From assembly GCA_964570585.1 (NCBI GenBank), contig CAZMYR010000003.1, positions 22,749 through 86,748 on the forward strand: a stretch of 64,000 nucleotides of DNA. The letters run 5' to 3'. Source of the stretch: an uncultured Planctomycetia bacterium. GTDB lineage: Bacteria; Omnitrophota; Gorgyraeia; JABMRG01; JAFGKX01. A program made the position numbers and the translations under genes. The notes beneath the pieces were generated by a model. It saw nothing but the letters and a program-made list of their open reading frames with translations, was not told the DNA's origin and did no database searches. Below, one piece after another: positions 1 through 64,000 of this stretch (its first letter is position 1; every line of letters starts with the position of its first letter).

Positions 1-9
1 CGAGACTGA

Positions 10-38
10 GTCCCGCCCTTTTGAGAAAAGGGCGGGAC
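10..38 (-). terminator. 13-bp GC-rich hairpin (GTCCCGCCCTTTT/AAAAGGGCGGGAC) downstream of the aconitase-family gene; no clear U-tract
   Basis: perfect inverted repeat read directly in the sequence. Confidence 0.3.
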
Positions 39-181
39 GAAGCAAAGTTTGTGTCTGAGCCCGAACACATCGTAAGATGTGAGGGCGAGTTAAACTTTGC
101 CGAAGTTCATAAAATGCGTGCCCGAAGGGCAAAAATTCCAGTTACGAATAGGTGATTGCTATGTTTTTGAGATTGCTTCGC

Positions 182-1447
182 TCACTTCGTTCGCTCGCAA
201 TGACGTCGCGGATCGGTTATTTTTCCTGTTAACGCAGATGCAGCTACTGTCGCCGGTGAAGCTAAATAGATAAAAGCATTCGGGTTGCCCATTCTGCCTT
301 TAAAATTTCTATTCGCTGTAGATATTACAACCTCACCATCGGAAGGAACACCATCGTGAGTGCCTACGCAGGGCCCGCATCCCGGGGTAACTACACTACC
401 TCCGGCTTCAATAAATGTCCGGATAATCCCTTTTTTCATAGCCTCCAGATAAATCTGTTTTGATGCAGGCGCTATAACCAATCTTACATTATCAGCTATT
501 AGATTGCCTTTAAGTATTTTAGAGGCTATCATGAGATCTTCTAATCTTCCGTTAGTACATGTTCCGATAAAGGCTAAATTTACCGGTTTTCCTTCAACGT
601 CTTTAACATTGGATACATTATCGACTGTATGGGGTTTAGATATCTTCGGAGTAAATTTGCTGACATCATATCTTTTTACGCTAATATAATCGGCATCTTT
701 ATCCGGATAGACTTTCCTTTTAATCTTTTTGCCTGTTTTCTTAAGCCAGCTAACCACTTTTTCGTCAGGATACATAATGCCACATTTGGCTCCCATTTCA
801 ACAGCCATGTTTGAAATAGTGAAGCGCGCATCAACAGTTAAAGCTTCTATTGCCTTACCTGTAAATTCAATTGAATTATAGGTACAGCCATCAGCGCCTA
901 AATCCCCTATAATATGCAAAATTATATCCTTTGAATAAACACCCTTTGGCAATTTGCCATCTATTATTACCTTGATAGTCTCTGGAACTTTAAACCAGTT
1001 TTTACCGCTGGCTAATGTTATAGCTAAATCTGTAGAACCGAAACCTGTCGCCAATGCCCCTAATGCGCCGTAAGTACAGGTATGAGAATCTGCCCCTACT
1101 ACTAAATCACCTGGGAGCACATTTCCGGATTCTAATATTACCTGGTGGCATACACCACAGCCTATATCATATAAGCGCAGCTTATTTCGAGCAGCAAATT
1201 TCCGCATTTTGGCATGCACTGCCGAAACCCCTATATTGGGTGAAGGGGCGCTGTGGTCGATGACCATACAAAATCTTTTTCTTGCTGTTAACTTTTTTGC
1301 TCCCAGTTTATGCAAAGCATCTATGATAAGAGCGCTGGTCCCATCCTGACCAAAACAAAAATCCACCTTGGATAAGGCATAATCACCCGCCTTTAAGTCT
1401 CTGCGCGAATGTTCGCTTAATATCTTTTCCGCTACTGTCTTGCTCAT
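182..1447 (-). CDS. leuC: aconitase-family large subunit (3-isopropylmalate dehydratase / homoaconitase LeuC-like, about 420 aa short form)
   Basis: 421 aa ORF with Fe-S dehydratase motifs (GxGxCH..., GTCTNGR, PGCGPC); no small subunit within the window. Confidence 0.7.
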   Translation of the reverse strand: MSKTVAEKILSEHSRRDLKAGDYALSKVDFCFGQDGTSALIIDALHKLGAKKLTARKRFCMVIDHSAPSPNIGVSAVHAKMRKFAARNKLRLYDIGCGVCHQVILESGNVLPGDLVVGADSHTCTYGALGALATGFGSTDLAITLASGKNWFKVPETIKVIIDGKLPKGVYSKDIILHIIGDLGADGCTYNSIEFTGKAIEALTVDARFTISNMAVEMGAKCGIMYPDEKVVSWLKKTGKKIKRKVYPDKDADYISVKRYDVSKFTPKISKPHTVDNVSNVKDVEGKPVNLAFIGTCTNGRLEDLMIASKILKGNLIADNVRLVIAPASKQIYLEAMKKGIIRTFIEAGGSVVTPGCGPCVGTHDGVPSDGEVVISTANRNFKGRMGNPNAFIYLASPATVAASALTGKITDPRRHCERTK

Positions 1448-1535
1448 TTCTGATACACGTTCCTAATAAAAAGGAGGTTTGACCCTTTTATATCAGGACC
1501 CCACCCCCTTTAATACGACCCCTTACACAAAAGGG

Positions 1536-2159
1536 CTAATCTTTTTTTCTTTTGAATATTCCTTTTATTCGGTTAAACCACCCTTTTTTCTTTTCAGGTT
1601 TAGGTTTTACTTTTTCAGCTTCTGAGGGTTCTTCCTTAGCTTTTGGAGGTTTCTCTTTAGGCTTAGCTTTTAACTTCTCAGGTGCCGGCTTCTCTTTTAT
1701 TTCTTCAATTGGTTTTGGTTTTTCCCTGGGCGCCTCTACAACTTTCTTCGGGGCTTCTTTGGCTTTGGCCTTTACCTTCTTCTTCGGCTTTGGCTCCTCT
1801 TTTAGTTTTTCTACTAACTCAAGTATGGCCATTTGGGTGCCATCGCCATGACGACTATTTAACTGAATAATTCTAGTATATCCACCATTTCTGTCTTTGA
1901 ATAAAGGAGCTATATCTTTTACTAAGCGTGACACTAAAGACCTATCCTGTAACATATCAAAAGCCGCTCTCCTTGCTTGTAGTGTCTCTTTCTTGCCCAA
2001 TGATATTAGCTTATCTAAAAGCCTGGACGCCTCCTTGGCTTTAGGTAATGTTGTTTTGATCCTCGAATATATAAGAGCGTTCCTCGCTAAGGACCGCATT
2101 AATTCCTTGCGAGCTGATTTATTTCTCCCAAAACGTTTATTTAATTTGCCGTGTCTCAT
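1536..2159 (-). CDS. rplQ: 50S ribosomal protein L17 with about 85-aa Lys/Glu/Pro-rich C-terminal tail
   Basis: N-terminal 120 aa typical of L17; operon position after rpoA. Confidence 0.9.
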   Translation of the reverse strand: MRHGKLNKRFGRNKSARKELMRSLARNALIYSRIKTTLPKAKEASRLLDKLISLGKKETLQARRAAFDMLQDRSLVSRLVKDIAPLFKDRNGGYTRIIQLNSRHGDGTQMAILELVEKLKEEPKPKKKVKAKAKEAPKKVVEAPREKPKPIEEIKEKPAPEKLKAKPKEKPPKAKEEPSEAEKVKPKPEKKKGWFNRIKGIFKRKKD

Positions 2160-3130
2160 TTTTTCTTTTTGATTTTCATTCCAAGTGAAATGCCCATATT
2201 ATCCAAAATGCCAATAATTTCATTCAAAGACTTTTTGCCAAAGTTTCTATATTTTAGCATTTCACTTTCGGTCTTGCCCACTAAATCGCCTATAGCCTTT
2301 ATCTTGGCCTTTTCTAAACAATTGCCGCTTCTTACTGAAAGTTCAAGTTCGGTAACCGGGATTTTAAGTTTCCCCTGAAGCTCTTCATCTTCCTCCGGCT
2401 CCTCAGTAATCTCTAAGTCTTCCGGAAGTTTGCCGAAATTGACAAAAATATCAAGATGTCTTTGCAAGACATTGGATGCATAGAGCAAAGCTTCTTTAGG
2501 GCTCACCGCTCCGTTAGTGCATATTTCTAATATAAGTTTATCATAATCTGTAATCTGGCCTACCCTGGTATCTCCAACATTGAAATTCACTTTAGTAACG
2601 GGGCTAAAAATAGAATCTATAGCAATGACTCCTATTGGGGCGCTTTCTTTTTTGTTTTTTTCCGCCGGAACATATCCACGGCCTTTGCCCAAACCCATTT
2701 CTACATTAAATTTAATATTTCTTGTCAATGTAGCTATATGTAAATCCTTGTTTATGATATCCACTGTTTCATCAGCAATTATATCTTTAGCTGTGACCTT
2801 GCCTTTTCGTTGAACTTTTATATATAATGGTTTTGGTTTAAGGGCATGGCTTCTTATCACAACTTTCTTAATATTAAGTATAATTTCAGGCACATCCTCA
2901 ATCACTCCGTCTATAGCAGAAAATTCATGCTGAATCCCTTCGAATCTTACATTAGTTACTGCGCTACCTTCGACTGAAGATATAAGTGCCCTCCGTAAAG
3001 AATTTCCCAGAGTTATTCCATAACCTCTTTCGAACGGTTCTGCTATAAATTTACCGTAAGTATCTGTCAGGGTAGATTCATCACATTCGAGAGTTTTGGG
3101 CATTTCAAATTCTTTCCAAGCTATTCCCAT
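2156..3130 (-). CDS. rpoA: DNA-directed RNA polymerase alpha subunit
   Basis: 324 aa, conserved alpha NTD/CTD; 4-nt overlap with rplQ. Confidence 0.95.
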   Translation of the reverse strand: MGIAWKEFEMPKTLECDESTLTDTYGKFIAEPFERGYGITLGNSLRRALISSVEGSAVTNVRFEGIQHEFSAIDGVIEDVPEIILNIKKVVIRSHALKPKPLYIKVQRKGKVTAKDIIADETVDIINKDLHIATLTRNIKFNVEMGLGKGRGYVPAEKNKKESAPIGVIAIDSIFSPVTKVNFNVGDTRVGQITDYDKLILEICTNGAVSPKEALLYASNVLQRHLDIFVNFGKLPEDLEITEEPEEDEELQGKLKIPVTELELSVRSGNCLEKAKIKAIGDLVGKTESEMLKYRNFGKKSLNEIIGILDNMGISLGMKIKKKK

Positions 3131-3206
3131 CTCTTTTTACCTCCAATTTTTGCAAAGCAAAAATTGTCCCAAACAGTGCGACGAAAAGGAGCACTGGAGG
3201 AACAAT

Positions 3207-3833
3207 TTACTTCGAATATAATTCTACAATAAGCTGGACCTGAATCGGAAAACCAACATCTTCTTTTTTAGGAAGCCTCTCAATTTTAGCCGTTAAAAGT
3301 TTTTCATCTACATTTATCCAACCGGGTACGCCTCTTTCTTTTAAGTCTTGCATTCTTTCGGATACAAGCTTAAATTGGTCCTTCTTGGCATTTACCTTTA
3401 TAGTATCTCCTTTGCCAACTAAGTAAGATGGCCGGTCTACCTTTTTTTCATTAACCATAATAAAACCGTGGGTAACCATTTGCCTTGCCTGAGACCTGGA
3501 AGGAGCAAAACAGCACCTAAAGGCTACATTGTCTAACCGCCGTTCTAAAAATTGCAGAAGGGCCTCACCGGTGACGTCCCGTGACCTCTCTGCTTTTTTA
3601 AAATAATTTCTGAATTGTTTCTCTAGCACTCCGTATATTGTCTTGGCTTTCTGCTTTTCTCTAAGCTGTAAACCAAAATCGGAAAGCTTTCTTCTCCGTT
3701 GACCATGTACGCCGGGTTTATAACTGCGCCTATCTAAGGCGCACTTCTCAGTTACGCAACGATTACCTTTAAGAAAAAGTTTTACGCCTTCCCTTCTGCA
3801 CAACCTGCACGATGCTCCTATATACTTTGCCAT
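3207..3833 (-). CDS. rpsD: 30S ribosomal protein S4 (start trimmed to the ATG behind an AGGAGGA site; track ORF over-extends into a repeat)
   Basis: MAKYIGASCRLCRREG N-terminus matches S4; RBS tcctcct at 3836-3842. Confidence 0.9.
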   Translation of the reverse strand: MAKYIGASCRLCRREGVKLFLKGNRCVTEKCALDRRSYKPGVHGQRRRKLSDFGLQLREKQKAKTIYGVLEKQFRNYFKKAERSRDVTGEALLQFLERRLDNVAFRCCFAPSRSQARQMVTHGFIMVNEKKVDRPSYLVGKGDTIKVNAKKDQFKLVSERMQDLKERGVPGWINVDEKLLTAKIERLPKKEDVGFPIQVQLIVELYSK

Positions 3834-3911
3834 TATCCTCCTAGTTTTGCTTGCGTTTATTGGGTTTGTAGGGTTTATAGGGTTATAACTCAATAAACTC
3901 TATAAACTCAA

Positions 3912-4376
3912 CTATACTCTCCTTCGCTTCGGGGCTCTACATCCATTATGTGGTATAGGCGTAATATCTTTAATGGTACTTATCTGTAATCCAGCCGCCT
4001 GCATTGCCCGTATTGCTGATTCTCTGCCTGCCCCCGGTCCCTTTACGCAAATCTCTACCTTTTTTAGTCCTAACCCTTTTGCTTTTTCAGCAGCTGCACT
4101 TGCAGCTCTTTGAGCAGCGAACGGTGTAGATTTTTTCGAACCTTTAAAACCGATGTTGCCGCTGGAACACCAACAAATTGTATTGCCATTTTTATCTGTT
4201 ACAGTAATAATTGTATTGTTAAAGGTCGCTAAGATATATACTATACCATCATGGATGAAAACTTTTTGTTTCGACTTTTTCTTTTCAGGTTTTGGTTCTT
4301 GTTTTGGTTCTTGTTTTGGTTCTTGTTTTGGTTCTTGTTTTGGTTCTTGTTTTGGTTTCTCTTCAGCTTTTACCAT
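3912..4376 (-). CDS. rpsK: 30S ribosomal protein S11 with N-terminal (KQEPx) tandem-repeat extension
   Basis: C-terminal 120 aa typical of S11; 15-bp unit repeated five times at the 5' end. Confidence 0.9.
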
Positions 4377-4384
4377 TTCTATAA

Positions 4385-4783
4385 TTACCCTTCCTTTCTG
4401 ATTTTCTGTTGTTTTTCTCTTTTTGCAACGCCAACTGTCTTTCTCGGGCCTTTCCGGGTGCGTGCATTTGTATTTGTTCGTTGCCCTCTTACTGGCAAAC
4501 CCCTTCTATGGCGCAATCCTCTATAAGTTCCTATGTCTATTAGCCTATTTATGTTCCCTGTAACCTCTCTTCTTAAATCGCCTTCTATCTTATAATTTTT
4601 TGTAATAAACCTAGAAATTTTTGCTACATCTTCTCCGGTAAGGTCCTTAGCCCTCATATCGGGATTTATGCCATTAGCTTTTAATATTTTATTTGAAACA
4701 GTTCTGCCAATCCCGTGAATATAAGTAAGTGCGATCTCTACCCTCTTCCCTTTTGGTATATCAACACCGCAAACTCTCGGCAT
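4385..4783 (-). CDS. rpsM: 30S ribosomal protein S13
   Basis: 132 aa, conserved S13 sequence. Confidence 0.95.
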
Positions 4784-4901
4784 CTTTTACTCCCGTCTTT
4801 TAATGGTTAGTTGTAAGTTATAAGTCGTAAGTTATAAGTTTTTTTCGGCCTTCAATTCGAATTTTAGCTTAAAACTTAAAACTTAAAACTTAAAACTTTT
4901 G

Positions 4902-5015
4902 TTATCCCTGTCTCTGTTTATGCTTCGGATTCCTGCATATAACTCTAACTACACCTTTGCGTTTTATAATCTTACATGAAGAACAAATTTTTTTAACCGA
5001 TGCTCTAACCTTCAT
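4902..5015 (-). CDS. rpmJ: 50S ribosomal protein L36 (not in ORF track, under 60 aa)
   Basis: hand translation gives [37 protein letters not shown]; classic L36 zinc ribbon, canonical position between rpsM and infA. Confidence 0.85.
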
Positions 5016-5017
5016 TT

Positions 5018-5233
5018 TTATCTCTCTCGATAAATAATCCGTCCCTTGGTAAGGTCATACGGTGAAAGTTCTAATTTTACTTTGTCCCCTGGTACTATTC
5101 TTATAAAATACATTCTCATCTTACCTGCAACATGTGCCAGGACCCTGTGTCCATTATCCAATTCTACTCTAAACATTGCGTTTGGCAATGCTTCTATAAT
5201 CGTGCCTTCTGTTTGAATTGCCTCTTCTTTCAT
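5018..5233 (-). CDS. infA: translation initiation factor IF-1
   Basis: 71 aa S1-like fold, strongly conserved. Confidence 0.95.
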
Positions 5234-5282
5234 TTTGAGTTATGGGTTATGAGTTCATAGTTCATAGACTACGAACTACGAA

Positions 5283-6032
5283 CTAATTAAATTCCGTCAA
5301 TATCCTGGGCCCCTCCTCTGTAACAGCAACAGTATGCTCAAAATGCGCTGAAAGTTTTCTATCAGCCGTAACAGCTGTCCAGCCGTCTTTAAGTATATCC
5401 ACTTTATAAGTTCCTATATTAATCATCGGCTCTATTGCCAATACCATCCCGGGTTTTAGCGCCGGGCCCATATGTGGTTGTCCAAAATTCGGTATTTGCG
5501 GATCCTCATGCAGGTTTGAACCTATACCGTGGCCAACAAATTCTCTTACGACGGAAAAAGCATTTAATTCTGCTTCGTCTTGAACAGCACACGATATATC
5601 AGAAAGTCTGTTATCAACGGTTGCCATTGCAATAGCTTTATAGAGGGCTCCTTTGGTCACATCCAGTAATCTTTTAGCCTCAGGAGAAATTTCTCCAACA
5701 CCTACAGTTATTGCGGCGTCTCCATAAAACCCATCCAGTTCAACCCCGGCATCAATGCTTATTATGTCGGCTTCTTTTAATCTTCGTGTACCCGGTATAC
5801 CATGTACTATTTCTTCATTTATCGAAGTGCATATATTTTTAGGGAATCCCCTATAACCATTAAAGGCGCACCTGCCTCCTAGTTTACTGATCAGTTCGGC
5901 TGCTCTTTTGTCCAGTTGTTCAGTAGTTACTCCCGGCGCTATCATGTCAGTGAGCATGGCTAATGTTTTCGCTACAATAATCCCCGCCTTATGCATCTTT
6001 TCTATTTCATCTTTTGATTTATAATGTATCAA
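5283..6032 (-). CDS. map: methionine aminopeptidase type I
   Basis: 249 aa with pita-bread fold metal ligands. Confidence 0.9.
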   Translation of the reverse strand: MIHYKSKDEIEKMHKAGIIVAKTLAMLTDMIAPGVTTEQLDKRAAELISKLGGRCAFNGYRGFPKNICTSINEEIVHGIPGTRRLKEADIISIDAGVELDGFYGDAAITVGVGEISPEAKRLLDVTKGALYKAIAMATVDNRLSDISCAVQDEAELNAFSVVREFVGHGIGSNLHEDPQIPNFGQPHMGPALKPGMVLAIEPMINIGTYKVDILKDGWTAVTADRKLSAHFEHTVAVTEEGPRILTEFN

Positions 6033-6692
6033 TTATATCAGTCCCTCTTGGTTAAAGAGCTCGTGAAGAATCTTGTATAACTTATCTACTTCTAAATCTC
6101 CTGAAACAGTATGCAAAAACCCCTTATTTTTATAATAATCTATTAATCCTGCTGTTTGCTGATTATACACTTTTATTCTTTTTAAAACCGTTTCTTTCTT
6201 ATCGTCGTTGCGCTGGATAAGTCTCCCTCCGCATATATCGCATATCCCCTCTTTTTTAGGTAGTATATTCTTTATATGATAATTAGCACCGCATTTTTCG
6301 CAAATCAGGCGGCCTGTTAACCGGTCTATTATAACCTGTTCTGATGTCTGCATATAAACAACTATATCTAACGGAATTTTATTAATTGCTAAAAATTCAT
6401 CGAGCGAAGTAGCTTGAGCTTTTGTTCTCGGGTAGCCATCGAGTATAAACCTGTTCTGAATACTTTTATCCTTTAGCTTCTCTATCACAATTTGATTTAC
6501 TATTTCATCCGGCACTAATTGTCCCCGCTGCATATATCCAGTTAATCTTTGTCCAATTTCATCTGACCTTTTAGCAGACTCTCTAAATATATCTCCTGTT
6601 GAAAGATGAACTAGATTTAATTTTTGAGAAAGAACCTTCGCCTGCGTTCCCTTACCAGCTCCTGGAGGCCCCAACAATATTAATCTCACCAC
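6033..6692 (-). CDS. adk: adenylate kinase with Cys4 zinc lid
   Basis: GPPGAGKGT P-loop and CxxC...CxxC lid. Confidence 0.95.
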   Translation of the reverse strand: MVRLILLGPPGAGKGTQAKVLSQKLNLVHLSTGDIFRESAKRSDEIGQRLTGYMQRGQLVPDEIVNQIVIEKLKDKSIQNRFILDGYPRTKAQATSLDEFLAINKIPLDIVVYMQTSEQVIIDRLTGRLICEKCGANYHIKNILPKKEGICDICGGRLIQRNDDKKETVLKRIKVYNQQTAGLIDYYKNKGFLHTVSGDLEVDKLYKILHELFNQEGLI

Positions 6693-6712
6693 TTTAACCT
6701 TTATTCTTGTTG

Positions 6713-8062
6713 CTAGCGTCTCGACCTCAATTTACCTTTCCTCAAGAATCCTTCATAATGTCTCATTAAAAGCTGGGATTCGATCTGTTTCATTGTATCT
6801 AACATAACCCCAACTGTAATTAATAAGGCTGTTCCGCCGAAGAAACTGGCTATTAAAAAGGGTATGTTTAGCCATCTTGATATTATTCTTGGAAATACAG
6901 CTATCAAAGCCAAAAATATAGCTCCAGGCAATGTAACTCTTGTCAATATTCTATCAAAATAACTTGCCGTAGGTTTACCCGGCCTTATGCCCGGGATAAA
7001 TCCTCCGTACTTTTTCATATTATCAGCCACATCTACAGGATTAAATGTAATTGCGGTATAAAAATAACAGAAAAATACTATCAAACCGGAATACATTGTA
7101 AAATAAAGTATGTTTCCTCTCATCAGCGCATTAGCCATCTTCTGGAATGTAGGATTAGGAAAAAAACCAGCAATTGTTGCCGGAAAAAGTAATAAAGATT
7201 GCGCGAATATAATCGGTATAACCCCGGCGTGATTTACCCTGAAAGGAATATATGTGCTTTGGCCGCCGTAAACCTTTCTGCCAATTATTCTCTTGGCATA
7301 TTGCACCGGTATTCTGCGCTGTCCCTGGGTAATTATAACTACTGCGACAATAACCCCAACCATAATAATTACCATTGCTATCAACGTAAGCACATCTATC
7401 TGCCTTCTGGCTGGCGCAAAAGGCGATACCAACAAAAATAGTTGATTTGTCGCTGTAGGCAATCGGGATATTATACTAGCCGTAATAATAAGCGACATTC
7501 CATTACCAATACCATATTCAGTTATCTGCTCGCCTAACCACATTATAAAGGCAGTGCCGCTGGCTAAGGTTAAAACTGTTAATAATCTAAAGCCCCAGCC
7601 CGGAAATTGAACTATCTGGACACCTTGAAAATGGGCCGGGTTTTCCAACCATAGACTAATGAAAGTAGCTTGTATTACAGCCAGAACTACCGTGCCATAT
7701 CTGGTATATTGGGTAATCTTTCTTCTGCCTTCTTCCCCACCTTCTTTGGCTAATCGCTCAAGCTGCGGTATAACTGTAGTGAGAAGCTGCATAATGATGG
7801 AGCTGGATATATACGGCATAATACCTAAAGCGAATATGGTCATATTCCGCATAGCTCCACCACTAAACAGATTCATAATGCCAAAAAGTGTGCCGCCGGT
7901 TGTCCTGGCTATATTATCAAAGAACTGCGCTAATGCTGCCCCATCTATACCGGGAGTAGGGACAAAACAGCCTATTCTATAGACAGCTACCAACCCCAAG
8001 GTAAGAAATATTTTCTTTCTTAGATCCGGGACTTTTAATATATTAGCTAAAGCTGCTAACAT
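6713..8062 (-). CDS. secY: preprotein translocase subunit SecY
   Basis: 449 aa, 10 TM segments, conserved. Confidence 0.95.
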   Translation of the reverse strand: MLAALANILKVPDLRKKIFLTLGLVAVYRIGCFVPTPGIDGAALAQFFDNIARTTGGTLFGIMNLFSGGAMRNMTIFALGIMPYISSSIIMQLLTTVIPQLERLAKEGGEEGRRKITQYTRYGTVVLAVIQATFISLWLENPAHFQGVQIVQFPGWGFRLLTVLTLASGTAFIMWLGEQITEYGIGNGMSLIITASIISRLPTATNQLFLLVSPFAPARRQIDVLTLIAMVIIMVGVIVAVVIITQGQRRIPVQYAKRIIGRKVYGGQSTYIPFRVNHAGVIPIIFAQSLLLFPATIAGFFPNPTFQKMANALMRGNILYFTMYSGLIVFFCYFYTAITFNPVDVADNMKKYGGFIPGIRPGKPTASYFDRILTRVTLPGAIFLALIAVFPRIISRWLNIPFLIASFFGGTALLITVGVMLDTMKQIESQLLMRHYEGFLRKGKLRSRR

Positions 8063-8162
8063 CTTTTTTTAGTACCGTTTACGGTTTCAAAGGGGTAAGT
8101 GTCCCCTAATTCATTCTTTGCTGGGGGGCATTTACCTCTTTGAAACTGTAAACGGTACTTTC

Positions 8163-8621
8163 TTAACGGGATTGAATTTTTTCAATGCTTCCGCCTGTTT
8201 TTTTAATAGCACTTTTTGCAGAATTTGAAAAGGCATGCGCAGTAACAGTAAAATTCTTTTTAAGTTTTCCTTTGCCTAAAATCTTTATGGGTTTTTTTAT
8301 AGTCTTTATTAATCTTTTATCTTTTAATAAAGACGGTGTTATATGAGTCCCCTCTTTAAAAATATTTAATTTCTCTAAATTAATAATCGAATATTCTTTT
8401 TTTTCTCTTGGCGTAAATCCTCTTTTTGGGATCCTCCTCATTAATGGCATCTGGCCTCCTTCGAAGCCAAAGGTCCGCTTTGAGCCTGACCTTGACCTTT
8501 GCCCTTTGCTGCCTCTGCCACCGGTTTTACCTCTGCCAGAGCCCATCCCTCTGCCTTTTCTTCTCTTAGGTCTCCTGGCGCCTTTAGGAGATTTCATGTC
8601 CTGTATTTTCATTTGCCTCAC
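8163..8621 (-). CDS. rplO: 50S ribosomal protein L15
   Basis: Gly/Arg-rich N-terminus typical of L15. Confidence 0.9.
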
Positions 8622-9196
8622 TCGGACTGCTTTTCCAGCAGCTCATTCTTGTAGCGCAACTTTTTTAGTCCATCCATAGTTGCCTTTATAACATTTGATG
8701 GCGTCTGCGATTTTAGGCTCTTGGTTAATATATCTTTTATACCTGCTGCATCGCAAACCGGCCTTATAACGTTACCTGCGATGACACCTGTACCTTCTCC
8801 CGCTGGTTTAAGAAGCACAACGGCTGCGCCATATCTGCCAATCACCTCATGGGGTATAGTGCTTCCTTTAACAGGGACATTTATCATATTCTTTTTAGCA
8901 TCATTGATACCCTTTTTAATCGCATTGGGAACCTCATTTGCTTTCCCGAAACCACAGCCTACATTACCCTTTTTATCTCCTACTACTACCACTGCACCAA
9001 AATTTAATTTTCGGCCCCCCTTTGTAACCTTAGTGGTTCGTTTAATGGAAATCACCTTCTCAATAGTTTCTTCCTCAGGATGTATTTCCTTGTAAGTCTT
9101 TTTTAATTCTCGAGGGATTACCTTTTTTATCTCTTTGGCTGATTTTTTGTCTGCCTCGTCTTTTTTAAATTCTTTTTGGTCTTTCTTCTCTACCAA
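8618..9196 (-). CDS. rpsE: 30S ribosomal protein S5 with Lys/Glu-rich N-terminal extension; start probably TTG at 9196 behind GGAGG (track begins at 9208)
   Basis: [19 protein letters not shown] core; no in-frame ATG upstream of the core; directly abuts rplO with no L30 gene. Confidence 0.85.
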
Positions 9197-9265
9197 GTTA
9201 GCCTCCAAAATTTACGAAAGTAAATTTTGTCCCGAACGATGCGACGAATAGGAGCATCGGAGGGA

Positions 9266-9622
9266 CTAAAACCGCAAACCGTTTTTACGGCAAGCTTCTG
9301 CAAACTCTTTTACCCTTCCGTGATAACGATAGCCACTTTTATCAAATTTGACCTGTTTCATATTTGCCTTCTGAGCTTCTTTAGCTAAAAGTTCGCCCAA
9401 TGCCCTGGAAGCGGTAATGTTACCCTTGTGTTTAAAATTATCTCTCAATCCTTTATCCAGCGTTGAGACAGACAGCAATGTCTTGCCTTCAACATCATCT
9501 ATTAATTGAGCAGTCATATTATTAAGACTCCTGTAAATACAAAGGCGGGGTCTCTCTTTTGTGCCAAGCAATTTCTTCTTTCCTCTTAAATATCTTCTTC
9601 GTCTTGCGTCTTTTACCTTCAT
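9266..9622 (-). CDS. rplR: 50S ribosomal protein L18
   Basis: 118 aa, conserved. Confidence 0.9.
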   Translation of the reverse strand: MKVKDARRRRYLRGKKKLLGTKERPRLCIYRSLNNMTAQLIDDVEGKTLLSVSTLDKGLRDNFKHKGNITASRALGELLAKEAQKANMKQVKFDKSGYRYHGRVKEFAEACRKNGLRF

Positions 9623-9701
9623 CTCAGTAATTTACCTCCGTACACTTACGTGTACGGTATCCTTTTCGTACATTCCCCGCACGTAAGTGCGGGGTCCGAT
9701 C

Positions 9702-10238
9702 TTATGCTACCGTCTTTCCTGCTTTCTTCCTCACATATTCACCGACATATCTTATGCCTTTACCCTTATATGGCTCAGGTTTATAAAAATCCCTTATCTC
9801 CGCAGCCGTTTCTCCGACAGCCTGCTTATCAATACCCTTAACTACAATTTGGGTAGGTTTCGGAGTCTCTATGGTAATACCATCCGGTATCCGATATTCT
9901 ATCGGGTGAGAAAATCCAAGGTTTAATGTGAGTTTTTTGCCGGAAACCAGGGCTTTAAAACCTACCCCTATAATCTCTAACTGTTTAGAAAAACCTTCCT
10001 TCACTCCTTTTATCATATTTGCAATCAGCGCTCTAGCTAGTCCATGTAATGCCCGGTGCTGTTTATCGTCGGAAGATCTAATTACCGCAATTGTATTATC
10101 TTTAATATCGACATCTATCCCCTGCGCCAAAGAATAATCCAATTTGCCTTTTGGGCCTTCAACGTAAACTACATTATCTCGTTTTTGAACTTTTACCCCT
10201 TCAGGTATATTAATAGGTCTTTTTCCTATTCTGGACAT
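9702..10238 (-). CDS. rplF: 50S ribosomal protein L6
   Basis: 178 aa, conserved. Confidence 0.95.
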   Translation of the reverse strand: MSRIGKRPINIPEGVKVQKRDNVVYVEGPKGKLDYSLAQGIDVDIKDNTIAVIRSSDDKQHRALHGLARALIANMIKGVKEGFSKQLEIIGVGFKALVSGKKLTLNLGFSHPIEYRIPDGITIETPKPTQIVVKGIDKQAVGETAAEIRDFYKPEPYKGKGIRYVGEYVRKKAGKTVA

Positions 10239-10247
10239 TTTATAATC

Positions 10248-10652
10248 CTACCAAACGTGACAGAGAATTTCTCCACCAATCTTAATATCTCTACATTCTT
10301 TGTCTGTTCTAATGCCCTTTGATGTCGACACAATGGCGATGCCTATCCCTCCTAATACAGATTTGACCTGGTCTGATTTTTCATAAATCCTTAAGCCTGG
10401 CTTAGAAATCCTTTTAAGATTACTTATCACAGGAGTTTTCTGTTTATCTTTACCATATTTTAGATAAATTCTTAATATTCCCTGTTTGTTATCTTCTATT
10501 TTTTTGAAATTTCTAATATAACCTTCTCTTTTTAATATTTGGGCTATCTGTTCTTTAATATTTGACGAAGGACAATCTACATTTGCCTTTCTGGCTTTCA
10601 ATGCATTTCTTATTAATGTTAAGAAATTGGCTATCGGATCTGTCATGCTCAT
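10248..10652 (-). CDS. rpsH: 30S ribosomal protein S8 (start trimmed to MSMTDPIA)
   Basis: N-terminus matches S8 MSMQDPIAD; GGAG RBS upstream; track extension runs into palindromic element A1. Confidence 0.9.
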
Positions 10653-10662
10653 TACTTTCTCC

Positions 10663-10750
10663 ATGTTGGTGCCATGCACTGCGGTGCCACCCTACGTGGC
10701 AAAACTGTATATTTAAAAGGTAGGGTGGCACCGCAGTGCATGGCACCATT
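10663..10750. repeat. palindromic element family A, copy 1: 28-bp perfect arms TGGTGCCATGCACTGCGGTGCCACCCTAC around a 24-nt loop
   Basis: read directly; fills the rpsN-rpsH spacer; second copy at 13147-13234 has the loop inverted. Confidence 0.85.
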
Positions 10751-10752
10751 TC

Positions 10753-10938
10753 TCACCAACTTGCCTTAGTAACGCCTGGTATTTCACCACTGGATGCTAA
10801 TTCCCTAAAACAAATTCTACACAATTTAAATTTCCTAATGTACCCTCTAGGCCTACCGCACCTTTGACAACGATTGTAAGCCCTCACTTTAAACTTAGGT
10901 TTCTTTCTTTGTTTTTCTATTAACGCTTTCTTAGCCAT
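10753..10938 (-). CDS. rpsN: 30S ribosomal protein S14 type Z (zinc-binding)
   Basis: 61 aa with CxxC...CxxC. Confidence 0.9.
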
Positions 10939-10944
10939 ATCTCT

Positions 10945-11490
10945 CTACTTTTCTTTAAGGGGCATACCCAGATATTTTAAAAGTTCATAAGCTACATCTT
11001 TGGTAGTCTTTGTTAAGTTTACAGTAATATCCATGCCCAGGGTTTTATAAACTTTATCCGGCTCAATCTCAGGAAATATTAGTTGTTCAGAAAGGCCAAA
11101 TGTATAATTGCCATGCCCGTCAAAACTATTAGCAGGCAATCCTTTAAAATCTCTAATTCTTGGTATTGCCACGTTGACAAGCCTGTCTAAAAATTCATAC
11201 ATTCTGGCTCTTCTTAAAGTAACCATACAGCCAACAGATGAACCCTTTCTGATCTTAAAATTAGAAATTGCTCTTTTGGCTTTAGTAACAACAGGCTTTT
11301 GCCCTGTAATTATTGCCAGGTCTTTCTGGGCCTCTTCAACTATTTTTGTATCGTGAGCTCCTGCCCCTATACCCATATTTACCACAATCTTTTTTATGCG
11401 AGGCACCTGAAAGCGATTCTTATAGCCGAATTTCTGCACTAAAGAAGGCACTGCCTCTCTTCTATATCTTTCTAATAACCTTGGGACCAT
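10945..11490 (-). CDS. rplE: 50S ribosomal protein L5
   Basis: 181 aa, conserved. Confidence 0.95.
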   Translation of the reverse strand: MVPRLLERYRREAVPSLVQKFGYKNRFQVPRIKKIVVNMGIGAGAHDTKIVEEAQKDLAIITGQKPVVTKAKRAISNFKIRKGSSVGCMVTLRRARMYEFLDRLVNVAIPRIRDFKGLPANSFDGHGNYTFGLSEQLIFPEIEPDKVYKTLGMDITVNLTKTTKDVAYELLKYLGMPLKEK

Positions 11491-11496
11491 AATTTA

Positions 11497-11805
11497 TCAC
11501 AATATCTCTTCACATTTTTTACAATAACGTGATTTTTTACCATCGCTTAAAACAGTAATCCCAATTCTTGTTGGTTTGTTGCACCTTGGGCAAATAACTT
11601 TTAAGTTAGAAATATTAATGGCGGCCTCTTTTCGGACTATACCACCTTGTTGAGCTTGTTGAGTTTTGCGAGTATGACGCTTGATAAAATTTATCCCTTC
11701 TACGATTACCCTGTTTTCTTTAGGAAAAACCCGTAAGACCTTGCCGGTTTTGCCCTTATCTTTACCCGCCACAACTCTTACTTGATCATTTCTTCTTATT
11801 CTCAT
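11497..11805 (-). CDS. rplX: 50S ribosomal protein L24
   Basis: KOW domain. Confidence 0.9.
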   Translation of the reverse strand: MRIRRNDQVRVVAGKDKGKTGKVLRVFPKENRVIVEGINFIKRHTRKTQQAQQGGIVRKEAAINISNLKVICPRCNKPTRIGITVLSDGKKSRYCKKCEEIL

Positions 11806-11810
11806 CCGGG

Positions 11811-12179
11811 TTATATAACCTCCGGTGCAAGCGATACTATCTTTGCAAAACGTTTCTCTCTTAGTTCTCGTGCAACAGGACCAAATATTCTACTGCCACG
11901 CGGATTACCCGCTTCATCTATAAGGACACAGGCGTTCCCATCAAATTTTAATGTCGAACCATCCTTCCTCCTTATGGCATTGCGGGTTCGAACTATTACC
12001 GCTTTAACCTTCTCACCCTTCTTTATTAAAGAATCAGGAGTTGCTTCTCTTACGCTACCGCTTACAACGTCTCCAATATCTGCATATTTTTTTTCAGAAC
12101 GATGGACAACGCCGATACAACGCACGACCCGCGCCCCGGTATTATCCGCAATCTCTAGCATGCTTCTAGGATATATCAT
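11811..12179 (-). CDS. rplN: 50S ribosomal protein L14
   Basis: 122 aa, highly conserved. Confidence 0.95.
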
Positions 12180-12214
12180 TCTCTCTCTACAAACTACGAA
12201 CTACCAACTACAAA

Positions 12215-12472
12215 CTATTTGATTACCTCTATTATGCGATAGCGTTTCCCTTTTGATAAAGGCCTGGTTGGCAGTATTTTAACCTTATCTCCAATCTTGG
12301 CAACATTTTTAGGGTCATGGGCCTTAACCTTACGTCTATGCTTTATAATCTTTTTATACAGTTTATGAGTAGTGAAATTCTCCAACCTTACCACTGCTGC
12401 TTTATTCATCTTATCACTTACTACTATGCCGATTTGAGATTTAAGCTTTTTCCTTTTTATCTGTTTTTGCAT
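12215..12472 (-). CDS. rpsQ: 30S ribosomal protein S17
   Basis: GIVVSDKMNKAAVV motif; 5' end overlaps rpmC by 32 nt, so true start may lie downstream. Confidence 0.85.
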   Translation of the reverse strand: MQKQIKRKKLKSQIGIVVSDKMNKAAVVRLENFTTHKLYKKIIKHRRKVKAHDPKNVAKIGDKVKILPTRPLSKGKRYRIIEVIK

Positions 12473-12656
12473 AACTTGCCTCTTTTAAAATAGTTAAAAT
12501 CCTGGCTATATCTTTCCTTGTTTGAGAAATTCTAGATGGCTTCTCCAGCTTGCCCATTTTGGCATAAGTGCGCAAATTTATCAGTTCTTTCTTTAAGGAG
12601 AACTGTTTAGATGCAAGTTCTTCCATGGTCATATCTCTTAATTCGTCGGGCTTCAC
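12441..12656 (-). CDS. rpmC: 50S ribosomal protein L29 (GTG start)
   Basis: MKPDELRDMTMEELASKQFSLKKELINLR aligns with L29. Confidence 0.85.
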   Translation of the reverse strand: MKPDELRDMTMEELASKQFSLKKELINLRTYAKMGKLEKPSRISQTRKDIARILTILKEASYAKTDKKEKA

Positions 12657-12722
12657 GTTTTATCTTCCTTTGTTTCTTACAACTTAAAACTTACGACTTA
12701 CAACTAACCGAGCGTAGCGAGG

Positions 12723-13139
12723 TTATACGTGTTTTCTCCCAATGAGCTTTGTCTTAAAAGGTATTTTGCTTGCAGCAAGCCTAAGAGCGTCTTTAGCTAC
12801 CTCTCCGGGTACTCCTTCAACTTCAAAAAGAACTCTGCCCCTTCTTATTACAGCTACCCAAAACTCAGGCATCCCTTTACCTTTGCCCATTCTTGTTTCT
12901 GCTGGTTTCTTGCTAACCGATTTATCCGGAAAAACTCTTATCCAGACTTTCCCTCCTCCTCTTAAATGACGGGTAAGCACTACCCTGGCTGCTTCAATCT
13001 GGGTATTCTTAAGCCAGGCATTCCCTAAAGCCTGCAGTCCATATTCTCCAAAGCAGACCTTACTACCAGCAACAGCCAAGCCTTTTCTTCGTCCTCTTTG
13101 CGACTTGCGATATTTTACTCTTTTAGGCATCAATACCAT
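12723..13139 (-). CDS. rplP: 50S ribosomal protein L16
   Basis: [12 protein letters not shown] start, conserved. Confidence 0.95.
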
Positions 13140-13146
13140 AATAAAC

Positions 13147-13234
13147 CCATGTTGGTGCCATGCACTGCGGTGCCACCCTACCTTTTAAATATACAGTTTT
13201 GCCACGTAGGGTGGCACCGCAGTGCATGGCACCA
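13147..13234. repeat. palindromic element family A, copy 2 (same arms as copy 1, loop reverse-complemented); occupies the whole rpsC-rplP spacer and abuts the rpsC stop codon
   Basis: read directly; arms identical to 10667-10748. Confidence 0.85.
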
Positions 13235-13930
13235 TTACTTACGTTTTGGTTTTACGGCTTGCGTCTTAAGCTTTTCGCTATCTTTATTTTCATCCCTTTT
13301 ACCAGGGAGTATCTCGCCTCTGCATACCCATACTTTAACACCAATTAGACCATAAGCGGTATGTGCTTCACAAAAGCCGTATTCTATATCTGCTCTAAAT
13401 GTCTGTAATGGGACCTTCCCTTCCTTGTAAACCTCTGAGCGGGAGAGCTCAAGGCCGCCAAGTCTCCCAGAACATCTTATTTTTACCCCCTCTGCGCCGT
13501 GATTCATAGTCATCTGCACCGCTTTTTTCATGACCCTCCGAAAAGCTACCCTTTTCTCTATTTGAAAAGCGACGTTTTCAGCAATTAGCTGAGCATTTAC
13601 CTGTGGGTCTTTAACCTCTTTGATATCTATAAAAACATCCTTATTTGTTACGTTGGTCAAATCATCTCTTAATCTATCTATATCTGCTCCCTTCCTACCG
13701 ATTATGATTCCCGGCCTGGCAGTATGAATGATAGCCCGTATTCTGTTGCTGGCTCTTTCAATCTCTATATTTGATATCGCAGCAGAAAAATATTGCTTTT
13801 TAATATAATCTTTTATTTTAAGATCTTCGTGAAGAAACTCAGCAAAATTCTTTGATTTCGAAAACCATCTGGATTTCCATGGCTTTATATATCCGACTCT
13901 TAAACCATATGGATGAGTTTTTCGTCCCAA
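13235..13930 (-). CDS. rpsC: 30S ribosomal protein S3
   Basis: KH domain, 231 aa with K-rich tail. Confidence 0.95.
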   Translation of the reverse strand: MGRKTHPYGLRVGYIKPWKSRWFSKSKNFAEFLHEDLKIKDYIKKQYFSAAISNIEIERASNRIRAIIHTARPGIIIGRKGADIDRLRDDLTNVTNKDVFIDIKEVKDPQVNAQLIAENVAFQIEKRVAFRRVMKKAVQMTMNHGAEGVKIRCSGRLGGLELSRSEVYKEGKVPLQTFRADIEYGFCEAHTAYGLIGVKVWVCRGEILPGKRDENKDSEKLKTQAVKPKRK

Positions 13931-13931
13931 T

Positions 13932-14366
13932 TTATTTTTTTCCTCCAGTCTTTACAGCTTTTTTTTCTTTTTTACCCTGTAACTTTTCAACTTTTTTAAC
14001 TTTTGGAACTTTTTTAACTGTTTTAGATACCGGCGTTAAGGTATCCAATTCAACAGTCAAATGACAGGACCTTTTTCTAATCATGGCTGCCATACCCATA
14101 GCTCGGGCTTTATATCTCTTTAGCATAGGTCCGCCGTCCGCAAATATCCTGCAAATATATAAATCATTTTCATCAACGTTAGGCAGCCTTTTCGCGTTAG
14201 CTACTGCAGAGTAGACAGCTTTATAAATATAAGATGCTGCTTTCTTATTCGTATTTTCCAATATGGAGAGGGCTACAGGCACAGTCTTGTTCCTAATTAA
14301 AGGCAGAAGGAGCCTTAGTTTCTTCGGAGAAATCCTCAAATATTTTATTTTTGCTTTCGCTATCAT
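13932..14366 (-). CDS. rplV: 50S ribosomal protein L22 with K-rich C-terminal extension
   Basis: conserved core plus about 30 aa tail. Confidence 0.9.
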   Translation of the reverse strand: MIAKAKIKYLRISPKKLRLLLPLIRNKTVPVALSILENTNKKAASYIYKAVYSAVANAKRLPNVDENDLYICRIFADGGPMLKRYKARAMGMAAMIRKRSCHLTVELDTLTPVSKTVKKVPKVKKVEKLQGKKEKKAVKTGGKK

Positions 14367-14459
14367 ATTAGGATTGCTTCGGTTGCCTTCGGCAACCTCG
14401 CAATAAATTCGGACTTATCACTTACGTCGTCCTACGGACTCCGTAAGTGATGTCCTCAT

Positions 14460-14747
14460 TTACTTCAGTGCTACCGGTTCCTTTATATGCGCAGCGCCAT
14501 GGGACCTAAAAGTCCTGGTTGGGGCAAACTCTCCCAATTTATGACCAACCATATTCTCAGTTACAAATACTGAAATAAACCTATTGCCGTTGTGTATAGA
14601 AAATGTAAGGCCAACAAATTCCGGAATAATAGTAGAGCGCCTTGACCAGGTCTTAATAGGTTTCTTCTCGCCTTTTCTGGCCATCTTTTCTATCTTTTCT
14701 AACAGCCTCGGATCTACGTATGGACCTTTTTTAATTGATCTGCTCAT
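14460..14747 (-). CDS. rpsS: 30S ribosomal protein S19
   Basis: 95 aa, conserved. Confidence 0.95.
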
Positions 14748-14754
14748 TTATTTT

Positions 14755-15603
14755 TTATCCTTTTTTCTTTTTCTTCCTCTTAGGTCTTCTTTTTAATATA
14801 TATTTATCAGAAAGTTTTTTCTTCTTTCTTGTCTTCAACCCCTTGGTAATTTTACCCCATGGGGTAGATGGATGCCTGCCGCCTGAAGATTTTCCTTCAC
14901 CCCCGCCAAGTGGATGATCGACAGGATTCATAGCAACACCTCTAGTCCCAGGTCGTATGCCCAACCATCTGCTTCTGCCGGCTTTTCCAATAGATTCTCC
15001 CTTATGTTCAACATTGCTCACCTGTCCTATTGTGGCATAGCAATCTAAATCTACTAATCTTACTTCTCCGGATGGCATTTTAACGTGAGCCCATCTTTCT
15101 TCTTTTGCTAGAATCTGTGCAGAGGAACCAGCGCTGCGAACCGCCAGGGCTCCTTTACCTTTGTATAATTCCAGATTATGAATCAAGGTACCAGATGGGA
15201 TGTGCCTAAGCTGCATACAGTTACCTGCTTTTACATCTGTTTTCTCAGATGTTAAAATCTCATCTCCGACTTTAAGACCCTGGGGGCATAGAATATACCT
15301 TTTTTCACCATCCTCATACTCAACCAATGCTATACGCGCAGTGCGATTAGGGTCATATTCTATCGAAATAACTTTTGCTTTTATATCTCTTCTATCTCTC
15401 TTAAAATCAACGATGCGAATTCTCCTTTTGTGTCCGCCTCCTCTGTGCCTGACCGTAATCCGCCCCTGCACATTTCTTCCCCCGCTCTTTTTTAGAGGTA
15501 GGGTAAGGGGTTTATATGGTTTAGTGGCAGTAATATCCTCAAAGGAAGAGATTCGTGTCCATCGTTTGCCAGGTGTTATAGGTTTATATTTCTTTATAGC
15601 CAT
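14755..15603 (-). CDS. rplB: 50S ribosomal protein L2
   Basis: 282 aa, conserved, K-rich tail. Confidence 0.95.
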
Positions 15604-15604
15604 T

Positions 15605-15895
15605 TTACGTGCTCACCACCTCTATAACGTCGCCTTCTTTTAGTGTGACCATGGCTTTCTTCCAACCGGATGTATGTCCCAATTTATATCTGACTCTACG
15701 AGGTTTCCCTTTCACATTCATGACATTAACAGATACAACTTTTACTTTATGTATATCTTCAACTGCTTTCTTTATCTGTATTTTATTTGCTAATTTATCG
15801 ACGAGGAAAAGATACTTATTCTGCCGCATTAATCTTGTGCCTTTTTCAGTCCTTAATAGGGACTTTATAATATCATAAGATGTCTTTGTCTTCAT
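15605..15895 (-). CDS. rplW: 50S ribosomal protein L23
   Basis: 96 aa, conserved. Confidence 0.9.
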
Positions 15896-15967
15896 CCCGC
15901 ACCTTTTATTTATTCATCCCGGACCTTTTTAATATTACTTTTGAATATTTTAAAGGTGCGGGATTCA
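15893..15967. repeat. palindromic element family D, copy 1 (ATCCCGCACCTTT arms); its arms contain the rplD stop codon and the rplW start codon
   Basis: read directly; second copy at 57671-57748. Confidence 0.8.
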
Positions 15968-16600
15968 TTGCGTCAATCTCTTTTCTAAATTTGTGAAAGC
16001 TGATCTTTCAATAAGAATCTTCTCTGCCAGGATTACTCTATATGCATTGACATCACAACCTCTTAGCACAGCTACTTTCTTTAGGTTGTTTGATGCTTTT
16101 TTCAATTTTTCATTCACCGAATCTACTACAAGTAATAATCTTTCTTTATCAAAATCAAGCTTTAATTTTTTTAATATATCGGTAAAACCTTTAGTCTTAT
16201 GAGAAGCCAATTCTATCTTGTCCAGGATTATAATTTTGTTTTCATTTATTTTATCGTTAAGAGCCGATCGTAATGCCTGTTTAAGTGCCTTTGCGGGTAA
16301 TCTGTAATAATAATCTTTTGGTTTTGGCCCAAAAGTAATACCTCCGCCTCTCCACAAAGGAGATCTTATGCTACCGGCCCTTGCCCTACCTGTACCTTTT
16401 TGTCTCCAAGGTTTTCTGCCTCCGCCCCTGACTTCTGCCCTCGCTTTTGTGTTAGCAGAACCTGCTCGCACATTTGTTTGATACATCAATGCCGTTTCAT
16501 GGACTAATGGCTGATTCACAGAACCATCGAATAGTTTCTGATTTAATTTTATATTTCCTATTCTTTTGCCTTCCTGATTTATTATGTCTAATGTTTTCAT
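15965..16600 (-). CDS. rplD: 50S ribosomal protein L4
   Basis: 211 aa, conserved. Confidence 0.9.
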   Translation of the reverse strand: MKTLDIINQEGKRIGNIKLNQKLFDGSVNQPLVHETALMYQTNVRAGSANTKARAEVRGGGRKPWRQKGTGRARAGSIRSPLWRGGGITFGPKPKDYYYRLPAKALKQALRSALNDKINENKIIILDKIELASHKTKGFTDILKKLKLDFDKERLLLVVDSVNEKLKKASNNLKKVAVLRGCDVNAYRVILAEKILIERSAFTNLEKRLTQ

Positions 16601-16618
16601 GTGTCACCGAACACCGAA

Positions 16619-17308
16619 CTAAGCTTTAGCCGCCTTTTTAACCTCCTTGGTTTCTTCAGGTTTCTTCGCTGGGAGTTTCTTACCTTTTACGGCCTTTCTT
16701 ACCACCAAATAATTTCCAGCAGAACCAGGCACAGCTCCTTTAACAACCATTAAATTGCTGTCCTTATTTATCTCCATAACTTCTAAATTTTGAACTGTCA
16801 CCCAATCATTACCCATATGACCCGGCATATGTTGGCCTTTTAAAACTCTCGAAGGATAAGCGCTGGCCCCTATCGAACCGGGCCTTCTATGTGTCATAGA
16901 GCCGTGTGAGGCACCTCCGCCATGCCAGTGCCATCTTTTCATGCCACCCTGAAATCCCTTGCCTATTGAAATCCCTGATATATCTACAAAGTCCCCTTGC
17001 TTGAAAGTATCTAGGAAAAACTGCTGACCTGGTTTAATCTCTTCCGCATTATCTATAGCTACTTCTTTTATAAATCTTAAAGGTTCAGTTTTGGCTTTCT
17101 TAAAATGTCCTAATTCTGGTCTTTTTGTAATTTTTTTAGATTTTTTATCAAAACCTAATTGCACTGCTGAATAGCCATCTTTATCTTCGGTTTTTATTTG
17201 CAGCGCTATGCAAGGACCAACTTCTATTAAAGTTGTAGCAATTGCATCGCCTGCTGATGTAAAATACTGGCTCATTCCTATCTTTTTTCCTAATAATCCC
17301 TTTGGCAT
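16619..17308 (-). CDS. rplC: 50S ribosomal protein L3
   Basis: 229 aa, conserved, K-rich tail. Confidence 0.95.
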   Translation of the reverse strand: MPKGLLGKKIGMSQYFTSAGDAIATTLIEVGPCIALQIKTEDKDGYSAVQLGFDKKSKKITKRPELGHFKKAKTEPLRFIKEVAIDNAEEIKPGQQFFLDTFKQGDFVDISGISIGKGFQGGMKRWHWHGGGASHGSMTHRRPGSIGASAYPSRVLKGQHMPGHMGNDWVTVQNLEVMEINKDSNLMVVKGAVPGSAGNYLVVRKAVKGKKLPAKKPEETKEVKKAAKA

Positions 17309-17332
17309 GTTTCCTCGATTTAGCTGGTTTCG

Positions 17333-17398
17333 TATCTAGTATCTAGTATCTAGTATCTAGTATCTAGTATCTAGTATTTCCGAGATACGATTCACGAG
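17333..17398. repeat. (TATCTAG)x6 tandem array followed by (GAGATACGA)x2, forming complementary arrays; rplC-rpsJ spacer
   Basis: read directly. Confidence 0.85.
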
Positions 17399-17423
17399 AT
17401 ACGAACAACGAAGCGCTTATCTC

Positions 17424-17726
17424 CTAGCGTATATCCACATCCACGCCTGCTGGCAAATCCAATCTCTTCAGAGCATCTATTGTCTTTGCAGTCGGTTCAA
17501 TAATGCTTAATAACCTTTTATGAACTTTTATCTGAAACTGCTCTCTAGATCTTTTGTCAATATGGGGAGACCTTAAAACAGTATAATCTTCCCGTTTAGT
17601 AGGCAATGGTATAGGGCCAGAAACCTTAGCCCCTGTCTTCTTGGCAGTTTCCACAATCTCTGCTGCAGATTGATCAAGAATCCTATGGTCATATGCTCTT
17701 AATCTAATCTGTATCTGCTGCTGCAT
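17424..17726 (-). CDS. rpsJ: 30S ribosomal protein S10
   Basis: 100 aa, conserved. Confidence 0.95.
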
Positions 17727-17735
17727 TTTACCTCT

Positions 17736-18935
17736 CTACTCTATTATCTCCGTAACAACTCCTGCACCTACCGTCCTGCCGCCTTCTCTTATAGCAAACC
17801 TTAATTCTTTTTCCATGGCGATAGGCGTTATAAGAGATCCTTCTAAGGTTACGTTGTCACCCGGCATTACCATCTCAGTGCCTTCCGGAAGTTTTATTGT
17901 CCCGGTAACATCGGTGGTTCTAAAATAGAATTGGGGACGATAGCCGTTGAAGAAGGGGGTATGCCTTCCGCCTTCTTCTTTGCTTAACACATAAACCTTT
18001 GCTTTAAATTTAGTATGCGGGGTTATGGAACCTGGCTTGGCTAAGACCATACCTCTTTCTAGGTCTTTCTTTTCTACGCCACGAAGAAGTATTCCTACGT
18101 TGTCTCCGGCTTGACCTTCATCCAAGAGCTTCCTAAACATCTCAACCCCTGTGACTACACTCTTTTTGGGGGCAGGACGCATACCTACTATCTCTATATC
18201 TTCGTTTATCTTGACTTTTCCTCTTTCTATTCTACCTGTTGCTACTGTGCCTCTTCCGGTTATGGAGAAGACATCTTCTATAGCCAAAAGGAAGGGCTTA
18301 TCAATGTCTCTTTTTGGAGTAGGGATGTATTCATCCACTGCCTTTAAAAGCTCCATGATTGGCTTGGTGGCTTCATTACCAGGGTCTCCCTCTGCTTCCA
18401 TGGCTTTTAAAGCACTTCCTCTTATAATGGGGATTTTGTCTCCCGGAAATTCATATTTTGAAAGAAGTTCCCGGACCTCAAGCTCTACTAAATCTAGGAG
18501 CTCAGGGTCATCAACCATATCTACCTTGTTTAAGAATACAACTATATATGGGACGTTTACCTGGCGGGCTAAGAGGATATGCTCTCTGGTCTGAGGCATA
18601 GGTCCATCAGCTGCTGATACCACCAAAATGGCGCCGTCAGCTTGAGCTGCTCCGGTAATCATGTTCTTAATGTAATCGGCATGCCCAGGGCAGTCTATGT
18701 GGGCATAATGGCGGTTTTCGGTTTCATATTCAACGTGGGCAATGGCTATTGTTATTCCTCTTTCTTTTTCCTCTGGGGCATTGTCTATTGAGTCAAAAGT
18801 CCTGACATCAGCCATACCTTTTTTATTTAAGACCATAGTTATAGCCGACGTAAGACAGGTCTTGCCATGGTCTACGTGGCCTATGGTACCGATGTTTACG
18901 TGTGGTTTACTCCTTACATATTTTTCCTTTGCCAT
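17736..18935 (-). CDS. tuf: elongation factor Tu, copy 1 (start trimmed to MAKEK; track used an upstream TTG)
   Basis: GHVDHGKT motif; identical to copy 2 except the last codons. Confidence 0.95.
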
Positions 18936-18966
18936 TTTCTCCTCCTCTGTAGCGTGAGTTTTGCCC

Positions 18967-18987
18967 CTTTGCTTTCCCAAACGGTGC
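18967..18987 (-). promoter_or_regulatory. family C leader motif (sense GCACCGTTTGGGAAAGCAAAG) in the fusA-tuf spacer
   Basis: same 21-mer found at 34812-34832, 37408-37428 and 37462-37482; partial versions at 29951-29976 and 31739-31770. Confidence 0.5.
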
Positions 18988-18992
18988 TTTCT

Positions 18993-21053
18993 CTAGAATA
19001 TCTTCTCCATCACGTGTTTGGGAACCTGTTCATAATAAGCAGGTTCCATGGTATAAGTCGCTCTACCCTTGGTAAGATTTCTTAATGCTGTTGCATAGCC
19101 GAACATCTCTGCCAATGGCGCATCCCCTTTTATAACTTTGATATTCCCGCGTTGTTTAATAGATTCAATCCTGCCTCTTCTGGAGTTAAAATCTCCTATA
19201 ACATCTCCCAAATATTCTTCAGGAAGAGCTATCTCTAATTTCATAAATGGTTCTAATAATACAGAATTTCCTTTTCCTAAAGCATCCGAAAGGCCTATTG
19301 AAGCTGCGGTCCTAAACGCTAATTCAGAAGAATCGACTTCGTGAAATGAGCCATCAATCAATCTTACGGATATATCCGTGACAGGATAACCTGCAACAAC
19401 TCCGCTCCTGGATGCTTGCATAATACCTTCTTTTACTGCCGGTATAAATTCTTTCGGTATAACCCCTCCTTTTATTCTACTGGCAAAAGTAACACCTGAA
19501 CCTTTTTCTGCCGGCTCTGCATCAAGTACCACATGAGCGTATTGACCTCTTCCTCCGGTCTGTTGAATAAATTTCGCAGTTGCGCTGGCATGTTTAGTTA
19601 ATGTCTCTTTATAAGCAACCTGGGGCCTGCCTACATTTGCAACCACATTAAACTCTCTAAGCATCCTATCTACTACAACCTCGAGATGTAATTCTCCCAT
19701 ACCCGATATGATCGTCTGCCCTGTATTTTCATCATGTCTTACTTTAAATGAAGGGTCCTCGTCTTGAAATTTCTTTAATGCCAGGGCCAATTTTTCCCGG
19801 TCAGTATTAGACTTTGGCTCTATGGCTAAAAATATGACCGGCTCAGGAAATTGCATACTCTCTAATATAATGGGATGCCTTTCATTGCATATAGTATCGC
19901 CGGTCTTTGTCTCGCGCAGACCAACTGCCGCCGCTATATCGCCGGCATAAACTTCGGGAATTATCCGCTGTTTATCAGCGTGCATTTTTACAATTTTGCC
20001 TACTCTTTCCTTGATTTCTTTCGATGAATTATATATATAACTGCCGGACTTTAATCTGCCGGAATAAACTCTAAAAAATGTCAATTTACCAACAAAAGGA
20101 TCGCTCATTATCTTAAAAATGAGTGCTGAGAATGGCTCATTATTGTCTGGTTTTCTCGAAATCTCTTTGTTTGTTCTTGGTTCAAACCCTTTAATAGGCG
20201 GCACTTCTAAAGGGCTGGGCAGAAAATCACAGATAGCATCAAGTAATGGCTGCACCCCTTTATTTCTTAATGCCGCTCCACAGGTAATTGGAATAAACTT
20301 CGCTTTAATGGTTGATTTACGTATCGCGGCTCTTAATTCATCCGGTGTTATCTCTTCATCATGGATGAACTTTGCCATAATTTCATCGTCTGTATCAGCC
20401 ACTGATTCTATTAGTCTGTGTCTATATTCTTCTACTTTAGATTCCAGCCCATCCGGAATTTTGCCTGATTTATAATTCAGGCCTTCCTCATCTTCATATA
20501 CTATTGCATTCATATTTATAAGGTCTATTATTCCGTTAAAATTTGATTCAACTCCTAAGGGTAATTGAATAGCGGCTGCATTCGCACCTAATCTTTCCCT
20601 TATCTGTTTTACGACCCTAAAGAAATCACTGCCTATTCTGTCCATTTTGTTTATGAAACATATCCTGGGAATTCTATAATAGTCTGCCTGCCGCCAGACT
20701 GTCTCACTTTGTGATTCAACCCCACCTACTCCACAAAATATAACTACCCCTGCGTCCAATACTCGTAGGGAGCGCTCTACCTCAACCGTAAAGTCTACAT
20801 GACCGGGAGTATCCAGTATATTTATGGTGTAATCTTTCCATATACAGGTGGTGCTAGCAGATGTAATGGTTATGCCCCTTTCCTGCTCTTGAGCCATCCA
20901 GTCCATAGTTGCAGTACCTTCGTCTACCTCGCCTAACTTATACACCCTGCCCGTATAATACAGCATTCTTTCAGTAGTGGTAGTTTTACCGGCATCAATG
21001 TGAGCAATGATACCAATGTTTCTTAGTTTTTCTAAATTAGATCTTTTTCTCAT
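18993..21053 (-). CDS. fusA: elongation factor G
   Basis: 686 aa, [12 protein letters not shown] motif. Confidence 0.95.
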
Positions 21054-21106
21054 ATGTAATTAACTTTTTTAACTTTTTAAACTTTTAGAACCTTTTAAAC
21101 TGTTTT

Positions 21107-21577
21107 TCACCATCGAAAATGCGCAAATGCTCTATTTGCTTCTGCCATCTTATGGGTGTCCTGTCTCTTCTTTATTGCAGCGCCCTGATTCTGATAAGCC
21201 TGCAGAATCTCATCGGCTAAACGTTCTTTCATCGGTTTGCCTTTTTTTGCTTTTGCAAAATTGCGTATCCACCTGAGCGCAACTGCAGTACCCCGGTCAG
21301 TTTTAACCTCTACAGGTATCTGATACGTTGCACCCCCTACTCGTCTGGGTTTAAGTCCGACTCTAGGCCTGGCATTTTCTATAGCTTTCTTGAAAATCTC
21401 TAAAGGGTTATCTTTACCTGATCTTTTTTCGATTATATCAAAAGCCCCATAAACTATTTTCTCAGACGTAGATTTTTTCCCTTTTAACATTACTATATTT
21501 ATAAACTTCGAAACCAGTTTTGAATTATATTTAGGGTCAGCTATTATATCTCTTTTTGGCGCTCTTCTCCGCCTCAT
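21107..21577 (-). CDS. rpsG: 30S ribosomal protein S7
   Basis: 156 aa, conserved. Confidence 0.95.
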
Positions 21578-22008
21578 TTTTCTCCTTCTGGCACAGGTTC
21601 TGGTCTCGCTGCGGCAGCGGCTGCTGGGGCAACTACCCCTTTGCCTCTTTTTGAACCATATTTAGACCTGCTCTTTGTCCTATTGGCTACACCCTGTGTA
21701 TCCAGTGTACCTCTCACTATATGATATCTTACCCCGGGTAAGTCCTTGACTCTACCGCCTTTCACCAATACGATTGAATGCTCCTGCAAATTATGGCCTT
21801 CACCCGGAATATAGGCCGTAACAACTATGCCATTTGTAAGCCTTACCCTGGCTATCTTTCTTAGAGCAGAGTTTGGTTTTTTAGGCGTTTGGGTTTTAAC
21901 CTGTAAACAAACTCCTCTTTTCTGCGGGCAATTTCGTAAGGCCCTGGATTTACTTTTGCTTCTTATTTTTTTTCTTCCTTTTCTTACAAGTTGATTTATG
22001 GTCGGCAT
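21574..22008 (-). CDS. rpsL: 30S ribosomal protein S12 with about 20-aa Ala/Pro-rich C-terminal extension
   Basis: conserved S12 core, 144 aa. Confidence 0.95.
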
Positions 22009-22036
22009 GTTACTAACTCCTTGAAATACTTGTTCG

Positions 22037-22078
22037 TTATTGCGTTATTGCGTATTGCGACGTACGACGTACGACGAA
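22037..22078. repeat. (TTATTGCG)n then (ACGTACG)x3 tandem arrays in the rpsL-rpoC spacer; reverse complement of the array at 54476-54538
   Basis: read directly. Confidence 0.8.
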
Positions 22079-22083
22079 ACATG

Positions 22084-25000
22084 CTATTTCTTTCTTTTTA
22101 CCTTTACCTTTACCTTTGCCTTCCCCTTCTTTTTCACTGAAGATTTGGCTTTCTCTTTTTTTGCCCTTGTTGGCTTTACCGGTCTTTCTTCTTCCCCAAG
22201 GGCTGGAACCTTAACTATTTCAATGTCACGATGGGTTTTAAAACCTGTGCCAGCCGGAATAAGATGTCCCATAATGACGTTCTCTTTTAATCCGTAAAGT
22301 TGGTCTGTTTTCCCTTCGGCTGCGGCTTCTGTTAATATTCTTGTTGTCTCTTGAAAACTGGCTGCAGAAATAAAACTCTGGGTGCTCAACGACGCCTTGG
22401 TAATACCTAACAATACCTGGGTGGCACTGGCGGGTTTACCTTTTTTCTTTAACGCTCTTTGATTTTCTTCATTAAATATTTCCTTATCAGCATGTGAACC
22501 TATTAGCAAATTTGTATCACCGGGATCTTCAATCCTTACCTTCTTAAGCATCTGGCGTGTTATTATCTCGATATGCTTATCATTAATCTTAACCCCCTGC
22601 AGCCTGTAGACCTCCTGGACTTCGTTTACCAGATACTCCTGCAAGGCCTTATCCCCTGAAACCCTTAAAATATCCTGCGGCACTACCGGGCCATCAACTA
22701 ATTGTTGTCCGGCATAGACCTTATCCCCCTTGTATACATTTAGATGTTTACCATGTGGTATTAAATATTCCTTCTTCATCCCTGTAGGGCTTTTTACAAC
22801 TAAAATTCTTTGCCCTTTCTTTGAACCACCAAACTCAACCGTACCGTCTATTTCACTAATAATAGCCGGGTCTTTGGGGCGGCGAGCTTCGAAAAGTTCA
22901 GCCACTCTTGGTAATCCACCGGTGATATCCTTTGTCTTTGTAATTACCCTTGGAATCTTAGCCAATAAATCACCCGCTTTTACTAATCTACCATTTTTAA
23001 CCAGAATATGGGCCCCTGCAGGAATCGGGTATATCGCCAATACCTCCTTCTTCTCATTCTGAATAATTAACTGAGGGTGATATTCTCCTTTGTGTTCAAC
23101 GATGACCGTATCGATGAGTTTAGTTTGCGGATTTATCTCTACTCGCATAGTAACACCTTCTCTAATATCCTCAAATCTAACCCCGCCGCTGACCTCGGTA
23201 ATAATAGGTGACATATAGGGATCCCACTGAACAAAGATTTTTCCCTTTTCTACTCTTGCCCCTTCTTCAACTTTTATGACTGCCCCATGCGGGACGGCAT
23301 AACGTTCAAACTCTCTGCCCGAGGCGTCGTTAATGGATACCTGGCCATTTCGATTAAGGACTATAATCTCTTTGGCCTCTTCTTTCTTTACTGTTTTTAA
23401 ACCATGGTATTTTATTATTCCATCGTTTTTGGCTTTTATATTGGACTGTTCAATTATTCTGCTGGCGGTGCCTCCGATGTGAAAAGTTCTCATAGTAAGC
23501 TGTGTGCCAGGCTCGCCTATAGATTGTGCAGCTATTATTCCCACTGCCTCGCCCAACTCAACTAACCTACCTGTTGCTAAATTTCTGCCATAGCATTTAG
23601 CGCAAACACCTTTTTTAGCCTCGCAGGTTAAAACACTTCTTATTCTAATCTTTTCAATACCAGCCTGTTCAATCTTCGCTGCCTTTTCTTCATCAATCTC
23701 TTCGCCGGCTTTTAGCAATAACTCATCAGTTATAACATCAACTATATTATCTAATGCAATTCTGCCGATTATTCTTTCTTTTAAAGGAACTACAACCTCA
23801 TCCCCTTCTATTATTGCGCTGGTTAGAATACCGTTTAATGTTTTGCAGTCTCCTTCTGTCACAATAACATCCTGGGCTACATCCACTAACCTTCTGGTTA
23901 AATAACCTGAATCTGCTGTCTTAAGCGCGGTATCTGCTAAGCCTTTTCTGGCTCCGTGGGTCGAAATAAAATATTCCAGCACTGTTAATCCCTCTCGAAA
24001 ACTTGCTATTATTGGATTTTCGATGATTTCACCGGACGGTTTTGCCATTAGCCCACGCATACCGGCTAACTGTCTTATTTGTTGTTTTGAACCGCGCGCA
24101 CCGGAATCGGCCATCATATATATAGGATTAAATTCCCCCAAACCTTTTAGTACCTTTTCTGAAACTGTATCGGTTGCGTGAGTCCAGATATCTATAATTT
24201 TATTATATCTTTCTCTATCAGTAATAAAACCTCTTTTATATTGAAATTCTACATCTTTTACTTCATCGTATGCGGTTTTTATAATCTTCTCCTTTTCCTT
24301 GCTCAGGACCAGATCGTCCATTGATATGGAAAGACCTGCTAATGTTGCCCATTCAAAACCCATCTCTTTTAAATCGTCTAAAAGCTGCGTAGTTCTCGAA
24401 TGTCCAAATTTGCTATAACACTCGGTTATAATTTCTTGGATTTTTGACTTATCCAGGCATTCATTTACAAAACGAAAATCTCTCGGTAGTATCTCGTTAA
24501 ACAAGACTCTGCCGGTTGTCGTTTTTATTAATTCATCTTTAATTTTTAATTTTATACTTTCATGTATCGATATCACTTTGTCGCTAAAAGCTACTGTTAC
24601 TTCGTCTTTTGAAGAAAAAGTCCTTATCTGCTCCTTTGGTTTCTCTTCTCGCTTTGTGATAAAATAGAGTCCTAAAACAATATCTTGAGTCGGCGTTGTT
24701 ATAGGATTACCGTTAGCCGGCGAAAATATATTGTTGGACGAGAGCATAAGTATCTTAGATTCTATCTGGGCTTCGGTTGAAAGCGGGACATGAACAGCCA
24801 TCTGGTCTCCGTCAAAATCTGCGTTAAAGGCAGTGCAAACTAAAGGATGTATCTTTATGGACTTGCCTTCTATTAATAAAGGCTGAAAAGCCTGAATCCC
24901 CAGACGATGCAAAGTGGGAGCGCGATTTAAAAGAACGGGATGGTCTTTGACAACCTCATCTAATATATCCCAGACTTCTAACTCTGCCTTCTCAACCATA

Positions 25001-26169
25001 CGTTTTGCGCTTTTTATAGTATGCACAAAACCTTTTTCTCTAAGCTTTTTTATAATGAAGGGCTCGAAAAGTTCCAATGCCATCTTTTTTGGCAGGCCAC
25101 ATTGATATAATTTAAGTTTCGGCCCAACTACTATTACAGATCTGCCGGAATAATCTACTCTTTTGCCTAAAAGGTTCTGTCTGAACCGGCCTTGCTTACC
25201 TTTTAGCATATCACTCAATGATTTAAGGGGGCGGTTTCCTGGACCAAGCACTGCCCTGCCGTGTCTTCCATTATCAAATAGCGCATCCACTGCTTCCTGA
25301 AGCATCCTTTTCTCATTTCTAATAATGACCTCCGGCGCTTTTAATTCTATTAATTTTTTAAGTCTGTTATTCCTATTTATTACTCTCCTGTAAAGGTCGT
25401 TTAAATCACTTGTGGCAAATCTACCTCCTTCAAGCGGCACAAGCGGCCTTAAATCCGGTGGAATTACCGGGATAATATCCATAATCATCCATTCAGGCTT
25501 ATTGCCACTGGTCTTAAAAGCTTCGATTAATTTAAGAGTTTTAGCCAGTCGCTTTTTGGACTGAGCGCTTTTGGTTTCTTTTAGGTCTTCTCTCAATTTG
25601 GCTGTCATTTTTGAAAAATCAACTTCAGTAAGCAATTTCCTAATGGCTTCTGCACCCATCCGGGCTCTGAAACCCACGCCATATTTCTCTTTGTACTGTC
25701 TATACTTATCTTCTGTAAGAAGGTCTTTCTTTTTAAGGGGCGTTTCTCCTGGATCTAATATTATATATTCTTCATAATACAGGACCTTTTCCAATTGCCT
25801 TAAAGTTAAGCCTAATACAGTCCCTATTCTAGAAGGGCTTACTTTAAAAAACCATATATGGGATACCGGCGTTGCCAATTCAATATGACCCATACGTTCT
25901 CGTCTGACTCTCGAAAGTGTAACTTCTACTCCGCAACGGTCACATACAATGCCCTTATGCTTTATTCTTTTGTATTTACCGCAGCTACATTCCCAATCAC
26001 GGGTAGGCCCGAATATCCTTTCGCAAAACAGGCCATCCTTTTCAGGCTTTAAGGTCCTGTAATTTATCGTTTCAGGTTTTTTAACTTCACCATGGGACCA
26101 GTGCTTTATTGTTTCCGGTGAAGCTATGTTTATTGAAATTCTATCAAAATGGTCTTTATGTTCTATCAT
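22084..26169 (-). CDS. rpoC: DNA-directed RNA polymerase beta' subunit with K-rich C-terminal tail
   Basis: 1361 aa, NADFDGD motif. Confidence 0.95.
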
Positions 26170-26186
26170 GGGGTAACCTATTCCAA

Positions 26187-26221
26187 CCTACGCGGTGCTA
26201 ACATAGTTAGCATTGCGTAGG
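26187..26221 (-). promoter_or_regulatory. imperfect hairpin CCTACGCGGTGCTAAC...GTTAGCATTGCGTAGG between rpoB and rpoC, just 5' of the rpoC RBS
   Basis: inverted repeat read directly. Confidence 0.4.
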
Positions 26222-26225
26222 TTTA

Positions 26226-29200
26226 TCATAAACTTTTCTCCGATCTTTCAGCCCTTATGTCTAATCCTAGACTTTGCAGTTCCTTTAATAAGACATTAAA
26301 AGATTCAGGAGTCCCCGGCTGTAAGGCATGTTCACCCTTTACTATTGACTCATAAACTTTGGTTCTGCCGGTGACATCATCACTTTTCACTGTAAGCAAT
26401 TCCTGTAGAGTATGCGAAGCGCCATATGCTTCTAATGCCCATACCTCCATTTCGCCCAATCTCTGTCCGCCAAATTGAGCCTTCCCCCCTAATGGTTGCT
26501 GGGTCACTAAAGAATATGGACCGATTGAACGAGCGTGTATCTTATCATCGACTAAATGTATAAGTTTCATCATATAGATATATCCGACTGTCACCTTCTG
26601 CTCGAATTGCTCGCCTGTAAAACCATCGTGCAAGGTTATTTTGCCATCCTTTGGTAAACCCGCCTTATGCATAGATTCTTTGATCTCTTCTTCAGAAGCT
26701 CCATCAAATACAGGGCTTATCACCTTAAATCCCAATACCTTTGCAGCCCAACCTAAATGGGTTTCTAATATCTGTCCTACATTCATACGAGAAGGAACTC
26801 CTAAGGGATTTAAGACTAAATCGACAGGGGTGCCATCCGGCATATAAGGCATATCTTCTTCAGGAAGTATCTTGGCAACCACACCTTTGTTGCCATGGCG
26901 GCCTGCAATCTTATCTCCGACTGAAATCCTCCTTTTGCTGGCAACATTTACTATGACTTTCTTAAGTATACCTGGTGGAAGTTCGTCTCCTCTTTTTATC
27001 TTATCGATTTCTCTATCTTGTTCATAGGTTAGTTCCTCAATCTGCTCATCGAAAACTCCCATCGCTCTTTCAATCTCTTCTTCTAGTTGTCGATTTTCAT
27101 CGGCTAAACGCAAAGTGGATATATCGCATTTTGTCAGCTTTTTTATATCACGTGACCTTACCACTTTGCCTGCCGGAACTAATACCTCGGCTGTCTGCTC
27201 ATCGAGTAAACTTGCGGTTATTTTTCGGCCTACAAGTAGTTTTGCTAATTTTTGTAGTTTTTCCTTTCGTAAATTTTCTATTTGGGATGTATAAAATTTC
27301 TTTATCTCATCAATCTGGTCTAATTCTTTCTTTAGTTCTTCTTTGCTTTTCGGTTTTCGAGTCTTTCTGGAGAAGATTTTAACATCAACTACAATCCCCT
27401 CTACTCCCGGTGGAACCACTAAAGATGCGTCCCGGACATCGCCGGCCTTCTCGCCAAATATTGCCCGCAATAACTTCTCTTCAGGAGAAAGCTCGGTTTC
27501 GCTCTTTGGCGATACTTTACCCACTAATATATCTCCAGCTGTTACTTCTGCTCCTATTCTGACGATACCATCCTCACCAAGATTGCCTAGTGCCTCTTCA
27601 GCAACATTGGGTATATCTCTGGTTATTTCTTCAGGCCCTAATCTGGTATCCCTGGCCTCAATGTCAAATTCTTCTATATGCACAGAAGTATAAACATCCT
27701 CTTTTACAACTTTTTCACTTATTAATATAGCATCTTCGAAGTTATAGCCGCGCCAGGGCATAAAAGCTACTAATATGTTACGCCCTAATCCTAATTCGCC
27801 ATCTTTAGTCGAAAAACCATCTGCGATTACATCTCCCTTTTTAACCTTTTGGCCAATTTTTACAATAGGCCTTTGATTGACACAGGTAGATGCATTTGAT
27901 CTTCTAAATTTCTTTAACTTATATTCAATCTGGCCGATTTTTATCATATCAGACTGGACATGTTTAACTTTACCATCTGCCTTGGTAGTTATTACAGCGC
28001 CTGAATCATATGCACACTTTCCTTCTATGCCTGTGCCCACTAATGGCGCTTCGGGATAGAGTAAGGGAACCGCCTGCCTTTGCATATTAGATCCCATTAA
28101 TGCTCTGTTTGCATCGTCGTGTTCTAAGAATGGTATAAGGCTGGCTGCAATGCTTACTAACTGAGCTGGCGAAACATCCATGTATTGAACATCTTTACCA
28201 GGAGCCATTAAAAAGTTGTTCTTGTATCTGCAAAACACTATTTTATCAAGGAACCAGCCGGATTTGTCAACCTTCGAATTTGCCTGAGCTATATAATACT
28301 TATCCTCAACATCAGCAGATAAATACTCAATTTTATCTGTTACTCTTGAGTTTTCTACTTTGCGATAAGGGGTCTCTATAAAACCAAATTCATTGATGCG
28401 AGCGTATGTGCTTAATGAAGCAATAAGGCCTATGTTAGGGCCTTCAGGGGTTTCTATCGGGCAAATTCTACCATAATGAGAATAATGCACATCTCTAACT
28501 TGAAAACCTGCTCTTTCTCTTGAAAGCCCTCCCGGGCCCAATGCAGAAACTCTTCTTTTGTGGGTCATTTCTGCTAATGGATTAGTTTGATCCATAAACT
28601 GTGAGAGCTGGCTCCTGCCAAAAAAATCCCTAACCATTGCAGAGACTATCTTGGAGTTAATCAGATTATATGGCAGTACAGTTTCTAATTCATAAATAGA
28701 GAGTCTTTCTCTTGCCGCACGTTCCATTCTGGCTAATGCTATCCTAAATTGATTCTGCAAAAGTTCTCCAACAGTACGCACCCTTCTATTGCCTAAATGG
28801 TCTATATCATCAGGGGGGGCTTCTACCTGCTTGCGCCTTATAAGTTCCCTCATAGTTATTAATATGGTCTGAAGGTCAATTATTCGTTTTGACAAAGGAA
28901 CTTTCATATTTAGCTTTCTATTTAAAATATAACGACCAACCCGACCTAAATCATATCTTCTTGCGTCAAAGAACAACCTGTTAATCAATGCTGTCGCGCT
29001 TTCAATGGTAGCTGGATCGCCGGGACGCAGTTTCCTGTATATATCCAAAAGCGCATCTTCCTTAGATTTGGTATGATCCCTGTGTAAAGTGTCCATAATC
29101 TCTTTAACCGGTCTTTCTATAACCTTAATCGATTTTATTTTATGATGTTCGAGTCTATGAACAGACTCTGTGGTAATTTTCTCACGCTTTGGCAAAATTA

Positions 29201-29930
29201 TTATATCTGTCCCTTCTTCTACTATATCTGCGGCAGTATAGAGTCCTATCAGCTTTTTAATATCTTCTTTTTTAGGCGATCTTATTTCTTTTATACCCCC
29301 AAATTCTCTTAAAATATCTTCGTCTTTAGATAATCCCATCGCTCTTAGCAATGTGGTGGCTAAAATTTTTCTGCGCCTATCTATAACAACATGGAGAACG
29401 CCATATGCATCGAATCCAAATTCAATCCACGCACCCCGATAAGGGATTATTCGGGTAGAATATAACTTTTTGCCGCTTGGGTGTAATTCGTACTCAAAAG
29501 ATACACCCGGAGAACGATGCAACTGACTTACAACTACTCGCTCTTCGCCATTTATGAGGAAAGTTCCGACAGGGGTCATAAGTGGTAATTCTCCTATATA
29601 GACCTCTTGCTCTTTTATCTCTCTTTTTCCCCTTAAGCGCACCTTTATCTTCAAGATAGCGGCATAGGTCATCCCTCTACTTTTGCATTCATCGATATTA
29701 TATTTAGGTTTGCTTAAGGTGTAATTAACAAATTCCAGTCTGTATTCTCCGTCATAACTCTCAATAGGAAATATTTCTTCAAATGCCTGCTGCAGGCCCT
29801 GGTGTTTGCGTTTCATTTTTGCAACATCCTGCTGTAAAAATTCTCTATATGAGTTAATTTGAACACCTAATAGATGTGGTATTCTGTATACTTGTTTGAG
29901 CTTGGAAAAATCTTTCCTTTTTATAGACAT
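26226..29930 (-). CDS. rpoB: DNA-directed RNA polymerase beta subunit
   Basis: 1234 aa, conserved. Confidence 0.95.
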
Positions 29931-29950
29931 GTTTCTCTCGCTTTAGGAAT

Positions 29951-29976
29951 GCACCGTTTGGAATCCCAAACGGTGC
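29951..29976 (-). promoter_or_regulatory. perfect 11-bp hairpin GCACCGTTTGG-AATC-CCAAACGGTGC in the rplL-rpoB spacer (family C); candidate attenuator
   Basis: read directly; the analogous E. coli spacer carries the rplL-rpoB attenuator. Confidence 0.5.
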
Positions 29977-29981
29977 TTTCT

Positions 29982-30482
29982 TTATTTCAAAGTTACCTTC
30001 GCGCCGACTGCCTCTAATTTCTTCTTTATGTCTTCTGCTTCCTCTTTCGTCGCATTTTCCTTAACTATTTTAGGAGCAGAATCGACAAGATCTTTTGCCT
30101 CTTTAAGGCCGAGGGTAGTCACTGTACGAATTTCTTTTATGACCTGAATTTTGTTCGCGCCTATCTCAGACAGTTCAACATTAAAAGCGACCTTTTCTTC
30201 TTCCTCTTCTGCCGCTGCTCCAGGAGCAACTGCACCAGCAGCAAATACAGCAGGAGCTGCTGCTTGAACACCAAATTTCTCCTCTAAGACTTTTACAAGT
30301 TTTGATAACTCTAGAACAGACATACCTTCAATACTCTTAACTAATTTCTCTTGTTCTTTAGTCATCTCTGTTTCTTTTGTTTCGCTTGCAGTTTTTGCAG
30401 ATTTCTCACTTTTTTCTTCTGCTGGTTGTTTCTTTTTTTCTTCGACTGCCTTAGCCTCTTGTTTTTTTGCCTCTTCAGCCAT
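29982..30482 (-). CDS. rplL: 50S ribosomal protein L7/L12 with about 40-aa Lys/Glu-rich N-terminal extension
   Basis: strong GGAGG RBS before the long start; core [24 protein letters not shown] aligns with L7/L12. Confidence 0.85.
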
Positions 30483-30483
30483 T

Positions 30484-31032
30484 TTATTTTCCTCCCCTTT
30501 GTTCTTTTTTATCTTTTATTGCATTTATCGCATAAACAAACTTTCTTATAATTCCAGATAATACTCCTACCATACCCATTATCGGGCTATTGAGCGAAGA
30601 AGCGAGTCTGGCCAATAATATTTCTCTAGATGGTATAGCGGCTATCTCTTTTATTGTGTTTACAGGAACCACTTTTCCTTCTATGCAGGCTCCTTTGAGT
30701 TTAAATTGTTTATTTTCTTTAGTGAAATTTACCAAGATTTTAGATGCCATTACAGGATCTTTTGAATTATAACTAATTCCACATGCGCCTTTAATAAGAT
30801 CCCTGATCATATCTAAGTTAATCTTTTCTAATGCCATTATGCACATAGAATTTTTAACCACCATATAATTACTAGATGCTTTCTTTAGTTTGCCTCTCAA
30901 TTCCTCCATTTGTTTATTAGAAAGATTACCGCACTCAGTCACAAATAGGTTGGTAGCGCCTTGTAAACGGGCAGCAATCTGATCTATCATATGTTGTTTT
31001 AATAGCCTTCCGGGCTTTAGGTGTTCTTCCAT
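30484..31032 (-). CDS. rplJ: 50S ribosomal protein L10
   Basis: 182 aa, conserved. Confidence 0.9.
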
Positions 31033-31728
31033 TTATTTATACTCCGATGCATCTAATTTCACTCCGGGACCCATCGTTGTGGATAAATTGATACTTTTTA
31101 TAAATTGACCTTTCACAGAAGAGGGCCCGTTCTGCTTAACCGCTTGAATAAGTGAACGTATATTTTCACAAATAGCTTTTTCGTTAAAAGATATTTTAGA
31201 GACTGCCATATTTATACAGGCAGTTTTGTCCATTTTAAACTCAATCTTGCCTTTTTTGGCCTCTTTTACTGCATTTGCTACATCATTTGTTACTGTTCCT
31301 GCTTTTGAAGTTGGCATAAGACCGCGGGGTCCCAAAATTTTACCTAGCCTCGCTAAATCCTTCATCATCTCCGGAGTGGCTACAGCTATATTAAAATCCA
31401 AAAACCCTGTGTTTACCTTTTGAATAAGATCAGCGTCTCCGACATAATCGGCTCCTGCATCCTTTGCAGCCTGAGCATCCTTCTCTTTGCAGAAAACAGC
31501 TACCTTTACAGTTTTTCCTGCACCATGCGGCAAAATTACAGTACCTCTTACAGGTTGTGGTTTTTCTTTTAAATCCAGGCTTAATTTGATTGAAATCTCA
31601 ACGCTCTGGTCAAACTTCGGTTGTGGTACTTTTTTTAATATGTCCACAGCTTCCTGCAAGTTATGTAACTTTGATGGATCTACTAAACTTTTGGCCGCTT
31701 TCATTCTCTTACTTATCGTTGTGGTCAT
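31033..31728 (-). CDS. rplA: 50S ribosomal protein L1
   Basis: 231 aa, conserved. Confidence 0.95.
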   Translation of the reverse strand: MTTTISKRMKAAKSLVDPSKLHNLQEAVDILKKVPQPKFDQSVEISIKLSLDLKEKPQPVRGTVILPHGAGKTVKVAVFCKEKDAQAAKDAGADYVGDADLIQKVNTGFLDFNIAVATPEMMKDLARLGKILGPRGLMPTSKAGTVTNDVANAVKEAKKGKIEFKMDKTACINMAVSKISFNEKAICENIRSLIQAVKQNGPSSVKGQFIKSINLSTTMGPGVKLDASEYK

Positions 31729-31738
31729 TTTGGTATAT

Positions 31739-31770
31739 GCACCGTGCTACTTTGCTTTCCCAAACGGTGC
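31739..31770 (-). promoter_or_regulatory. family C motif (GCACCGTG...TTTGCTTTCCCAAACGGTGC) in the rplK-rplA spacer
   Basis: read directly. Confidence 0.45.
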
Positions 31771-31774
31771 TATT

Positions 31775-32215
31775 CTAATTTTTTATGTCTATTCCCATGC
31801 TGCGGGCTGTACCTTCAATAATTTTAATCGCTTCTTCAATATTATTGGTGTTTAAATCCGTCAATTTTTCTTTCGCAATATCTCTAACCTGTTCCTTTGT
31901 TATCATGGCTATCTTTTCTTTATTTGGCACGCCCGAAGCCTTTGCAATATTAGCTGCCCTTTTTAACAAAATTGAAGACGGTGGGCTTTTTACCACAAAT
32001 GAAAAAGTCCTATCTTCATAAACATCTATGACAACGGGCAGTATCAGACCTTCCTTGTTCTTTGTCTGTTCATTGAAAGTTTTGCAAAATTCCATTATAT
32101 TTATTCCATGTTGACCTAAGGCCGGCCCAACCGGTGGAGCGGGATTAGCCGTTCCTGCAGGACAATATAACTTTATTTGAGCTTTAATGGGTTTTTTTCT
32201 CTTTTTCTTTTTCAT
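31775..32215 (-). CDS. rplK: 50S ribosomal protein L11
   Basis: 146 aa, [11 protein letters not shown] motif. Confidence 0.95.
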
Positions 32216-32742
32216 AATTTCTCAATCTGCCAGCATTCAAGTTCAACAGGTGTCGGACGTCCAAATATCATTACCGCGACCTTAACTTTTCCTTTTTCAG
32301 GACTGACTTCATCGATAGCCCCGTTAAAATTTATGAATGGGCCATCTATTATTTTTACCCCCTCGCCTTTTTCGAACGTTATCTTAGGAGTAGGCCTCTC
32401 CTTTTTTTCCTCAGTTTGCTTAATGATATTGGCAATCTCTTCATCCAGCAACGGTGTCGGCTTTGTTCCAGAACTCACGAAATCTGTAACACCGATAATA
32501 TTTTTAACTAAGTACCAGATGTCATCGGTCAATTCTATTTCCGCTAATATATAACCCGGGAAAAATTTTCGCTCCGATATTTTCTTTTTGCCGCCTTTTA
32601 CCTCAGAAATTACCTCGGTAGGTATCAAAATCTGCGATACTTTATCCTGGAGATTCTTAAGTTTACTCTGATTTAACAACCTTTTTTTGACTTTTTCCTC
32701 TTCACCGGTCAGGGTATGTATAACGTACCATTTTTTTTCCAT
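32212..32742 (-). CDS. nusG: transcription termination/antitermination factor NusG
   Basis: 176 aa, NGN plus KOW domains. Confidence 0.9.
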
Positions 32743-32751
32743 TTAAAGGGC

Positions 32752-32937
32752 CTATCTTATCATAATTTGCATGGCTTTCGAAAATATAAAATCACAAATG
32801 CCTATAAACAACGCTAATATCATTACACTTAATATAACCACTACGGTAGAACCTAACAGTTCATTTTTGTCCGGCCAGCTAACCTTTTTTAACTCTACTT
32901 TAACCTCTTTTAAAAAATTTATTGCTTTTACGAACAT
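32752..32937 (-). CDS. secE: preprotein translocase subunit SecE
   Basis: 61 aa with single TM; canonical position. Confidence 0.85.
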   Translation of the reverse strand: MFVKAINFLKEVKVELKKVSWPDKNELLGSTVVVILSVMILALFIGICDFIFSKAMQIMIR

Positions 32938-33048
32938 ATAAATTTTACTTCGTAAAATTTAGTCATAAGTCGTAAGATGTAAGTTTTAAGTACTTCTTAC
33001 TACTTACTACTTATGACTTACAACTATGAATTCCGTAAAGCGGAATTC

Positions 33049-33069
33049 AAATGGCAGGCCTGGAGGGAT
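33049..33069 (-). repeat. 21-bp direct repeat of the tRNA-Trp 3' end (TGGCAGGCCTGGAGGGATTCG)
   Basis: identical to 33275-33295. Confidence 0.8.
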
Positions 33070-33274
33070 TCGTCCCCGTCGTGTCGTGCCTTGCGTTTGC
33101 CTTCGGCAAGCCTCAGGCACTCACTCCTTAAGGAAAAACTCTGATAGTTTTTCCTTAATATTCCTTTTCCTTCCGCATAGTAGAAATCTACGCCGATAGG
33201 GGAAAACAATCTTTTCCCCTATAACCCCTTCTTGGGTTCTCATCCCTCATCAGGACCATCTTCATATCTATCAA

Positions 33275-33352
33275 TGGCAGGCCTGGAGGGATTCGAACCC
33301 CCAACGAGCGGATTTGGAGTCCGCTGCTCTAGCCAATTAGAGCTACAGGCCT
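33275..33352 (-). tRNA. trnW: tRNA-Trp (anticodon CCA), CCA-encoded
   Basis: hand-folded cloverleaf: acceptor AGGCCTG/CAGGCCT, D-stem GCTC/GAGC, anticodon loop CUCCAAA, T-loop TTCGAAT. Confidence 0.85.
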
Positions 33353-33356
33353 TTGA

Positions 33357-33390
33357 TTAAAAACCTGTCGCTATCAAAGCGGCAGGTTTC
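33357..33390 (-). terminator. hairpin ACCTGCCGC...GCGACAGGT plus U-tract between rpmG and tRNA-Trp
   Basis: read directly; one mismatch in a 9-bp stem followed by TTTTT. Confidence 0.35.
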
Positions 33391-33431
33391 TATATGCCTG
33401 CCGGCAGGCAGGCAACTACTACTTTTTGCTA

Positions 33432-33581
33432 CTACTTTGCTTCTTTATGAACAGTTCTTTTTCTGCAGAACTTACAATATTTTTTTAATTCTAATCTATT
33501 AGTTACATTCTTCTTATTCTTTACGGTAGAATACCATCTATTTTTGCATTCGGGACATGTAAGTAGAATTTGCTCCTGCAT
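33432..33581 (-). CDS. rpmG: 50S ribosomal protein L33 (zinc ribbon, 49 aa; not in ORF track)
   Basis: hand translation [49 protein letters not shown]; start ATG overlaps the tuf stop (TAATG). Confidence 0.75.
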
Positions 33582-34780
33582 TATTCCATTATCTCCGTAA
33601 CAACTCCTGCACCTACCGTCCTGCCGCCTTCTCTTATAGCAAACCTTAATTCTTTTTCCATGGCGATAGGCGTTATAAGAGATCCTTCTAAGGTTACGTT
33701 GTCACCCGGCATTACCATCTCAGTGCCTTCCGGAAGTTTTATTGTCCCGGTAACATCGGTGGTTCTAAAATAGAATTGGGGACGATAGCCGTTGAAGAAG
33801 GGGGTATGCCTTCCGCCTTCTTCTTTGCTTAACACATAAACCTTTGCTTTAAATTTAGTATGCGGGGTTATGGAACCTGGCTTGGCTAAGACCATACCTC
33901 TTTCTAGGTCTTTCTTTTCTACGCCACGAAGAAGTATTCCTACGTTGTCTCCGGCTTGACCTTCATCCAAGAGCTTCCTAAACATCTCAACCCCTGTGAC
34001 TACACTCTTTTTGGGGGCAGGACGCATACCTACTATCTCTATATCTTCGTTTATCTTGACTTTTCCTCTTTCTATTCTACCTGTTGCTACTGTGCCTCTT
34101 CCGGTTATGGAGAAGACATCTTCTATAGCCAAAAGGAAGGGCTTATCAATGTCTCTTTTTGGAGTAGGGATGTATTCATCCACTGCCTTTAAAAGCTCCA
34201 TGATTGGCTTGGTGGCTTCATTACCAGGGTCTCCCTCTGCTTCCATGGCTTTTAAAGCACTTCCTCTTATAATGGGGATTTTGTCTCCCGGAAATTCATA
34301 TTTTGAAAGAAGTTCCCGGACCTCAAGCTCTACTAAATCTAGGAGCTCAGGGTCATCAACCATATCTACCTTGTTTAAGAATACAACTATATATGGGACG
34401 TTTACCTGGCGGGCTAAGAGGATATGCTCTCTGGTCTGAGGCATAGGTCCATCAGCTGCTGATACCACCAAAATGGCGCCGTCAGCTTGAGCTGCTCCGG
34501 TAATCATGTTCTTAATGTAATCGGCATGCCCAGGGCAGTCTATGTGGGCATAATGGCGGTTTTCGGTTTCATATTCAACGTGGGCAATGGCTATTGTTAT
34601 TCCTCTTTCTTTTTCCTCTGGGGCATTGTCTATTGAGTCAAAAGTCCTGACATCAGCCATACCTTTTTTATTTAAGACCATAGTTATAGCCGACGTAAGA
34701 CAGGTCTTGCCATGGTCTACGTGGCCTATGGTACCGATGTTTACGTGTGGTTTACTCCTTACATATTTTTCCTTTGCCAT
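33581..34780 (-). CDS. tuf: elongation factor Tu, copy 2 (start trimmed to MAKEK)
   Basis: identical to copy 1 including the 5' leader. Confidence 0.95.
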
Positions 34781-34811
34781 TTTCTCCTCCTCTGTAGCGT
34801 GAGTTTTGCCC

Positions 34812-34832
34812 CTTTGCTTTCCCAAACGGTGC
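34812..34832 (-). promoter_or_regulatory. family C leader motif upstream of tuf copy 2
   Basis: identical to 18967-18987. Confidence 0.5.
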
Positions 34833-34897
34833 TTTCTTTATATATATGTAGTTATAATAAATCTTAAAAAAGACAAAACACTCCCTTACTTTGCTTC

Positions 34898-34952
34898 CAA
34901 TCCCCGTTTTCACGGGAACCGTTTTCATGGAGACAAGTTTTACGGGGATTGG
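34898..34952 (-). promoter_or_regulatory. 12-bp perfect hairpin CCAATCCCCGT...ACGGGGATTGG whose 3' arm includes the CCA end of tRNA-Thr; inner hairpin CCCGTTTTCACGGG
   Basis: read directly. Confidence 0.45.
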
Positions 34953-35025
34953 AGCCCATGACCAGGATTGAACTGGTGACCTCGTCCTTACCAAGGACGT
35001 GCTCTACCAACTGAGCTACATGGGC
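34950..35025 (-). tRNA. trnT: tRNA-Thr (anticodon GGU)
   Basis: hand-folded: GCCCATG acceptor, anticodon loop TTGGTAA, T-loop TTCAATC. Confidence 0.85.
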
Positions 35026-35116
35026 GATAAAAAGCCTTGCCTTTTGCTTTAAATCACTTCTGTCCCTAACTAAGGACGCTTTTATATATATGTTATATTA
35101 TGTAATGTGAGTGATA

Positions 35117-35144
35117 ATTATACCAAAAAAAGAATTCTTGTCAA
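35117..35144 (-). promoter_or_regulatory. sigma-70 type promoter TTGACA-16 nt-TATAAT upstream of tRNA-Thr and tuf
   Basis: perfect -35 and -10 hexamers on the minus strand. Confidence 0.6.
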
Positions 35145-35158
35145 GTGTTTTTTGAAAT

Positions 35159-37276
35159 TTATCCAGTTAAGCCTAAGGCGAAGGTATCTTTAAACTTATG
35201 GACCAATTTTTCTCTCAGCATTCTATGGCGGCAATTTTTCAAAGGAGGATCTTCTTTAATAAGCCTGAAGGCTTCTTTTCGAGCTTGTTCGAGAATTTCT
35301 ATATCCTGAGTTAAATTGGCAAGTTCAAGCTCTGGAATACCATGCTGTCTCCTGCCAAATACTTCGCCTGTTCCGCGGATAGCCATATCCTCTTCTGCGA
35401 TTTGAAAACCGTTATCGGTCTTCACCATCGCTTCTAATCTAGAGGTAGAGCTTTCGGTTTTAGGTTCTGACATCAATATACAATATGACTGAAAATTCCC
35501 TCTACCTATTCTCCCCCTCATCTGATGAAGTTGACTTAGTCCAAAACGTTCTGCATTTTCTATCATCATTACTGAAGCATTTGGAACATCTATGCCTACC
35601 TCTATGACTGTTGTGCATACCAATATATCTATCTTGCCTTTTTTAAAATCTGTCATTGTTTTTGTTTTTTCATCAGCCTTAAGCCTTCCGTGCATCAGGC
35701 CCAATTTAAAGTTACTAAATTTCCGCTGCAGCTTCTGATATAATCTTTTCGCTCCTTCAATCTGCAACTTGTCCGATTTTTCAATAACAGGGCAGACAAT
35801 ATAACCTTGCCTGTCTTTTTTGACTTCTTCCTTAAAAAAATCATATGCCTTTTCTTTCTGAGCAGGAGAAATTAAAAAAGTCTCGACGCGGCGAGGGCCA
35901 AAGGGTAACTCGTCAATTACAGATATGTCCATATCGCCGTATAGACTCATTGCCAAAGTCCTGGGTATAGGTGTTGCGCTCATAACCAATATATGGGGGT
36001 TAAGACCTCTCTTTTTAAATGTAGCTCTCTGCTGTACTCCAAACTTATGTTGTTCATCAATAATTACCAGACCTAAATCTTTAAATTTGATAGCTTCCTG
36101 TATCAAGGTATGGGTACCGATGATAACTTGCGCTTCTCCGGATTGGATAAGTCCAACTGTATCAGCCTTTTTCTCTTTCGGCATTTCGCTTATTAGCAAT
36201 ACAACTTCAACGCCAAGGGGAGTAAGTATTTTGCTTAAAGTCAGGTAATGCTGCCGAGCTAAAATTTCGGTCGGAACCATTATAACACCTTGATGATTAT
36301 TTTTTGCAGTTAATGCTAACGCATATGTTGAAACGGCAGTCTTACCTGAACCTACTTCTCCCTGGAGAAGTCTGTACATTGGTCTTTGGGAAAGCATATC
36401 TTTCTCTATCTGGTCAATCGCTTTAGTTTGTGCCTTTGTAAGAGTAAAGGTTAGAGCTTTGAAGAATTCTTTCTTAAACTCATCTGTAACTGTATGGGTT
36501 AGTGCATTTTTAGCGCTCTTAATTCTATAGCGTCTTAATGCCAGGGCCATCTGCAGGAAAATAAATTCATCAAAGACTAACCTGCGACGGGCTTCATTTT
36601 TTCCTCTTTCATTAAACGGAAAATGTATATTCAGGAGTGCTGATTTCAGGTCTAATAAACGATGTCTTGCGCGTATATCGACAGGGAGATGTTCCTGAAT
36701 ATAAGACGAATACTGGTCTAGGCAATTTTTAATTATACTCCGCAATCTCCTCTGATTTACACCCGAAACTAAAGGATAGATAGGGACTATTCTTCCTGTA
36801 TGTATTTTGTTAAATTTTTCTGACCCATCGCCTCCGTCTCCGGCGGAGTCAGAGGCGGATCCGCCTTTGGCGGATTTTATTATTTCATATTCCGGATGGA
36901 TAACTTGTAATTTGCCGCGTTTTTGTATTTTGCCGTACATTATAACCTTATCGCCTTTATCAAAGTATTTCTTCATATATGGCTGACTAAACCAGAGGGC
37001 GTATATAGTAGCTGTCTTATCTCCTATTGCAAGCTGAAATATAGCCTGACCTTTCTTTGTCCTGAATATACCAGAGGCGAGCACTTCTCCAATAAATGTC
37101 TGAGCTTCATCCGGTATTAATTGGGCAATAGGCTTTATGTTGCTTCTGTCTTCATATCGCCGGGGAGTATGGTATAGGCAGTCAGCTACAGTTGATATAT
37201 CCAGACGCTGCAAGATATTTTGTCGCCGGGGTCCGACCCCTTTTATGTATCTGGATGGGACTTTTTCGATGTTCAT
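35159..37276 (-). CDS. recG: ATP-dependent DNA helicase RecG
   Basis: 705 aa, wedge domain plus SF2 helicase motifs (GSGKT, DEQH). Confidence 0.9.
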   Translation of the reverse strand: MNIEKVPSRYIKGVGPRRQNILQRLDISTVADCLYHTPRRYEDRSNIKPIAQLIPDEAQTFIGEVLASGIFRTKKGQAIFQLAIGDKTATIYALWFSQPYMKKYFDKGDKVIMYGKIQKRGKLQVIHPEYEIIKSAKGGSASDSAGDGGDGSEKFNKIHTGRIVPIYPLVSGVNQRRLRSIIKNCLDQYSSYIQEHLPVDIRARHRLLDLKSALLNIHFPFNERGKNEARRRLVFDEFIFLQMALALRRYRIKSAKNALTHTVTDEFKKEFFKALTFTLTKAQTKAIDQIEKDMLSQRPMYRLLQGEVGSGKTAVSTYALALTAKNNHQGVIMVPTEILARQHYLTLSKILTPLGVEVVLLISEMPKEKKADTVGLIQSGEAQVIIGTHTLIQEAIKFKDLGLVIIDEQHKFGVQQRATFKKRGLNPHILVMSATPIPRTLAMSLYGDMDISVIDELPFGPRRVETFLISPAQKEKAYDFFKEEVKKDRQGYIVCPVIEKSDKLQIEGAKRLYQKLQRKFSNFKLGLMHGRLKADEKTKTMTDFKKGKIDILVCTTVIEVGIDVPNASVMMIENAERFGLSQLHQMRGRIGRGNFQSYCILMSEPKTESSTSRLEAMVKTDNGFQIAEEDMAIRGTGEVFGRRQHGIPELELANLTQDIEILEQARKEAFRLIKEDPPLKNCRHRMLREKLVHKFKDTFALGLTG

Positions 37277-37286
37277 TTTTCTACTT

Positions 37287-37368
37287 GCCCCGTTAGAAAT
37301 TATGTGATATTATAGTGCATTCTACATGCTATATTTTGTTTAGTATATAAAAAAATTTCTAACGGGGC
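37287..37368. repeat. 15-bp perfect inverted repeat GCCCCGTTAGAAATT...AATTTCTAACGGGGC (family I) flanking a 52-nt AT-rich spacer in the divergent recG/rpmB promoter region
   Basis: read directly; near-identical arms (CCCCGTTACAAATT) occur inside both pilin-like genes. Confidence 0.75.
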
Positions 37369-37407
37369 TTGCATATTAAATTATGCTATGTTATTATATC
37401 ACAGAAT

Positions 37408-37482
37408 GCACCGTTTGGGAAAGCAAAGTAGCAAATGTAGGGATTACGGGGACACTTGCCCCTTTGCTTTCCCAAACGGTGC
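37408..37482 (+). promoter_or_regulatory. 21-bp perfect hairpin made of two inverted family C motifs, immediately 5' of the rpmB RBS
   Basis: read directly. Confidence 0.55.
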
Positions 37483-37507
37483 TATTCTTGTAAAACAGGA
37501 GTGGAAA

Positions 37508-37735
37508 ATGTCAAGGGTTTGTCAAATATGCGGCAAAAGGCCATCTGCCGGTAGGTCTATGACTCGCCGAGGAATGGCTAAAAGGCTCGGAGGGGTGGGG
37601 CAAAAAATAGTTCGTTCAAATAAACGTAGATTTTTACCCAATCTTAAAAAAGTGAAAGTAATTGTTGGAAAGACGAAAAAGACTATGCGTGTCTGCACAG
37701 AGTGTATAAAGTCTGGCAGAGTTAAAAAAGCATAA
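37508..37735 (+). CDS. rpmB: 50S ribosomal protein L28 (start trimmed to MSRVCQICGK)
   Basis: matches the L28 N-terminus; AGGAGTGG RBS. Confidence 0.85.
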   Translation: MSRVCQICGKRPSAGRSMTRRGMAKRLGGVGQKIVRSNKRRFLPNLKKVKVIVGKTKKTMRVCTECIKSGRVKKA

Positions 37736-37742
37736 GCACAAC

Positions 37743-37885
37743 AAAAAATCCTAAATCCTAAACTCGAAATCCTAAACAAACCCAAAACTCTAAACCCAAA
37801 TGTTCAAAACAGATTGCATAACAATTATGTTTTGAGTTTTGTATTTTGAGTTTGTTTAGAGTTTAGGGTTTAGTGTTTAGGGTTT
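37743..37885. terminator. long imperfect palindrome built from CCTAAA/TTTAGG repeats; bidirectional terminator between convergent rpmB and otsB, right arm overlaps the otsB 3' end
   Basis: read directly. Confidence 0.5.
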
Positions 37886-38667
37886 ATGTCCGTTAATTTC
37901 TCTAGAAATCCAAACACCTCTTTTGTATCCGTCGCATAATATTCAGCGTTTGAAACTGTATTTTTTCCTCCCACAAAGATTGTAATGCCTTTCTTTTTCA
38001 ATCTCTTAAAAGCGCTTTCATCGGTCTCGTCATCGCCTAGATAAATAGGTAAAATCCTCCTACGCTTATTCTTTTTTCTTTTTAATAAATAATCGACGAG
38101 GCTGCCCTTGTCCCATTTAATTGGAGGGCGCACTTCGATTACTTTCTTACCGTTGGTTATTTTTACTTTTTTACTTTCAATATACGGAGTAAGTGTAGTA
38201 ATAACTGAATGTTTTAGTTTTTTTATTTTTGCTCCTTTTACCATACGGTAATGCACGCTTAAGGTAAGCCCTTTGTCTTCAATAAAGGCGCCAGGAATTT
38301 TTCTGCATGCTGTTTTCAGTTTGGAAAAAAGTGGTGCCAGCCGCGAGTTTTTTTTAAAAAACTTGTGCCTGGCACCACTTTTTCCATTTTCTATCTCCAA
38401 CCCATGATTACCAGCTAAAGCTATGCCTTTTATTTTTATCTTTTGTTTTAATTGCTTAATTGAACGACCGCTTATTATCGCTATAGAGAATTTAGGATTT
38501 TTCATTAATTTAAGCAGGATAGATTTTGATTCTTTCGGTAAATTCGCTAATTCGGGCTTTTTAACAATTGGGGCAAGGGTGCCGTCATAATCCAGGAAAA
38601 GGTATATGTGGGGAGTTCTATTTATTTCTGCAAAGATTTTTCTGGAGTGTCGGAAGAGATACTTCAT
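37870..38667 (-). CDS. otsB: trehalose-6-phosphate phosphatase (HAD family)
   Basis: DYDGTL motif, 265 aa. Confidence 0.8.
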   Translation of the reverse strand: MKYLFRHSRKIFAEINRTPHIYLFLDYDGTLAPIVKKPELANLPKESKSILLKLMKNPKFSIAIISGRSIKQLKQKIKIKGIALAGNHGLEIENGKSGARHKFFKKNSRLAPLFSKLKTACRKIPGAFIEDKGLTLSVHYRMVKGAKIKKLKHSVITTLTPYIESKKVKITNGKKVIEVRPPIKWDKGSLVDYLLKRKKNKRRRILPIYLGDDETDESAFKRLKKKGITIFVGGKNTVSNAEYYATDTKEVFGFLEKLTDINPKH

Positions 38668-38722
38668 TCTCTGGTTTCAGGTTGCAAACTTATAACTTAT
38701 TACCAAAAAGGTATTTCACTCT

Positions 38723-40201
38723 CTATTTCTGAATCTTTTTGATCTCAGATATGACCTTGCCTGCCCACTTATAGATATTATTTTCCTTAACAACACCGCG
38801 TAAAGTCTTCATTCTTCTGGTTCGCTCTGCCTTGGGAAGCTCTAAAGCCTGCTTTATCTTATCTGCAAAGTCATCTATATCGTATGGGTTTACAAATATC
38901 GCTTCTGATAACTCTCTGGCGGCACCCGTGAACCTGCTGAGTATCAATACCCCGTCTTCATCAATACGCGATGAGATAAATTCTTTTGAAACTAAATTCA
39001 TGCCATCATGTAAAGGGCTTACAATGCAGGCTCGGGCAAGTCTAAAAAACGCAAGAATTTGCTTCAAAGGCACATGCCTTCTCAATAGAATAACCGGCGA
39101 CCAATCCTCAGCCGAATATTTCCAGTTTATATCAGACATAAGGGCATTAATCCTGTCGTTTAAATTCTTATATTCTTGTATCTGGATACGGCTGAGTTCT
39201 CCGATCTGGATAAAAACTATTCTTTTGCGATATTCTGGATATTTTTCCAAAAATCTATCCAGCGCCAATAATCTCTCCGGGATACCTTTAGTATAATCTA
39301 ACCTGTCCAGTCCAAAAAGCACATAATCTACCTTTTCTAAACTAAACTCATTTATAATCTTCTGCATGGCCTTTTCAACTTCTTCTGTATCTGATATTTC
39401 GCATACGGCCCGGAAATCGGCACTAATAGGGAATGCCCTTATAAACGTCTCATGGCCATTATATATTACTGAGTATTTTTCTCTATCAATCCTGGCCTCT
39501 AATACTTTATCCACATTATCGAAAAAATTCTCACAATGATATCTTATATGAAAACCTAATAAATCATTACATAATAGAGCTTCTATAATCTCTCTCTGTT
39601 TTGGGCATATTCTAAAGACTTCCGAATTGGGCCAGGGGATATGCCATGAATGTATACATAAAACATCAGGGCGCCTTTTCTTTATCATCTGCGCTAAAAG
39701 GGTAAGATGAAAATCATGAATCCACACCACTGCCCTCCGCCCTTTTATCTCTTCCAATATAACATCGGCAAATCTCCGGTTTACCAATTTATAATAATTC
39801 CAGTCGTTTTCATTAAAGCTGGGCCTGGTATAGGTAAGATGGCAAAGGGGCCATAATGAACTGTTGGAGAAGCCAAAATAATAACCTTTCTCTTCTTCTT
39901 TATCGAGCCATATCCTCTTTAAAGTATAACTCGGATTATCAGACGGAACTTTAATGCAGTCATTTTTATCCACCACTTTTCTATCTCCTGAACCCCGGCC
40001 ATGAGCAACCCATAAACCGCCGCAAGCCTGCATAACAGGGTCAAGCGCAGTCGCTACTCCTCCTGTCGGGCGGTCACACTCTATTTTGCCTTCTTTTATT
40101 ACGTGGACATACGGCTCTCTATTAGCAGCTATGACCAGCATAGTGTCTTTGCCTAACACTTTAGCAACAGTATCTTTAAGTTGTTTTCTATCCCAGGTCA
40201 T
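38723..40201 (-). CDS. otsA: alpha,alpha-trehalose-phosphate synthase (GT20)
   Basis: 492 aa, conserved GT20 motifs. Confidence 0.85.
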   Translation of the reverse strand: MTWDRKQLKDTVAKVLGKDTMLVIAANREPYVHVIKEGKIECDRPTGGVATALDPVMQACGGLWVAHGRGSGDRKVVDKNDCIKVPSDNPSYTLKRIWLDKEEEKGYYFGFSNSSLWPLCHLTYTRPSFNENDWNYYKLVNRRFADVILEEIKGRRAVVWIHDFHLTLLAQMIKKRRPDVLCIHSWHIPWPNSEVFRICPKQREIIEALLCNDLLGFHIRYHCENFFDNVDKVLEARIDREKYSVIYNGHETFIRAFPISADFRAVCEISDTEEVEKAMQKIINEFSLEKVDYVLFGLDRLDYTKGIPERLLALDRFLEKYPEYRKRIVFIQIGELSRIQIQEYKNLNDRINALMSDINWKYSAEDWSPVILLRRHVPLKQILAFFRLARACIVSPLHDGMNLVSKEFISSRIDEDGVLILSRFTGAARELSEAIFVNPYDIDDFADKIKQALELPKAERTRRMKTLRGVVKENNIYKWAGKVISEIKKIQK

Positions 40202-41292
40202 TTGCCTTCCTTTGCTAAATATAATGTCTGGGTCGGATAAGCAAATTCAATGTCTCGGGCCTCGAATTCTTTCTTCATGGCAAAATTAATCTCTTGCTGA
40301 ATATCCATATATTTATTGTAGTCTCTGCTCATAACATAGTAGACAACTTCAAATACCAGATTGAAATCGCCATAGGAGGCAAAATGGGCACGGTCAAAGG
40401 TGGTATCCTTAACATTTTTTATAACATTTTCGATTATTCCCGGTATAACCTTCAACTTCTCGAGGGGAGTCTGATAGGTAACGCCAAGTTTAAAAACAAC
40501 CCTTCTTTTTCCCATCCTTTTATAGTTGCGCAACCGAGAATTGGTAAGGTCTTTATTAGAAAAGACTAATTGCTCTCCGCCAAGACTGCGTATACGGGTG
40601 GTCTTAATTCCAATATGCTCAATGGTTCCTAAATACTCTCCTATTATGATAAAATCTCCGATTTCAAACGGACGGTCAAACATTATAGCAAAATAACTAA
40701 ATAGATCTCCTAAAATTGCCTGAGCTGCTAAGGCTACTGCTACGCCTCCGATACCTAAACCGGCAACAACAGCTGATATTTTAAATCCTAAGTTGTCTAA
40801 GAAAAAGATAATAGCCAATCCCCATACAATTAGCTTTATTATTCTTAAAATCCCTTTTAAACTTCGCTCTAAACCTACATCTTTGCCTCTCTTTGTCCGG
40901 TAAATATCAAATCCGTAACCTATAAGAACTGTGGCTAAACGCGCTGCAAATAAGGTCAGAATAGCCATTCCTGTAATATCGATAATTTTTTTCAACAGAG
41001 GATCTAAATTTAGGATATTCACACTCAAATAGAAAGCGCCAAAATAGGCCAAAGGAAGAAGTATCTTTTGAATAAGCCCAACCAGAAAATCATCCAACGT
41101 TGTAGCAGTCTTTTCTGCCCATTTTTTTAAGCGCCTTAATATAAAGCACTGGAATATCTTAATAATGGCGAAACCTGCTAAAAGTATAAGAACGCATATT
41201 AAATAATCGGCAATACGATTTCCAAGAAACGCCTTTTCTATAATCTCCTGAAGCATTTTTATTCTCCTTTTACCGTAGGAGCCCCCCGACAA
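40198..41292 (-). CDS. mscS: small-conductance mechanosensitive channel (MscS family)
   Basis: 364 aa, TM helices plus conserved MscS beta domain; 4-nt overlap with otsA. Confidence 0.8.
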   Translation of the reverse strand: MSGGSYGKRRIKMLQEIIEKAFLGNRIADYLICVLILLAGFAIIKIFQCFILRRLKKWAEKTATTLDDFLVGLIQKILLPLAYFGAFYLSVNILNLDPLLKKIIDITGMAILTLFAARLATVLIGYGFDIYRTKRGKDVGLERSLKGILRIIKLIVWGLAIIFFLDNLGFKISAVVAGLGIGGVAVALAAQAILGDLFSYFAIMFDRPFEIGDFIIIGEYLGTIEHIGIKTTRIRSLGGEQLVFSNKDLTNSRLRNYKRMGKRRVVFKLGVTYQTPLEKLKVIPGIIENVIKNVKDTTFDRAHFASYGDFNLVFEVVYYVMSRDYNKYMDIQQEINFAMKKEFEARDIEFAYPTQTLYLAKEGK

Positions 41293-43000
41293 CCTTTGGT
41301 GTCGGGACTCCTACGTTAAGCCGTATGTCCTTAAGCTGCAACTGAATAGATTTTACCCCCTTGTATGTATTTAAACTGCAGGTATAAGCCAGATTGATAT
41401 CTTCGTCTGTAATATTAGCGGGGACATTATCTGCCATTCTAAAACCTTTTGCTTCACAAACTTTATCTCCATCAGTAACCCACATCTTTATAGAATCTCT
41501 ACCTATTATCTGTGGTGGTCTTTTAATTTTAAGTTTTTTAGTTGCAAAGACAGGACGAGGGTTTGCTGAACCAAAGGGTGCAAGTTGACTCATCTCTTTA
41601 AAAAATCTATCTGATAATGACTTAAACCCAATCTCCATATCTATCTCTACTGTTGGTATAAGGTCTTCTGCTTTAAGACAACTTTGAGCAATTTCGTTTA
41701 TAAGCCTTCTAAAATCTTCCAAATGACTCTTATGCATTGTTAGGCCTGCTGCATAACGATGCCCGCCAAAATTCTCTAAAAGGTGGCTGCATTTATCAAG
41801 TGCTTCGACAAGATGAAAATTTTTTATCGACCTGCCTGAACCCTTTGCAATCTTACCTTTGGTTGTCATAATCAATGCCGGCCGATGATACCTATCAACA
41901 AGCCTTGATGCAACTATACCTATAACTCCCGAATGCCAGTCTTCATTCTGCAAAACGATAATTTTGTCCTGTTTAAAGTCTATAGTCTGTTCTAACTTAG
42001 CGAGCGCCTGAGTTAAAGTCTGCTGCTCTAATTTCTGCCTGTTGCGGTTTTCTATATCCAGAGTCTCTGCCAATAAATCTGCTTCCTGAGAATTACCTGT
42101 AAGGAGCAGTTGCAAAGCTGTCTCTGCTGAACTTAATCTTCCTGCTGCATTTATGCGCGGCCCGAGAATATAGCCGACATAATGGGAGCTCATTTCCTTG
42201 CCTTTTAATCTTGCTACTGATATAAGGGCCTGCAATCCTTTCTTTTTGCTATTGGTTACTTGCTCAAGGCCGAATTTTGTCAATATTCTATTTTCATCTG
42301 TAAGGGGCACCACATCCGAAATAGTGCCCAAGCATACTAAATCAAGATGTTCATAAATAGAATCTGAATCAACGCCGCAAAGAGCAGATGCCAATTTAAA
42401 AGCTACTCCGACTCCGGCTAAATCTTTATATGGGTACTTGCAGCCTTTTTGTAAGGGGTTTAATATGCTAAATGCATCTGGTAAATCGCCTGAAGGCTGA
42501 TGATGGTCGGTTATAATAACATCTATTCCGGCGCTGTTAAGCTGTTTTGTTTGCTCTTTCGCCGTTATGCCACAATCTACGCTTATAAATAATTTTGTCT
42601 TTCTTATTATAGCAAGTTTAATAGCATTCTCACTTATTCCGAAACCTTCCATAATCCTATCGGGTATATAATGGTTAACCCTTGCCCCCATTTTTTTTAG
42701 CACAAGCTCAAGCAGCGCTGTTGCGCAAATTCCATCTACGTCATAATCGCCATGAATTAATATCTGTTCTTTTCTTTCTATGGCTTTTTTTATACGGGAT
42801 ACAGATTTGCGCATCCCATTCATTAAAAAGGGGTCTTTTAAGTTAAACAGGCTGGGTCTTAAAAATTCATAAGCGCTGCCGGGAGTATCTATGCCTCTGT
42901 TTAACAAAATCTGAGCTGTGATTCCGGATACAGAAAGCTCATCGGATAGAATCTTCTGTCTTTCTAAATCTGTTTTCTTAATAAGCCATTTCTTTATCAT
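41270..43000 (-). CDS. recJ: single-stranded-DNA-specific exonuclease RecJ (start trimmed to MIKKWL; overlaps secDF stop by 4 nt)
   Basis: DHH and DHHA1 motifs. Confidence 0.85.
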   Translation of the reverse strand: MIKKWLIKKTDLERQKILSDELSVSGITAQILLNRGIDTPGSAYEFLRPSLFNLKDPFLMNGMRKSVSRIKKAIERKEQILIHGDYDVDGICATALLELVLKKMGARVNHYIPDRIMEGFGISENAIKLAIIRKTKLFISVDCGITAKEQTKQLNSAGIDVIITDHHQPSGDLPDAFSILNPLQKGCKYPYKDLAGVGVAFKLASALCGVDSDSIYEHLDLVCLGTISDVVPLTDENRILTKFGLEQVTNSKKKGLQALISVARLKGKEMSSHYVGYILGPRINAAGRLSSAETALQLLLTGNSQEADLLAETLDIENRNRQKLEQQTLTQALAKLEQTIDFKQDKIIVLQNEDWHSGVIGIVASRLVDRYHRPALIMTTKGKIAKGSGRSIKNFHLVEALDKCSHLLENFGGHRYAAGLTMHKSHLEDFRRLINEIAQSCLKAEDLIPTVEIDMEIGFKSLSDRFFKEMSQLAPFGSANPRPVFATKKLKIKRPPQIIGRDSIKMWVTDGDKVCEAKGFRMADNVPANITDEDINLAYTCSLNTYKGVKSIQLQLKDIRLNVGVPTPKVVGGLLR

Positions 43001-45207
43001 CTTCTCTTCTTCTTCTGCCAGGCGATTAAAAGCGGGCTGGCGATAAATATGGTTGAGTATATACCAGAGATAAAACCTACTATAAGACAAAATGCAAAAT
43101 TGTGTAATACCTCACCACCAAGAAAAAATAATGCAAATGCAGTAAATAGTGTAGTAAGGGTAGTAAGGACCGTCCTGCCTAAGGTCTGATTTACGCTCAT
43201 ATTTATTAATTCTATAAAGTTTATCTTGCGAAGCAAGCGCATATTTTCTCTTATCCTGTCATAGATAACCACTGTGTCATTTATAGAATAACCGGCAATG
43301 GTCAAAAGTGCCGCAACTATAGTTAAATCAAACTCCTTGCCTGTTATTGCCATTGCCCCTATCGTAACCAATACGTCATGAAATAAAGCTACTACTCCTG
43401 CCAATCCATATTCCCAGTGCTTAAATCTTATGCCAATGTAAATCAGAATGCCGGTCAGACCTAAAAGCAATGCCTTAATTGCATTCTTTCTTAAAAGCCT
43501 GCCTACTGATGGTCCAACCTTCTCCACCCTCATCATTTCAGCCTGGTTGTCTTTAAAATCTTGCTTGAAGGTCTTTTTTATCTTATCATATGTATCGGTG
43601 TATGTCCTTATGAGCACATCGCGATTATCTGCAAATTGCTGTATAGAGGCGCTGGCAAGGTCTACCCTTGCCAAACTATCACGAACCATAGCAATATCAA
43701 CCGGTTTTTGAAACCTGAATTGCTGCAGGGTGCCACCGGTAAAATCCACGCCAAAGTTTTTCTCGCCTCTCATCGTAAAAACAAAAATTCCTACAGCAAT
43801 AACCACAGCCGATAAAATATAACAAATCCTTCTTTTTGCGACAAAATTTATACGAGTGCCGCTTATTAAACTGAGCATGCGGAGCCTGCCAAATTTAGGA
43901 GAGCGACTAAGTACATTAAATATAGTTCTGGTAACAACAAGGGCAGTAAATAAACTGGCCAGAATACCTATGGTAAGTGTCATAGCAAATCCGCGAATAG
44001 GACCTGTCCCGAATTGAAGCAGCATAATAGCTGCTATGATTGTAGTTACATTTGAATCTAAAATTGCGCTGAAGGCCTTAGAATATCCGATTGAAATGGC
44101 GCTCCGGACAGTCTTTCCTGTCTTAAGCTCTTCTCGAATTCTCTCATATATTAAAACATTGGCATCTACTGCCATGCCAATAGTAAGTATCAAACCTGCA
44201 ATGCCCGGCAAAGTTAAAGTAAAGTGAAAATAGCCCATTACCCCGCCTATGATTATGATATTTAATAAAAGGGCGATGTTTGCTATTATCCCTGAAAGCA
44301 TATAATATATGAGCATGAAGACTATGACTAAAATAAAACCTGTCAAAATAGCGCACAGGCCTGCATTTACCGAGTCCCGTCCTAATAACGGACCTACTGT
44401 CCTTTCTTCCTCTATATATACTGGCGCAGGAAGAGCACCGGCGCGCAATACAATTGCTAAATCGTTTGCCTCATCCGGACTAAACCTCCCTTCAATTATC
44501 GCTTCTCCGGAAGGTATCTCTTCCTTTATATTAGGGGCAGATTTTACAACGCCATCAAGCACTATAGCGAGTCGGCGTCCAACATTGTCTCTGGTAACGC
44601 GGGCAAATTTTCTCGCGCCTTCTCTATTGAAAGATAGACCTACTACAGGTTGATTAAATTGGGACTGTTGAAACTTAACTGTAGCGTCTTTTAAATCAGC
44701 TCCGGCAACTTCGGCTTTTTCTTCAAGAAGGATTGGCTGGCCTTTTTCGTCTTCTTTCAATTCATAGCCTTCGGGAACATTGTTTTCCAGGGCGCTCTTT
44801 AATTTCTCAGGGTCTGCTGAAACCAGTTTAAACTCTAAAAGTGCAGTTTGGCCTACCAGCTCAATAGCCCTATCTCTATCCGTTACTCCTGGTAGCTGTA
44901 CTACTATTTCATCCTTGCCCTGTCTTTGTATAGCAACCTCTTTAACCCCAAATTGGTCTATACGATTCCTTATTATCTCTAATGCTACATCCGGCGCATC
45001 CTTTGCCTCTTTCTCAGATAACTTTGCTGTATCAACCTTAAGCACAAGGTACATTCCACCCTGGAGGTCAAGCCCTAAATTTATCCTTCCTTCCCGAATT
45101 ACTTTACCTGCTTTATCTTTTATGGTAAACGGGGGAAATAAACTCCACAGGGATAAAATAATAACAACTAATATAAGCAAAACCTTCCATTTAAGGTTCT
45201 TCTGCAT
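42997..45207 (-). CDS. secDF: fused protein translocase subunits SecD-SecF
   Basis: 736 aa, 12 TM, periplasmic domain. Confidence 0.9.
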   Translation of the reverse strand: MQKNLKWKVLLILVVIILSLWSLFPPFTIKDKAGKVIREGRINLGLDLQGGMYLVLKVDTAKLSEKEAKDAPDVALEIIRNRIDQFGVKEVAIQRQGKDEIVVQLPGVTDRDRAIELVGQTALLEFKLVSADPEKLKSALENNVPEGYELKEDEKGQPILLEEKAEVAGADLKDATVKFQQSQFNQPVVGLSFNREGARKFARVTRDNVGRRLAIVLDGVVKSAPNIKEEIPSGEAIIEGRFSPDEANDLAIVLRAGALPAPVYIEEERTVGPLLGRDSVNAGLCAILTGFILVIVFMLIYYMLSGIIANIALLLNIIIIGGVMGYFHFTLTLPGIAGLILTIGMAVDANVLIYERIREELKTGKTVRSAISIGYSKAFSAILDSNVTTIIAAIMLLQFGTGPIRGFAMTLTIGILASLFTALVVTRTIFNVLSRSPKFGRLRMLSLISGTRINFVAKRRICYILSAVVIAVGIFVFTMRGEKNFGVDFTGGTLQQFRFQKPVDIAMVRDSLARVDLASASIQQFADNRDVLIRTYTDTYDKIKKTFKQDFKDNQAEMMRVEKVGPSVGRLLRKNAIKALLLGLTGILIYIGIRFKHWEYGLAGVVALFHDVLVTIGAMAITGKEFDLTIVAALLTIAGYSINDTVVIYDRIRENMRLLRKINFIELINMSVNQTLGRTVLTTLTTLFTAFALFFLGGEVLHNFAFCLIVGFISGIYSTIFIASPLLIAWQKKKRR

Positions 45208-45229
45208 CTATTTACTCTCCCAGAGGTAA

Positions 45230-45274
45230 TTGGGACGTCCTGCAGGGGGGGCACCCTGCAGGACGTCCCCAACC
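45230..45274. repeat. palindromic element family B, copy 1 (GGGACGTCCTGCAGGG-N6-CCCTGCAGGACGTCCC)
   Basis: read directly; inverted copy at 51973-52018. Confidence 0.85.
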
Positions 45275-45290
45275 AGAAAGAAAAATCTGG

Positions 45291-45626
45291 TTACTGGCTA
45301 CTGGTTTCTGGTTTCTTCTTCAATCCTGCTACCGCAGATTTCGATATTTCCAGCTTTACATTTTCGTTTACTCTAACTGTGAAAGTATTCTCTTTTACAT
45401 TCACAATAGTGCCGTGTATTCCTCCTGTGGTAATTATTTCTTCATTCTTTTTAAGTTCGCCGAGCATCTTTTGATGGTCTTTCTGCTTCTTTTGCTGCGG
45501 CCTTATAAGCAAAAAATAAAATATGGCAAAGATTAGTATAATAGGCATAAAACTAACCAGAGGACTTGGCGCCTGTTGTCCCTGCGTCTGCGATGGCTGA
45601 CCCATTGCATAGGCATTTGTTAGCAT
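45291..45626 (-). CDS. yajC: preprotein translocase subunit YajC
   Basis: 111 aa, single TM, conserved. Confidence 0.85.
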   Translation of the reverse strand: MLTNAYAMGQPSQTQGQQAPSPLVSFMPIILIFAIFYFLLIRPQQKKQKDHQKMLGELKKNEEIITTGGIHGTIVNVKENTFTVRVNENVKLEISKSAVAGLKKKPETSSQ

Positions 45627-45649
45627 AAAAAACTCCTTCCGTTATTGGG

Positions 45650-47900
<2,251 letters not shown>

Positions 47901-47904
<4 letters not shown>

Positions 47905-49064
47905 TCCGTCAACTTAACAACTTCTGCGCCCGGGTAATAGTGCCTGAGTATCTGATAACAATTATAGCCTTTTTTTGCCATGGAAAAGGCTCCCCACTGG
48001 CACATTCCCACACCATGACCCCAACCATATCCTTTAAAATGGGCTTGATTATCTTCAATTGACATACTGAAATTTGTGCTATTTAAGACTTTTGTGCCTA
48101 ATATATTGCGAAACTCTTTTGCGGCCATTTTTATGGTATTGTCTGCTTTAATCCTTAAGCTCCTTACTCTGCCCGATCTATCTCTGGATAGAATCTTTAT
48201 AGATTTTATTTTACCTGTCGGTTCTTTAGCCCTGCTTATTTTATCTTCAATCTCATCTAAAGAAATTGTCTTCGCCCATATAAAATACGGAGAATTTTCG
48301 CAAAAAGGGCAGTTTACGCCTCTGAGCGGTTTTACCCCTGATGAAATCTTCCATAACCTCGATGCTTTTTCAGTTCTGCCTCCGCATGTAGCGTGGAAAA
48401 AGGCCGGCAAAACCCTACCTCTATACATTAGAATCTGGCCTGCAGTTTCATCAACTGCTTTGCTGGTTCTAAATTTCTCTCCAAATACGCCTCTGTATAC
48501 CTGTGAACTTACATCTGCACGAAGATAGTATTCTTTATCAGACCTTTGCTGGGCTTGATAAATAGCAAATGTCCTTGAAGCTATGGCCTGGGCCTTTATA
48601 GCCTCCAGGGGCCATCGGTGAGATATTTCATAGTAAAGAACACCTTTAATATAATTTTCTATATTTAATACATTTATAACTGAAAGCAAGCCTTGTTTTG
48701 TCTTTATTAATTGTAACCTGCCTCTATACAAACACTTCCCTACATATATAGATGGGTCTTTGGCAGGTATAATCTCTATCCCATATATCTTAAAATAATC
48801 CTCTTTGAATGTCCTAAAATGTATTCCATGCTCAAAAGCCCTGACTTTCGCCTGCCACAGAACCTCACCTTCTTTAAGGACTTCCCCGGTCTCGATTGTA
48901 GTTATTTTATACGGCCCTTTTACTGCTAATTCTATCTCTTCTACGTCTTCATCTATTGCTACCCTTATCTTATCAGGCACTGCTACTGATAAACTGTCTA
49001 CCTCTTCTGACAAGCAGAATAATATGGCAAAAATAAAAAGAACGAATATGAAGGATTTTCTCAT
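47901..49064 (-). CDS. SpoIID/LytB-domain protein (amidase enhancer), secreted
   Basis: signal peptide plus SpoIID motif ISHRWPLEAIKAQAIASRTFAIYQ. Confidence 0.7.
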
Positions 49065-49268
49065 TTTCGGGTTAGTAGATATAATACAATTGTTATTGCT
49101 GCACTAATTAAAAGGCAGGTAGCTAAGGGGAGGTAAAAATGGAAATTATCCTTTTTTATATAGATATCGCCAGGCAGTTTACCCAAAAATGGAATCTTAT
49201 CGAAAAACTGCAAAAATATTCCCAGCATTACTAACAATATCCCGAATATAATAAGGGTTTTGCCAATC

Positions 49269-49814
49269 TTAATTTTGAATTTTTAATTTTTTATACCGTT
49301 CCCGCTCACTATATATACATCCGCAATACTTCTGATGATAGAGCCCCATCTGTCTTGATAAATTATGCGACTCTCTAAAACCTGTTCTGAAGTCTTCATA
49401 ATAAAAATTTATTCCATAATTTTTTTCTAAAGAGGTGGCTATATCCTTTATCTTGTCTTGATCCTGATATGGGCTTATCAACAAAGTTGTAGTAAATGCG
49501 TCAAAATTTTCTCTTTTGGCAAACTCTGCGGTTATTTTTAGCCTTAATTGCCAGCATAAGCTGCATCTATCATCCTGTTCATGGAGTGTTATCTTTCTAA
49601 AAAAATCCTCAAATTTATATTCTCTATGGAAAAAAACGGGCAAATTTAACTTCTCCGATACACAAACTACCGATTCCCTCCTTTTATCATACTCTGAAAC
49701 AGGATGTATATTGGGATTATAAAAAAAGCCGAAAACTTTATGGTCTTTTTCACGAAGGGTGTTTATGCAATAAATCGCGCAAGGCCCGCAACATATATGC
49801 AGTAGGATTCGCAT
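49269..49814 (-). CDS. queH: epoxyqueuosine reductase QueH (DUF208)
   Basis: 181 aa, CCGPC plus Cys cluster. Confidence 0.75.
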   Translation of the reverse strand: MRILLHICCGPCAIYCINTLREKDHKVFGFFYNPNIHPVSEYDKRRESVVCVSEKLNLPVFFHREYKFEDFFRKITLHEQDDRCSLCWQLRLKITAEFAKRENFDAFTTTLLISPYQDQDKIKDIATSLEKNYGINFYYEDFRTGFRESHNLSRQMGLYHQKYCGCIYSERERYKKLKIQN

Positions 49815-49868
49815 CGTTTAGCGTTTAGCGGATAGCGTTTAGCCGATGGGAAAACTATTCGCTATACG
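49815..49868. repeat. (CGTTTAGCG)-type tandem array with complementary CGCTAAA array; queH-ruvB spacer
   Basis: read directly. Confidence 0.7.
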
Positions 49869-50906
49869 CTAAAATAGCTCTTTCTGCTTCTCTCTGGTTT
49901 TCTTAAGATGTTGATATGCCAGGTCAGTAATTTTTCTGCCGCGTGGAGTGCGTTTTAAAAAGCCGCTTTTAAGCAAAAATGGCTCCACCACATCAACTAT
50001 TGTATCGGATTCTTCATTTAAAGAAGCGGCCAATGACTCTATGCCTACAGGCCCGCCTTTATAATAATCGATTATGGCAAAAAGAACCTTTCTATCTATA
50101 GTATCCAGGCCAAACGAATCGATGCCCTGGGAATTCAAGGCCTCATCCGCTATTTCTTTAGTAATGGCACCGGATTTTTTTACCTGGGAGAAGTCTCTTA
50201 CCCGGCGAAGCAGGCGATTGGCAACACGGGGAGTGCCTCTTGAGCGCCTGGCTATTTCCATCGCTCCTTCTTTGTCAATCTTAATATTTAAAATTTTCAC
50301 AGAACGATTTATAATCTTCACCAGCTCTTCCGGCTGGTAAAAATCTAAATGAAAAAACATGCCAAACCTGCCCCGTAAAGGGGCGGAAAGTAATCCGGAA
50401 CGGGTAGTAGCTCCTATAAGGGTGAAATGCTTTAGATTAAATTTTATTGTTTTTGCATACGGGCCTTTATCTATAACAAAATCTATCTGGAAATTTTCCA
50501 TAGCCGGATAAAGAAATTCCTCTACAACTTTAGATAAACGGTGCACCTCATCTATAAACAAGACATCCCCTTTTTCTAAATTAGTAAGTATGCCTATTAA
50601 ATCCCCTGCTCTTTCTATTGCCGGGCCTGATGTAGCGGTTATTTTAGAACCCATCTCGTGGGCAATGATATGAGCTAAACTAGTCTTACCTAATCCGGGA
50701 GGCCCTGCAAAAAGCATGTGCTCAAGAGGTTCTCGTCTTTCCTTTGCAGCCTGCAAGGATATAAGCAGATTTTCTACAGTCTTTTTCTGCCCTACAAAGT
50801 CGCTTATTTTAGTAGGACGCAAAGAAAGATTTAATATCTTATCCTCATCAGTCTCCTGCTGAAGGATTATCTTCTCTCTTTTCGGCTTTGGGGTTTTTTC
50901 CTTCAT
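49869..50906 (-). CDS. ruvB: Holliday junction branch migration ATPase RuvB
   Basis: Walker A GPPGLGKT, 345 aa. Confidence 0.95.
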
Positions 50907-51013
50907 ACTAGCAACTATTCCTTACAAAAGTTTATTGTCGAGACCTGAAACTTATTAGACCCTACAACAGTCTGACCCCTTGCTGCTTATATTTTTCCAC
51001 TGACACATTCACA

Positions 51014-51757
51014 TCAGGACTTATGGCGTAGTATTTCAAGTTCTTTTCTTAACGGTGCCCAGTATTCTATATCCTTTTGTCGCTCTCGTGCTTCCTCTTC
51101 ACGAAGTGCTGAGCCAAGTTTTTCTGTATCTCTATTAATTGCCAGGGATAAAAGGGGCCTGCGTGCAAGACATTCCCTTGCAATTGCAGGATATCGCCTT
51201 GTCAATTCAATTAAAATAGATGTATCCCGACATTCGCGAAGCCACCATTTTATGCGCTCATCTGAGGGTTTATCTTTGTTTGATAAATAATCATTCTCTA
51301 CAAGGCGTTTTAACATAAGCCAATCTTTATCGCGCTGAGTTTTTTTGCTTTGAACAAGGTCTCGCAGACCGATGACGTCGATAGAGCTGCCGTTTTTTAA
51401 TACCACGGTTTTTTTACGTTTCCATAATTTATCAAATGGTTCCGAGCCGCGCAATTTAGATATTATGTCAATACGCAATTTTTCTACGCCTTTTGCATTA
51501 CACCGAAAATGACAGGCATGTCCACGTTCTAAATACTCTTGCTTAAGCGGCGGCACATAGATACGAGTTGCATTCAAGGCGCTTAAAGCAGCTTGCAGAG
51601 ATTTAAGGTTTTTCGGTGTGCATAATAAGACAAAATCTGAATCACGGCTAAATTCAGCAGCACCGTAAATAATACAGGCCTGTCCGCCGATTAGCAAACA
51701 TTTAACTTTATGCTTCTTTAAAGTAGAAAGGACTTTGAGGATCGGGTTCGGGGTCAA
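51014..51757 (-). CDS. predicted nucleotidyltransferase (Pol-beta superfamily core GG...S.D.D, plus about 150-aa helical C-terminal domain); alternative start codon
   Basis: LLIGGQACIIYGAAEFSRDSDFVL motif; no in-frame ATG near the N-terminus. Confidence 0.5.
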   Translation of the reverse strand: MTPNPILKVLSTLKKHKVKCLLIGGQACIIYGAAEFSRDSDFVLLCTPKNLKSLQAALSALNATRIYVPPLKQEYLERGHACHFRCNAKGVEKLRIDIISKLRGSEPFDKLWKRKKTVVLKNGSSIDVIGLRDLVQSKKTQRDKDWLMLKRLVENDYLSNKDKPSDERIKWWLRECRDTSILIELTRRYPAIARECLARRPLLSLAINRDTEKLGSALREEEARERQKDIEYWAPLRKELEILRHKS

Positions 51758-51893
51758 GACTCCCTCCTAATGCAATATAAAGTTTCCATAACTTAGTTGT
51801 TTCGGAAAAACGTTCAGCGGGCGTAAGCCTTAGCCATTCAGCGTTTTCATCTACAAATTTCTGTTTTGTGTATTTAATCTTTTGTTTCTTCAT
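51708..51893 (-). CDS. small hypothetical protein (61 aa) overlapping the NTase gene by 50 nt
   Basis: ATG-initiated ORF; no recognisable domain. Confidence 0.35.
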   Translation of the reverse strand: MKKQKIKYTKQKFVDENAEWLRLTPAERFSETTKLWKLYIALGGSLDPEPDPQSPFYFKEA

Positions 51894-51966
51894 TGAGGGT
51901 AAAAGGGGACGGTTCTATTTTTTACATTTTTCCTGGTGTCCCCCTCAGGGGAAAAAATTCCTTCTT

Positions 51967-52086
51967 CTAGCATGGTTGGGGACGTCCTGCAGGGAGGCAA
52001 CCCTGCAGGACGTCCCCACTACTTACATCAGTCTCCTGCTGAAGGATTATCTTCTCTCTTTTCGGCTTTGGGGTTTTGTTTTTCAT
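51967..52086 (-). pseudogene. duplicated 5' fragment of ruvB (first 17 codons, 52 bp identical to 50846-50897) fused in frame to codons from palindrome B; 39-aa ORF
   Basis: read directly; [20 protein letters not shown] versus Ruv[21 protein letters not shown]. Confidence 0.6.
51973..52018. repeat. palindromic element family B, copy 2 (inverted relative to copy 1)
   Basis: read directly. Confidence 0.85.
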
Positions 52087-52098
52087 ATTTTTTAATGG

Positions 52099-52659
52099 TT
52101 ACTCTAAATAAAGCAAATATGCCTCCCACTTTCCATTATAACTGTCAATAACGTAGGTATCTGTATTAGCAGGAGTAACAGTATCTTCTATGACATAGTG
52201 TCCTTGATTTTTTGGGTCAGTATCATTACTTCGAAATAATATTTGGTACTGGCTTGTTGTTCCATCGTAGAGAACCCTATACTGGCATATTGTTGTATCG
52301 CTTGAAGTTGGTGGTATCTCTATGTTTAATTCATCTTCAGCATTAACATAATCACTGATAGCTTCTGTCCAATCCCAGGGAAAATAACCTCCCTTTTTAT
52401 AATTATAATACCTCTCTGCTGCAAGAATAACCTGTACGGTATTGGGTACCTCCTTCAATTTCGCCCTGGTACGAAATGTTTCAAACTGAGGATACAATAT
52501 TGTAGCAAGAATAGCGATAACAACTGTGACCATTAATAATTCTACTAAGGTAAACCCCGTTACAAATTTACGTTTGCTATTCTTCTTTTGTATGCTTTGG
52601 TTAATTTGTAACGGGGTAAATGAGTTCCTTTTCTTTGGCTTTATATTTTTTTCTTTCAT
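52099..52659 (-). CDS. type IV pilin / pseudopilin-like protein (prepilin-type N-terminal cleavage/methylation domain), 35-aa leader
   Basis: KRKFVTG-FTLVELLMV class III signal; hydrophobic N-terminal helix. Confidence 0.75.
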   Translation of the reverse strand: MKEKNIKPKKRNSFTPLQINQSIQKKNSKRKFVTGFTLVELLMVTVVIAILATILYPQFETFRTRAKLKEVPNTVQVILAAERYYNYKKGGYFPWDWTEAISDYVNAEDELNIEIPPTSSDTTICQYRVLYDGTTSQYQILFRSNDTDPKNQGHYVIEDTVTPANTDTYVIDSYNGKWEAYLLYLE

Positions 52660-52671
52660 ATTCTTTAATGG

Positions 52672-53217
52672 TTATTCTAAATAACCTAGATATTTATCAT
52701 AGGGACTTTCGATAGTATAGTTACGTGTTTGTATAACGCACTCACCTACTTTTTTTTCGTCTTCTGCAGTATTGTCAGCTTTCCGAAAATGTATTGCCCA
52801 GGTACCGGGAGTAGTAGTATTATCCACCCAATATTCGCATACATCTCTAGGAAGAGTTATATTTAATTCATGCTCAACTTCCGCATTGCCATGAGCGCTA
52901 CTAGTATAAACAAAATTATCAGCATCGGCCGCAGTCCAGTCAAAATAAGCACCAATTTTAAAATTATAATACTTCTCTCCTGCAAGAATTAGCTGTATGG
53001 TATTCGGTACTTCCTTCAATTCTGTCCTTATACGAAATGTTTGAAATCGGGGATACATTATTGTAGCAAGAACACCGATAATAACTACGACTATTAATAA
53101 TTCTATTAAGGTAAGCCCCGTTACAAATTTACGTTTGCTATACTTGAAAATATAATTTTTAAATATATTTTGTATGCTTTGGTTAATTTGTAACGGGGTA
53201 AAGGAGTTCCTTTTCAT
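52672..53217 (-). CDS. type IV pilin / pseudopilin-like protein, paralog of the gene at 52099-52659
   Basis: KRKFVTG-LTLIELLIV signal; shared leader KRNSFTPLQINQSIQ. Confidence 0.75.
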   Translation of the reverse strand: MKRNSFTPLQINQSIQNIFKNYIFKYSKRKFVTGLTLIELLIVVVIIGVLATIMYPRFQTFRIRTELKEVPNTIQLILAGEKYYNFKIGAYFDWTAADADNFVYTSSAHGNAEVEHELNITLPRDVCEYWVDNTTTPGTWAIHFRKADNTAEDEKKVGECVIQTRNYTIESPYDKYLGYLE

Positions 53218-53849
53218 CTTATTCCCCTTTTTGTCTTTTTCTGGTTATAAACCTCGTTCAATAGTTGTTCTGTGGTCTCTATATCAGGATTTTGTTCAAG
53301 AGCACTCTTTACCATCCGGTCTGCCTCGGTCTTTTTATATTGAAGCTGGCTTAAAACTTCTAATGCCTCTTCTTCTATATCTTTCCTTAAAGCTATCTCA
53401 TCGGGTTTAAATCTATCTTTTATAAGACCGAACCTGCCAACTTTACCCTGAAGCTTTGCAATTATCTGCTTTGCCCTTTGCTCTCCTATGCCGGGTAGGC
53501 ATCTGAGGTGTGAGGTGTCTGCCGATTCTATAGCTTGAATAATCATTGATATCGGTTCACTCAATGCCTTAACAGCAGCCTTAGGCCCTACGCCAGAAAC
53601 GGTTATAAATTTTTCGAAGAATTCCTTTTCTATCTGATTTGTAAATCCGATCAACACCGGAGTGCTCCTTGCCGGGTCATTTGCAAGATAATGGAAAGTT
53701 ATCAGTTCTATCTCATTGCCAATCCTGGCATCTTTTAAATCGTTCAATACCGTAAGCGGAACCAGAATCTCATATCCTATGCTATTTATTTCGATAAGTA
53801 AACTGGCTTCATTCTTCCTGATTAGCTTGCCTTTGATTCTGGATATCAT
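53214..53849 (-). CDS. ruvA: Holliday junction DNA helicase RuvA
   Basis: 211 aa, OB domain plus HhH motifs; 4-nt overlap with the downstream pilin-like gene. Confidence 0.9.
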   Translation of the reverse strand: MISRIKGKLIRKNEASLLIEINSIGYEILVPLTVLNDLKDARIGNEIELITFHYLANDPARSTPVLIGFTNQIEKEFFEKFITVSGVGPKAAVKALSEPISMIIQAIESADTSHLRCLPGIGEQRAKQIIAKLQGKVGRFGLIKDRFKPDEIALRKDIEEEALEVLSQLQYKKTEADRMVKSALEQNPDIETTEQLLNEVYNQKKTKRGIR

Positions 53850-53859
53850 AAGTATAGGA

Positions 53860-54000
53860 ACGTTTCCAAAATCAAAGAGGCAAATGTAGGAACGTTTCCA
53901 AAATCAAAGAGGCAAATGTCCCCATAAAGGGGACACTTGCCCCTTAGATTTCGGAAACGTTCCTGGGGACACTTGCCCCTTAGATTTCGGAAACGTTCCT
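53860..54000. repeat. composite direct and inverted repeats (AGGAACGTTTCCAAAATCAAAGAGGCAAATGT x2; GGGGACACTTGCCCCTTAGATTTCGGAAACGTTCCT x2) in the ruvC-ruvA spacer
   Basis: read directly. Confidence 0.8.
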
Positions 54001-54470
54001 TTCTGTTTATATATATGTGTCAAACACAAAGCCAGAGCATCAGTTATATCTGCCGGTCCCTTAGAAGGTTTTAGATTCAAAAGGCCTTCTACTGTACGCT
54101 GAACCTGCTGCTTCGAGGCATTGCCATTGCCAGTTACAGCTTGCTTTACTGTCTTAGCCGGATAATTAACCAGCTCTAAATTTTCTAAACCGCAAGCTAA
54201 AACAATAATCCCTCTGGCATGACCCATTAGAATTGCTGTCATCGGATGCCTGTAATGAGAATAGAGTTTTTCTAGAATGCAAACTTTGGGTCTGGTCTCT
54301 TTGATTAAATTTAAAACTTGGGAATAGATGATATTAAGACGGATGCGTAGATTTTGTTTACCGGATGTTTTTATTGTGCCTGCTTCTACAATTTTTATAT
54401 TCCCTCTATTTTGCACAACTACGCCATATCCGGTTACATTCAGGCCTGGATCTATTCCTAGAATTCGCAT
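53904..54470 (-). CDS. ruvC: crossover junction endodeoxyribonuclease RuvC (start trimmed to MRILGIDPG)
   Basis: conserved RuvC N-terminus; track extension translates the tandem repeat. Confidence 0.9.
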   Translation of the reverse strand: MRILGIDPGLNVTGYGVVVQNRGNIKIVEAGTIKTSGKQNLRIRLNIIYSQVLNLIKETRPKVCILEKLYSHYRHPMTAILMGHARGIIVLACGLENLELVNYPAKTVKQAVTGNGNASKQQVQRTVEGLLNLKPSKGPADITDALALCLTHIYKQKGTFPKSKGQVSPGTFPKSKGQVSPLWGHLPL

Positions 54471-54475
54471 ATCTT

Positions 54476-54538
54476 TCGTCGTGCGTCGTGCGTTCTTCGT
54501 CGTACGTCGTACGTCGTACGTCGTAATACGCAATACAT
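54476..54538. repeat. (CGTCGTRCG)n tandem array then TAATACGCAATAC; inverted partner of 22037-22078
   Basis: read directly. Confidence 0.8.
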
Positions 54539-54542
54539 ACCT

Positions 54543-55292
54543 TTATCCGCTTGCCTCCAATATTATGCTATCAGGTATATCAAAGTTCGAATAGACGTTT
54601 TGGACATCATCGTGGTCTTCTAAGCCTTCTATTAATGACAAAACGCTTCTTGCAGGAGCACCTTCTACCCTAACGGTGCTGGATGGAATCATGGTTATCT
54701 CATCAGATTCTATTTTTATATTAGACTTTTCAAATGCAGTTTTTACCTTTTCAAAATCAGCCACGCTGGTAGTTATCTCATACATATCGCCTTCAGTCTT
54801 CATATCCTCTGCGCCAGATTCTAAGGCTGCACTCATAAGGATATCCTCATCTACACCCTGTTTTTTTACAAGAATAAACCCTTTCTTTTTAAATATCCAC
54901 TGAACACTGCCCTGCCCGGCCATACTGCCGCCTTTTTTCGAGAAAATGGTTCTTATTTCTGCGGTTGAGCGATTTTTATTATCGGTGAGTACCTCAACTA
55001 ATATTGCTACACCTTTTGACCCATACCCCTCATAAATAACTTCTTCGTAAGTTATGCCTGGTAGCTCTCCTGTGCCCTTTTTAATGGCCCTTTCAATATT
55101 ATCTGATGACATATTGCAAGACTTGGCTTTATTCACAACTAATCTTAAGGATGGATTAATATTAACATCGCCGCCTCCCTGCCTGGCTGCGACTGTTATC
55201 TCTTTAGCCAATTTTGAAAATAACTTACCTCGTTTAGCATCTACTGTTGCTTTTTTATGTTTAATTCCTGCCCATTTTGAATGGCCTGACAT
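54543..55292 (-). CDS. yebC: YebC/PmpR family DNA-binding transcriptional regulator
   Basis: 249 aa, conserved. Confidence 0.9.
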   Translation of the reverse strand: MSGHSKWAGIKHKKATVDAKRGKLFSKLAKEITVAARQGGGDVNINPSLRLVVNKAKSCNMSSDNIERAIKKGTGELPGITYEEVIYEGYGSKGVAILVEVLTDNKNRSTAEIRTIFSKKGGSMAGQGSVQWIFKKKGFILVKKQGVDEDILMSAALESGAEDMKTEGDMYEITTSVADFEKVKTAFEKSNIKIESDEITMIPSSTVRVEGAPARSVLSLIEGLEDHDDVQNVYSNFDIPDSIILEASG

Positions 55293-55293
55293 A

Positions 55294-57345
55294 TCACGCT
55301 CCTGAAGCTTCCTCTTTCACTGCCTTCGCCTTCGCTATTATCTGTTGAGCTACCTTATCCGGCACCTGCTCATAACGAGAAAATTTCATTGTGTAGGAAC
55401 CTTTGCCTGCTGTCATAGAACGTAACTCTGTCGCATATTTAAGCATCTCAGCCAAAGGTACCTGTGCTTTTACTATCTGATTTGCACCTTTGGGTTCCAT
55501 TCCCATAATTCTTCCTCTTCGAGAATTTAAATCGCCGGTTATGTTTCCCATAGCATCTTCAGGCACTACTACCTCTACATCCATAATCGGCTCTAATAAC
55601 ACAGGGTTGGCTTGTTTTAATCCATTTTTCATCGCGGTACTTGCTGCAATCTTAAATGCCATTTCGGAGGAATCCACTGTATGAAAGGACCCATCAAAAA
55701 GGGTAACCTTAACACCCGCCACCGGCGCACCGATTAATATCCCTGCTTGCATAGTTGCTTTTACGCCTTTCTCAACGCCGGGAATATACCCTCTTGGTAT
55801 AGCCCCACCGGCAATCTTATCCACAAACTCATAATTTTCGCCTCGAGGAAGCGGTTCAAGCTTAAGATAAACTTCACCATACTGGCCATGGCCTCCTGTC
55901 TGCTTCTTATGTTTATAACTGACCTCGACCTTCTTCCTTATAGTTTCTTTATAGGCCACCTTGGGCGTGCCAATCTCAACCTCAACTTTAAAATTCCTCT
56001 TCAGCCTTTCAATCATAATCTTAAGATGTAAGTCCCCTAATCCCGATACTATCAATTCTTTTGTCTGTTGATTCCTTCCATACTTAAATGTTGGGTCCTC
56101 ACTGCCCAATTTTGAGAGAGCGGTCATTATCCTTTCTTCATCTTGTCTGGTCTTTGGCTCAAGTGATAATGATATAGCAGGCTCCGGCATTTTAATTGTA
56201 TCAAATTCAAGCTGCCTTGATTCGTTGCATATAGTATCACCTGTGGTTGTCTCCTTTAATTTTGCGACTGCAGCTATATCGCCGGCCCGGACCTTGTCTA
56301 TCCCTTCCTGCTCTTTTCCCTTAAGCAGAAATATCTGGCCTATTTTTTCCCTGGCAGATTTATTTACATTATAAAATCCTGTATTGGATGGCAGGCTTCC
56401 GGAAAACACTCTAAAGATGGTAAGTTGTCCGACGTAAGGATCGATGATTGTCTTGAAAACTTGTGCAGCAAAAGGTTCATCAGCGGAAACTTTATATTTT
56501 ATAGGATTGGTTCCATCGGGCGAGGTAGCCTGTATTAGGGCTGCATCTTGTGGCGAAGGAGCAAATTTTATAATACCATTTATAAGCTCATCTACGCCAA
56601 TTCCTTTAGTAGCCGAACCGCAAAATACAGGATGTGTATTGCCTATACTTACTGCCTTTTTAAGGCCATTTATTATTTCATCCTGAGAGAGCTCTTCTCC
56701 CACAAGATATTTTTCGATTAATGCATCATCTGTTTCAGCTATTGCCTCTATAAGCTGCTCTCTATATTTTAGGGCCTTATCTTTATCATCGCCTGAAATA
56801 CTCTCGACGGTAGCCTTATTCAATAAATCAACCACCTTCTCAAAAGAGGTTTCTTTACCTATCGGATATGTAATAGGGACGCAATTTTTTCCAAATTCTT
56901 TCTGCACTGCCTCAATCGTTTTCTCAAAACTTGAATGTTCCTTATCTAACTTATTTATAAATAAAAATGAAGGCTTTTTAGCTTCTTTTAACATATCCCA
57001 CATCCGGGACGTGCCTATCTCTACTCCGTTTACCCCGCATACTAAACACAGCCCACAGCCAGCAGCACGAAGAGATGAAAAAACTCCACCTATAAAATCT
57101 GCATAACCCGGGGTATCTAAAAGATTTATTCTTTTTGAGTCTTTTTCAATGCTAAGCACCTTTGGATCAATCGTAATCTTTCTTTCAATTTCATCCGGGT
57201 TATAATCGCACATACTGGTACCTTCATCAACGCTACCACGTCTTGTGTTTACCTTTGCAGCAAATAGTATAGAATCTATTAAAGATGTCTTTCCGGCACT
57301 CGAATGAGATAAAAATACAATATTTCTTATATCCTTAACATCCAT
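55294..57345 (-). CDS. elongation factor G paralog (EF-G2-like translational GTPase)
   Basis: 683 aa, G-domain motifs, divergent from fusA at 18993. Confidence 0.8.
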   Translation of the reverse strand: MDVKDIRNIVFLSHSSAGKTSLIDSILFAAKVNTRRGSVDEGTSMCDYNPDEIERKITIDPKVLSIEKDSKRINLLDTPGYADFIGGVFSSLRAAGCGLCLVCGVNGVEIGTSRMWDMLKEAKKPSFLFINKLDKEHSSFEKTIEAVQKEFGKNCVPITYPIGKETSFEKVVDLLNKATVESISGDDKDKALKYREQLIEAIAETDDALIEKYLVGEELSQDEIINGLKKAVSIGNTHPVFCGSATKGIGVDELINGIIKFAPSPQDAALIQATSPDGTNPIKYKVSADEPFAAQVFKTIIDPYVGQLTIFRVFSGSLPSNTGFYNVNKSAREKIGQIFLLKGKEQEGIDKVRAGDIAAVAKLKETTTGDTICNESRQLEFDTIKMPEPAISLSLEPKTRQDEERIMTALSKLGSEDPTFKYGRNQQTKELIVSGLGDLHLKIMIERLKRNFKVEVEIGTPKVAYKETIRKKVEVSYKHKKQTGGHGQYGEVYLKLEPLPRGENYEFVDKIAGGAIPRGYIPGVEKGVKATMQAGILIGAPVAGVKVTLFDGSFHTVDSSEMAFKIAASTAMKNGLKQANPVLLEPIMDVEVVVPEDAMGNITGDLNSRRGRIMGMEPKGANQIVKAQVPLAEMLKYATELRSMTAGKGSYTMKFSRYEQVPDKVAQQIIAKAKAVKEEASGA

Positions 57346-57670
57346 CAGTTAGGAAAATTACTTTCTGTTCTGTGTATGAAATTAATTACAGGTGTGAAGT
57401 ATTTCAATATAAAACTAATTATAATAGCGGAGCACCAGTATTGTCAAGCAAAAAGGGATGGTCTTTTGTTGCACTGCGGAGAATGAGTTCTTTAACTTCT
57501 GATAGCCCAACAAATTGGGCAACTAACCATTCTTGTCCACGGTGATGTAATAGCAATGCACAGGGGAAGTTTCTACATAAATCAGCCAGGCCACTGGAGT
57601 ACTTATCTGTAATATCCTTGAGCCTGATGGTATATTCTGCAAGCTCTTTAATATTGCTGTGTTTTTGTTA

Positions 57671-57748
57671 TTCATCCCGCACCTTCCTTCATTCCCGCTT
57701 ACCTTCTTAATATTGCAAATTTGAATACAAAGAAGGTGCGGGATTCAT
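57671..57748. repeat. palindromic element family D, copy 2; right arm overlaps the stop codon of ORF 57745-58035
   Basis: read directly. Confidence 0.8.
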
Positions 57749-58035
57749 ATATTCATCTCCACTTTCTTTCTTAATCTATGTAAATCCTCCACTATCTTAT
57801 CAATGTTGACTACGCGTTTTATCTTAGGGAGCCCAAAGGCGACCATCCTCACCCTCGCCGGGCCTATCACACTTTTATTTATTGTGTCTTTATCAATCGC
57901 TGTTTGTTTTTGCCAGGCTTGTGTAATCACCGGAGTTACTGCACTAAAACCAGCAGCAAGCGCTGGTAACGCCTTTCCGTTTGACAAAACTTGAGATAAA
58001 ATAATTATAACGATGATAAATTTAATCAGTCTCAT
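57745..58035 (-). CDS. small secreted hypothetical protein (signal peptide plus about 70 aa)
   Basis: N-terminal hydrophobic signal MRLIKFIIVIIILSQVLS. Confidence 0.4.
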   Translation of the reverse strand: MRLIKFIIVIIILSQVLSNGKALPALAAGFSAVTPVITQAWQKQTAIDKDTINKSVIGPARVRMVAFGLPKIKRVVNIDKIVEDLHRLRKKVEMNI

Positions 58036-58366
58036 TTTTTGCTCCTTTCTTTAATTTCTTTAATTCTTCTGCAAGGTTAGGAAGCGCTTTTTTTAAAAGT
58101 TCACCTATTCTTTGTTCTAACTCTTCTTGCGAGTGCACCAAATTGCCTGATATCTCCATTTTCCTAACCGCCTCTACTATCGCCTGTATTATTTCTGTTC
58201 GAGAAAGTTTTTTTCCGGTTGAAAACAAGGCATCTTTGCTAATTTTGTCTATAAAATCTAACTGCTCCCTTGCAAGAAATGCAATAACCCTGCCTACATG
58301 TTTAGCATTATGGCTAATCTGTGCAAACCGAGAGGGGCGTTTATGATTTATGTGTGTGTTTGTCAT
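58022..58366 (-). CDS. hypothetical protein (114 aa from ATG at 58366 behind GGAGG; His-rich N-terminus, possible HTH)
   Basis: ORF with good RBS; no recognised domain. Confidence 0.45.
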   Translation of the reverse strand: MTNTHINHKRPSRFAQISHNAKHVGRVIAFLAREQLDFIDKISKDALFSTGKKLSRTEIIQAIVEAVRKMEISGNLVHSQEELEQRIGELLKKALPNLAEELKKLKKGAKNETD

Positions 58367-58388
58367 TTTAGATACCTCCAATAAAAAA

Positions 58389-58422
58389 AAGCCCTATTCT
58401 TACCTAAGAAAGAATAGGGCTT
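58389..58422 (-). terminator. intrinsic terminator: 13-bp perfect stem AAGCCCTATTCTT/AAGAATAGGGCTT plus U8, placed inside the 5' leader of ORF 58022-58366
   Basis: read directly; upstream segment 58436-58445 can pair with the 5' arm as an antiterminator. Confidence 0.6.
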
Positions 58423-58553
58423 TTAAACTTCCGCTCTATTCTTTCGGCAGCCCGACTCTCCCAGACTCGTGGGACTCGTAGCTTTGCGTCCCATTCTTAC
58501 GAATGGTTTGCCTTTATCGAGAATTTCCTTTAAAAGAGCTTTTTGTTTCTACA

Positions 58554-58585
58554 TTAAGTATGCCCAATATTTTTAAAAAAGTCAA
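58554..58585 (-). promoter_or_regulatory. putative promoter TTGACT-17 nt-CATACT for the leader and small ORFs
   Basis: good -35, weak -10. Confidence 0.3.
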
Positions 58586-58677
58586 GAGGTGAGAAGATAT
58601 TTTTTTATTTTTGTACTTTTGTCACTTTTTACATTTGTGAATCGCCAACGAAAGTCCCATACCAATTCTCGCAGAGA

Positions 58678-58906
58678 CGCATCGTTAGGTTTTGTGTGCT
58701 TTGCCTCCGCTTGCCGCTTGCTCAGGTCTGTGGCAATTCTCGCAGGGACGCAAAAAATCCCCAGCGTGGATTTTTTGCTCTGTCCTCGGCCTCGCTCTTT
58801 TTGTCCCGAAATTTCGGGATAAGAAACCATGCCCGCTCGGCCTGCGCAAGCCCTGCTCGAATTGCCACAGGACCTTCGCTTTTGTTGACAGTCGCTACGG
58901 CAAAGC
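58678..58906. repeat. GC-rich element with nested perfect inverted repeats (outer 18 bp GGTTTTGTGTGCTTTGCC; inner 12 bp; internal 11-bp hairpin); non-coding
   Basis: read directly; overlapping ORFs in several frames on both strands. Confidence 0.6.
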
Positions 58907-59212
58907 ACACAAAACCTTTAGACTCCGCCCTGTTCAAATTGTTATAGGAGCTTCTGCTTTAAATCCAAACAAAATATTATCCTACAAAAGTAAAAACTAA
59001 AGGGGTGGACGCAGAGAGGAAAATAGGCGCTCGGGGTATCGTGGAGCGAGACATTAGAAATTTTTTACCAAATGTCTTTTTAGGATTTATGGCGAGTGAG
59101 ACGACGGAACTGACTCGCTACTTTCTAGCTAAAGAATTCCGTCAAGCGAACGAGCCATAAGTTCAAAAAGACGGCAAAAAATTTCAGTCTCGCGAAACAA
59201 TACCCTGAGCGC

Positions 59213-60373
59213 CTATTTCCCCATGCCGATATTCTGGGCTCGCTGGAAGACTTTTCCTTCGGTTTGGATAGATGGGGCGATTATCAGCTTTGTTTTCTGC
59301 ATTTCTTTTATATTGCGGGCGCCGACATTGCCCATAGAAGTGGTGAGTGCACCCATTAAATTCTGAGTTCCATCATCCAATCTTGCAGGGCCGAATAATA
59401 TCTCTTTTAATGTGCCGGTCGTTCCCACCTTTATTCTGGTGCCACGTGGCAGGTTTGCGTGAGGAGTAGCCATACCCCAGTGATAACCTCCGCCAGGGGC
59501 TTCTTTTGCTCTGGCAAAAGCAGAACCTACCATAACAGCATCGGCACCGGAGGCAAATGCCTTGCATATATCCCCACCGGTACTCATTCCACCGTCTGTT
59601 ATAATGGGGATGTATTTTTTCTTCTTCTTAAAATAATTGTTTCTTGCTGCAACACAATCGACAGTAGCAGTCACTTGCGGAAGACCAATTCCTAAAACTC
59701 CTCTTGTGGTGCAGGCAGCGCCAGGGCCGATTCCTACCAAAAGGCCGTTTATTCCTGTTTCCATAAGCTCAAGCGTAGTTTTGTAGCTGCAGGTATTTCC
59801 GACAATTACAGGGATTTTCATGTTTTGGCAGAATTTTTTAAAATTTAGCACCTTGTATTCTTTGGATATATGTTTTACGGTTGTAACTGTTGACTGGACC
59901 ACAAATATATCACATCCGGCATCCTGGGCTATTTTGCCGAACCTCTCCGCTCTTTGCGGTATGGCACTTACTACTGCCGGAACTCCTTTAGATTTAATTT
60001 CCTTTATCCTTTTTACTATTAACTTCTCTTTTATTGGCTTCGTATATATGCTTTGGACTAGTTCAGTCGCTTCCTGAGGCGCGGCTTTAGCTATTTTCCT
60101 CAAAACAATATCTGGATTTTCATATCTTGTCTGGATGCCCTCTAAATTTAATACAGCAAAACCTCCGAGTTTGCCAAAGGCAATTGCAAATCGGACATTA
60201 ACCACTCCGTCCATCGCTGCTGCGATTATAGGGACATGAAATTTGTGTTTGTCTATCTTCCAGGATGTATCAACTTCATTTGGGTTTATGGTTACATCAC
60301 CGGGAACAAGTGCTACTTCATCAAAGCCATAACAACGTCTTGCGGTTCTATCTTTTCCTATATATAATCCCAT
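59213..60373 (-). CDS. IMP dehydrogenase/GMP reductase family protein lacking the CBS pair
   Basis: 386 aa TIM barrel with conserved IMPDH motifs. Confidence 0.8.
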   Translation of the reverse strand: MGLYIGKDRTARRCYGFDEVALVPGDVTINPNEVDTSWKIDKHKFHVPIIAAAMDGVVNVRFAIAFGKLGGFAVLNLEGIQTRYENPDIVLRKIAKAAPQEATELVQSIYTKPIKEKLIVKRIKEIKSKGVPAVVSAIPQRAERFGKIAQDAGCDIFVVQSTVTTVKHISKEYKVLNFKKFCQNMKIPVIVGNTCSYKTTLELMETGINGLLVGIGPGAACTTRGVLGIGLPQVTATVDCVAARNNYFKKKKKYIPIITDGGMSTGGDICKAFASGADAVMVGSAFARAKEAPGGGYHWGMATPHANLPRGTRIKVGTTGTLKEILFGPARLDDGTQNLMGALTTSMGNVGARNIKEMQKTKLIIAPSIQTEGKVFQRAQNIGMGK

Positions 60374-60388
60374 CTGCTTCTCCTTTGC

Positions 60389-60480
60389 AGTTCTAAAAGT
60401 TCTAAAGGTTCTAAAGGTTCTAAAAGTTCTAAAAGTTCTGAACTTTTGGAACTTTTTAACTTTTTAAACTTTTTTAACTG
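60389..60480. repeat. paired complementary tandem arrays (GTTCTAAARG)n / (AACTTTTT)n upstream of the IMPDH-family gene
   Basis: same family as 46776-46876. Confidence 0.9.
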
Positions 60481-60579
60481 TTTAACCTACAGATTATATC
60501 CACATGCAAAATTATGTCAATACAAATTGCTTACACAGATAATCGCAGATTTAGAACAGATGATAGCAGATATCCCTGA

Positions 60580-62067
60580 TTATCTGTGCATTTTGAAATT
60601 CCATACAACAAAATTGCTTTCTATATCTTCAACATGCAAGCGGTAAATATCATACATAGCTTTTTCTAAAACTATACCTGAGTTTAATTTCTCCAGCAAT
60701 TTCTTAAATTTGTATTTTCCGTATCTGTCTATGAGATATTTTAAAAATAGTTTTGACAAGAGATAACCCGATCTTATTTTTTTATAACCGGCTGACGAAA
60801 ATAAACTATCTATCCGATTTAATTTAAAAGGTTCTTCTTTTTTAAAAATCTCATTCAATAAATTTTTATCCTGCCGGTTTAAACTTCGCTCCGGTTCTGC
60901 TAGCTGTGCAAATCCTTCATGTAACCAAACAGGTATATTTTTAGGATATAATATATGCAATACTGCATGCCCATATTCATGGTATATGACTCTTCTTGGA
61001 CCTTGCTGCTCTCCTAATACATCTCCTACCCTTAAGCGAACTTTACCATCATATAAGCCTAAGGTCCAATCTAACTTCTGGGTCGCCTGTCTAAATTGTT
61101 CTGCGGTGTAAATAATTACTGTAACCTTTTTATCGGTAAAAAAGCCAAAATCACTCTTCACCTTGCGGCGGGCATCTTCCAACATATCTATTATATCCCA
61201 TACTAAATCCGGGTCCCTTTCGCCTTCAAACCTGATATCGAAATGGGCACGGGCGCGAGTCTTAAAATCCTCCTCAATCTCAAGCTCCCTGGTTGCTTTG
61301 GCAAGTGTTTCTTTAAGGCCGGAGATGGTAGAATCTAAACTTAATGCCTTATTCCAATACTCAACAGCTTTTTTAAGTTCATTCTGCTGATAATAAATAT
61401 TGCCTAAGAATACATATGCAGCAGGTTTGCTAGAATCATAATCTATGCAATCTCTGGCTAAATTTAATGCTTCCTGTAAGCGCCCTATATTAAAACTTAT
61501 CTTGGCCTCTTGAAGGGTTGTATTATATATATTGTCCTTAAAAGTAATATTTTCCGGATCGAATTTCAGCGCTTCTTTAAAATTGCTTAAGGCAAGGTCA
61601 TATCTGCCTTTTTCAAAAAGAGATAATGCATAATTGTTGTAATAAATGGCAATTTGTTTAGGATAGGCAGAACCGGAGGGGTCTTTATCATATGCCCTTT
61701 TTTCATATCTTATGGCATCTAACCATAATCTATCTTTCGCCAATTGCCCCGCTAAATAATGGCAGGCAGTGCTTAAATTTTTGTTTATAATCTGGTTATC
61801 CGGCTCTAGGTCGCTGGCTGATTCAAATGCAATAACGGCATTTTCATAATCGCCGGCTTCCATATATCTTAAGCCCTGCTGGTTTACCCCGTTAGAAGTT
61901 TCTTCACTGCCTTCAAAATATGAACTTCTAACGGGGTTTAATTCAGAAACCTCGTCGGCACTGGCAGCAGTTATAAGACCGGCTAATATAAAAAATAAGA
62001 CAATTATTGTAAACAAAAAAGGCCCCGAATTTTCGGGGCCTTTTTTCTGAAGGGATTTATATCCCAT
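60580..62067 (-). CDS. membrane-anchored TPR-repeat protein with C-terminal HExxH...E zinc-metallopeptidase-like domain
   Basis: N-terminal TM, TPR motifs, HEYGHAVLH...HEGFAQLAE. Confidence 0.6.
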   Translation of the reverse strand: MGYKSLQKKGPENSGPFLFTIIVLFFILAGLITAASADEVSELNPVRSSYFEGSEETSNGVNQQGLRYMEAGDYENAVIAFESASDLEPDNQIINKNLSTACHYLAGQLAKDRLWLDAIRYEKRAYDKDPSGSAYPKQIAIYYNNYALSLFEKGRYDLALSNFKEALKFDPENITFKDNIYNTTLQEAKISFNIGRLQEALNLARDCIDYDSSKPAAYVFLGNIYYQQNELKKAVEYWNKALSLDSTISGLKETLAKATRELEIEEDFKTRARAHFDIRFEGERDPDLVWDIIDMLEDARRKVKSDFGFFTDKKVTVIIYTAEQFRQATQKLDWTLGLYDGKVRLRVGDVLGEQQGPRRVIYHEYGHAVLHILYPKNIPVWLHEGFAQLAEPERSLNRQDKNLLNEIFKKEEPFKLNRIDSLFSSAGYKKIRSGYLLSKLFLKYLIDRYGKYKFKKLLEKLNSGIVLEKAMYDIYRLHVEDIESNFVVWNFKMHR

Positions 62068-62068
62068 C

Positions 62069-63703
62069 TTAATACATTCCTCCTCCCATTCCGCCACCGG
62101 GTGGCATGGCAGGCATGGCAGGTTTTTCTTTCTCCGGAATATCGCTTACCACGCTCTCTGTTGTTATCATAAGCGCAGCTATGCTGGCTGCATTCTGAAG
62201 GGCGGTCCTGGTAACCTTGGTCGGATCCATGACGCCGCCTTCTATCATATCTTTATATTCTCCCTTTTCAGCATCAAAACCAAAGTTGCCCTTTTCACCC
62301 TTTACCCTTTGCGCAACTACAGAACCTTCCTCGCCGGCATTTTCTGCAATTTGCCTGATTGGCGCTTCAAGAGCTCTACGAATTATCTCTACGCCAACTT
62401 TTTCATCACCTTTTGCTTTTACACCATCGAGCGCGTTGATTGCACGGAGCAAAGCTACGCCGCCGCCTGCAACGATGCCTTCTTCTACAGCGGCGCGGGT
62501 TGCATGAAGGGCATCCTCAACTCTGGCCTTTTTCTCCTTCATTTCGGTTTCAGTGGCTGCGCCGACATTTATTACTGCAACCCCTCCGGATAATTTGGCC
62601 AGGCGCTCCTGCAATTTCTCTTTATCATAATCGGAATCGCTTTCTTCTATCTGTTTTTTAATCTGATTTATCCTGGCATTTATCTGGCTTGATGAGCCGG
62701 CCCCTTCTATTATAGTAGTATTTTCTTTATCGATAGAGACTCTTTTTGCCCTGCCTAAATCATCTAAAGTTACACTTTCTAACTTTATGCCTAAATCTTC
62801 GGTAACGGCTTTGCCTTTGGTAAGGACTGCTATATCATCAAGCATAGCCTTACGTCTGTCACCGTAACCGGGGGCCTTTACTGCTGCGCAGGCTAATGTT
62901 CCGCGAATCTTATTTACTACCAGGGTGGCTAAAGCCTCACCATCAACCTCTTCTGCTATGATAAGGAGCGGTTTTCCTGTTCTTGCTATCTGCTCAAGCA
63001 AAGGAATCATATCCTTCATAACAGATATTTTTTTCTCGTGTATGAGGATGTAAGGGTCTTCCAGTGAAACTTCCATTTTCTCCGCATTGGTAACAAAATA
63101 AGGTGATAGATAACCCTGGTCAAACTGCATACCCTCAACCAGATCAAGGGATGTCTCCATAGCTTTAGCTTCTTCAACAGTAATTACACCATCTTTTCCT
63201 ACCTTTTCCATAGCTTCAGCTATAAGATTGCCTATGGTGTTGTCTCCGTTGGCTGCTATTGTCCCTACTTGCGAAATCTCTGTTTTATTTTTTACATCCT
63301 TTTTTGTCTTATTTAAATAATCAACCACTGCCTCTACCGCCTTTTCAACCCCTCTTTTAAGAGCCATGGGATTGGCTCCTGCTGTGACATTCTTTGAGCC
63401 CTCGCCGTATATTGCTTCTGCCAAGATTGTAGCAGTGGTGGTGCCGTCGCCTGCAACATCTGAGGTTTTGGATGCAACCTCTTTTACCAGCTCGGCTCCT
63501 ATGTTCTCGTAGGGGTCCTCAAGTTCTATCTCTTTTGCTACAGTAACGCCGTCCTTGGTAATTGTAGGCGAGCCGAATTTCTTCTCAAGGACCACGTTTC
63601 TTCCTTTTGGGCCTAAAGTAATCTTCACGGCTTTTGCTAATATTTCTATGCCCGCTTTAATAGCCCTTCTGGCTTCATCGCTAAAAATTAATTGTTTTGC
63701 CAT
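62069..63703 (-). CDS. groEL: chaperonin GroEL
   Basis: 544 aa, GGM C-terminal repeats. Confidence 0.95.
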
Positions 63704-63722
63704 ATCCTTTCACCTCCAAATT

Positions 63723-64000
63723 TCATTCAATTATAGCTAATACATCCTCTTCTTTTACAATAAGATGCTCTTCACCTTCAATCTTTATCTCTGTGCCAGA
63801 ATACTTGCCATATAAAACTTTATCGCCTACTTTAACTTCCAGAGGTTCCGCTTTGCCGCTTTCAAGTGTTTTGCCCTTTCCCACAGCTATTACCTTGCCT
63901 TCCTGGGGTTTTTCCTTTGCTGTATCGGGCAGGATAATACCGCCTTTCGTCTTCTCCTCTGCTTTTAATGGCTTTATCAATATTCTATCTCCCAAAGGTT
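63723..64000 (-). CDS. groES: co-chaperonin GroES, 5' end truncated by the window edge (track M is an internal TTG)
   Basis: GDRILIKPL...IIE; the reading frame continues upstream past 64000. Confidence 0.85.

Follow-up and report, generated by a model that had tools for sequence, protein, structure and literature searches.

Here, we observe that the inverted repeat found next to recG and inside two prepilin-like genes of an Omnitrophota genome very probably represents the ends of a miniature, non-coding, MITE-like transposable element. The repeat is no regulatory hairpin specific to pilin genes. The arms, their target-site duplications, empty sites and the spread outside pilins together lead to this reading, i.e., a mobile element of MITE type whose copies within genes are translated in frame in the manner of Rickettsia palindromic elements (RPEs). 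A preliminary description had already considered that coding sequence had captured a structured or mobile element, and this proposal is borne out by terminal repeats with duplications and by empty sites at recG, TPR and pilin. Non-coding copies, two different coding frames and an occurrence in many phyla back it further.

Element copies and host genes

The window, i.e., the whole stretch of 64,000 nucleotides analysed, contains the following copies:

37288-37367: copy 1, 80 bp, G-type arms CCCCGTTAGAAATT and AATTTCTAACGGGG (37288-37301 and 37354-37367), spacer 52; recG 5'UTR, between recG and rpmB; target-site duplication CTTG at 37284-37287 (left) and 37368-37371 (right)
52555-52616: copy 2, 62 bp, C-type arms CCCCGTTACAAATT (52555-52568 and 52603-52616), spacer 34; pilin 1 leader; flanks TAAA (TTTA on the gene strand) at 52551-52554 and 52617-52620
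53116-53198: copy 3, 83 bp, C-type arms (53116-53129 and 53185-53198), spacer 55; in frame in the pilin 2 leader; flanks TAAG at 53112-53115 and TAAA at 53199-53202, a duplication with one mismatch
61887-61936: copy 4, 50 bp, arms CCCCGTTAGAAGTT, spacer 22; inside the TPR/Peptidase_MA gene; flanks TTTA at 61883-61886 and 61937-61940

The host genes and their neighbours are:

35159-37276, minus strand: recG, with copy 1 in its 5'UTR, the right arm ending 11 nt before the ATG
37393-37398, minus strand: TATAAT box with a TG in front of it, upstream of where copy 1 inserted
37508-37735, plus strand: rpmB (L28, 75 aa), divergent from recG, in-frame start MSRVCQICGKRP...
52099-52659, minus strand: prepilin-like gene 1, 186 aa, leader of 35 aa, predicted cleavage KFVTG/FTLVELL
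52672-53217, minus strand: prepilin-like gene 2, 181 aa, leader of 34 aa, predicted cleavage KFVTG/LTLIELL
60580-62097, minus strand: TPR / Peptidase_MA_2 gene, carrying copy 4

The terminal inverted repeats are the 14-bp arms, CCCCGTTA[C/G]AA[A/G]TT. Each copy in the window is a non-coding element of 50-83 bp, bracketed by a 4-bp target-site duplication (one with a single mismatch); the direct-repeat flanks of these four out of four copies read CTTG, TAAA, TAAG/TAAA and TTTA on the plus strand. Arms of 14 bp and spacers of 52, 34 and 55 had been described for three sites and are confirmed here, while copy 4 had been overlooked. A 15th paired base at copy 1 (G...C) is in fact the inner base of the flanking CTTG direct repeat and lies outside the inverted repeat. 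With up to two mismatches, the 14-mer has 9 matches in the window against 1.15 expected (at least 9 in 0 of 100 shuffles), and the paired-arm pattern has 4 against 0.00 expected. At least four insertions reside in this genome, and three of the window copies are intragenic. Several other palindromic repeat families occur in the same genome.

In the intragenic copies, element plus duplication is divisible by three and stop-free, and therefore the element is simply translated. Copy 2 with its duplication comprises 66 nt, i.e., 22 codons, and is read in frame within the pilin 1 leader as ..TPLQINQSIQKKNSKRKFVTG; copy 3 comprises 87 nt, i.e., 29 codons. The reported translation of the arms as FTPLQIN and KFVTG is correct for these pilin copies. 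In the TPR/Peptidase_MA protein (NPVRSSYFEGSEETSNGV), copy 4 follows directly on the signal peptide. It is in frame with the gene, and its arms are read in another frame than in the pilins, NPVRS...TSNGV.

Both pilin genes carry a Pfam N_methyl domain (residues 34-56, E=9e-6, in pilin 1; E=6.2e-6 in pilin 2). A leader of 35 aa had been given for both and holds for pilin 1, while that of pilin 2 is one residue shorter. The start of pilin gene 2 overlaps the ruvA stop, and the ruvA-pilin-ruvB synteny is retained in the related loci L249 and L250. The paralogs had been thought to be conserved in the hairpin region only. Their nucleotide conservation extends over approximately 300 nt from the start and takes in the N-terminal helix. 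The hairpin spacer itself contains a 21-nt indel between copies 2 and 3, which have the spacer ends in common.

Occupied and empty sites

Close relatives provide empty sites for three of the hosts. An ortholog of the TPR gene (P0063/L123, 91% identical) lacks exactly the 18 codons of copy 4. Its empty site reads GAATTAAA/CCAGCAG with a single TAAA, and the window has TAAA, element, TAAA (here and below, a slash within a sequence marks an insertion or cleavage point).

Copy 1 had been placed in the recG promoter. It is actually located in the 5'UTR, with the recG start codon on one side and the conserved -10 box (37398-37393, minus strand) on the other. This TATAAT box is likely the native recG -10 element, judging from its conservation as TGTGCTATAAT in L250 and TGTGTTATAAT in L249. 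Both relatives, which also encode a 75-aa Ribosomal_L28, have no element in the recG 5'UTR; a single CAAG/CTTG is found, and the region reads ...AATGCAAG/...ATG.

The syntenic pilin of L249 begins with MKTKA/FTLVELL, a normal leader of five residues with neither hairpin nor element. At the codons where the window has its C-type copies of 62 bp and 83 bp, the L250 pilin contains a G-type element of 50 bp whose spacer is unrelated. A further pilin, L125, reads MKLPKNPG-FT, element, ...VTG/FTLVELL and thus shows a canonical leader interrupted.

Distribution and target sites

The arms were found in at least 120 loci of metagenome-assembled genomes (MAGs) labelled Patescibacteria, Omnitrophota, Planctomycetota, Elusimicrobia, Nitrospinota and others. 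The search pattern specifies 24 bases, for which we calculate a chance expectation of less than one match in 596 Gb. Across all copies, the total size ranges from 41 to 131 bp; the spacer is variable and unconserved, being unrelated from site to site and from genome to genome. Many copies of about 80 bp contain a second, partial inverted copy (TAACGGGG) near one arm. Elsewhere the arms are read as TPL(E/Q)I and KF(L/V)TG, as PVR and SNGV, or are non-coding, and their hosts include glycosyltransferase and FtsI genes, 5'UTRs and tRNA-Pro.

For an unbiased sample, contigs from one genome per species were used, which yielded 126 copies. Flush direct repeats of 4-5 bp flank 88 of them, compared to 1 of 126 for control 4-mers just outside. 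The target-site duplication is 4 bp, sometimes 5 bp, with the preference R/YNNR/Y, mostly T-N-N-A in the target logo. A flush duplication is absent in 33 of the 126 copies, which is consistent with decay or with adjacent or nested insertions.

For a MITE, it is unusual that very distant phyla have identical 14-nt arms. An additional function or horizontal transfer at a very high rate could be behind this, and the taxon labels of MAG bins may be partly wrong: in L043, an 'Aenigmatarchaeota' contig, the element copy and its flanks hardly differ from those in the Parcubacteria contig L014.

The movement itself would be cut-and-paste or replicative transposition by a transposase acting in trans with 4-bp staggered cuts. 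Approximately 1.7 Mb of retrieved loci contained no autonomous copy or arm-bounded transposase. The pattern had zero matches in IMG/VR, and a blastn search of one 91-nt representative element against cultured phage and plasmid records gave chance-level matches only.

Alternative explanations

The repeat could be a dedicated cis-regulatory RNA of the pilin genes, e.g., a translational attenuator or thermometer, with the other occurrences being secondary. Indeed, the RNA hairpins that the arms form are highly stable (z = -4.0 to -6.3, equalled by 0 of 200 shuffles). They lie just downstream of the pilin start codons, are very common in metagenomic pilin genes and keep their arms intact despite protein divergence. 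We nevertheless consider this unlikely, as only 3 of the 126 copies in the unbiased sample sit at a pilin junction, the same arms occur in TPR, glycosyltransferase and FtsI genes, 5'UTRs and tRNA-Pro, and the flanks are target-site duplications. Moreover, no Rfam family above noise was found for the hairpin. The preliminary description also raised a shared hairpin with a regulatory role and a site of recombination that varies the pilins. Neither is supported as the primary nature of the repeat, which also occurs outside pilins, has spacers unrelated between sites and is absent from the L249 pilin.

A REP/REPIN-type palindrome, moved as single-stranded DNA by a RAYT (IS200-like HUH) transposase, would account for a short palindromic, hairpin-forming unit in many scattered copies per genome, with no transposase between the arms and often a second partial inverted copy near one of them; other palindromic families accompany it in this genome. 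To our knowledge, neither REP nor IS200/IS605-type transposition gives rise to a target duplication. The duplications of variable sequence at 88 of 126 copies, and the often intragenic location in contrast to the extragenic REPs, make this origin quite improbable.

Even less can be said for a recombination site at which inversion or an exchange of cassettes between the paralogs would vary the pilins. The two paralogs are adjacent, share arms of one orientation at a distance of 644 bp, and have 5' halves that are about 88% identical and diverged 3' halves. A conserved 5' half and a variable 3' half are, however, usual for pilin paralogs. Every copy is complete in itself, with both inverted arms and a separate duplication, the neighbouring genes (ruvA, ruvB and two small ORFs) include no recombinase, and the same element is found in the single-copy pilins of L250 and L125 as well as in unrelated genes.

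That the repeat is a mere by-product of protein-level selection on a leader peptide FTPLQI...KFVTG, with synonymous changes breaking the pairing elsewhere, is refuted by the nucleotide-identical arms of the non-coding copy 1 and the other frame of copy 4 (NPVRS and TSNGV): the two arms are indeed translated and many prepilins have these peptide motifs, yet conservation is at the DNA level, perfect arm complementarity is not needed for a protein, and orthologs without the segment exist.

Comparison with known elements

We found no description of this element family. Members of a classical MITE family usually have internal sequence in common, whereas the interior of the present element is unconserved. 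We know of no parent insertion sequence for it. Prokaryotic MITEs such as the Correia elements of Neisseria are likewise small, non-coding and multicopy, with terminal inverted repeats, target-site duplication and presence or absence among relatives; they differ in their TA duplication, compared to 4-5 bp YNNR here, and the present arms measure only 14 bp and recur across many phyla of uncultivated bacteria. As in the present case, MITEs often lie just upstream of genes and may supply expression signals (PMC10969869).

In-frame MITEs, i.e., the RPEs, and MITE-borne promoters have been reviewed (PMC10969869). RPEs are palindromic selfish elements that sit in frame in protein genes and are translated as an extra peptide, leaving the host protein intact (PMC10969869). 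Their sequence and hosts are unrelated to ours and they measure 100-150 bp, whereas the present element has clear target duplications and is concentrated in leader regions, namely in prepilin leaders, just behind a signal peptide, on start codons and at the 5' end of a tRNA.

According to ISfinder, IS1380 elements have 4-5 bp repeats and CC ends. The 4-bp T..A-type target duplication and the element ends starting with CCC are shared with the piggyBac / IS1380 superfamily, and such a kinship may serve as a lead. piggyBac uses a TTAA target and has the ends CCCTT/CCCTC (PMC10813416), while the two central target bases are free in our element. No transposase of the piggyBac/IS1380 or another family was found next to the arms in the fetched loci.

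Recurrent host sites

At tRNA-Pro, the terminal CGGGG of the element and a duplicated CGTG restore the 5' end of the tRNA. In L058, L098, L072 and L120, ARAGORN places the beginning of tRNA-Pro within the terminal 5 nt of the element, and tandem older copies are present at the same site. This resembles integrative elements that target tRNA genes, where terminal bases of the element replace the displaced gene part and the tRNA stays intact. Those elements, however, are large and integrase-driven and usually restore the 3' end via a site-specific att core, whereas the present element has 50-100 bp and uses the tip of its inverted repeat and the 4-bp duplication to restore 5 nt at the 5' end. Copies also persist on ATGAA start codons, and many bring their own ATG reading out through the right arm.

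In pilins, the element has inserted at the TTTA within the Phe(+1)/Thr(+2) codons in the prepilin cleavage motif, and GG-TTTA-CC is a near-ideal target for it. The element end ...ACG GGG together with the duplicated TTTA recreates Thr-Gly/Phe-Thr (TG/FT) at the downstream junction. A right junction followed by a pilin N-terminus was found in at least 120 metagenomic loci. Of the matches listed, 113 have a left arm no more than 260 nt away, and in 86 of these the TTTA duplication is exact. The Gly codon directly before the left F-T is kept in 66 of the 96 non-identical copies listed, 75 of which are in frame; 60 of these 75 are stop-free, compared to 14 of 192 in the other two frames.

The second G/F site would be the prepilin peptidase cut site. 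The enzyme would still cut right before the hydrophobic helix, judging from the motif, and the peptide encoded by the element would be removed with the leader. The strong RNA hairpin may have a secondary influence on translation. The element is probably tolerated in pilin leaders because its own end rebuilds the leader cleavage site.

Element copies in the window

The preliminary description had reported three perfect inverted repeats, one near recG and one in each of two pilin-like genes. All three were recovered at the same positions, with spacers of 52, 34 and 55 nt. A fourth pair, overlooked there, lies within a TPR/Peptidase_MA gene.

Element copies and pilin-like genes of the window
37288-37367: copy in the recG 5'UTR (site 1), flanking repeat CTTG
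52099-52659, minus strand: pilin-like ORF (pilin 1), Pfam N_methyl above cut-off
52555-52616: copy in pilin 1, flanking repeat TTTA (gene strand)
52672-53217, minus strand: pilin-like ORF (pilin 2), Pfam N_methyl above cut-off
53116-53198: copy in pilin 2, flanking repeats TTTA/CTTA
61887-61936: copy within the TPR/Peptidase_MA gene (minus strand), arms CCCCGTTAGAAGTT, spacer 22 nt, flanking repeat TTTA

These repeats occur far above chance: the 14-mer CCCCGTTASAAATT has 9 matches in the window with at most two mismatches, where 1.15 are expected, and the paired-arm pattern has 4, where 0.00 are expected. All four copies, 50-83 bp in size, have perfect 14-nt arms, and a 4-bp direct repeat abuts the arms of each. 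What had been counted as a 15th paired base of site 1 is the inner base of the flanking CTTG repeat and lies outside the arms. Spacers are unrelated among the recG, pilin and TPR sites; shared spacer ends are found only between the two pilin paralogs.

The intragenic copies, each taken together with its repeat, measure 66, 87 and 54 nt, i.e., whole codons, and are stop-free. The copy in the TPR gene is read in a frame different from that of the pilin copies and is translated as ...SEL-NPVRSSYFEGSEETSNGV-NQQG.... Both pilin genes encode a type IV prepilin motif with Gly at -1, a hydrophobic residue at +1, Glu at +5 and a hydrophobic helix. The predicted leaders end in KFVTG/FTLVELL (pilin 1) and KFVTG/LTLIELL (pilin 2; slash, predicted cleavage site). 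They are long, as had been stated, and the length of 35 residues given for both holds for pilin 1, that of pilin 2 being 34.

Filled and empty sites in related genomes

GroEL assigns the window to Candidatus Omnitrophota. Close relatives provide filled/empty comparisons for every kind of window site. At the TPR site, the ortholog P0063 (locus L123, 91% identical) is devoid of exactly the 18 element codons: L123 reads GAATTAAA/CCAGCAG, where the window has GAATTAAA, the 50-bp element and TAAACCAGCAG. L123 itself harbors a different 50-bp element at 1250-1299 (CCCCCACACCAAC...GTTGGTATGGGGG, duplication TTTA). This one is inserted in frame in the signal-peptide region of the TPR gene and has no counterpart in the window. 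It points to a broader group of CCCC...GGGG elements that make 4-bp duplications.

For recG we compared L249 and L250, two relatives with conserved synteny whose SecDF proteins are 87% and 83% identical, respectively. Their recG 5'UTR reads ...TATAAT...AATTTAAAATGCAAG/..TAAAAATGGAC with a single CAAG, while the window shows CAAG, the 80-bp element and a second CAAG, 7 nt upstream of the recG ATG. The conserved TG-TATAAT box is located upstream of the insertion, and thus site 1 belongs to the recG 5'UTR and not to the promoter, where it had been placed. The empty site was recovered via synteny in these relatives; an exact-match search of JGI metagenomes for the empty recG/rpmB junction gave 0 matches.

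The gene order ruvC-ruvA-pilin-ruvB is conserved in the window, L249 and L250. The L249 pilin starts with MKTKA/FTLVELL and has no element. The L250 pilin, MKKTT-FTPLEIKKYSRKKKFLTG/FTLIELL, carries a 50-bp element with the G-type arm variant, and the window paralogs carry C-type elements of 62 bp and 83 bp. In L125, a more distant homolog, we find ATG AAA CTA CCA AAA AAC CCC GGG TTTA(element)TTTA CA TTA GTG GAA, which reads as a canonical MKLPKNPG/FTLVELL leader split by the element. In P0002 (locus L124), the spacer of the leader element in turn harbors a second palindromic element, unrelated to the first. Taken together, these comparisons indicate that insertion at the same pilin codons occurred more than once.

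The pilin genes are situated inside the ruvC-ruvA-ruvB cluster in the window (52099-53849), L249 and L250, and the start of pilin 2 overlaps the ruvA stop. A single pilin gene in the relatives corresponds to two paralogs in the window, which also has two additional small ORFs (51014-51893) there.

Distribution and target sites

One genome per species was scanned with a 24-base pattern comprising both arms and a spacer of 13-73 nt, for which we calculate a chance expectation of less than one match. At least 120 loci were found. Bin labels among the matches listed are Patescibacteria (the majority), Omnitrophota, Planctomycetota classes, Elusimicrobia, Nitrospinota, KSB1, some proteobacterial bins and others; these labels are partly unreliable, as L043 ('Aenigmatarchaeota') and a Parcubacteria contig share an almost identical copy with almost identical flanks. 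Among the matches listed, copies in genome contigs measure 41-101 bp, 101 being the maximum permitted by the search pattern, and pilin-associated metagenome copies mostly 50-131 bp.

Flush direct repeats flank 88 of 126 copies among the matches listed, with a length of 4 bp in 78 cases and 5 bp in 10. They comprise 31 different sequences, and control 4-mers just outside the copies match in 1 of 126. The reconstructed target logo is R-YNNR-Y, with T...A in 78% among the matches listed. Flush repeats and target logo bear the hallmarks of a terminal-inverted-repeat transposon with a 4-bp staggered target cut.

Pilin leaders as an insertion niche

The prepilin sequence Gly/Phe-Thr is encoded by GGN TTT ACN and thereby offers G-TTTA-C, a near-perfect fit to the target logo. 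Once the element is inserted, its right end (...ACG GGG) and the duplicated TTT A(CC) behind it together encode Thr-Gly/Phe-Thr once more, directly before the hydrophobic helix, and the leader is lengthened to include the left copy (G-F-T-P-L-...). Prepilin peptidase would cut at the rebuilt site, such that the element-encoded peptide would be discarded together with the leader.

A metagenome scan for pilins with the pattern 'right arm + GGGG-NTTAC-NNT-NNT-NGAR' yielded at least 120 loci. The following counts refer to the matches listed. An exact TTTA duplication is present in 86 of the 113 with a left arm within 260 nt. Among 96 non-identical two-arm copies, the Gly codon directly before the left F-T is kept in 66, and 75 are in frame. 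Stop codons are absent from 60 of these 75 in-frame copies, compared with 14 of 192 for the other two frames. Most out-of-frame copies have an ATG inside the element, nearer the right arm, which results in short canonical leaders, e.g., MQNKKNKLLTG/FTIIEL. The pilin junction is the site of only 3 of 126 copies listed from the unbiased genome sample, and hence the element is not specific to pilins, which represent one niche among others where it is tolerated.

tRNA-Pro genes, start codons and the 80-bp form

Elements at the 5' end of tRNA-Pro genes in loci from other genomes
L058, 4340-4471
L098, 4249-4475
L072, 730-830
L120, 4234-4285

In all four loci, the tRNA-Pro start predicted by ARAGORN falls in the terminal 5 nt of the element (CGGGG), and the duplicated CGTG comes next. 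The same spot holds two or three copies in tandem, partly decayed; the rebuilt site was evidently hit again. Across several phyla, the tRNA-Pro 5' end is a hot spot of recurrent insertion, with the element tip providing the first 5 nt of the tRNA.

In the unbiased sample, ATGAA adjoins 24 of the 126 copies among the matches listed, with a background in which A precedes only 27% of TGAA sites in those loci. In 46 of the 126 listed, the element contains an ATG from which a long ORF is read via the right arm (...K-ISNGV-K...). The common form of about 80 bp keeps a polar layout across phyla: left arm, 5-12 nt, a partial inverted copy (T)AACGGGG and an AT-rich stretch with a TATAAT-like box, then ATG, 3-6 Lys/Asn-rich codons and the right arm. 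This layout may be a 5' cassette under selection or may go back to the left end of the parent element. In L122, a GT2 glycosyltransferase gene (minus strand, within 400-2300) has an element at the N-terminus and a second in-frame copy mid-protein (...DPVRNTTFQ...EVSNGVDEG...).

Other repeats and features of the window

A second, unrelated palindromic family (GCACCGTTTGGGAAAGCAAAG...CTTTGCTTTCCCAAACGGTGC and variants) occurs in the window at 37408-37482, 8071-8159 and 53856-54000, and at 88-163 in L124, where it is nested in the spacer of the pilin-leader element. The rpmB-adjacent copy is absent from L249 and L250, and those at 53856-54000 are translated within the N-terminal extension of the ruvC ORF (GTFPKSKGQVSP repeats). 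Two 69-bp units at 15895-15963 and 57675-57743, with arms TCCCGCACC.../...GGTGCGGGA and each flanked by TTCA, appear to be a third family of small inverted-repeat elements, again with a 4-bp duplication.

A perfect 29-nt inverted repeat (TGGTGCCATGCACTGCGGTGCCACCCTAC) is present twice, at 10667-10748 and 13153-13234, with 24-nt loops that are oppositely oriented. A long imperfect inverted repeat of short AAATCCTAAA/TTTAGGGTTT-like units spans 37746-37885, between rpmB and the next gene. A c-di-GMP-I-GGC riboswitch aptamer is located at 58442-58521 on the minus strand, above the Rfam gathering threshold (72.1 bits). Two ORFs of 414 aa (17736-18980 and 33581-34825), both with a TTG start and each opposed by the same antisense ORF of 147 aa, probably represent an EF-Tu gene duplicated on either side of the rpoBC/ribosomal protein region.

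Class of the element

The copies are small and without an internal transposase, have terminal inverted repeats, and are flanked by target-site duplications of fixed length and variable sequence. They are multicopy and polymorphic, with four copies in 64 kb and empty TPR, recG and pilin sites in relatives. All of these are features of a miniature inverted-repeat transposable element (MITE), and the earlier suggestion of a mobile element captured into coding sequence was right.

The suggestion made alongside it, a regulatory or recombination hairpin of pilin genes, found no support. The RNA hairpins of the arms are very stable (z = -4.0 to -6.3), which makes it plausible that they affect translation or mRNA stability as a side effect. 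A leader conserved merely at the protein level is ruled out by identical arms in non-coding DNA and in another reading frame. Translational bypassing of the gene-60 or byp type was considered because identical TTTACC occurs on both sides of the hairpin; it was rejected, since the intragenic copies are kept in frame and stop-free, a constraint that bypassing would not impose. In REP and IS200-type movement the target is not duplicated, and the target duplications thus exclude a REP-like identity; moreover, REP and REPIN sequences are extragenic, whereas the present copies also lie inside genes. A known RNA family is ruled out, as no Rfam family reached the gathering threshold at the element sites, where only sub-threshold matches to generic hairpins (miRNA precursors) appeared. 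A sequencing or assembly artefact is dismissed by the presence of the element, with intact reading frames, in assemblies of many independent projects.

In-frame palindromic elements (Rickettsia palindromic elements, RPEs) and promoter-bearing MITEs are already established (PMC10969869). With three of four window copies inserted in frame and stop-free in ORFs, the MITE-like element works like an RPE, but its host belongs to the Omnitrophota and it is not a member of any RPE family. Literature searches by arm sequence, for MITEs in CPR/Patescibacteria and for pilin-leader inverted repeats found no description of the element family. By its sequence features we regard it as a new family of a known kind. 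Unusual are the identical ends across many uncultivated phyla, the unrelated spacers, and the survival at sites where its own tip rebuilds a processing site.

Search for a parent element

The spacers are too short for an enzyme gene. We searched for a parent element as arm pairs 300-6000 bp apart with at most 4 mismatches per arm and a matching duplication. No ORF bounded by arms was found in approximately 1.7 Mb of fetched loci; the candidates turned out to be unremarkable genes whose 5' ends carry small copies of their own (FtsI, GT2 glycosyltransferases, neighbouring pilins). Examination of 23 solo arms gave no lead either. An all-against-all BLAST of 810 ORFs near copies revealed no recurrent family suggestive of a transposase, the cross-locus clusters being small with at most 5 loci each. 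IMG/VR viral contigs gave 0 pattern matches, and blastn of a representative element against cultured plasmid and phage records only chance-level spacer matches. A resemblance to piggyBac/IS1380-type elements is limited to CCC... ends and the 4-bp T..A duplication; this lead yielded no candidate gene.

Implications

For the window, a new pilin regulatory mechanism is no longer needed. For annotation, the element encodes the 'unusually long' prepilin leaders as well as numerous atypical N-termini (...ISNGV..., ...KFLTG...) of Patescibacteria and Omnitrophota, and predictions of start codons, signals and leaders in these proteomes call for caution. The family provides a clear non-Rickettsia case of selfish DNA surviving inside coding sequence; we propose that it does so because the prepilin cleavage site or the 5' end of the tRNA is restored by the element's own end. 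The identical 14-nt ends across distant uncultivated phyla imply a horizontal-transfer network or a very conserved transposase with 4-bp staggered cuts.

As a tentative reading, which we consider rather doubtful as a whole, an undescribed family may be spreading horizontally through Patescibacteria, Omnitrophota, Planctomycetota and other uncultivated phyla, specialised in 'safe havens'. These would be sequences that the cell removes anyway, namely prepilin leader peptides, the tRNA-Pro 5' leader and the start-codon region, where the tip (CGGGG) plus the 4-bp duplication would rebuild the processing site. On the same reading, the polar form of about 80 bp, with its small hairpin, TATAAT-like box, ATG, Lys-rich stretch and right arm, may possibly have been exapted as a portable 5' cassette. 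If so, this cassette would set the transcription or translation start of hundreds of genes and furnish them with a uORF and a strong mRNA hairpin; among them would be the pilins, which play a central part in how these small-celled bacteria live.

Follow-up and report, generated by a model that had tools for sequence, protein, structure and literature searches.

The 2.3-kb interval between ruvA and ruvB in this Omnitrophota genome is probably the sum of separate events and not a single cassette. That grade applies jointly to the whole account: a native pilin gene, its tandem duplication, insertion of a two-gene module, a toxin-antitoxin-like character of that pair, a recombination scar, and palindromes added later. 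In the window (the whole stretch of 64,000 nucleotides that was analysed) the genes are arranged, all on the minus strand, as ruvC, ruvA, pilin-like gene 2 (pilin 2), pilin-like gene 1 (pilin 1), a 39-aa ruvB stub, a palindrome, orf61, a 247-aa nucleotidyltransferase (NTase) and ruvB (Table 1). The stop of ruvA overlaps the start of pilin 2 (ATGA), as the earlier note had read it. The original ruvB is interrupted after its first 62 nt by a 1.18-kb segment carrying the two-gene module, and those 62 nt are present at either end of the segment. On the left all that remains is a dead 39-aa stub, while the right copy, with new upstream DNA, restores full-length ruvB. Its product contains the P-loop domain, AAA lid and C-terminal winged helix (PF05496, E 1.6e-71; PF17864, E 6e-33; PF05491, E 1.7e-25) and is 97% identical to RuvB of L001 over 345 aa.

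Table 1. Features of the ruvA-ruvB region, in window coordinates
Feature	Coordinates	Strand	Basis or remark
ruvA, 211 aa	53214..53849	-	Pfam RuvA_N + HHH_5; 89% identity to L001 RuvA
Pilin-like gene 2, 181 aa	52672..53217	-	Prepilin-type N-terminal methylation domain after 33-aa leader
17-nt inverted repeat within pilin 2 leader coding region	53116..53199	.	Repeat search
Junction copy 1, TAACCATTAAAGAATATGAAA, pilin 2 stop to pilin 1 start	52654..52674	-	Sequence reading and alignment
Pilin-like gene 1, 186 aa	52099..52659	-	Tandem paralogue; first ~9 codons ruvB-start-derived
18-nt inverted repeat within pilin 1 leader coding region	52554..52617	.	Repeat search
Junction copy 2, TAACCATTAAAAAATATGAAA, pilin 1 stop to ruvB stub start	52081..52101	-	Sequence reading and alignment
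Left copy of duplicated ruvB 5' end (start codon + 20 codons)	52026..52087	-	Repeat search
39-aa stub ORF, 20 ruvB codons running into palindrome	51967..52086	-	No Pfam match
Perfect palindrome, 18-nt arms, 6-nt loop; dispersed-repeat copy	51977..52018	.	Repeat search
orf61, small partner gene of the module, candidate antitoxin	51708..51893	-	Pairing upstream of NTase
247-aa nucleotidyltransferase-fold protein, candidate toxin	51014..51757	-	
New ruvB upstream region, arrived with module	50908..51013	-	Common to L081
Right copy of duplicated ruvB 5' end, present working ruvB start	50846..50907	-	Repeat search
ruvB, 345 aa, intact	49869..50906	-	Pfam RuvB_N, AAA_lid_4, RuvB_C

Both pilin-like genes encode proteins with the prepilin methylation motif. 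Pilin 2 matched PF07963 with 26.0 bits (cut-off 21.2) and TIGR02532 with 24.0 bits (cut-off 16.3); pilin 1 matched the same models with 25.5 and 24.7 bits, against the same cut-offs. Gly at -1 and Glu at +5 are present in both (VTG/FTLVELL in pilin 1, VTG/LTLIELL in pilin 2), the +1 residue of pilin 2 being Leu and not Phe. As in type IV pilins and pseudopilins of the PilA, GspG and ComGC class, the motif is followed by a hydrophobic helix, but the window leaders are unusually long (33-35 aa) and contain an inverted repeat, and the genes lie inside the ruvAB operon. No pilus assembly genes were found among the 10 flanking ORFs screened in the window. Type IVa pili are common in the phylum Omnitrophota (PMC10066038), so an orphan pilin away from pilus machinery is ordinary.

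A prepilin gene was found directly 3' of ruvA in each of the three closest genomes, L001, L002 and L003 (RuvA 73-89% identical). In L003 this gene (MMRRKKIATGFTLIELL) begins at the ruvA stop, and L001 and L002 show the order ruvA-pilin-ruvB with neither NTase nor duplication. In a fourth relative, L167, the pilin gene is followed by ruvB with nothing in between. A pilin-like gene directly after ruvA is a feature of a small Omnitrophota clade; ruvA abuts ruvB in 75 more distant Omnitrophota. Among the 77 Omnitrophota loci with both genes the gap measures -35 to 243 nt in 75, the only larger gaps being those of L001 (410 nt) and L002 (494 nt), each of which holds one pilin-like gene. Pilin 2 is the positional counterpart of the relatives' single gene. 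The earlier note had regarded the pilin-like genes as imported cargo, a view which the native pilin after ruvA in L001, L002 and L003 overturns, this being the kind of finding that the note itself had named as one against it. Insertion of both pilins, the small ORF and the NTase as a single 2.3-kb cassette would fit their common position between ruvA and ruvB and the reuse of the junction sequence. It is hardly credible, given that the pilin occupies this position without the NTase module in L001, L002, L003 and L167, that the more than 80 other module loci have no adjoining pilin, the sister strain excepted, and that the duplication brackets the module alone; synteny already contradicts it. 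The repeat encloses just 1.18 kb (palindrome, orf61 and NTase), with both pilins outside, and not the 2.3 kb that had been proposed.

The second pilin copy is, as its sequence shows, the product of a separate tandem duplication, with the 52/62-nt ruvB duplication belonging solely to the orf61-NTase module. Over ~300 nt at the 5' end the two pilin genes share 82-85% DNA identity, and the repeat period is 561-582 nt. The proteins share 49% identity, and pilin C-terminal domains diverge fast (40-49% between paralogues and orthologues). Two details of the earlier note were borne out: the junction TAACCATTAAARAATATGAAA recurs, at 52674-52654 after pilin 2 and at 52101-52081 after pilin 1, and the latter gene opens with ruvB-like codons, its start ATGAAAGAAAAAAATATAAAGCCAAA aligning with ruvB starts and best with those of L167 and L081. 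The duplication itself is seen in the sequence and may have arisen by unequal recombination, the join falling where ruvB codons 7-9 and pilin codons 1-3 have a short GAAAAG in common. Such an event would have duplicated the stop-to-start junction and given pilin 1 its ruvB-derived N-terminus.

The leaders of both pilins and several other sites carry palindromic repeats. A second copy of the palindrome bordering the stub was found at 45231-45270, and family copies of the pilin 1 leader repeat at 37287-37368 and 61886-61937. Several copies lie in frame inside coding regions, namely the pilin leaders, the 3' end of ruvC and a TPR protein. In the sister strain L081 a longer version of 100-114 nt is present on both sides of the module. 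Like REP or MITE-like repeats, these are short GC-rich palindromes, of which several copies lie in intergenic DNA and at the ends of genes; unlike them, the window copies are partly in-frame coding, and no associated transposase was identified in the window. An Rfam scan of 49000-55500 gave sub-threshold chance matches only, on the ruvC and ruvA palindromes. The small repeats bordering the stub, those within the pilin leaders and those at the 3' end of ruvC would have been added after the other events. The idea that the inverted repeat of the pilin leader is an in-frame insert with TTTACC on its flanks was dropped as unproven, the right-arm region in L003 (KIATG/FTLIE) being a native leader.

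The ruvB duplication and the stub ORF running into the palindrome were confirmed. Positions 50846-50897 and 52026-52077 are identical over 52 nt, and the match extends to 62 nt at 95%; a 46-nt core has two exact occurrences in the window against none expected in shuffles. The three mismatches between the copies are clustered and match allele types of other genomes. Codons 2-3 of the left copy (AAA AAC) correspond to the ruvB allele of L001 and those of the right copy (AAG GAA) to the L081/L167 allele type. Since the stub is L001-type and the working copy L081/L167-type at these codons, followed by 52 identical nt, the ruvB copies are a mosaic. The identical stretch requires near-identical donor and recipient alleles, or later gene conversion. 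The left copy would be the original ruvB start, still behind the pilin junction, and the 39-aa stub ORF is probably a by-product. Upstream of the working ruvB, a weak promoter-like site (TCGACA-16-AATAGT, 50941-50914) is present in the new DNA, although such sites are no commoner than in shuffles; counts of promoters and terminators did not exceed those in shuffles, and no terminator-like site was found on the coding strand between ruvA and ruvB.

Empty sites with a single ruvB start were found in L001, L002 and L167. The module and the new DNA upstream of ruvB are also present in the sister strain L081 (95-98% identical), which is without the stub; the stub was either lost in L081 or is secondary in the window lineage. 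Mis-joining of strain variants at repeats during metagenome assembly could have produced the stub and duplication, and same-strain short-read contigs do break exactly at the repeat borders (52629-52632 and 52082), the link from pilin 1 to the stub being attested only in the window's own assembly. Such an artefact is very improbable, however: the short contig L085 (100% identical, beginning 5 nt into the stub) joins the stub-specific variant (AAAACAAAACC) to the palindrome, module and ruvB, similar duplications occur in many unrelated assemblies and are conserved between L104 and L117, and the junctions need real shared k-mers to assemble.

An orf61 homologue lies immediately upstream of the NTase gene, with an overlap of ~47 nt, in 83 of 84 loci, and the orf61 alignment has a mean column identity of 70%. 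Omnitrophota and CPR together yielded 2,784 NTase homologues, about 65-84% identical and in varied contexts, one of them adjoining an MNT-HEPN pair and a Y1 transposase. Assignment of the 247-aa ORF to the Pol-beta-type nucleotidyltransferases, first made by the earlier note, agrees with the predicted fold and its structural matches. Motifs I and II (hG[GS]x9-13Dh[DE]h) are present, and the fold is closest to TM1012, LnuA and MenT1/3/4, the small-molecule NTases (LnuA, ANT(2'')) scoring equal to the MenT toxins. Residues ~146-246 form a long C-terminal helical extension. The protein also has a conserved KKTQRDKDW block, at most a possible counterpart of DUF1814 motifs III/IV. The NTase family belongs to no Pfam family: PF08843 (DUF1814/AbiEii) did not match the window NTase or 22 homologues, and the same set gave sub-threshold Pfam matches only (NTP_transf_5, DUF6036, DUF2204). 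NCBIfam gave nothing for orf61 or the NTase, and PADLOC gave no match for orf61, the NTase or either pilin. Profile searches of PDB sequences with the NTase and orf61 returned chance-level matches only; the MenT proteins were not recovered by the NTase profile, and orf61 showed no similarity to MenA1 or any solved chain. Exact-product look-ups found no record of the NTase, pilin 1 or the stub.

Several features recall the MenAT and AbiE systems. MenA1, of 68 aa, serves as the antitoxin to an NTase toxin (PMC10435456), and the module shares with MenA1-MenT1 (Rv0078B-Rv0078A) a two-gene organisation with a very short upstream protein, of 61 aa here. The window NTase has MenT1, MenT3 and MenT4 among its best structural matches (PMC10435456, PMC7450476). 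An NTase of roughly 200-290 aa with the same Pol-beta-type motif and a patchy distribution across phyla are further points in common. On the other side, the window NTase has no DUF1814/PF08843 match and a long C-terminal helical extension, TM1012 and LnuA fit the fold equally, orf61 has no detectable similarity to MenA1, and the two ORFs of the module overlap by ~47 nt in all loci. By analogy with MenA1-MenT1, orf61 and the NTase may form a toxin-antitoxin-like selfish pair in which the candidate antitoxin would neutralise the NTase, and the NTase probably modifies RNA.

Direct repeats flank the module in 13 of 50 distinct loci, a repeat being scored where the flank pair exceeded the 99th percentile of permuted flank pairs; inverted orientation gave 1 of 50, offset positions on the same contigs 0 of 53, and the remaining 37 loci have no flanking repeat. 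At least seven of the 13 repeats are duplications of 33-130 nt of a neighbouring gene. They include 62 nt of the ruvB 5' end in the window, 130 nt in L155, 112 nt at a 3' gene end in L086 (by our own reading a PurA-like C-terminus), 77 nt in L094 from the 3' end of a gene resembling alanine racemase (likewise our own reading), 65 nt in L130 and 33 nt in L104, where the duplication is conserved in the related locus L117. The targets differ (gene 5' ends, 3' ends and one mid-gene) and the repeat sequence varies by locus, with the same spacing of 0.95-1.24 kb at different targets. Filler DNA of 1-210 nt separates the repeats from the ORFs. Nucleotide similarity between the closest copy pairs ends within ~5 nt of the orf61 start and ~8 nt of the NTase stop. 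No conserved ends or terminal inverted repeats were detected, a weak result, as identity between copies at different sites reaches no more than 88%. Across four loci the repeat copies show 26 differences, 17 synonymous and 9 non-synonymous (P = 0.004-0.02 against decay of one copy); this predominance of synonymous changes suggests recombination between diverged alleles. A literature search on target duplications around toxin-antitoxin genes found nothing relevant.

Insertion in situ with a long target-site duplication, in which a staggered break or a replication template switch filled in 62 nt on both sides, would give the other 33-130-nt repeats the same origin and have the copy differences accumulate afterwards. 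Flanking target duplications do recur at many unrelated sites, the window repeat is perfect over 52 nt, as expected of a young duplication, and the variable filler and a truncated orf61 in L163 resemble illegitimate events. We consider this unlikely, as the repeat length has a four-fold range, which no transposase would show, neither terminal repeats nor conserved ends could be detected (with the closest inter-locus pair just 88% identical), and both the synonymous excess and the clustered, allele-matching mismatches of the window count against it. No transposase domain was found in the module with Pfam or NCBIfam, and the lack of terminal inverted repeats and of a fixed-length target duplication also sets it apart from insertion sequences and transposons.

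When a phage or island integrates into the end of a gene, it typically leaves direct repeats by which the target gene is rebuilt. The module resembles such elements in that target-gene repeats flank the insert, the incoming copy keeps the gene intact, and the two copies differ slightly, as expected with one from the donor. A remnant of a site-specific integrative element, with the ruvB 5' copies as attL and attR, the integrase lost and a replacement ruvB start carried, would account for the rebuilt gene and for the arrival of a working ruvB start and upstream region with the insert. This is nevertheless improbable, for only two ORFs, neither recombinase-like, occupy the ~1.1 kb between the repeats, where there is no integrase. 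Nor is there a single conserved att core, and the constant spacing at many targets with varied repeats of 33-130 nt is unexpected of a site-specific enzyme. No NTase relative was found in viral contigs, so a phage origin is without support.

The duplication would then best be read as a recombination scar, left by a module that travels between related genomes with a piece of its neighbour gene. In homology-facilitated illegitimate recombination and in Campbell-type single crossover a short homologous anchor suffices, and the homologous stretch ends up duplicated whether the join falls inside it or a circle enters by one crossover; lengths of at least 33 nt are in the range where RecA-type recombination becomes possible. 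All module repeats are 33 nt or more. Homology in the neighbour gene could have served integration in two ways: a circular form could have gone in by one crossover, or one side could have paired through homology while the other was joined illegitimately within the homologous stretch. Either way, the shared stretch would be duplicated and the target gene left whole. Both pathways are general ones and are not known to be habitual for any single gene family, and the one hint of a circle here is the L163 contig with its 123-nt terminal overlap, the sole circular candidate among 31 short module contigs. The recombination model does not account for the module's first arrival at each new target. The earlier proposal of recombination-mediated insertion into the ruvAB operon thus holds for the module, which has a duplication scar, and fails for the pilins, which are native in relatives. 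More tentatively, and with a probability that we would put well short of even, orf61 and the NTase could be a recombinase-less selfish element that uses 30-130 nt of host gene as a handle for host homologous recombination into the same gene of relatives. Its spread could use a ~1.1-kb circular form, as the L163 contig suggests, with the handle duplicated each time and the target gene surviving; in a bolder version the NTase itself would aid joining, for example by extending DNA ends.

An essential-looking repair operon has taken three kinds of change with ruvB kept, and the view of the pilins as imported cargo is corrected. The 247-aa family is large and highly conserved across phyla, and it has neither a function assigned to it nor a model in Pfam. 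Roughly one in four of the loci examined is repeat-flanked; if this signature reflects a mode of movement, it offers a testable case of recombinase-free spread of toxin-antitoxin-like genes and would make recent insertions in metagenomes simple to recognise. The selfish-handle reading, if true, would represent a previously undescribed mobility of toxin-antitoxin-like genes, visible as a simple signature in thousands of loci.

All genes of the region are carried on the minus strand, yebC first and ruvC next, and between ruvA and a complete ruvB lie two pilin-like genes, a 39-aa stub (20 ruvB codons running into a palindrome) and an overlapping pair made up of orf61, a candidate antitoxin, and a 247-aa NTase-fold gene, a candidate toxin, together termed the module. 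This gene order and the exact repeat of 50846-50897 at 52026-52077 were found as described in an earlier note; the repeat extends to 62 nt at 95% identity (50846-50907 and 52026-52087), and its 46-nt core occurs in exactly two copies against none expected from shuffles. The junction, a short sequence leading from a pilin stop to the next start (TAACCATTAAARAATATGAAA), is indeed reused after both pilin genes, and the ruvB-like start of pilin 1 is also real. The same note had taken the duplication to flank a single 2.3-kb cassette with the pilins as cargo; however, the repeat brackets only 1.18 kb, comprising the palindrome, orf61 and the NTase gene. Its observation was confirmed and its interpretation was partly right, the pilins not being the novelty.

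Genes of the ruv region, tandem-repeat spacers of the window and duplications flanking the module
Feature	Position or length	Strand	Remark
ruvC	54533-53904	-	Pfam RuvC
ruvA	53849-53214	-	Pfam RuvA
pilin-like 2	53217-52672	-	above cut-off for prepilin N-terminal methylation motif
pilin-like 1	52659-52099	-	above cut-off for prepilin N-terminal methylation motif
39-aa ORF (stub)	52086-51967	-	
orf61	51893-51708	-	
247-aa ORF	51757-51014	-	
ruvB	50906-49869	-	Pfam: complete, three-domain
tandem-repeat spacers, examples	4809-4898, 5236-5285, 17332-17377, 22035-22076, 37746-37886		
tandem-repeat spacers, further examples	45640-45675, 46776-46876, 49815-49847, 54477-54525, 60389-60486		
duplication, L155	130 nt		mid-gene in small HTH gene
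duplication, L086	112 nt		3' gene end; PurA-like C-terminus in our own reading
duplication, L094	77 nt		3' gene end including stop; gene alanine-racemase-like in our own reading
duplication, L130	65 nt		3' end of HTH gene
duplication, L104 and L117	33 nt		promoter and start codon
duplication, L163	123 nt		terminal overlap
duplication, window	62 nt		ruvB

A search with RuvA yielded 80 Omnitrophota loci, 77 of which contain both ruvA and ruvB. In 75 of these 77 the two genes lie -35 to 243 nt apart, so that the premise of ruvA normally abutting ruvB is valid for the phylum. The gap is wider only in the two closest genomes, L001 (RuvA 89% and RuvB 97% identical to the window) and L002 (RuvA 76%); it contains exactly one pilin-like gene in each, the NTase gene is absent, and ruvB has only one start. 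In the third closest, L003 (RuvA 73%), a canonical prepilin (MMRRKKIATG|FTLIELL) begins at the ruvA stop, after which the contig ends. A short contig from another study (L167, 1-965) carries a single long-leader pilin followed directly by ruvB; no ruvA was found in the 194 nt upstream of this pilin, so that the link between ruvA and the pilin may be broken in that genome. The synteny of these four relatives speaks against imported pilins: the pilin gene at ruvA is native. Its L001 version has no ATG, GTG or TTG ahead of the FTVTELL motif (8636-8660, reading ...ATA AAA GCT TTT ACT...); a rare start codon may serve there, or the gene may be a pseudogene. No pilus machinery was present among ten further genes of the window, but a stray pilin gene is unremarkable because Omnitrophota commonly have type IVa pili (PMC10066038).

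The two pilins of the window share 49% protein identity, while the 5' ~300 nt of their genes are 82-85% identical at the DNA level with a period of 561-582 nt. The start of pilin 1 (ATGAAAGAAAAAAATATAAAGCCAAAGAAAAGG) aligns with ruvB starts, best with those of L167 and the sister strain L081, as far as GAAAAG, which is common to the starts of pilin 1 and pilin 2 (ATGAAAAGGAAC). The second pilin copy arose by tandem duplication. Most simply, ruvB codons 7-9 would have recombined unequally with pilin codons 1-3, an exchange that copied the pilin body, the pilin stop with the junction, and the ruvB start. Since the pilin 1 start is identical in L081, the duplication is older than the split of the two strains. 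The L081 pilin 1 leader also contains a palindromic element (85-159) related to the one at ruvC in the window; the reading frame is not interrupted by it and encodes a product of 221 aa.

Flanks of 400 nt to the left and right of the module were compared at 50 distinct module loci, using the 99th percentile of 298 permuted flank pairs as threshold. The direct-repeat score exceeded it in 13 of 50 loci, compared with 1 of 50 when the same flanks were inverted and 0 of 53 for same-sized intervals elsewhere in the same contigs; exact repeats of at least 14 nt were found in 10 loci versus 1 in the inverted control. Some of these repeats are intergenic and of low complexity (L143, L084) or belong to palindromic elements (L081), and adjacent-gene duplications were found in at least seven loci. 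The spacing between repeats is 0.95-1.24 kb throughout, and the target gene mostly survives in one full-length copy. Duplication is a recurrent signature of the module.

Differences between repeat copies at four loci comprised 17 synonymous and 9 non-synonymous changes, a synonymous excess over the expectation for simple decay of one copy (P = 0.004-0.02), and on this ground the fragment copies look as if they had evolved as alleles of functional genes. All three mismatches in the window cluster in codons 2-3, the next 52 nt being identical; the stub reads AAA AAC at these codons, as in L001, and the working ruvB reads AAG GAA, near the AAA GAA of L081, L167 and the fossil ruvB start on pilin 1. 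A crossover or conversion boundary accounts for such a mosaic better than random mutation does. Given the synonymous excess and the mosaic, we favour integration through homology to a piece of the target gene carried with the module. The main rival, less probable but still plausible, is that the module was inserted in situ, either where a break was widely staggered or through template switching. For homology-driven integration, a circular form could have crossed over once, or one side could have joined by homology and the other illegitimately within the homologous stretch; either route would duplicate the shared stretch. The two ends of L163 (1-1256) share an identical 123-nt sequence, and the contig closes to 1,133 bp; it may represent a circle of this kind or a tandem copy. 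Besides the NTase gene it carries part of a convergent gene and, of orf61, only the final 16 codons.

The window shares the module and the new upstream region of ruvB with the sister strain L081, which has no stub; on each side of the L081 module lies a 114-nt copy of the palindrome in a longer version. The stub was therefore either lost there or arose secondarily in the window lineage. The strain of the window is present in samples JGI 3300031554, 3300031654 and Ga0315545, and SRR9705733. Its short-read contigs (L165, L166 and L085, each 100% identical) end precisely at the borders of the repeats, and the region is thus hard to assemble. Even so, L085 joins stub-specific bases to the palindrome, the module and ruvB, and many unrelated assemblies show the same type of duplication; only the window itself attests the join of pilin 1 to the stub. 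The ruvB gene is intact, with 106 nt of imported DNA now preceding its start. This DNA includes a weak promoter-like site (50941-50914), of a kind no commoner there than in shuffles, and no terminator-like sites were found on the coding strand between ruvA and ruvB.

The window contains further small repeats. The palindrome GGGGACGTCCTGCAGGG...CCCTGCAGGACGTCCCC has two copies, at 51977-52018 and in an intergenic spacer (45231-45270) just upstream of a 736-aa ORF (42997-45207); its longer version, flanking the L081 module, is 100-114 nt. A palindromic repeat makes up the ruvC 3' end and the ruvC-ruvA spacer (53855-54000), with two 32-nt units (53855-53919) and two 36-nt units (53929-54000) in mutually inverted sets, through which the RuvC ORF (GTFPKSKGQVSP twice) becomes about 35 aa longer than that of L001. 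Inverted repeats of the form CCCCGTTAnAAnTT (37287-37368, 61886-61937, 52554-52617 and 53116-53199) lie in both pilin leaders, upstream of recG and in the 5' coding part of a TPR/peptidase gene, and form a dispersed hairpin family tolerated in frame. Short tandem repeats with a 7-9-nt period adjoin gene starts or stops in many intergenic spacers; the same kind flanks the module in L143 and L084. Two TTG-started ORFs of equal length (414 aa; 17736-18980 and 33581-34825), about 16 kb apart, are probably duplicated tuf genes, and the large ORFs around them we take, by size only, to be a ribosomal-protein/rpoBC block. The genes recG (35159-37276), recJ (41270-43090) and ruvCAB (49869-54533) share one strand within 20 kb, a local concentration of recombination genes.

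The novelty lies in the NTase pair, which is widespread and uncharacterised and resembles toxin-antitoxin systems; long, imperfect duplications of the host gene in which it lands repeatedly flank its insertions.

What the first reader, a model, noticed from the sequence alone, without database searches (positions are those of the whole stretch)
58022..58585. Attenuator-like leader (terminator/antiterminator) in front of a two-gene unit of small hypothetical proteins
A TTGACT-17-CATACT promoter candidate at 58554-58585 would give a 120-nt leader ending in a perfect 13-bp terminator hairpin plus U8 (58389-58422) only 8 nt before the GGAGG of ORF 58022-58366. Upstream, GAAAGAAUAG (58436-58445) is exactly complementary to CUAUUCUUUC, which is the 5' arm of the terminator plus two loop bases. 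This is a textbook mutually exclusive antiterminator. The leader also holds hairpins CCAUUC-GUAAG-GAAUGG and GGGAC...GUCCC, and ACGAGUC occurs three times. It could be a riboswitch or protein-mediated attenuator controlling a 114-aa cytoplasmic protein and an overlapping 96-aa secreted protein.
Basis: seen in the sequence. Interest (0 to 1): 0.55.

Follow-up and report, generated by a model that had tools for sequence, protein, structure and literature searches.

The report
c-di-GMP riboswitch controlling small-protein operon
The flagged leader is a cyclic-di-GMP class I riboswitch, a well-known kind of RNA sensor, that most likely switches off a three-gene operon of small unknown proteins in an Omnitrophota bacterium when c-di-GMP is high; the instance is ordinary, but the main regulated protein belongs to an uncharacterised family that is also found fused to c-di-GMP-binding PilZ domains.

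Summary
Window 58585-58383 (minus strand) holds a promoter-like TTGACT-17-CATACT, a complete c-di-GMP-I (GEMM-I) aptamer (Rfam 72.1 bits, E 4e-15) and a 15-bp terminator followed by U8, just upstream of ORF-A. Rfam's best-hit label "c-di-GMP-I-GGC" is misleading. The ligand-pocket nucleotides are the canonical G/A/C (G58512, A58485, C58447), and none of 74 related aptamers has the variant G. The aptamer fold covaries strongly (72 distinct sequences, 93.7% paired, 26 of 29 pairs compensatory). About 100 of 117 loci encoding ORF-A homologues (Candidatus Omnitrophota) carry the aptamer upstream, and 73 of 74 have a terminator. The P1 3' strand (58445-58436) is complementary to the terminator's 5' arm, and folding of the nascent transcript predicts this antiterminator. 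This implies an OFF switch. The direction is inferred, because the antiterminator pairing has no covariation support. The regulated unit is three genes, not two, because a conserved 50-aa ORF-C follows. ORF-A's domain has no known fold or family, but 25 of 38 longer homologues fuse it to PilZ and 3 to a receiver domain, so it is probably a c-di-GMP pathway output module. Verdict: new member of a known kind, modest interest.

The parts
58580..58585 (-). -35-like hexamer TTGACT
   Evidence: TTGACTTTT is invariant in 8 related loci.
58557..58562 (-). -10-like hexamer CATACT (17-nt spacer). The transcription start is inferred near 58550.
   Evidence: GCATACTT is invariant in 8 related loci with constant spacing. 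The start site is inferred, not measured.
58532..58539 (-). Conserved 5'-leader box GCUCUUUU, role unknown
   Evidence: AGCTCTTT is conserved in 7 of 8 aligned leaders. In the window's MFE it pairs with AGAGC at 58434-58430, but that partner is not conserved.
58436..58526 (-). c-di-GMP-I (GEMM-I) aptamer with extended P1. Rfam core is 58442-58521.
   Evidence: Rfam 72.1 bits, E 4e-15, full length. Own model R1 gives 80.1 bits. Covariation is shown.
58518..58524 (-). P1 5' strand AUUCUCG
   Evidence: Pairs with 58446-58438, with A58443 and A58442 bulged. P1 helices are 79-81% paired with compensatory changes in 6 of 7 pairs.
58512..58512 (-). G20-equivalent pocket nucleotide (G)
   Evidence: A3 column 21: G in 72 of 74, A in 2 of 74.
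58491..58506 (-). P2 hairpin CCAUUC-GUAA-GAAUGG (GYRA-type tetraloop, receptor-less architecture)
   Evidence: GUAA in 44 of 74. Weinberg 2007 (PMC1950547) states that a GYRA loop goes with absence of the receptor.
58485..58485 (-). A47-equivalent pocket nucleotide (A, where the GGC-variant model has G)
   Evidence: Mismatch to model position 37 in the alignment. A3 column 50 is A in 74 of 74.
58449..58483 (-). P3 stem-loop (short, no tetraloop receptor)
   Evidence: P3 is most similar to the type-2 aptamers of distant relatives.
58447..58447 (-). C92-equivalent pocket nucleotide (C)
   Evidence: A3 column 157 is C in 74 of 74.
58436..58446 (-). P1 3' strand, which is also the antiterminator strand (CGAAAGAAUAG)
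   Evidence: Shared between P1 and the pairing with 58417-58408.
58387..58424 (-). Intrinsic terminator hairpin (15 bp, 8-nt loop). The 5' arm and loop bases 58417-58408 form the antiterminator partner.
   Evidence: Hairpin energy is -20.5 kcal/mol. The terminator helix is 95% paired with covariation in 16 relatives.
58383..58390 (-). U8 tract, the predicted termination site
58375..58379 (-). Ribosome-binding site GGAGG of ORF-A
   Evidence: Read from the sequence, 8 nt before the ATG at 58366.
58022..58366 (-). ORF-A, 114 aa, uncharacterised domain family and the core regulated gene
   Evidence: Homologues follow the aptamer in 68 of 71 non-redundant loci. The family has 233 representatives. 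PilZ or REC fusions are shown.
57745..58035 (-). ORF-B, 96 aa, hydrophobic N-terminus, overlaps the ORF-A stop by 14 nt
   Evidence: Conserved at 33-85% identity in the nearer clade. No family hits. The signal-peptide or membrane-anchor reading is by inspection only.
57523..57675 (-). ORF-C, 50 aa, a conserved third gene of the unit
   Evidence: tblastn identity of 57-87% at the same position in about 20 loci. No family hits.

Best explanation
This is a transcriptional OFF riboswitch of the c-di-GMP-I (GEMM-I) class in a Candidatus Omnitrophota genome. Transcription starts at a dedicated sigma-70-type promoter (58585-58557). The nascent RNA folds into a c-di-GMP-I aptamer (58526-58436) with the canonical ligand pocket (G58512, A58485 and C58447, equivalent to Vc2 G20, A47 and C92) and a receptor-less GUAA-tetraloop architecture. 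When c-di-GMP is bound, P1 (58524-58518 with 58446-58438) is locked. The downstream hairpin 58424-58387 then forms, and RNA polymerase terminates in the U8 tract before ORF-A. When c-di-GMP is low, the P1 3' strand (58445-58436) instead pairs with the terminator's 5' arm (58417-58408). This prevents the terminator and allows readthrough into ORF-A, ORF-B and ORF-C. Shown here: aptamer identity, fold and pocket nucleotides, terminator presence and conservation, promoter conservation, and the gene association. Inferred: the ligand (from pocket identity), the OFF direction (from complementarity and folding), and the start site.
For: Rfam full-length hit, E 4e-15. The GEMM-I structure has 93.7% of cells paired against 30-44% for slid controls, and 26 of 29 pairs have compensatory changes in 72 distinct relatives. 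The pocket triplet is GAC in 72 of 74 relatives. The aptamer lies upstream on the same strand in about 100 of 117 ORF-A loci. A terminator is present in 73 of 74 leaders, and its helix covaries. The window's antiterminator duplex is -16.8 kcal/mol, z -3.8. The MFE of the transcript truncated before the terminator's 3' arm forms the antiterminator with P2 and P3 intact and P1 open. The same logic, with the terminator 5' arm pairing with aptamer sequence, holds in 53 of 64 leaders. The promoter hexamers are invariant. Ten of 11 relatives in the first Rfam scan score best as RF01051.
Against: There is no experimental binding or termination data. The antiterminator register shows no covariation beyond what a purine run opposite a pyrimidine run gives (72.5% paired observed, 73.2% in column shuffles). 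It is conserved only in the nearest subclade, and overall only 21% of leaders reach p<=0.05. The full-length MFE always contains the terminator, so the switch must be kinetic. Rfam's top-scoring family is a variant model (RF03167) whose ligand I could not check in the literature held here. The Omnitrophota promoter consensus is not established.
Confidence: 0.8

Rival explanations
1. The same aptamer and terminator act as an ON switch, so that c-di-GMP binding prevents termination and induces the operon.
For: Both ON and OFF c-di-GMP-I riboswitches are known, and many GEMM RNAs have terminators that compete with the aptamer (Weinberg 2007, PMC1950547). The antiterminator pairing is not proven by covariation.
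Against: Here the terminator does not overlap the aptamer. Its 5' arm is complementary to the P1 3' strand, which ligand binding sequesters. In 53 of 64 relatives the terminator 5' arm's alternative partner lies inside the aptamer, which gives OFF logic.
Confidence: 0.13
2. It is a member of the c-di-GMP-I-GGC variant class (Rfam RF03167) with altered, unknown ligand specificity, rather than a c-di-GMP sensor.
For: RF03167 is the best-scoring Rfam family for the window (72.1 bits against a gathering score of 59) and for 17 of 20 relatives.
Against: At the one pocket position where the GGC model has a conserved G (model position 37, after GACGC), the window has A (alignment). All 74 relatives have A there. 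Ten of 11 relatives score best as canonical RF01051, and one relative scores as 'UAU' without having that pocket. The label therefore reflects competition between clan models. That 'GGC' denotes positions 20, 47 and 92 rests on my own knowledge of the naming plus the model consensus. The defining paper was not available.
Confidence: 0.04
3. The hairpin plus U8 is simply the terminator of the upstream IMPDH-family gene, or a stand-alone terminator. The aptamer would be a decayed relic and regulation would be absent or protein-mediated.
For: The promoter scan alone is not above chance. No transcript data exist.
Against: The IMPDH-family gene ends about 790 nt upstream (59213), with other structured elements in between. 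The promoter blocks are invariant in 8 loci. The aptamer is full-length with an intact pocket, and it covaries. The aptamer, terminator and ORF-A module persists even where synteny differs (L012).
Confidence: 0.03

Closest known systems
c-di-GMP-I riboswitch (GEMM-I, Rfam RF01051), e.g. Vibrio cholerae Vc2 and Bacillus Bc1
   Same: The architecture is the same: P1, P2 with a GNRA tetraloop, the AAA linker, and P3. The pocket nucleotides are the same (G20, A47, C92 equivalents). Like Bc1, it uses an intrinsic terminator as its expression platform and is predicted to repress (Bc1: PMC11218506).
   Different: The host phylum is Omnitrophota. The regulated genes are a family of small proteins with no known domain. 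The window's aptamer is the receptor-less GUAA form, while its closest relatives have the GAAA-plus-receptor form.
c-di-GMP-I-GGC variant (Rfam RF03167)
   Same: It is the best-scoring Rfam model, with a similar compact P3 shape.
   Different: The window lacks the variant's defining G at the A47-equivalent position, as do all 74 relatives.
c-AMP-GMP (3'3'-cGAMP) riboswitch, the GEMM-Ib variant of c-di-GMP-I
   Same: The fold is the same. Two relatives upstream of ORF-A homologues (L062, L110) have A at the G20-equivalent position, which is the signature change reported for this class (PMC9481103; PMC7266159).
   Different: The window has G at that position, so it is not of this type.
PilZ-domain c-di-GMP receptors
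   Same: They are functionally linked. The ORF-A domain is fused to PilZ in 25 of 38 longer homologues, so the same output domain is placed under c-di-GMP control at the protein level.
   Different: The window's ORF-A has no PilZ domain. Its c-di-GMP input is the RNA leader.

Membership tests
c-di-GMP-I riboswitch (RF01051 / GEMM-I) | Three-helix fold with a two-hairpin core closed by P1: P1, P2 with a GNRA tetraloop, and P3, joined by a conserved AAA linker | tested here: met
   Full-length covariance-model match. In the hand-drawn structure 93.7% of cells are paired and 26 of 29 pairs covary. The linker AAA is invariant (columns 50-52).
c-di-GMP-I riboswitch (RF01051 / GEMM-I) | Ligand-pocket nucleotides equivalent to Vc2 G20, A47 and C92 | tested here: met
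   G58512, A58485 and C58447. The triplet is GAC in 72 of 74 relatives. The roles of these positions are taken from PMC5888326 and PMC11218506.
c-di-GMP-I riboswitch (RF01051 / GEMM-I) | Score at or above the family's Rfam gathering threshold | tested here: inconclusive
   The window's RF01051 score is hidden by clan competition: one lower-scoring same-clan match was suppressed. Ten relatives score 42-78 bits against a gathering score of 35.
c-di-GMP-I riboswitch (RF01051 / GEMM-I) | Selective, high-affinity binding of c-di-GMP | not testable with these tools
   This needs in-line probing, ITC or a fluorescence assay.
c-di-GMP-I riboswitch (RF01051 / GEMM-I) | Cis-regulatory position in a 5' leader with an expression platform | tested here: met
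   The order is promoter, aptamer, terminator, RBS. A terminator is present in 73 of 74 relatives.
c-di-GMP-I-GGC variant (RF03167) | G at the A47-equivalent pocket position (model position 37) | tested here: not met
   The window has A (alignment), and G occurs in 0 of 74 relatives.
c-di-GMP-I-GGC variant (RF03167) | Score at or above the gathering threshold (59 bits) | tested here: met
   72.1 bits. The same is true of 17 of 20 relatives that lack the variant nucleotide, so this feature is not discriminating.
Ribbon-helix-helix DNA-binding proteins (considered for ORF-A) | Beta-alpha-alpha fold or profile similarity to RHH families | tested here: not met
   No Pfam RHH hit. Foldseek against the PDB gives a best E of 0.59. 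hhalign against CopG and Arc gives probabilities of 0.4% and 1.3%. The AF2 monomer shows an extended segment followed by two helices, which is compatible but not diagnostic.
PilZ domain (considered for ORF-A) | Match to PF07238 | tested here: not met
   The window's ORF-A has no PilZ match. PilZ is a separate, fused domain in longer homologues.

The most novel reading that the evidence does not exclude
ORF-A defines a new output (effector) domain of c-di-GMP signalling that is largely restricted to Omnitrophota. Stand-alone copies are placed under c-di-GMP control by a riboswitch. Other copies are fused to PilZ, giving protein-level c-di-GMP input, or to a receiver domain, giving phosphorelay input. 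A few have both the riboswitch and PilZ. If the domain binds DNA or a cellular machine, the riboswitch would sit at the top of a regulatory cascade that governs lifestyle switching in these ultra-small, possibly host-dependent bacteria.
Probability: 0.4. Interest if true: 0.55.

Novelty: new member of a known kind. Interest (0 to 1): 0.32.

Why it matters
The RNA element belongs to a textbook riboswitch class, so its discovery here changes nothing fundamental. Three by-products have some value. First, the riboswitch assigns an uncharacterised and fairly widespread protein family (233 representative clusters) to the c-di-GMP regulon, and the PilZ and receiver-domain fusions support that link independently. 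This gives a concrete candidate effector to test in a phylum where c-di-GMP targets are essentially unknown. Second, best-hit assignment among Rfam's c-di-GMP-I clan models mislabels canonical aptamers as 'GGC' or 'UAU' variants, which matters for automated annotation and for surveys of variant riboswitches. Third, the family offers a natural series of one expression platform combined with either receptor-containing or receptor-less aptamer cores, and with large tolerated insertions. That series is useful for studying riboswitch modularity.

Full report
OBSERVATION. A sigma-70-like TTGACT-17-CATACT lies at 58585..58557. A hairpin at 58424..58387 has 15 pairs and an 8-nt loop and is followed by T8. 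GAAAGAAUAG (58445-58436) is exactly complementary to CUAUUCUUUC (58417-58408). The leader folds better than shuffles (z -3.35). Small corrections are needed. The P2 loop is GUAA. GGGAC/GUCCC is not a helix of the functional fold. ACGAGUC occurs twice, not three times.

IDENTITY. An Rfam scan of the whole window gives one cis-regulatory hit, a full-length match at 58442-58521 (-) to the c-di-GMP-I clan (72.1 bits, E 4e-15). The best-scoring family is the 'c-di-GMP-I-GGC' variant model (RF03167). In the printed alignment, the one pocket position where that model has a conserved G (after GACGC) is A in the window. This is the canonical A47 of Vc2 numbering, and the roles of G20, A47 and C92 are described in PMC5888326 and PMC11218506. 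I built a lineage-specific covariance model from 8 relatives with a hand-drawn GEMM-I structure and aligned 74 aptamers with it. The pocket triplet is G/A/C in 72 and A/A/C in 2, and G at position 47 occurs in none. Even so, Rfam labels 17 of 20 of these relatives 'GGC' and one 'UAU', while 10 of 11 others are labelled canonical RF01051. The variant label therefore comes from competition among related models and says nothing about the pocket. The fold itself is strongly supported. In 72 distinct sequences 93.7% of cells are paired, against 30-44% when partners are slid. Twenty-six of 29 pairs show compensatory changes, and no shuffle of 500 reaches the observed values. This includes the extended P1 (58524-58518 with 58446-58438, two bulged A's).

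The window's aptamer has a GUAA tetraloop and a short P3 without a tetraloop receptor. This receptor-less form was already described for GEMM RNAs with GYRA loops (PMC1950547). It is the majority form in the wider family (44 of 74).

COMPARATIVE CONTEXT. ORF-A has homologues only in metagenome-assembled genomes. The named ones are Candidatus Omnitrophota, and a few are labelled Planctomycetia. One is a closed 1.14-Mb MAG, CP070655.1, at 90% identity. Synteny (TPR/peptidase-MA gene, IMPDH-family gene, gap, ORF-A, ORF-B) is conserved in the nearer clade. The aptamer lies upstream of the ORF-A homologue, on the same strand, in about 100 of 117 fetched loci. An ORF-A homologue is the first gene after the aptamer in 68 of 71 non-redundant loci. 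The promoter blocks TTGACTTTT and GCATACTT are invariant at fixed spacing in 8 loci whose spacers and flanks differ. This argues for a dedicated transcription start, and against the idea that the hairpin merely terminates the upstream gene.

EXPRESSION PLATFORM AND DIRECTION. Seventy-three of 74 leaders have a strong hairpin plus U tract after the aptamer. In 16 platforms of the window's type (CCCUAUU...AAUAGGG) the terminator helix is 95% paired and covaries. The window's P1 3' strand pairs with the terminator 5' arm at -16.8 kcal/mol (z -3.8), and the nearest relatives L016, L054, L057 and both L058 copies behave alike. I folded the transcript up to the terminator loop, which is the state when the decision is made. 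That fold keeps P2 and P3, opens P1 and forms this antiterminator. Once the 3' arm is added, the terminator wins. This is the classical kinetic OFF design, in which ligand-locked P1 withholds the antiterminator strand.

Two caveats apply. In the window's register the antiterminator is 72.5% paired across 16 relatives, against 42-59% when slid, but column shuffles give 73%. The signal is therefore a purine run facing a pyrimidine run and is not covariation. More distant relatives also use other partners. Generalising the decision-window fold, the terminator's 5' arm pairs with aptamer sequence in 53 of 64 leaders (the P1 3' strand in 13, the aptamer core in 40). This gives the same OFF logic through different pairings. 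I rate the OFF direction at about 0.7 to 0.75.

REGULATED GENES. ORF-A (114 aa, GGAGG 8 nt upstream) is followed by ORF-B (96 aa, overlapping by 14 nt, hydrophobic N-terminus). After a 69-nt gap comes ORF-C (50 aa, 57523-57675). None of the three proteins matches Pfam, NCBIfam or PADLOC. An exhaustive profile search finds 233 representative clusters with the ORF-A domain. Of 38 longer members, 25 carry a C-terminal PilZ domain and 3 an N-terminal receiver domain. Three loci that also have the riboswitch encode ORF-A-PilZ fusions. The same domain is thus put under c-di-GMP control in two independent ways, by RNA and by a fused receptor. In response regulators it occupies the position of the output domain. 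That makes it a probable output module of c-di-GMP signalling. What it does is unknown. The AF2 model is confident (pLDDT 83.8, above 90 over residues 30-70) and shows an extended segment, two helices and a long C-terminal helix. It has no significant structural or profile match. My ribbon-helix-helix idea failed direct comparison.

COMPARISON WITH KNOWN SYSTEMS AND NOVELTY. The element works like c-di-GMP-I riboswitches, and by every sequence-testable criterion it is one. It is not a GGC variant. The held literature has nothing on riboswitches in Omnitrophota. It is a new member of a known kind. Interest is modest for the RNA and somewhat higher for the gene family it points to.

SIDE OBSERVATIONS. 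The extra length of this intergenic region comes from two nested inverted-repeat elements (58650-58954, z -8.7, and 59018-59221). The first has its outer arms conserved in CP070655.1. The window and that close relative share 100% identical P1 strands and junctions, but P2 identity is only 62% and P3 only 26%, with a change from the receptor type to the receptor-less type. The aptamer interior was therefore remodelled or exchanged on a constant platform.

Noticed in passing
window 58650-58954: A nested inverted-repeat element of about 305 nt (56-nt outer arms at 71%, 20-nt inner arms at 90%, central palindrome) folds into one long hairpin (-147 kcal/mol, z -8.7). It lies between the IMPDH-family gene and the riboswitch promoter. 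Its outer arms are conserved in the closed MAG CP070655.1 (L016 920-1135) with a different centre. It is unique in the window and has no Rfam match. Whether it is an ncRNA, a MITE relic or a large terminator is unknown.
   Followed up: partly
window 59018-59221: A second inverted-repeat element (35-nt arms at 83%, with a nested 13-nt pair) overlaps the 3' end of the IMPDH-family gene. It is unique in the window.
   Followed up: partly
window 57523-57675 (-): A 50-aa ORF (ORF-C) that looks like noise is 57-87% identical in about 20 related loci, directly after ORF-A and ORF-B. It is a real third gene of the unit, with no known family.
   Followed up: yes
window 57676-57741 (-): A strong hairpin (-33.8 kcal/mol; CCCGCACCUUC pairs with GAAGGUGCGGG) between ORF-B and ORF-C buries ORF-C's ribosome-binding site. 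An internal decoy segment (AAGAAGGUAAGCGGG) could pair alternatively. It is not conserved in relatives, whose intergenic spacers carry other hairpin insertions or none.
   Followed up: partly
window 58449-58510 compared with L016 1275-1355: The window and its closest relative have 100% identical P1 strands, junctions and platform, but different aptamer interiors (P2 62% and P3 26% identity). The window has GUAA and no receptor, while L016 has GAAA with a CCUAA/UAAGG receptor and a P3 insert. This suggests exchange or remodelling of the aptamer core on a fixed platform.
   Followed up: partly
L062 1268-1367; L110 499-625: Two aptamers upstream of ORF-A homologues have A at the G20-equivalent position, which is the signature reported for c-AMP-GMP-sensing variants. 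The ligand may have switched within the same gene family.
   Followed up: no
L058 1259-1356 and 1991-2090: One locus has two c-di-GMP-I aptamers, one before the ORF-A homologue and one after ORF-C. Each has its own terminator of the same type.
   Followed up: no
L007 2745-2869; L013 606-730; L008 about 1320-1492; L005 2760-2918: Related aptamers tolerate large hairpin insertions in P3, in the J1/2 junction and in the J2/3 junction, and still score as full-length c-di-GMP-I.
   Followed up: no
Rfam clan CL00126, loci: Seventeen of 20 aptamers with a canonical G/A/C pocket score best as 'c-di-GMP-I-GGC' and one as 'c-di-GMP-I-UAU'. Best-hit assignment within this clan is unreliable for this lineage.
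   Followed up: yes
P0041, P0050, P0059 and others; L082 1450-2268, L036 1483-2118, L101 964-1557: The ORF-A domain is fused to PilZ (25 of 38 long homologues) or placed after a receiver domain (3 of 38). Three fusions also sit behind the riboswitch, giving two layers of c-di-GMP input.
   Followed up: yes
window 58488-58500 compared with 58391-58403 (-): The terminator's loop and 3' arm (GUAAGAAUAGGGC) is nearly a copy of the P2 loop and 3' strand (GUAAGAAUGGGAC). The terminator's 5' arm could therefore also invade P2, providing a second possible competitor pairing.
   Followed up: no
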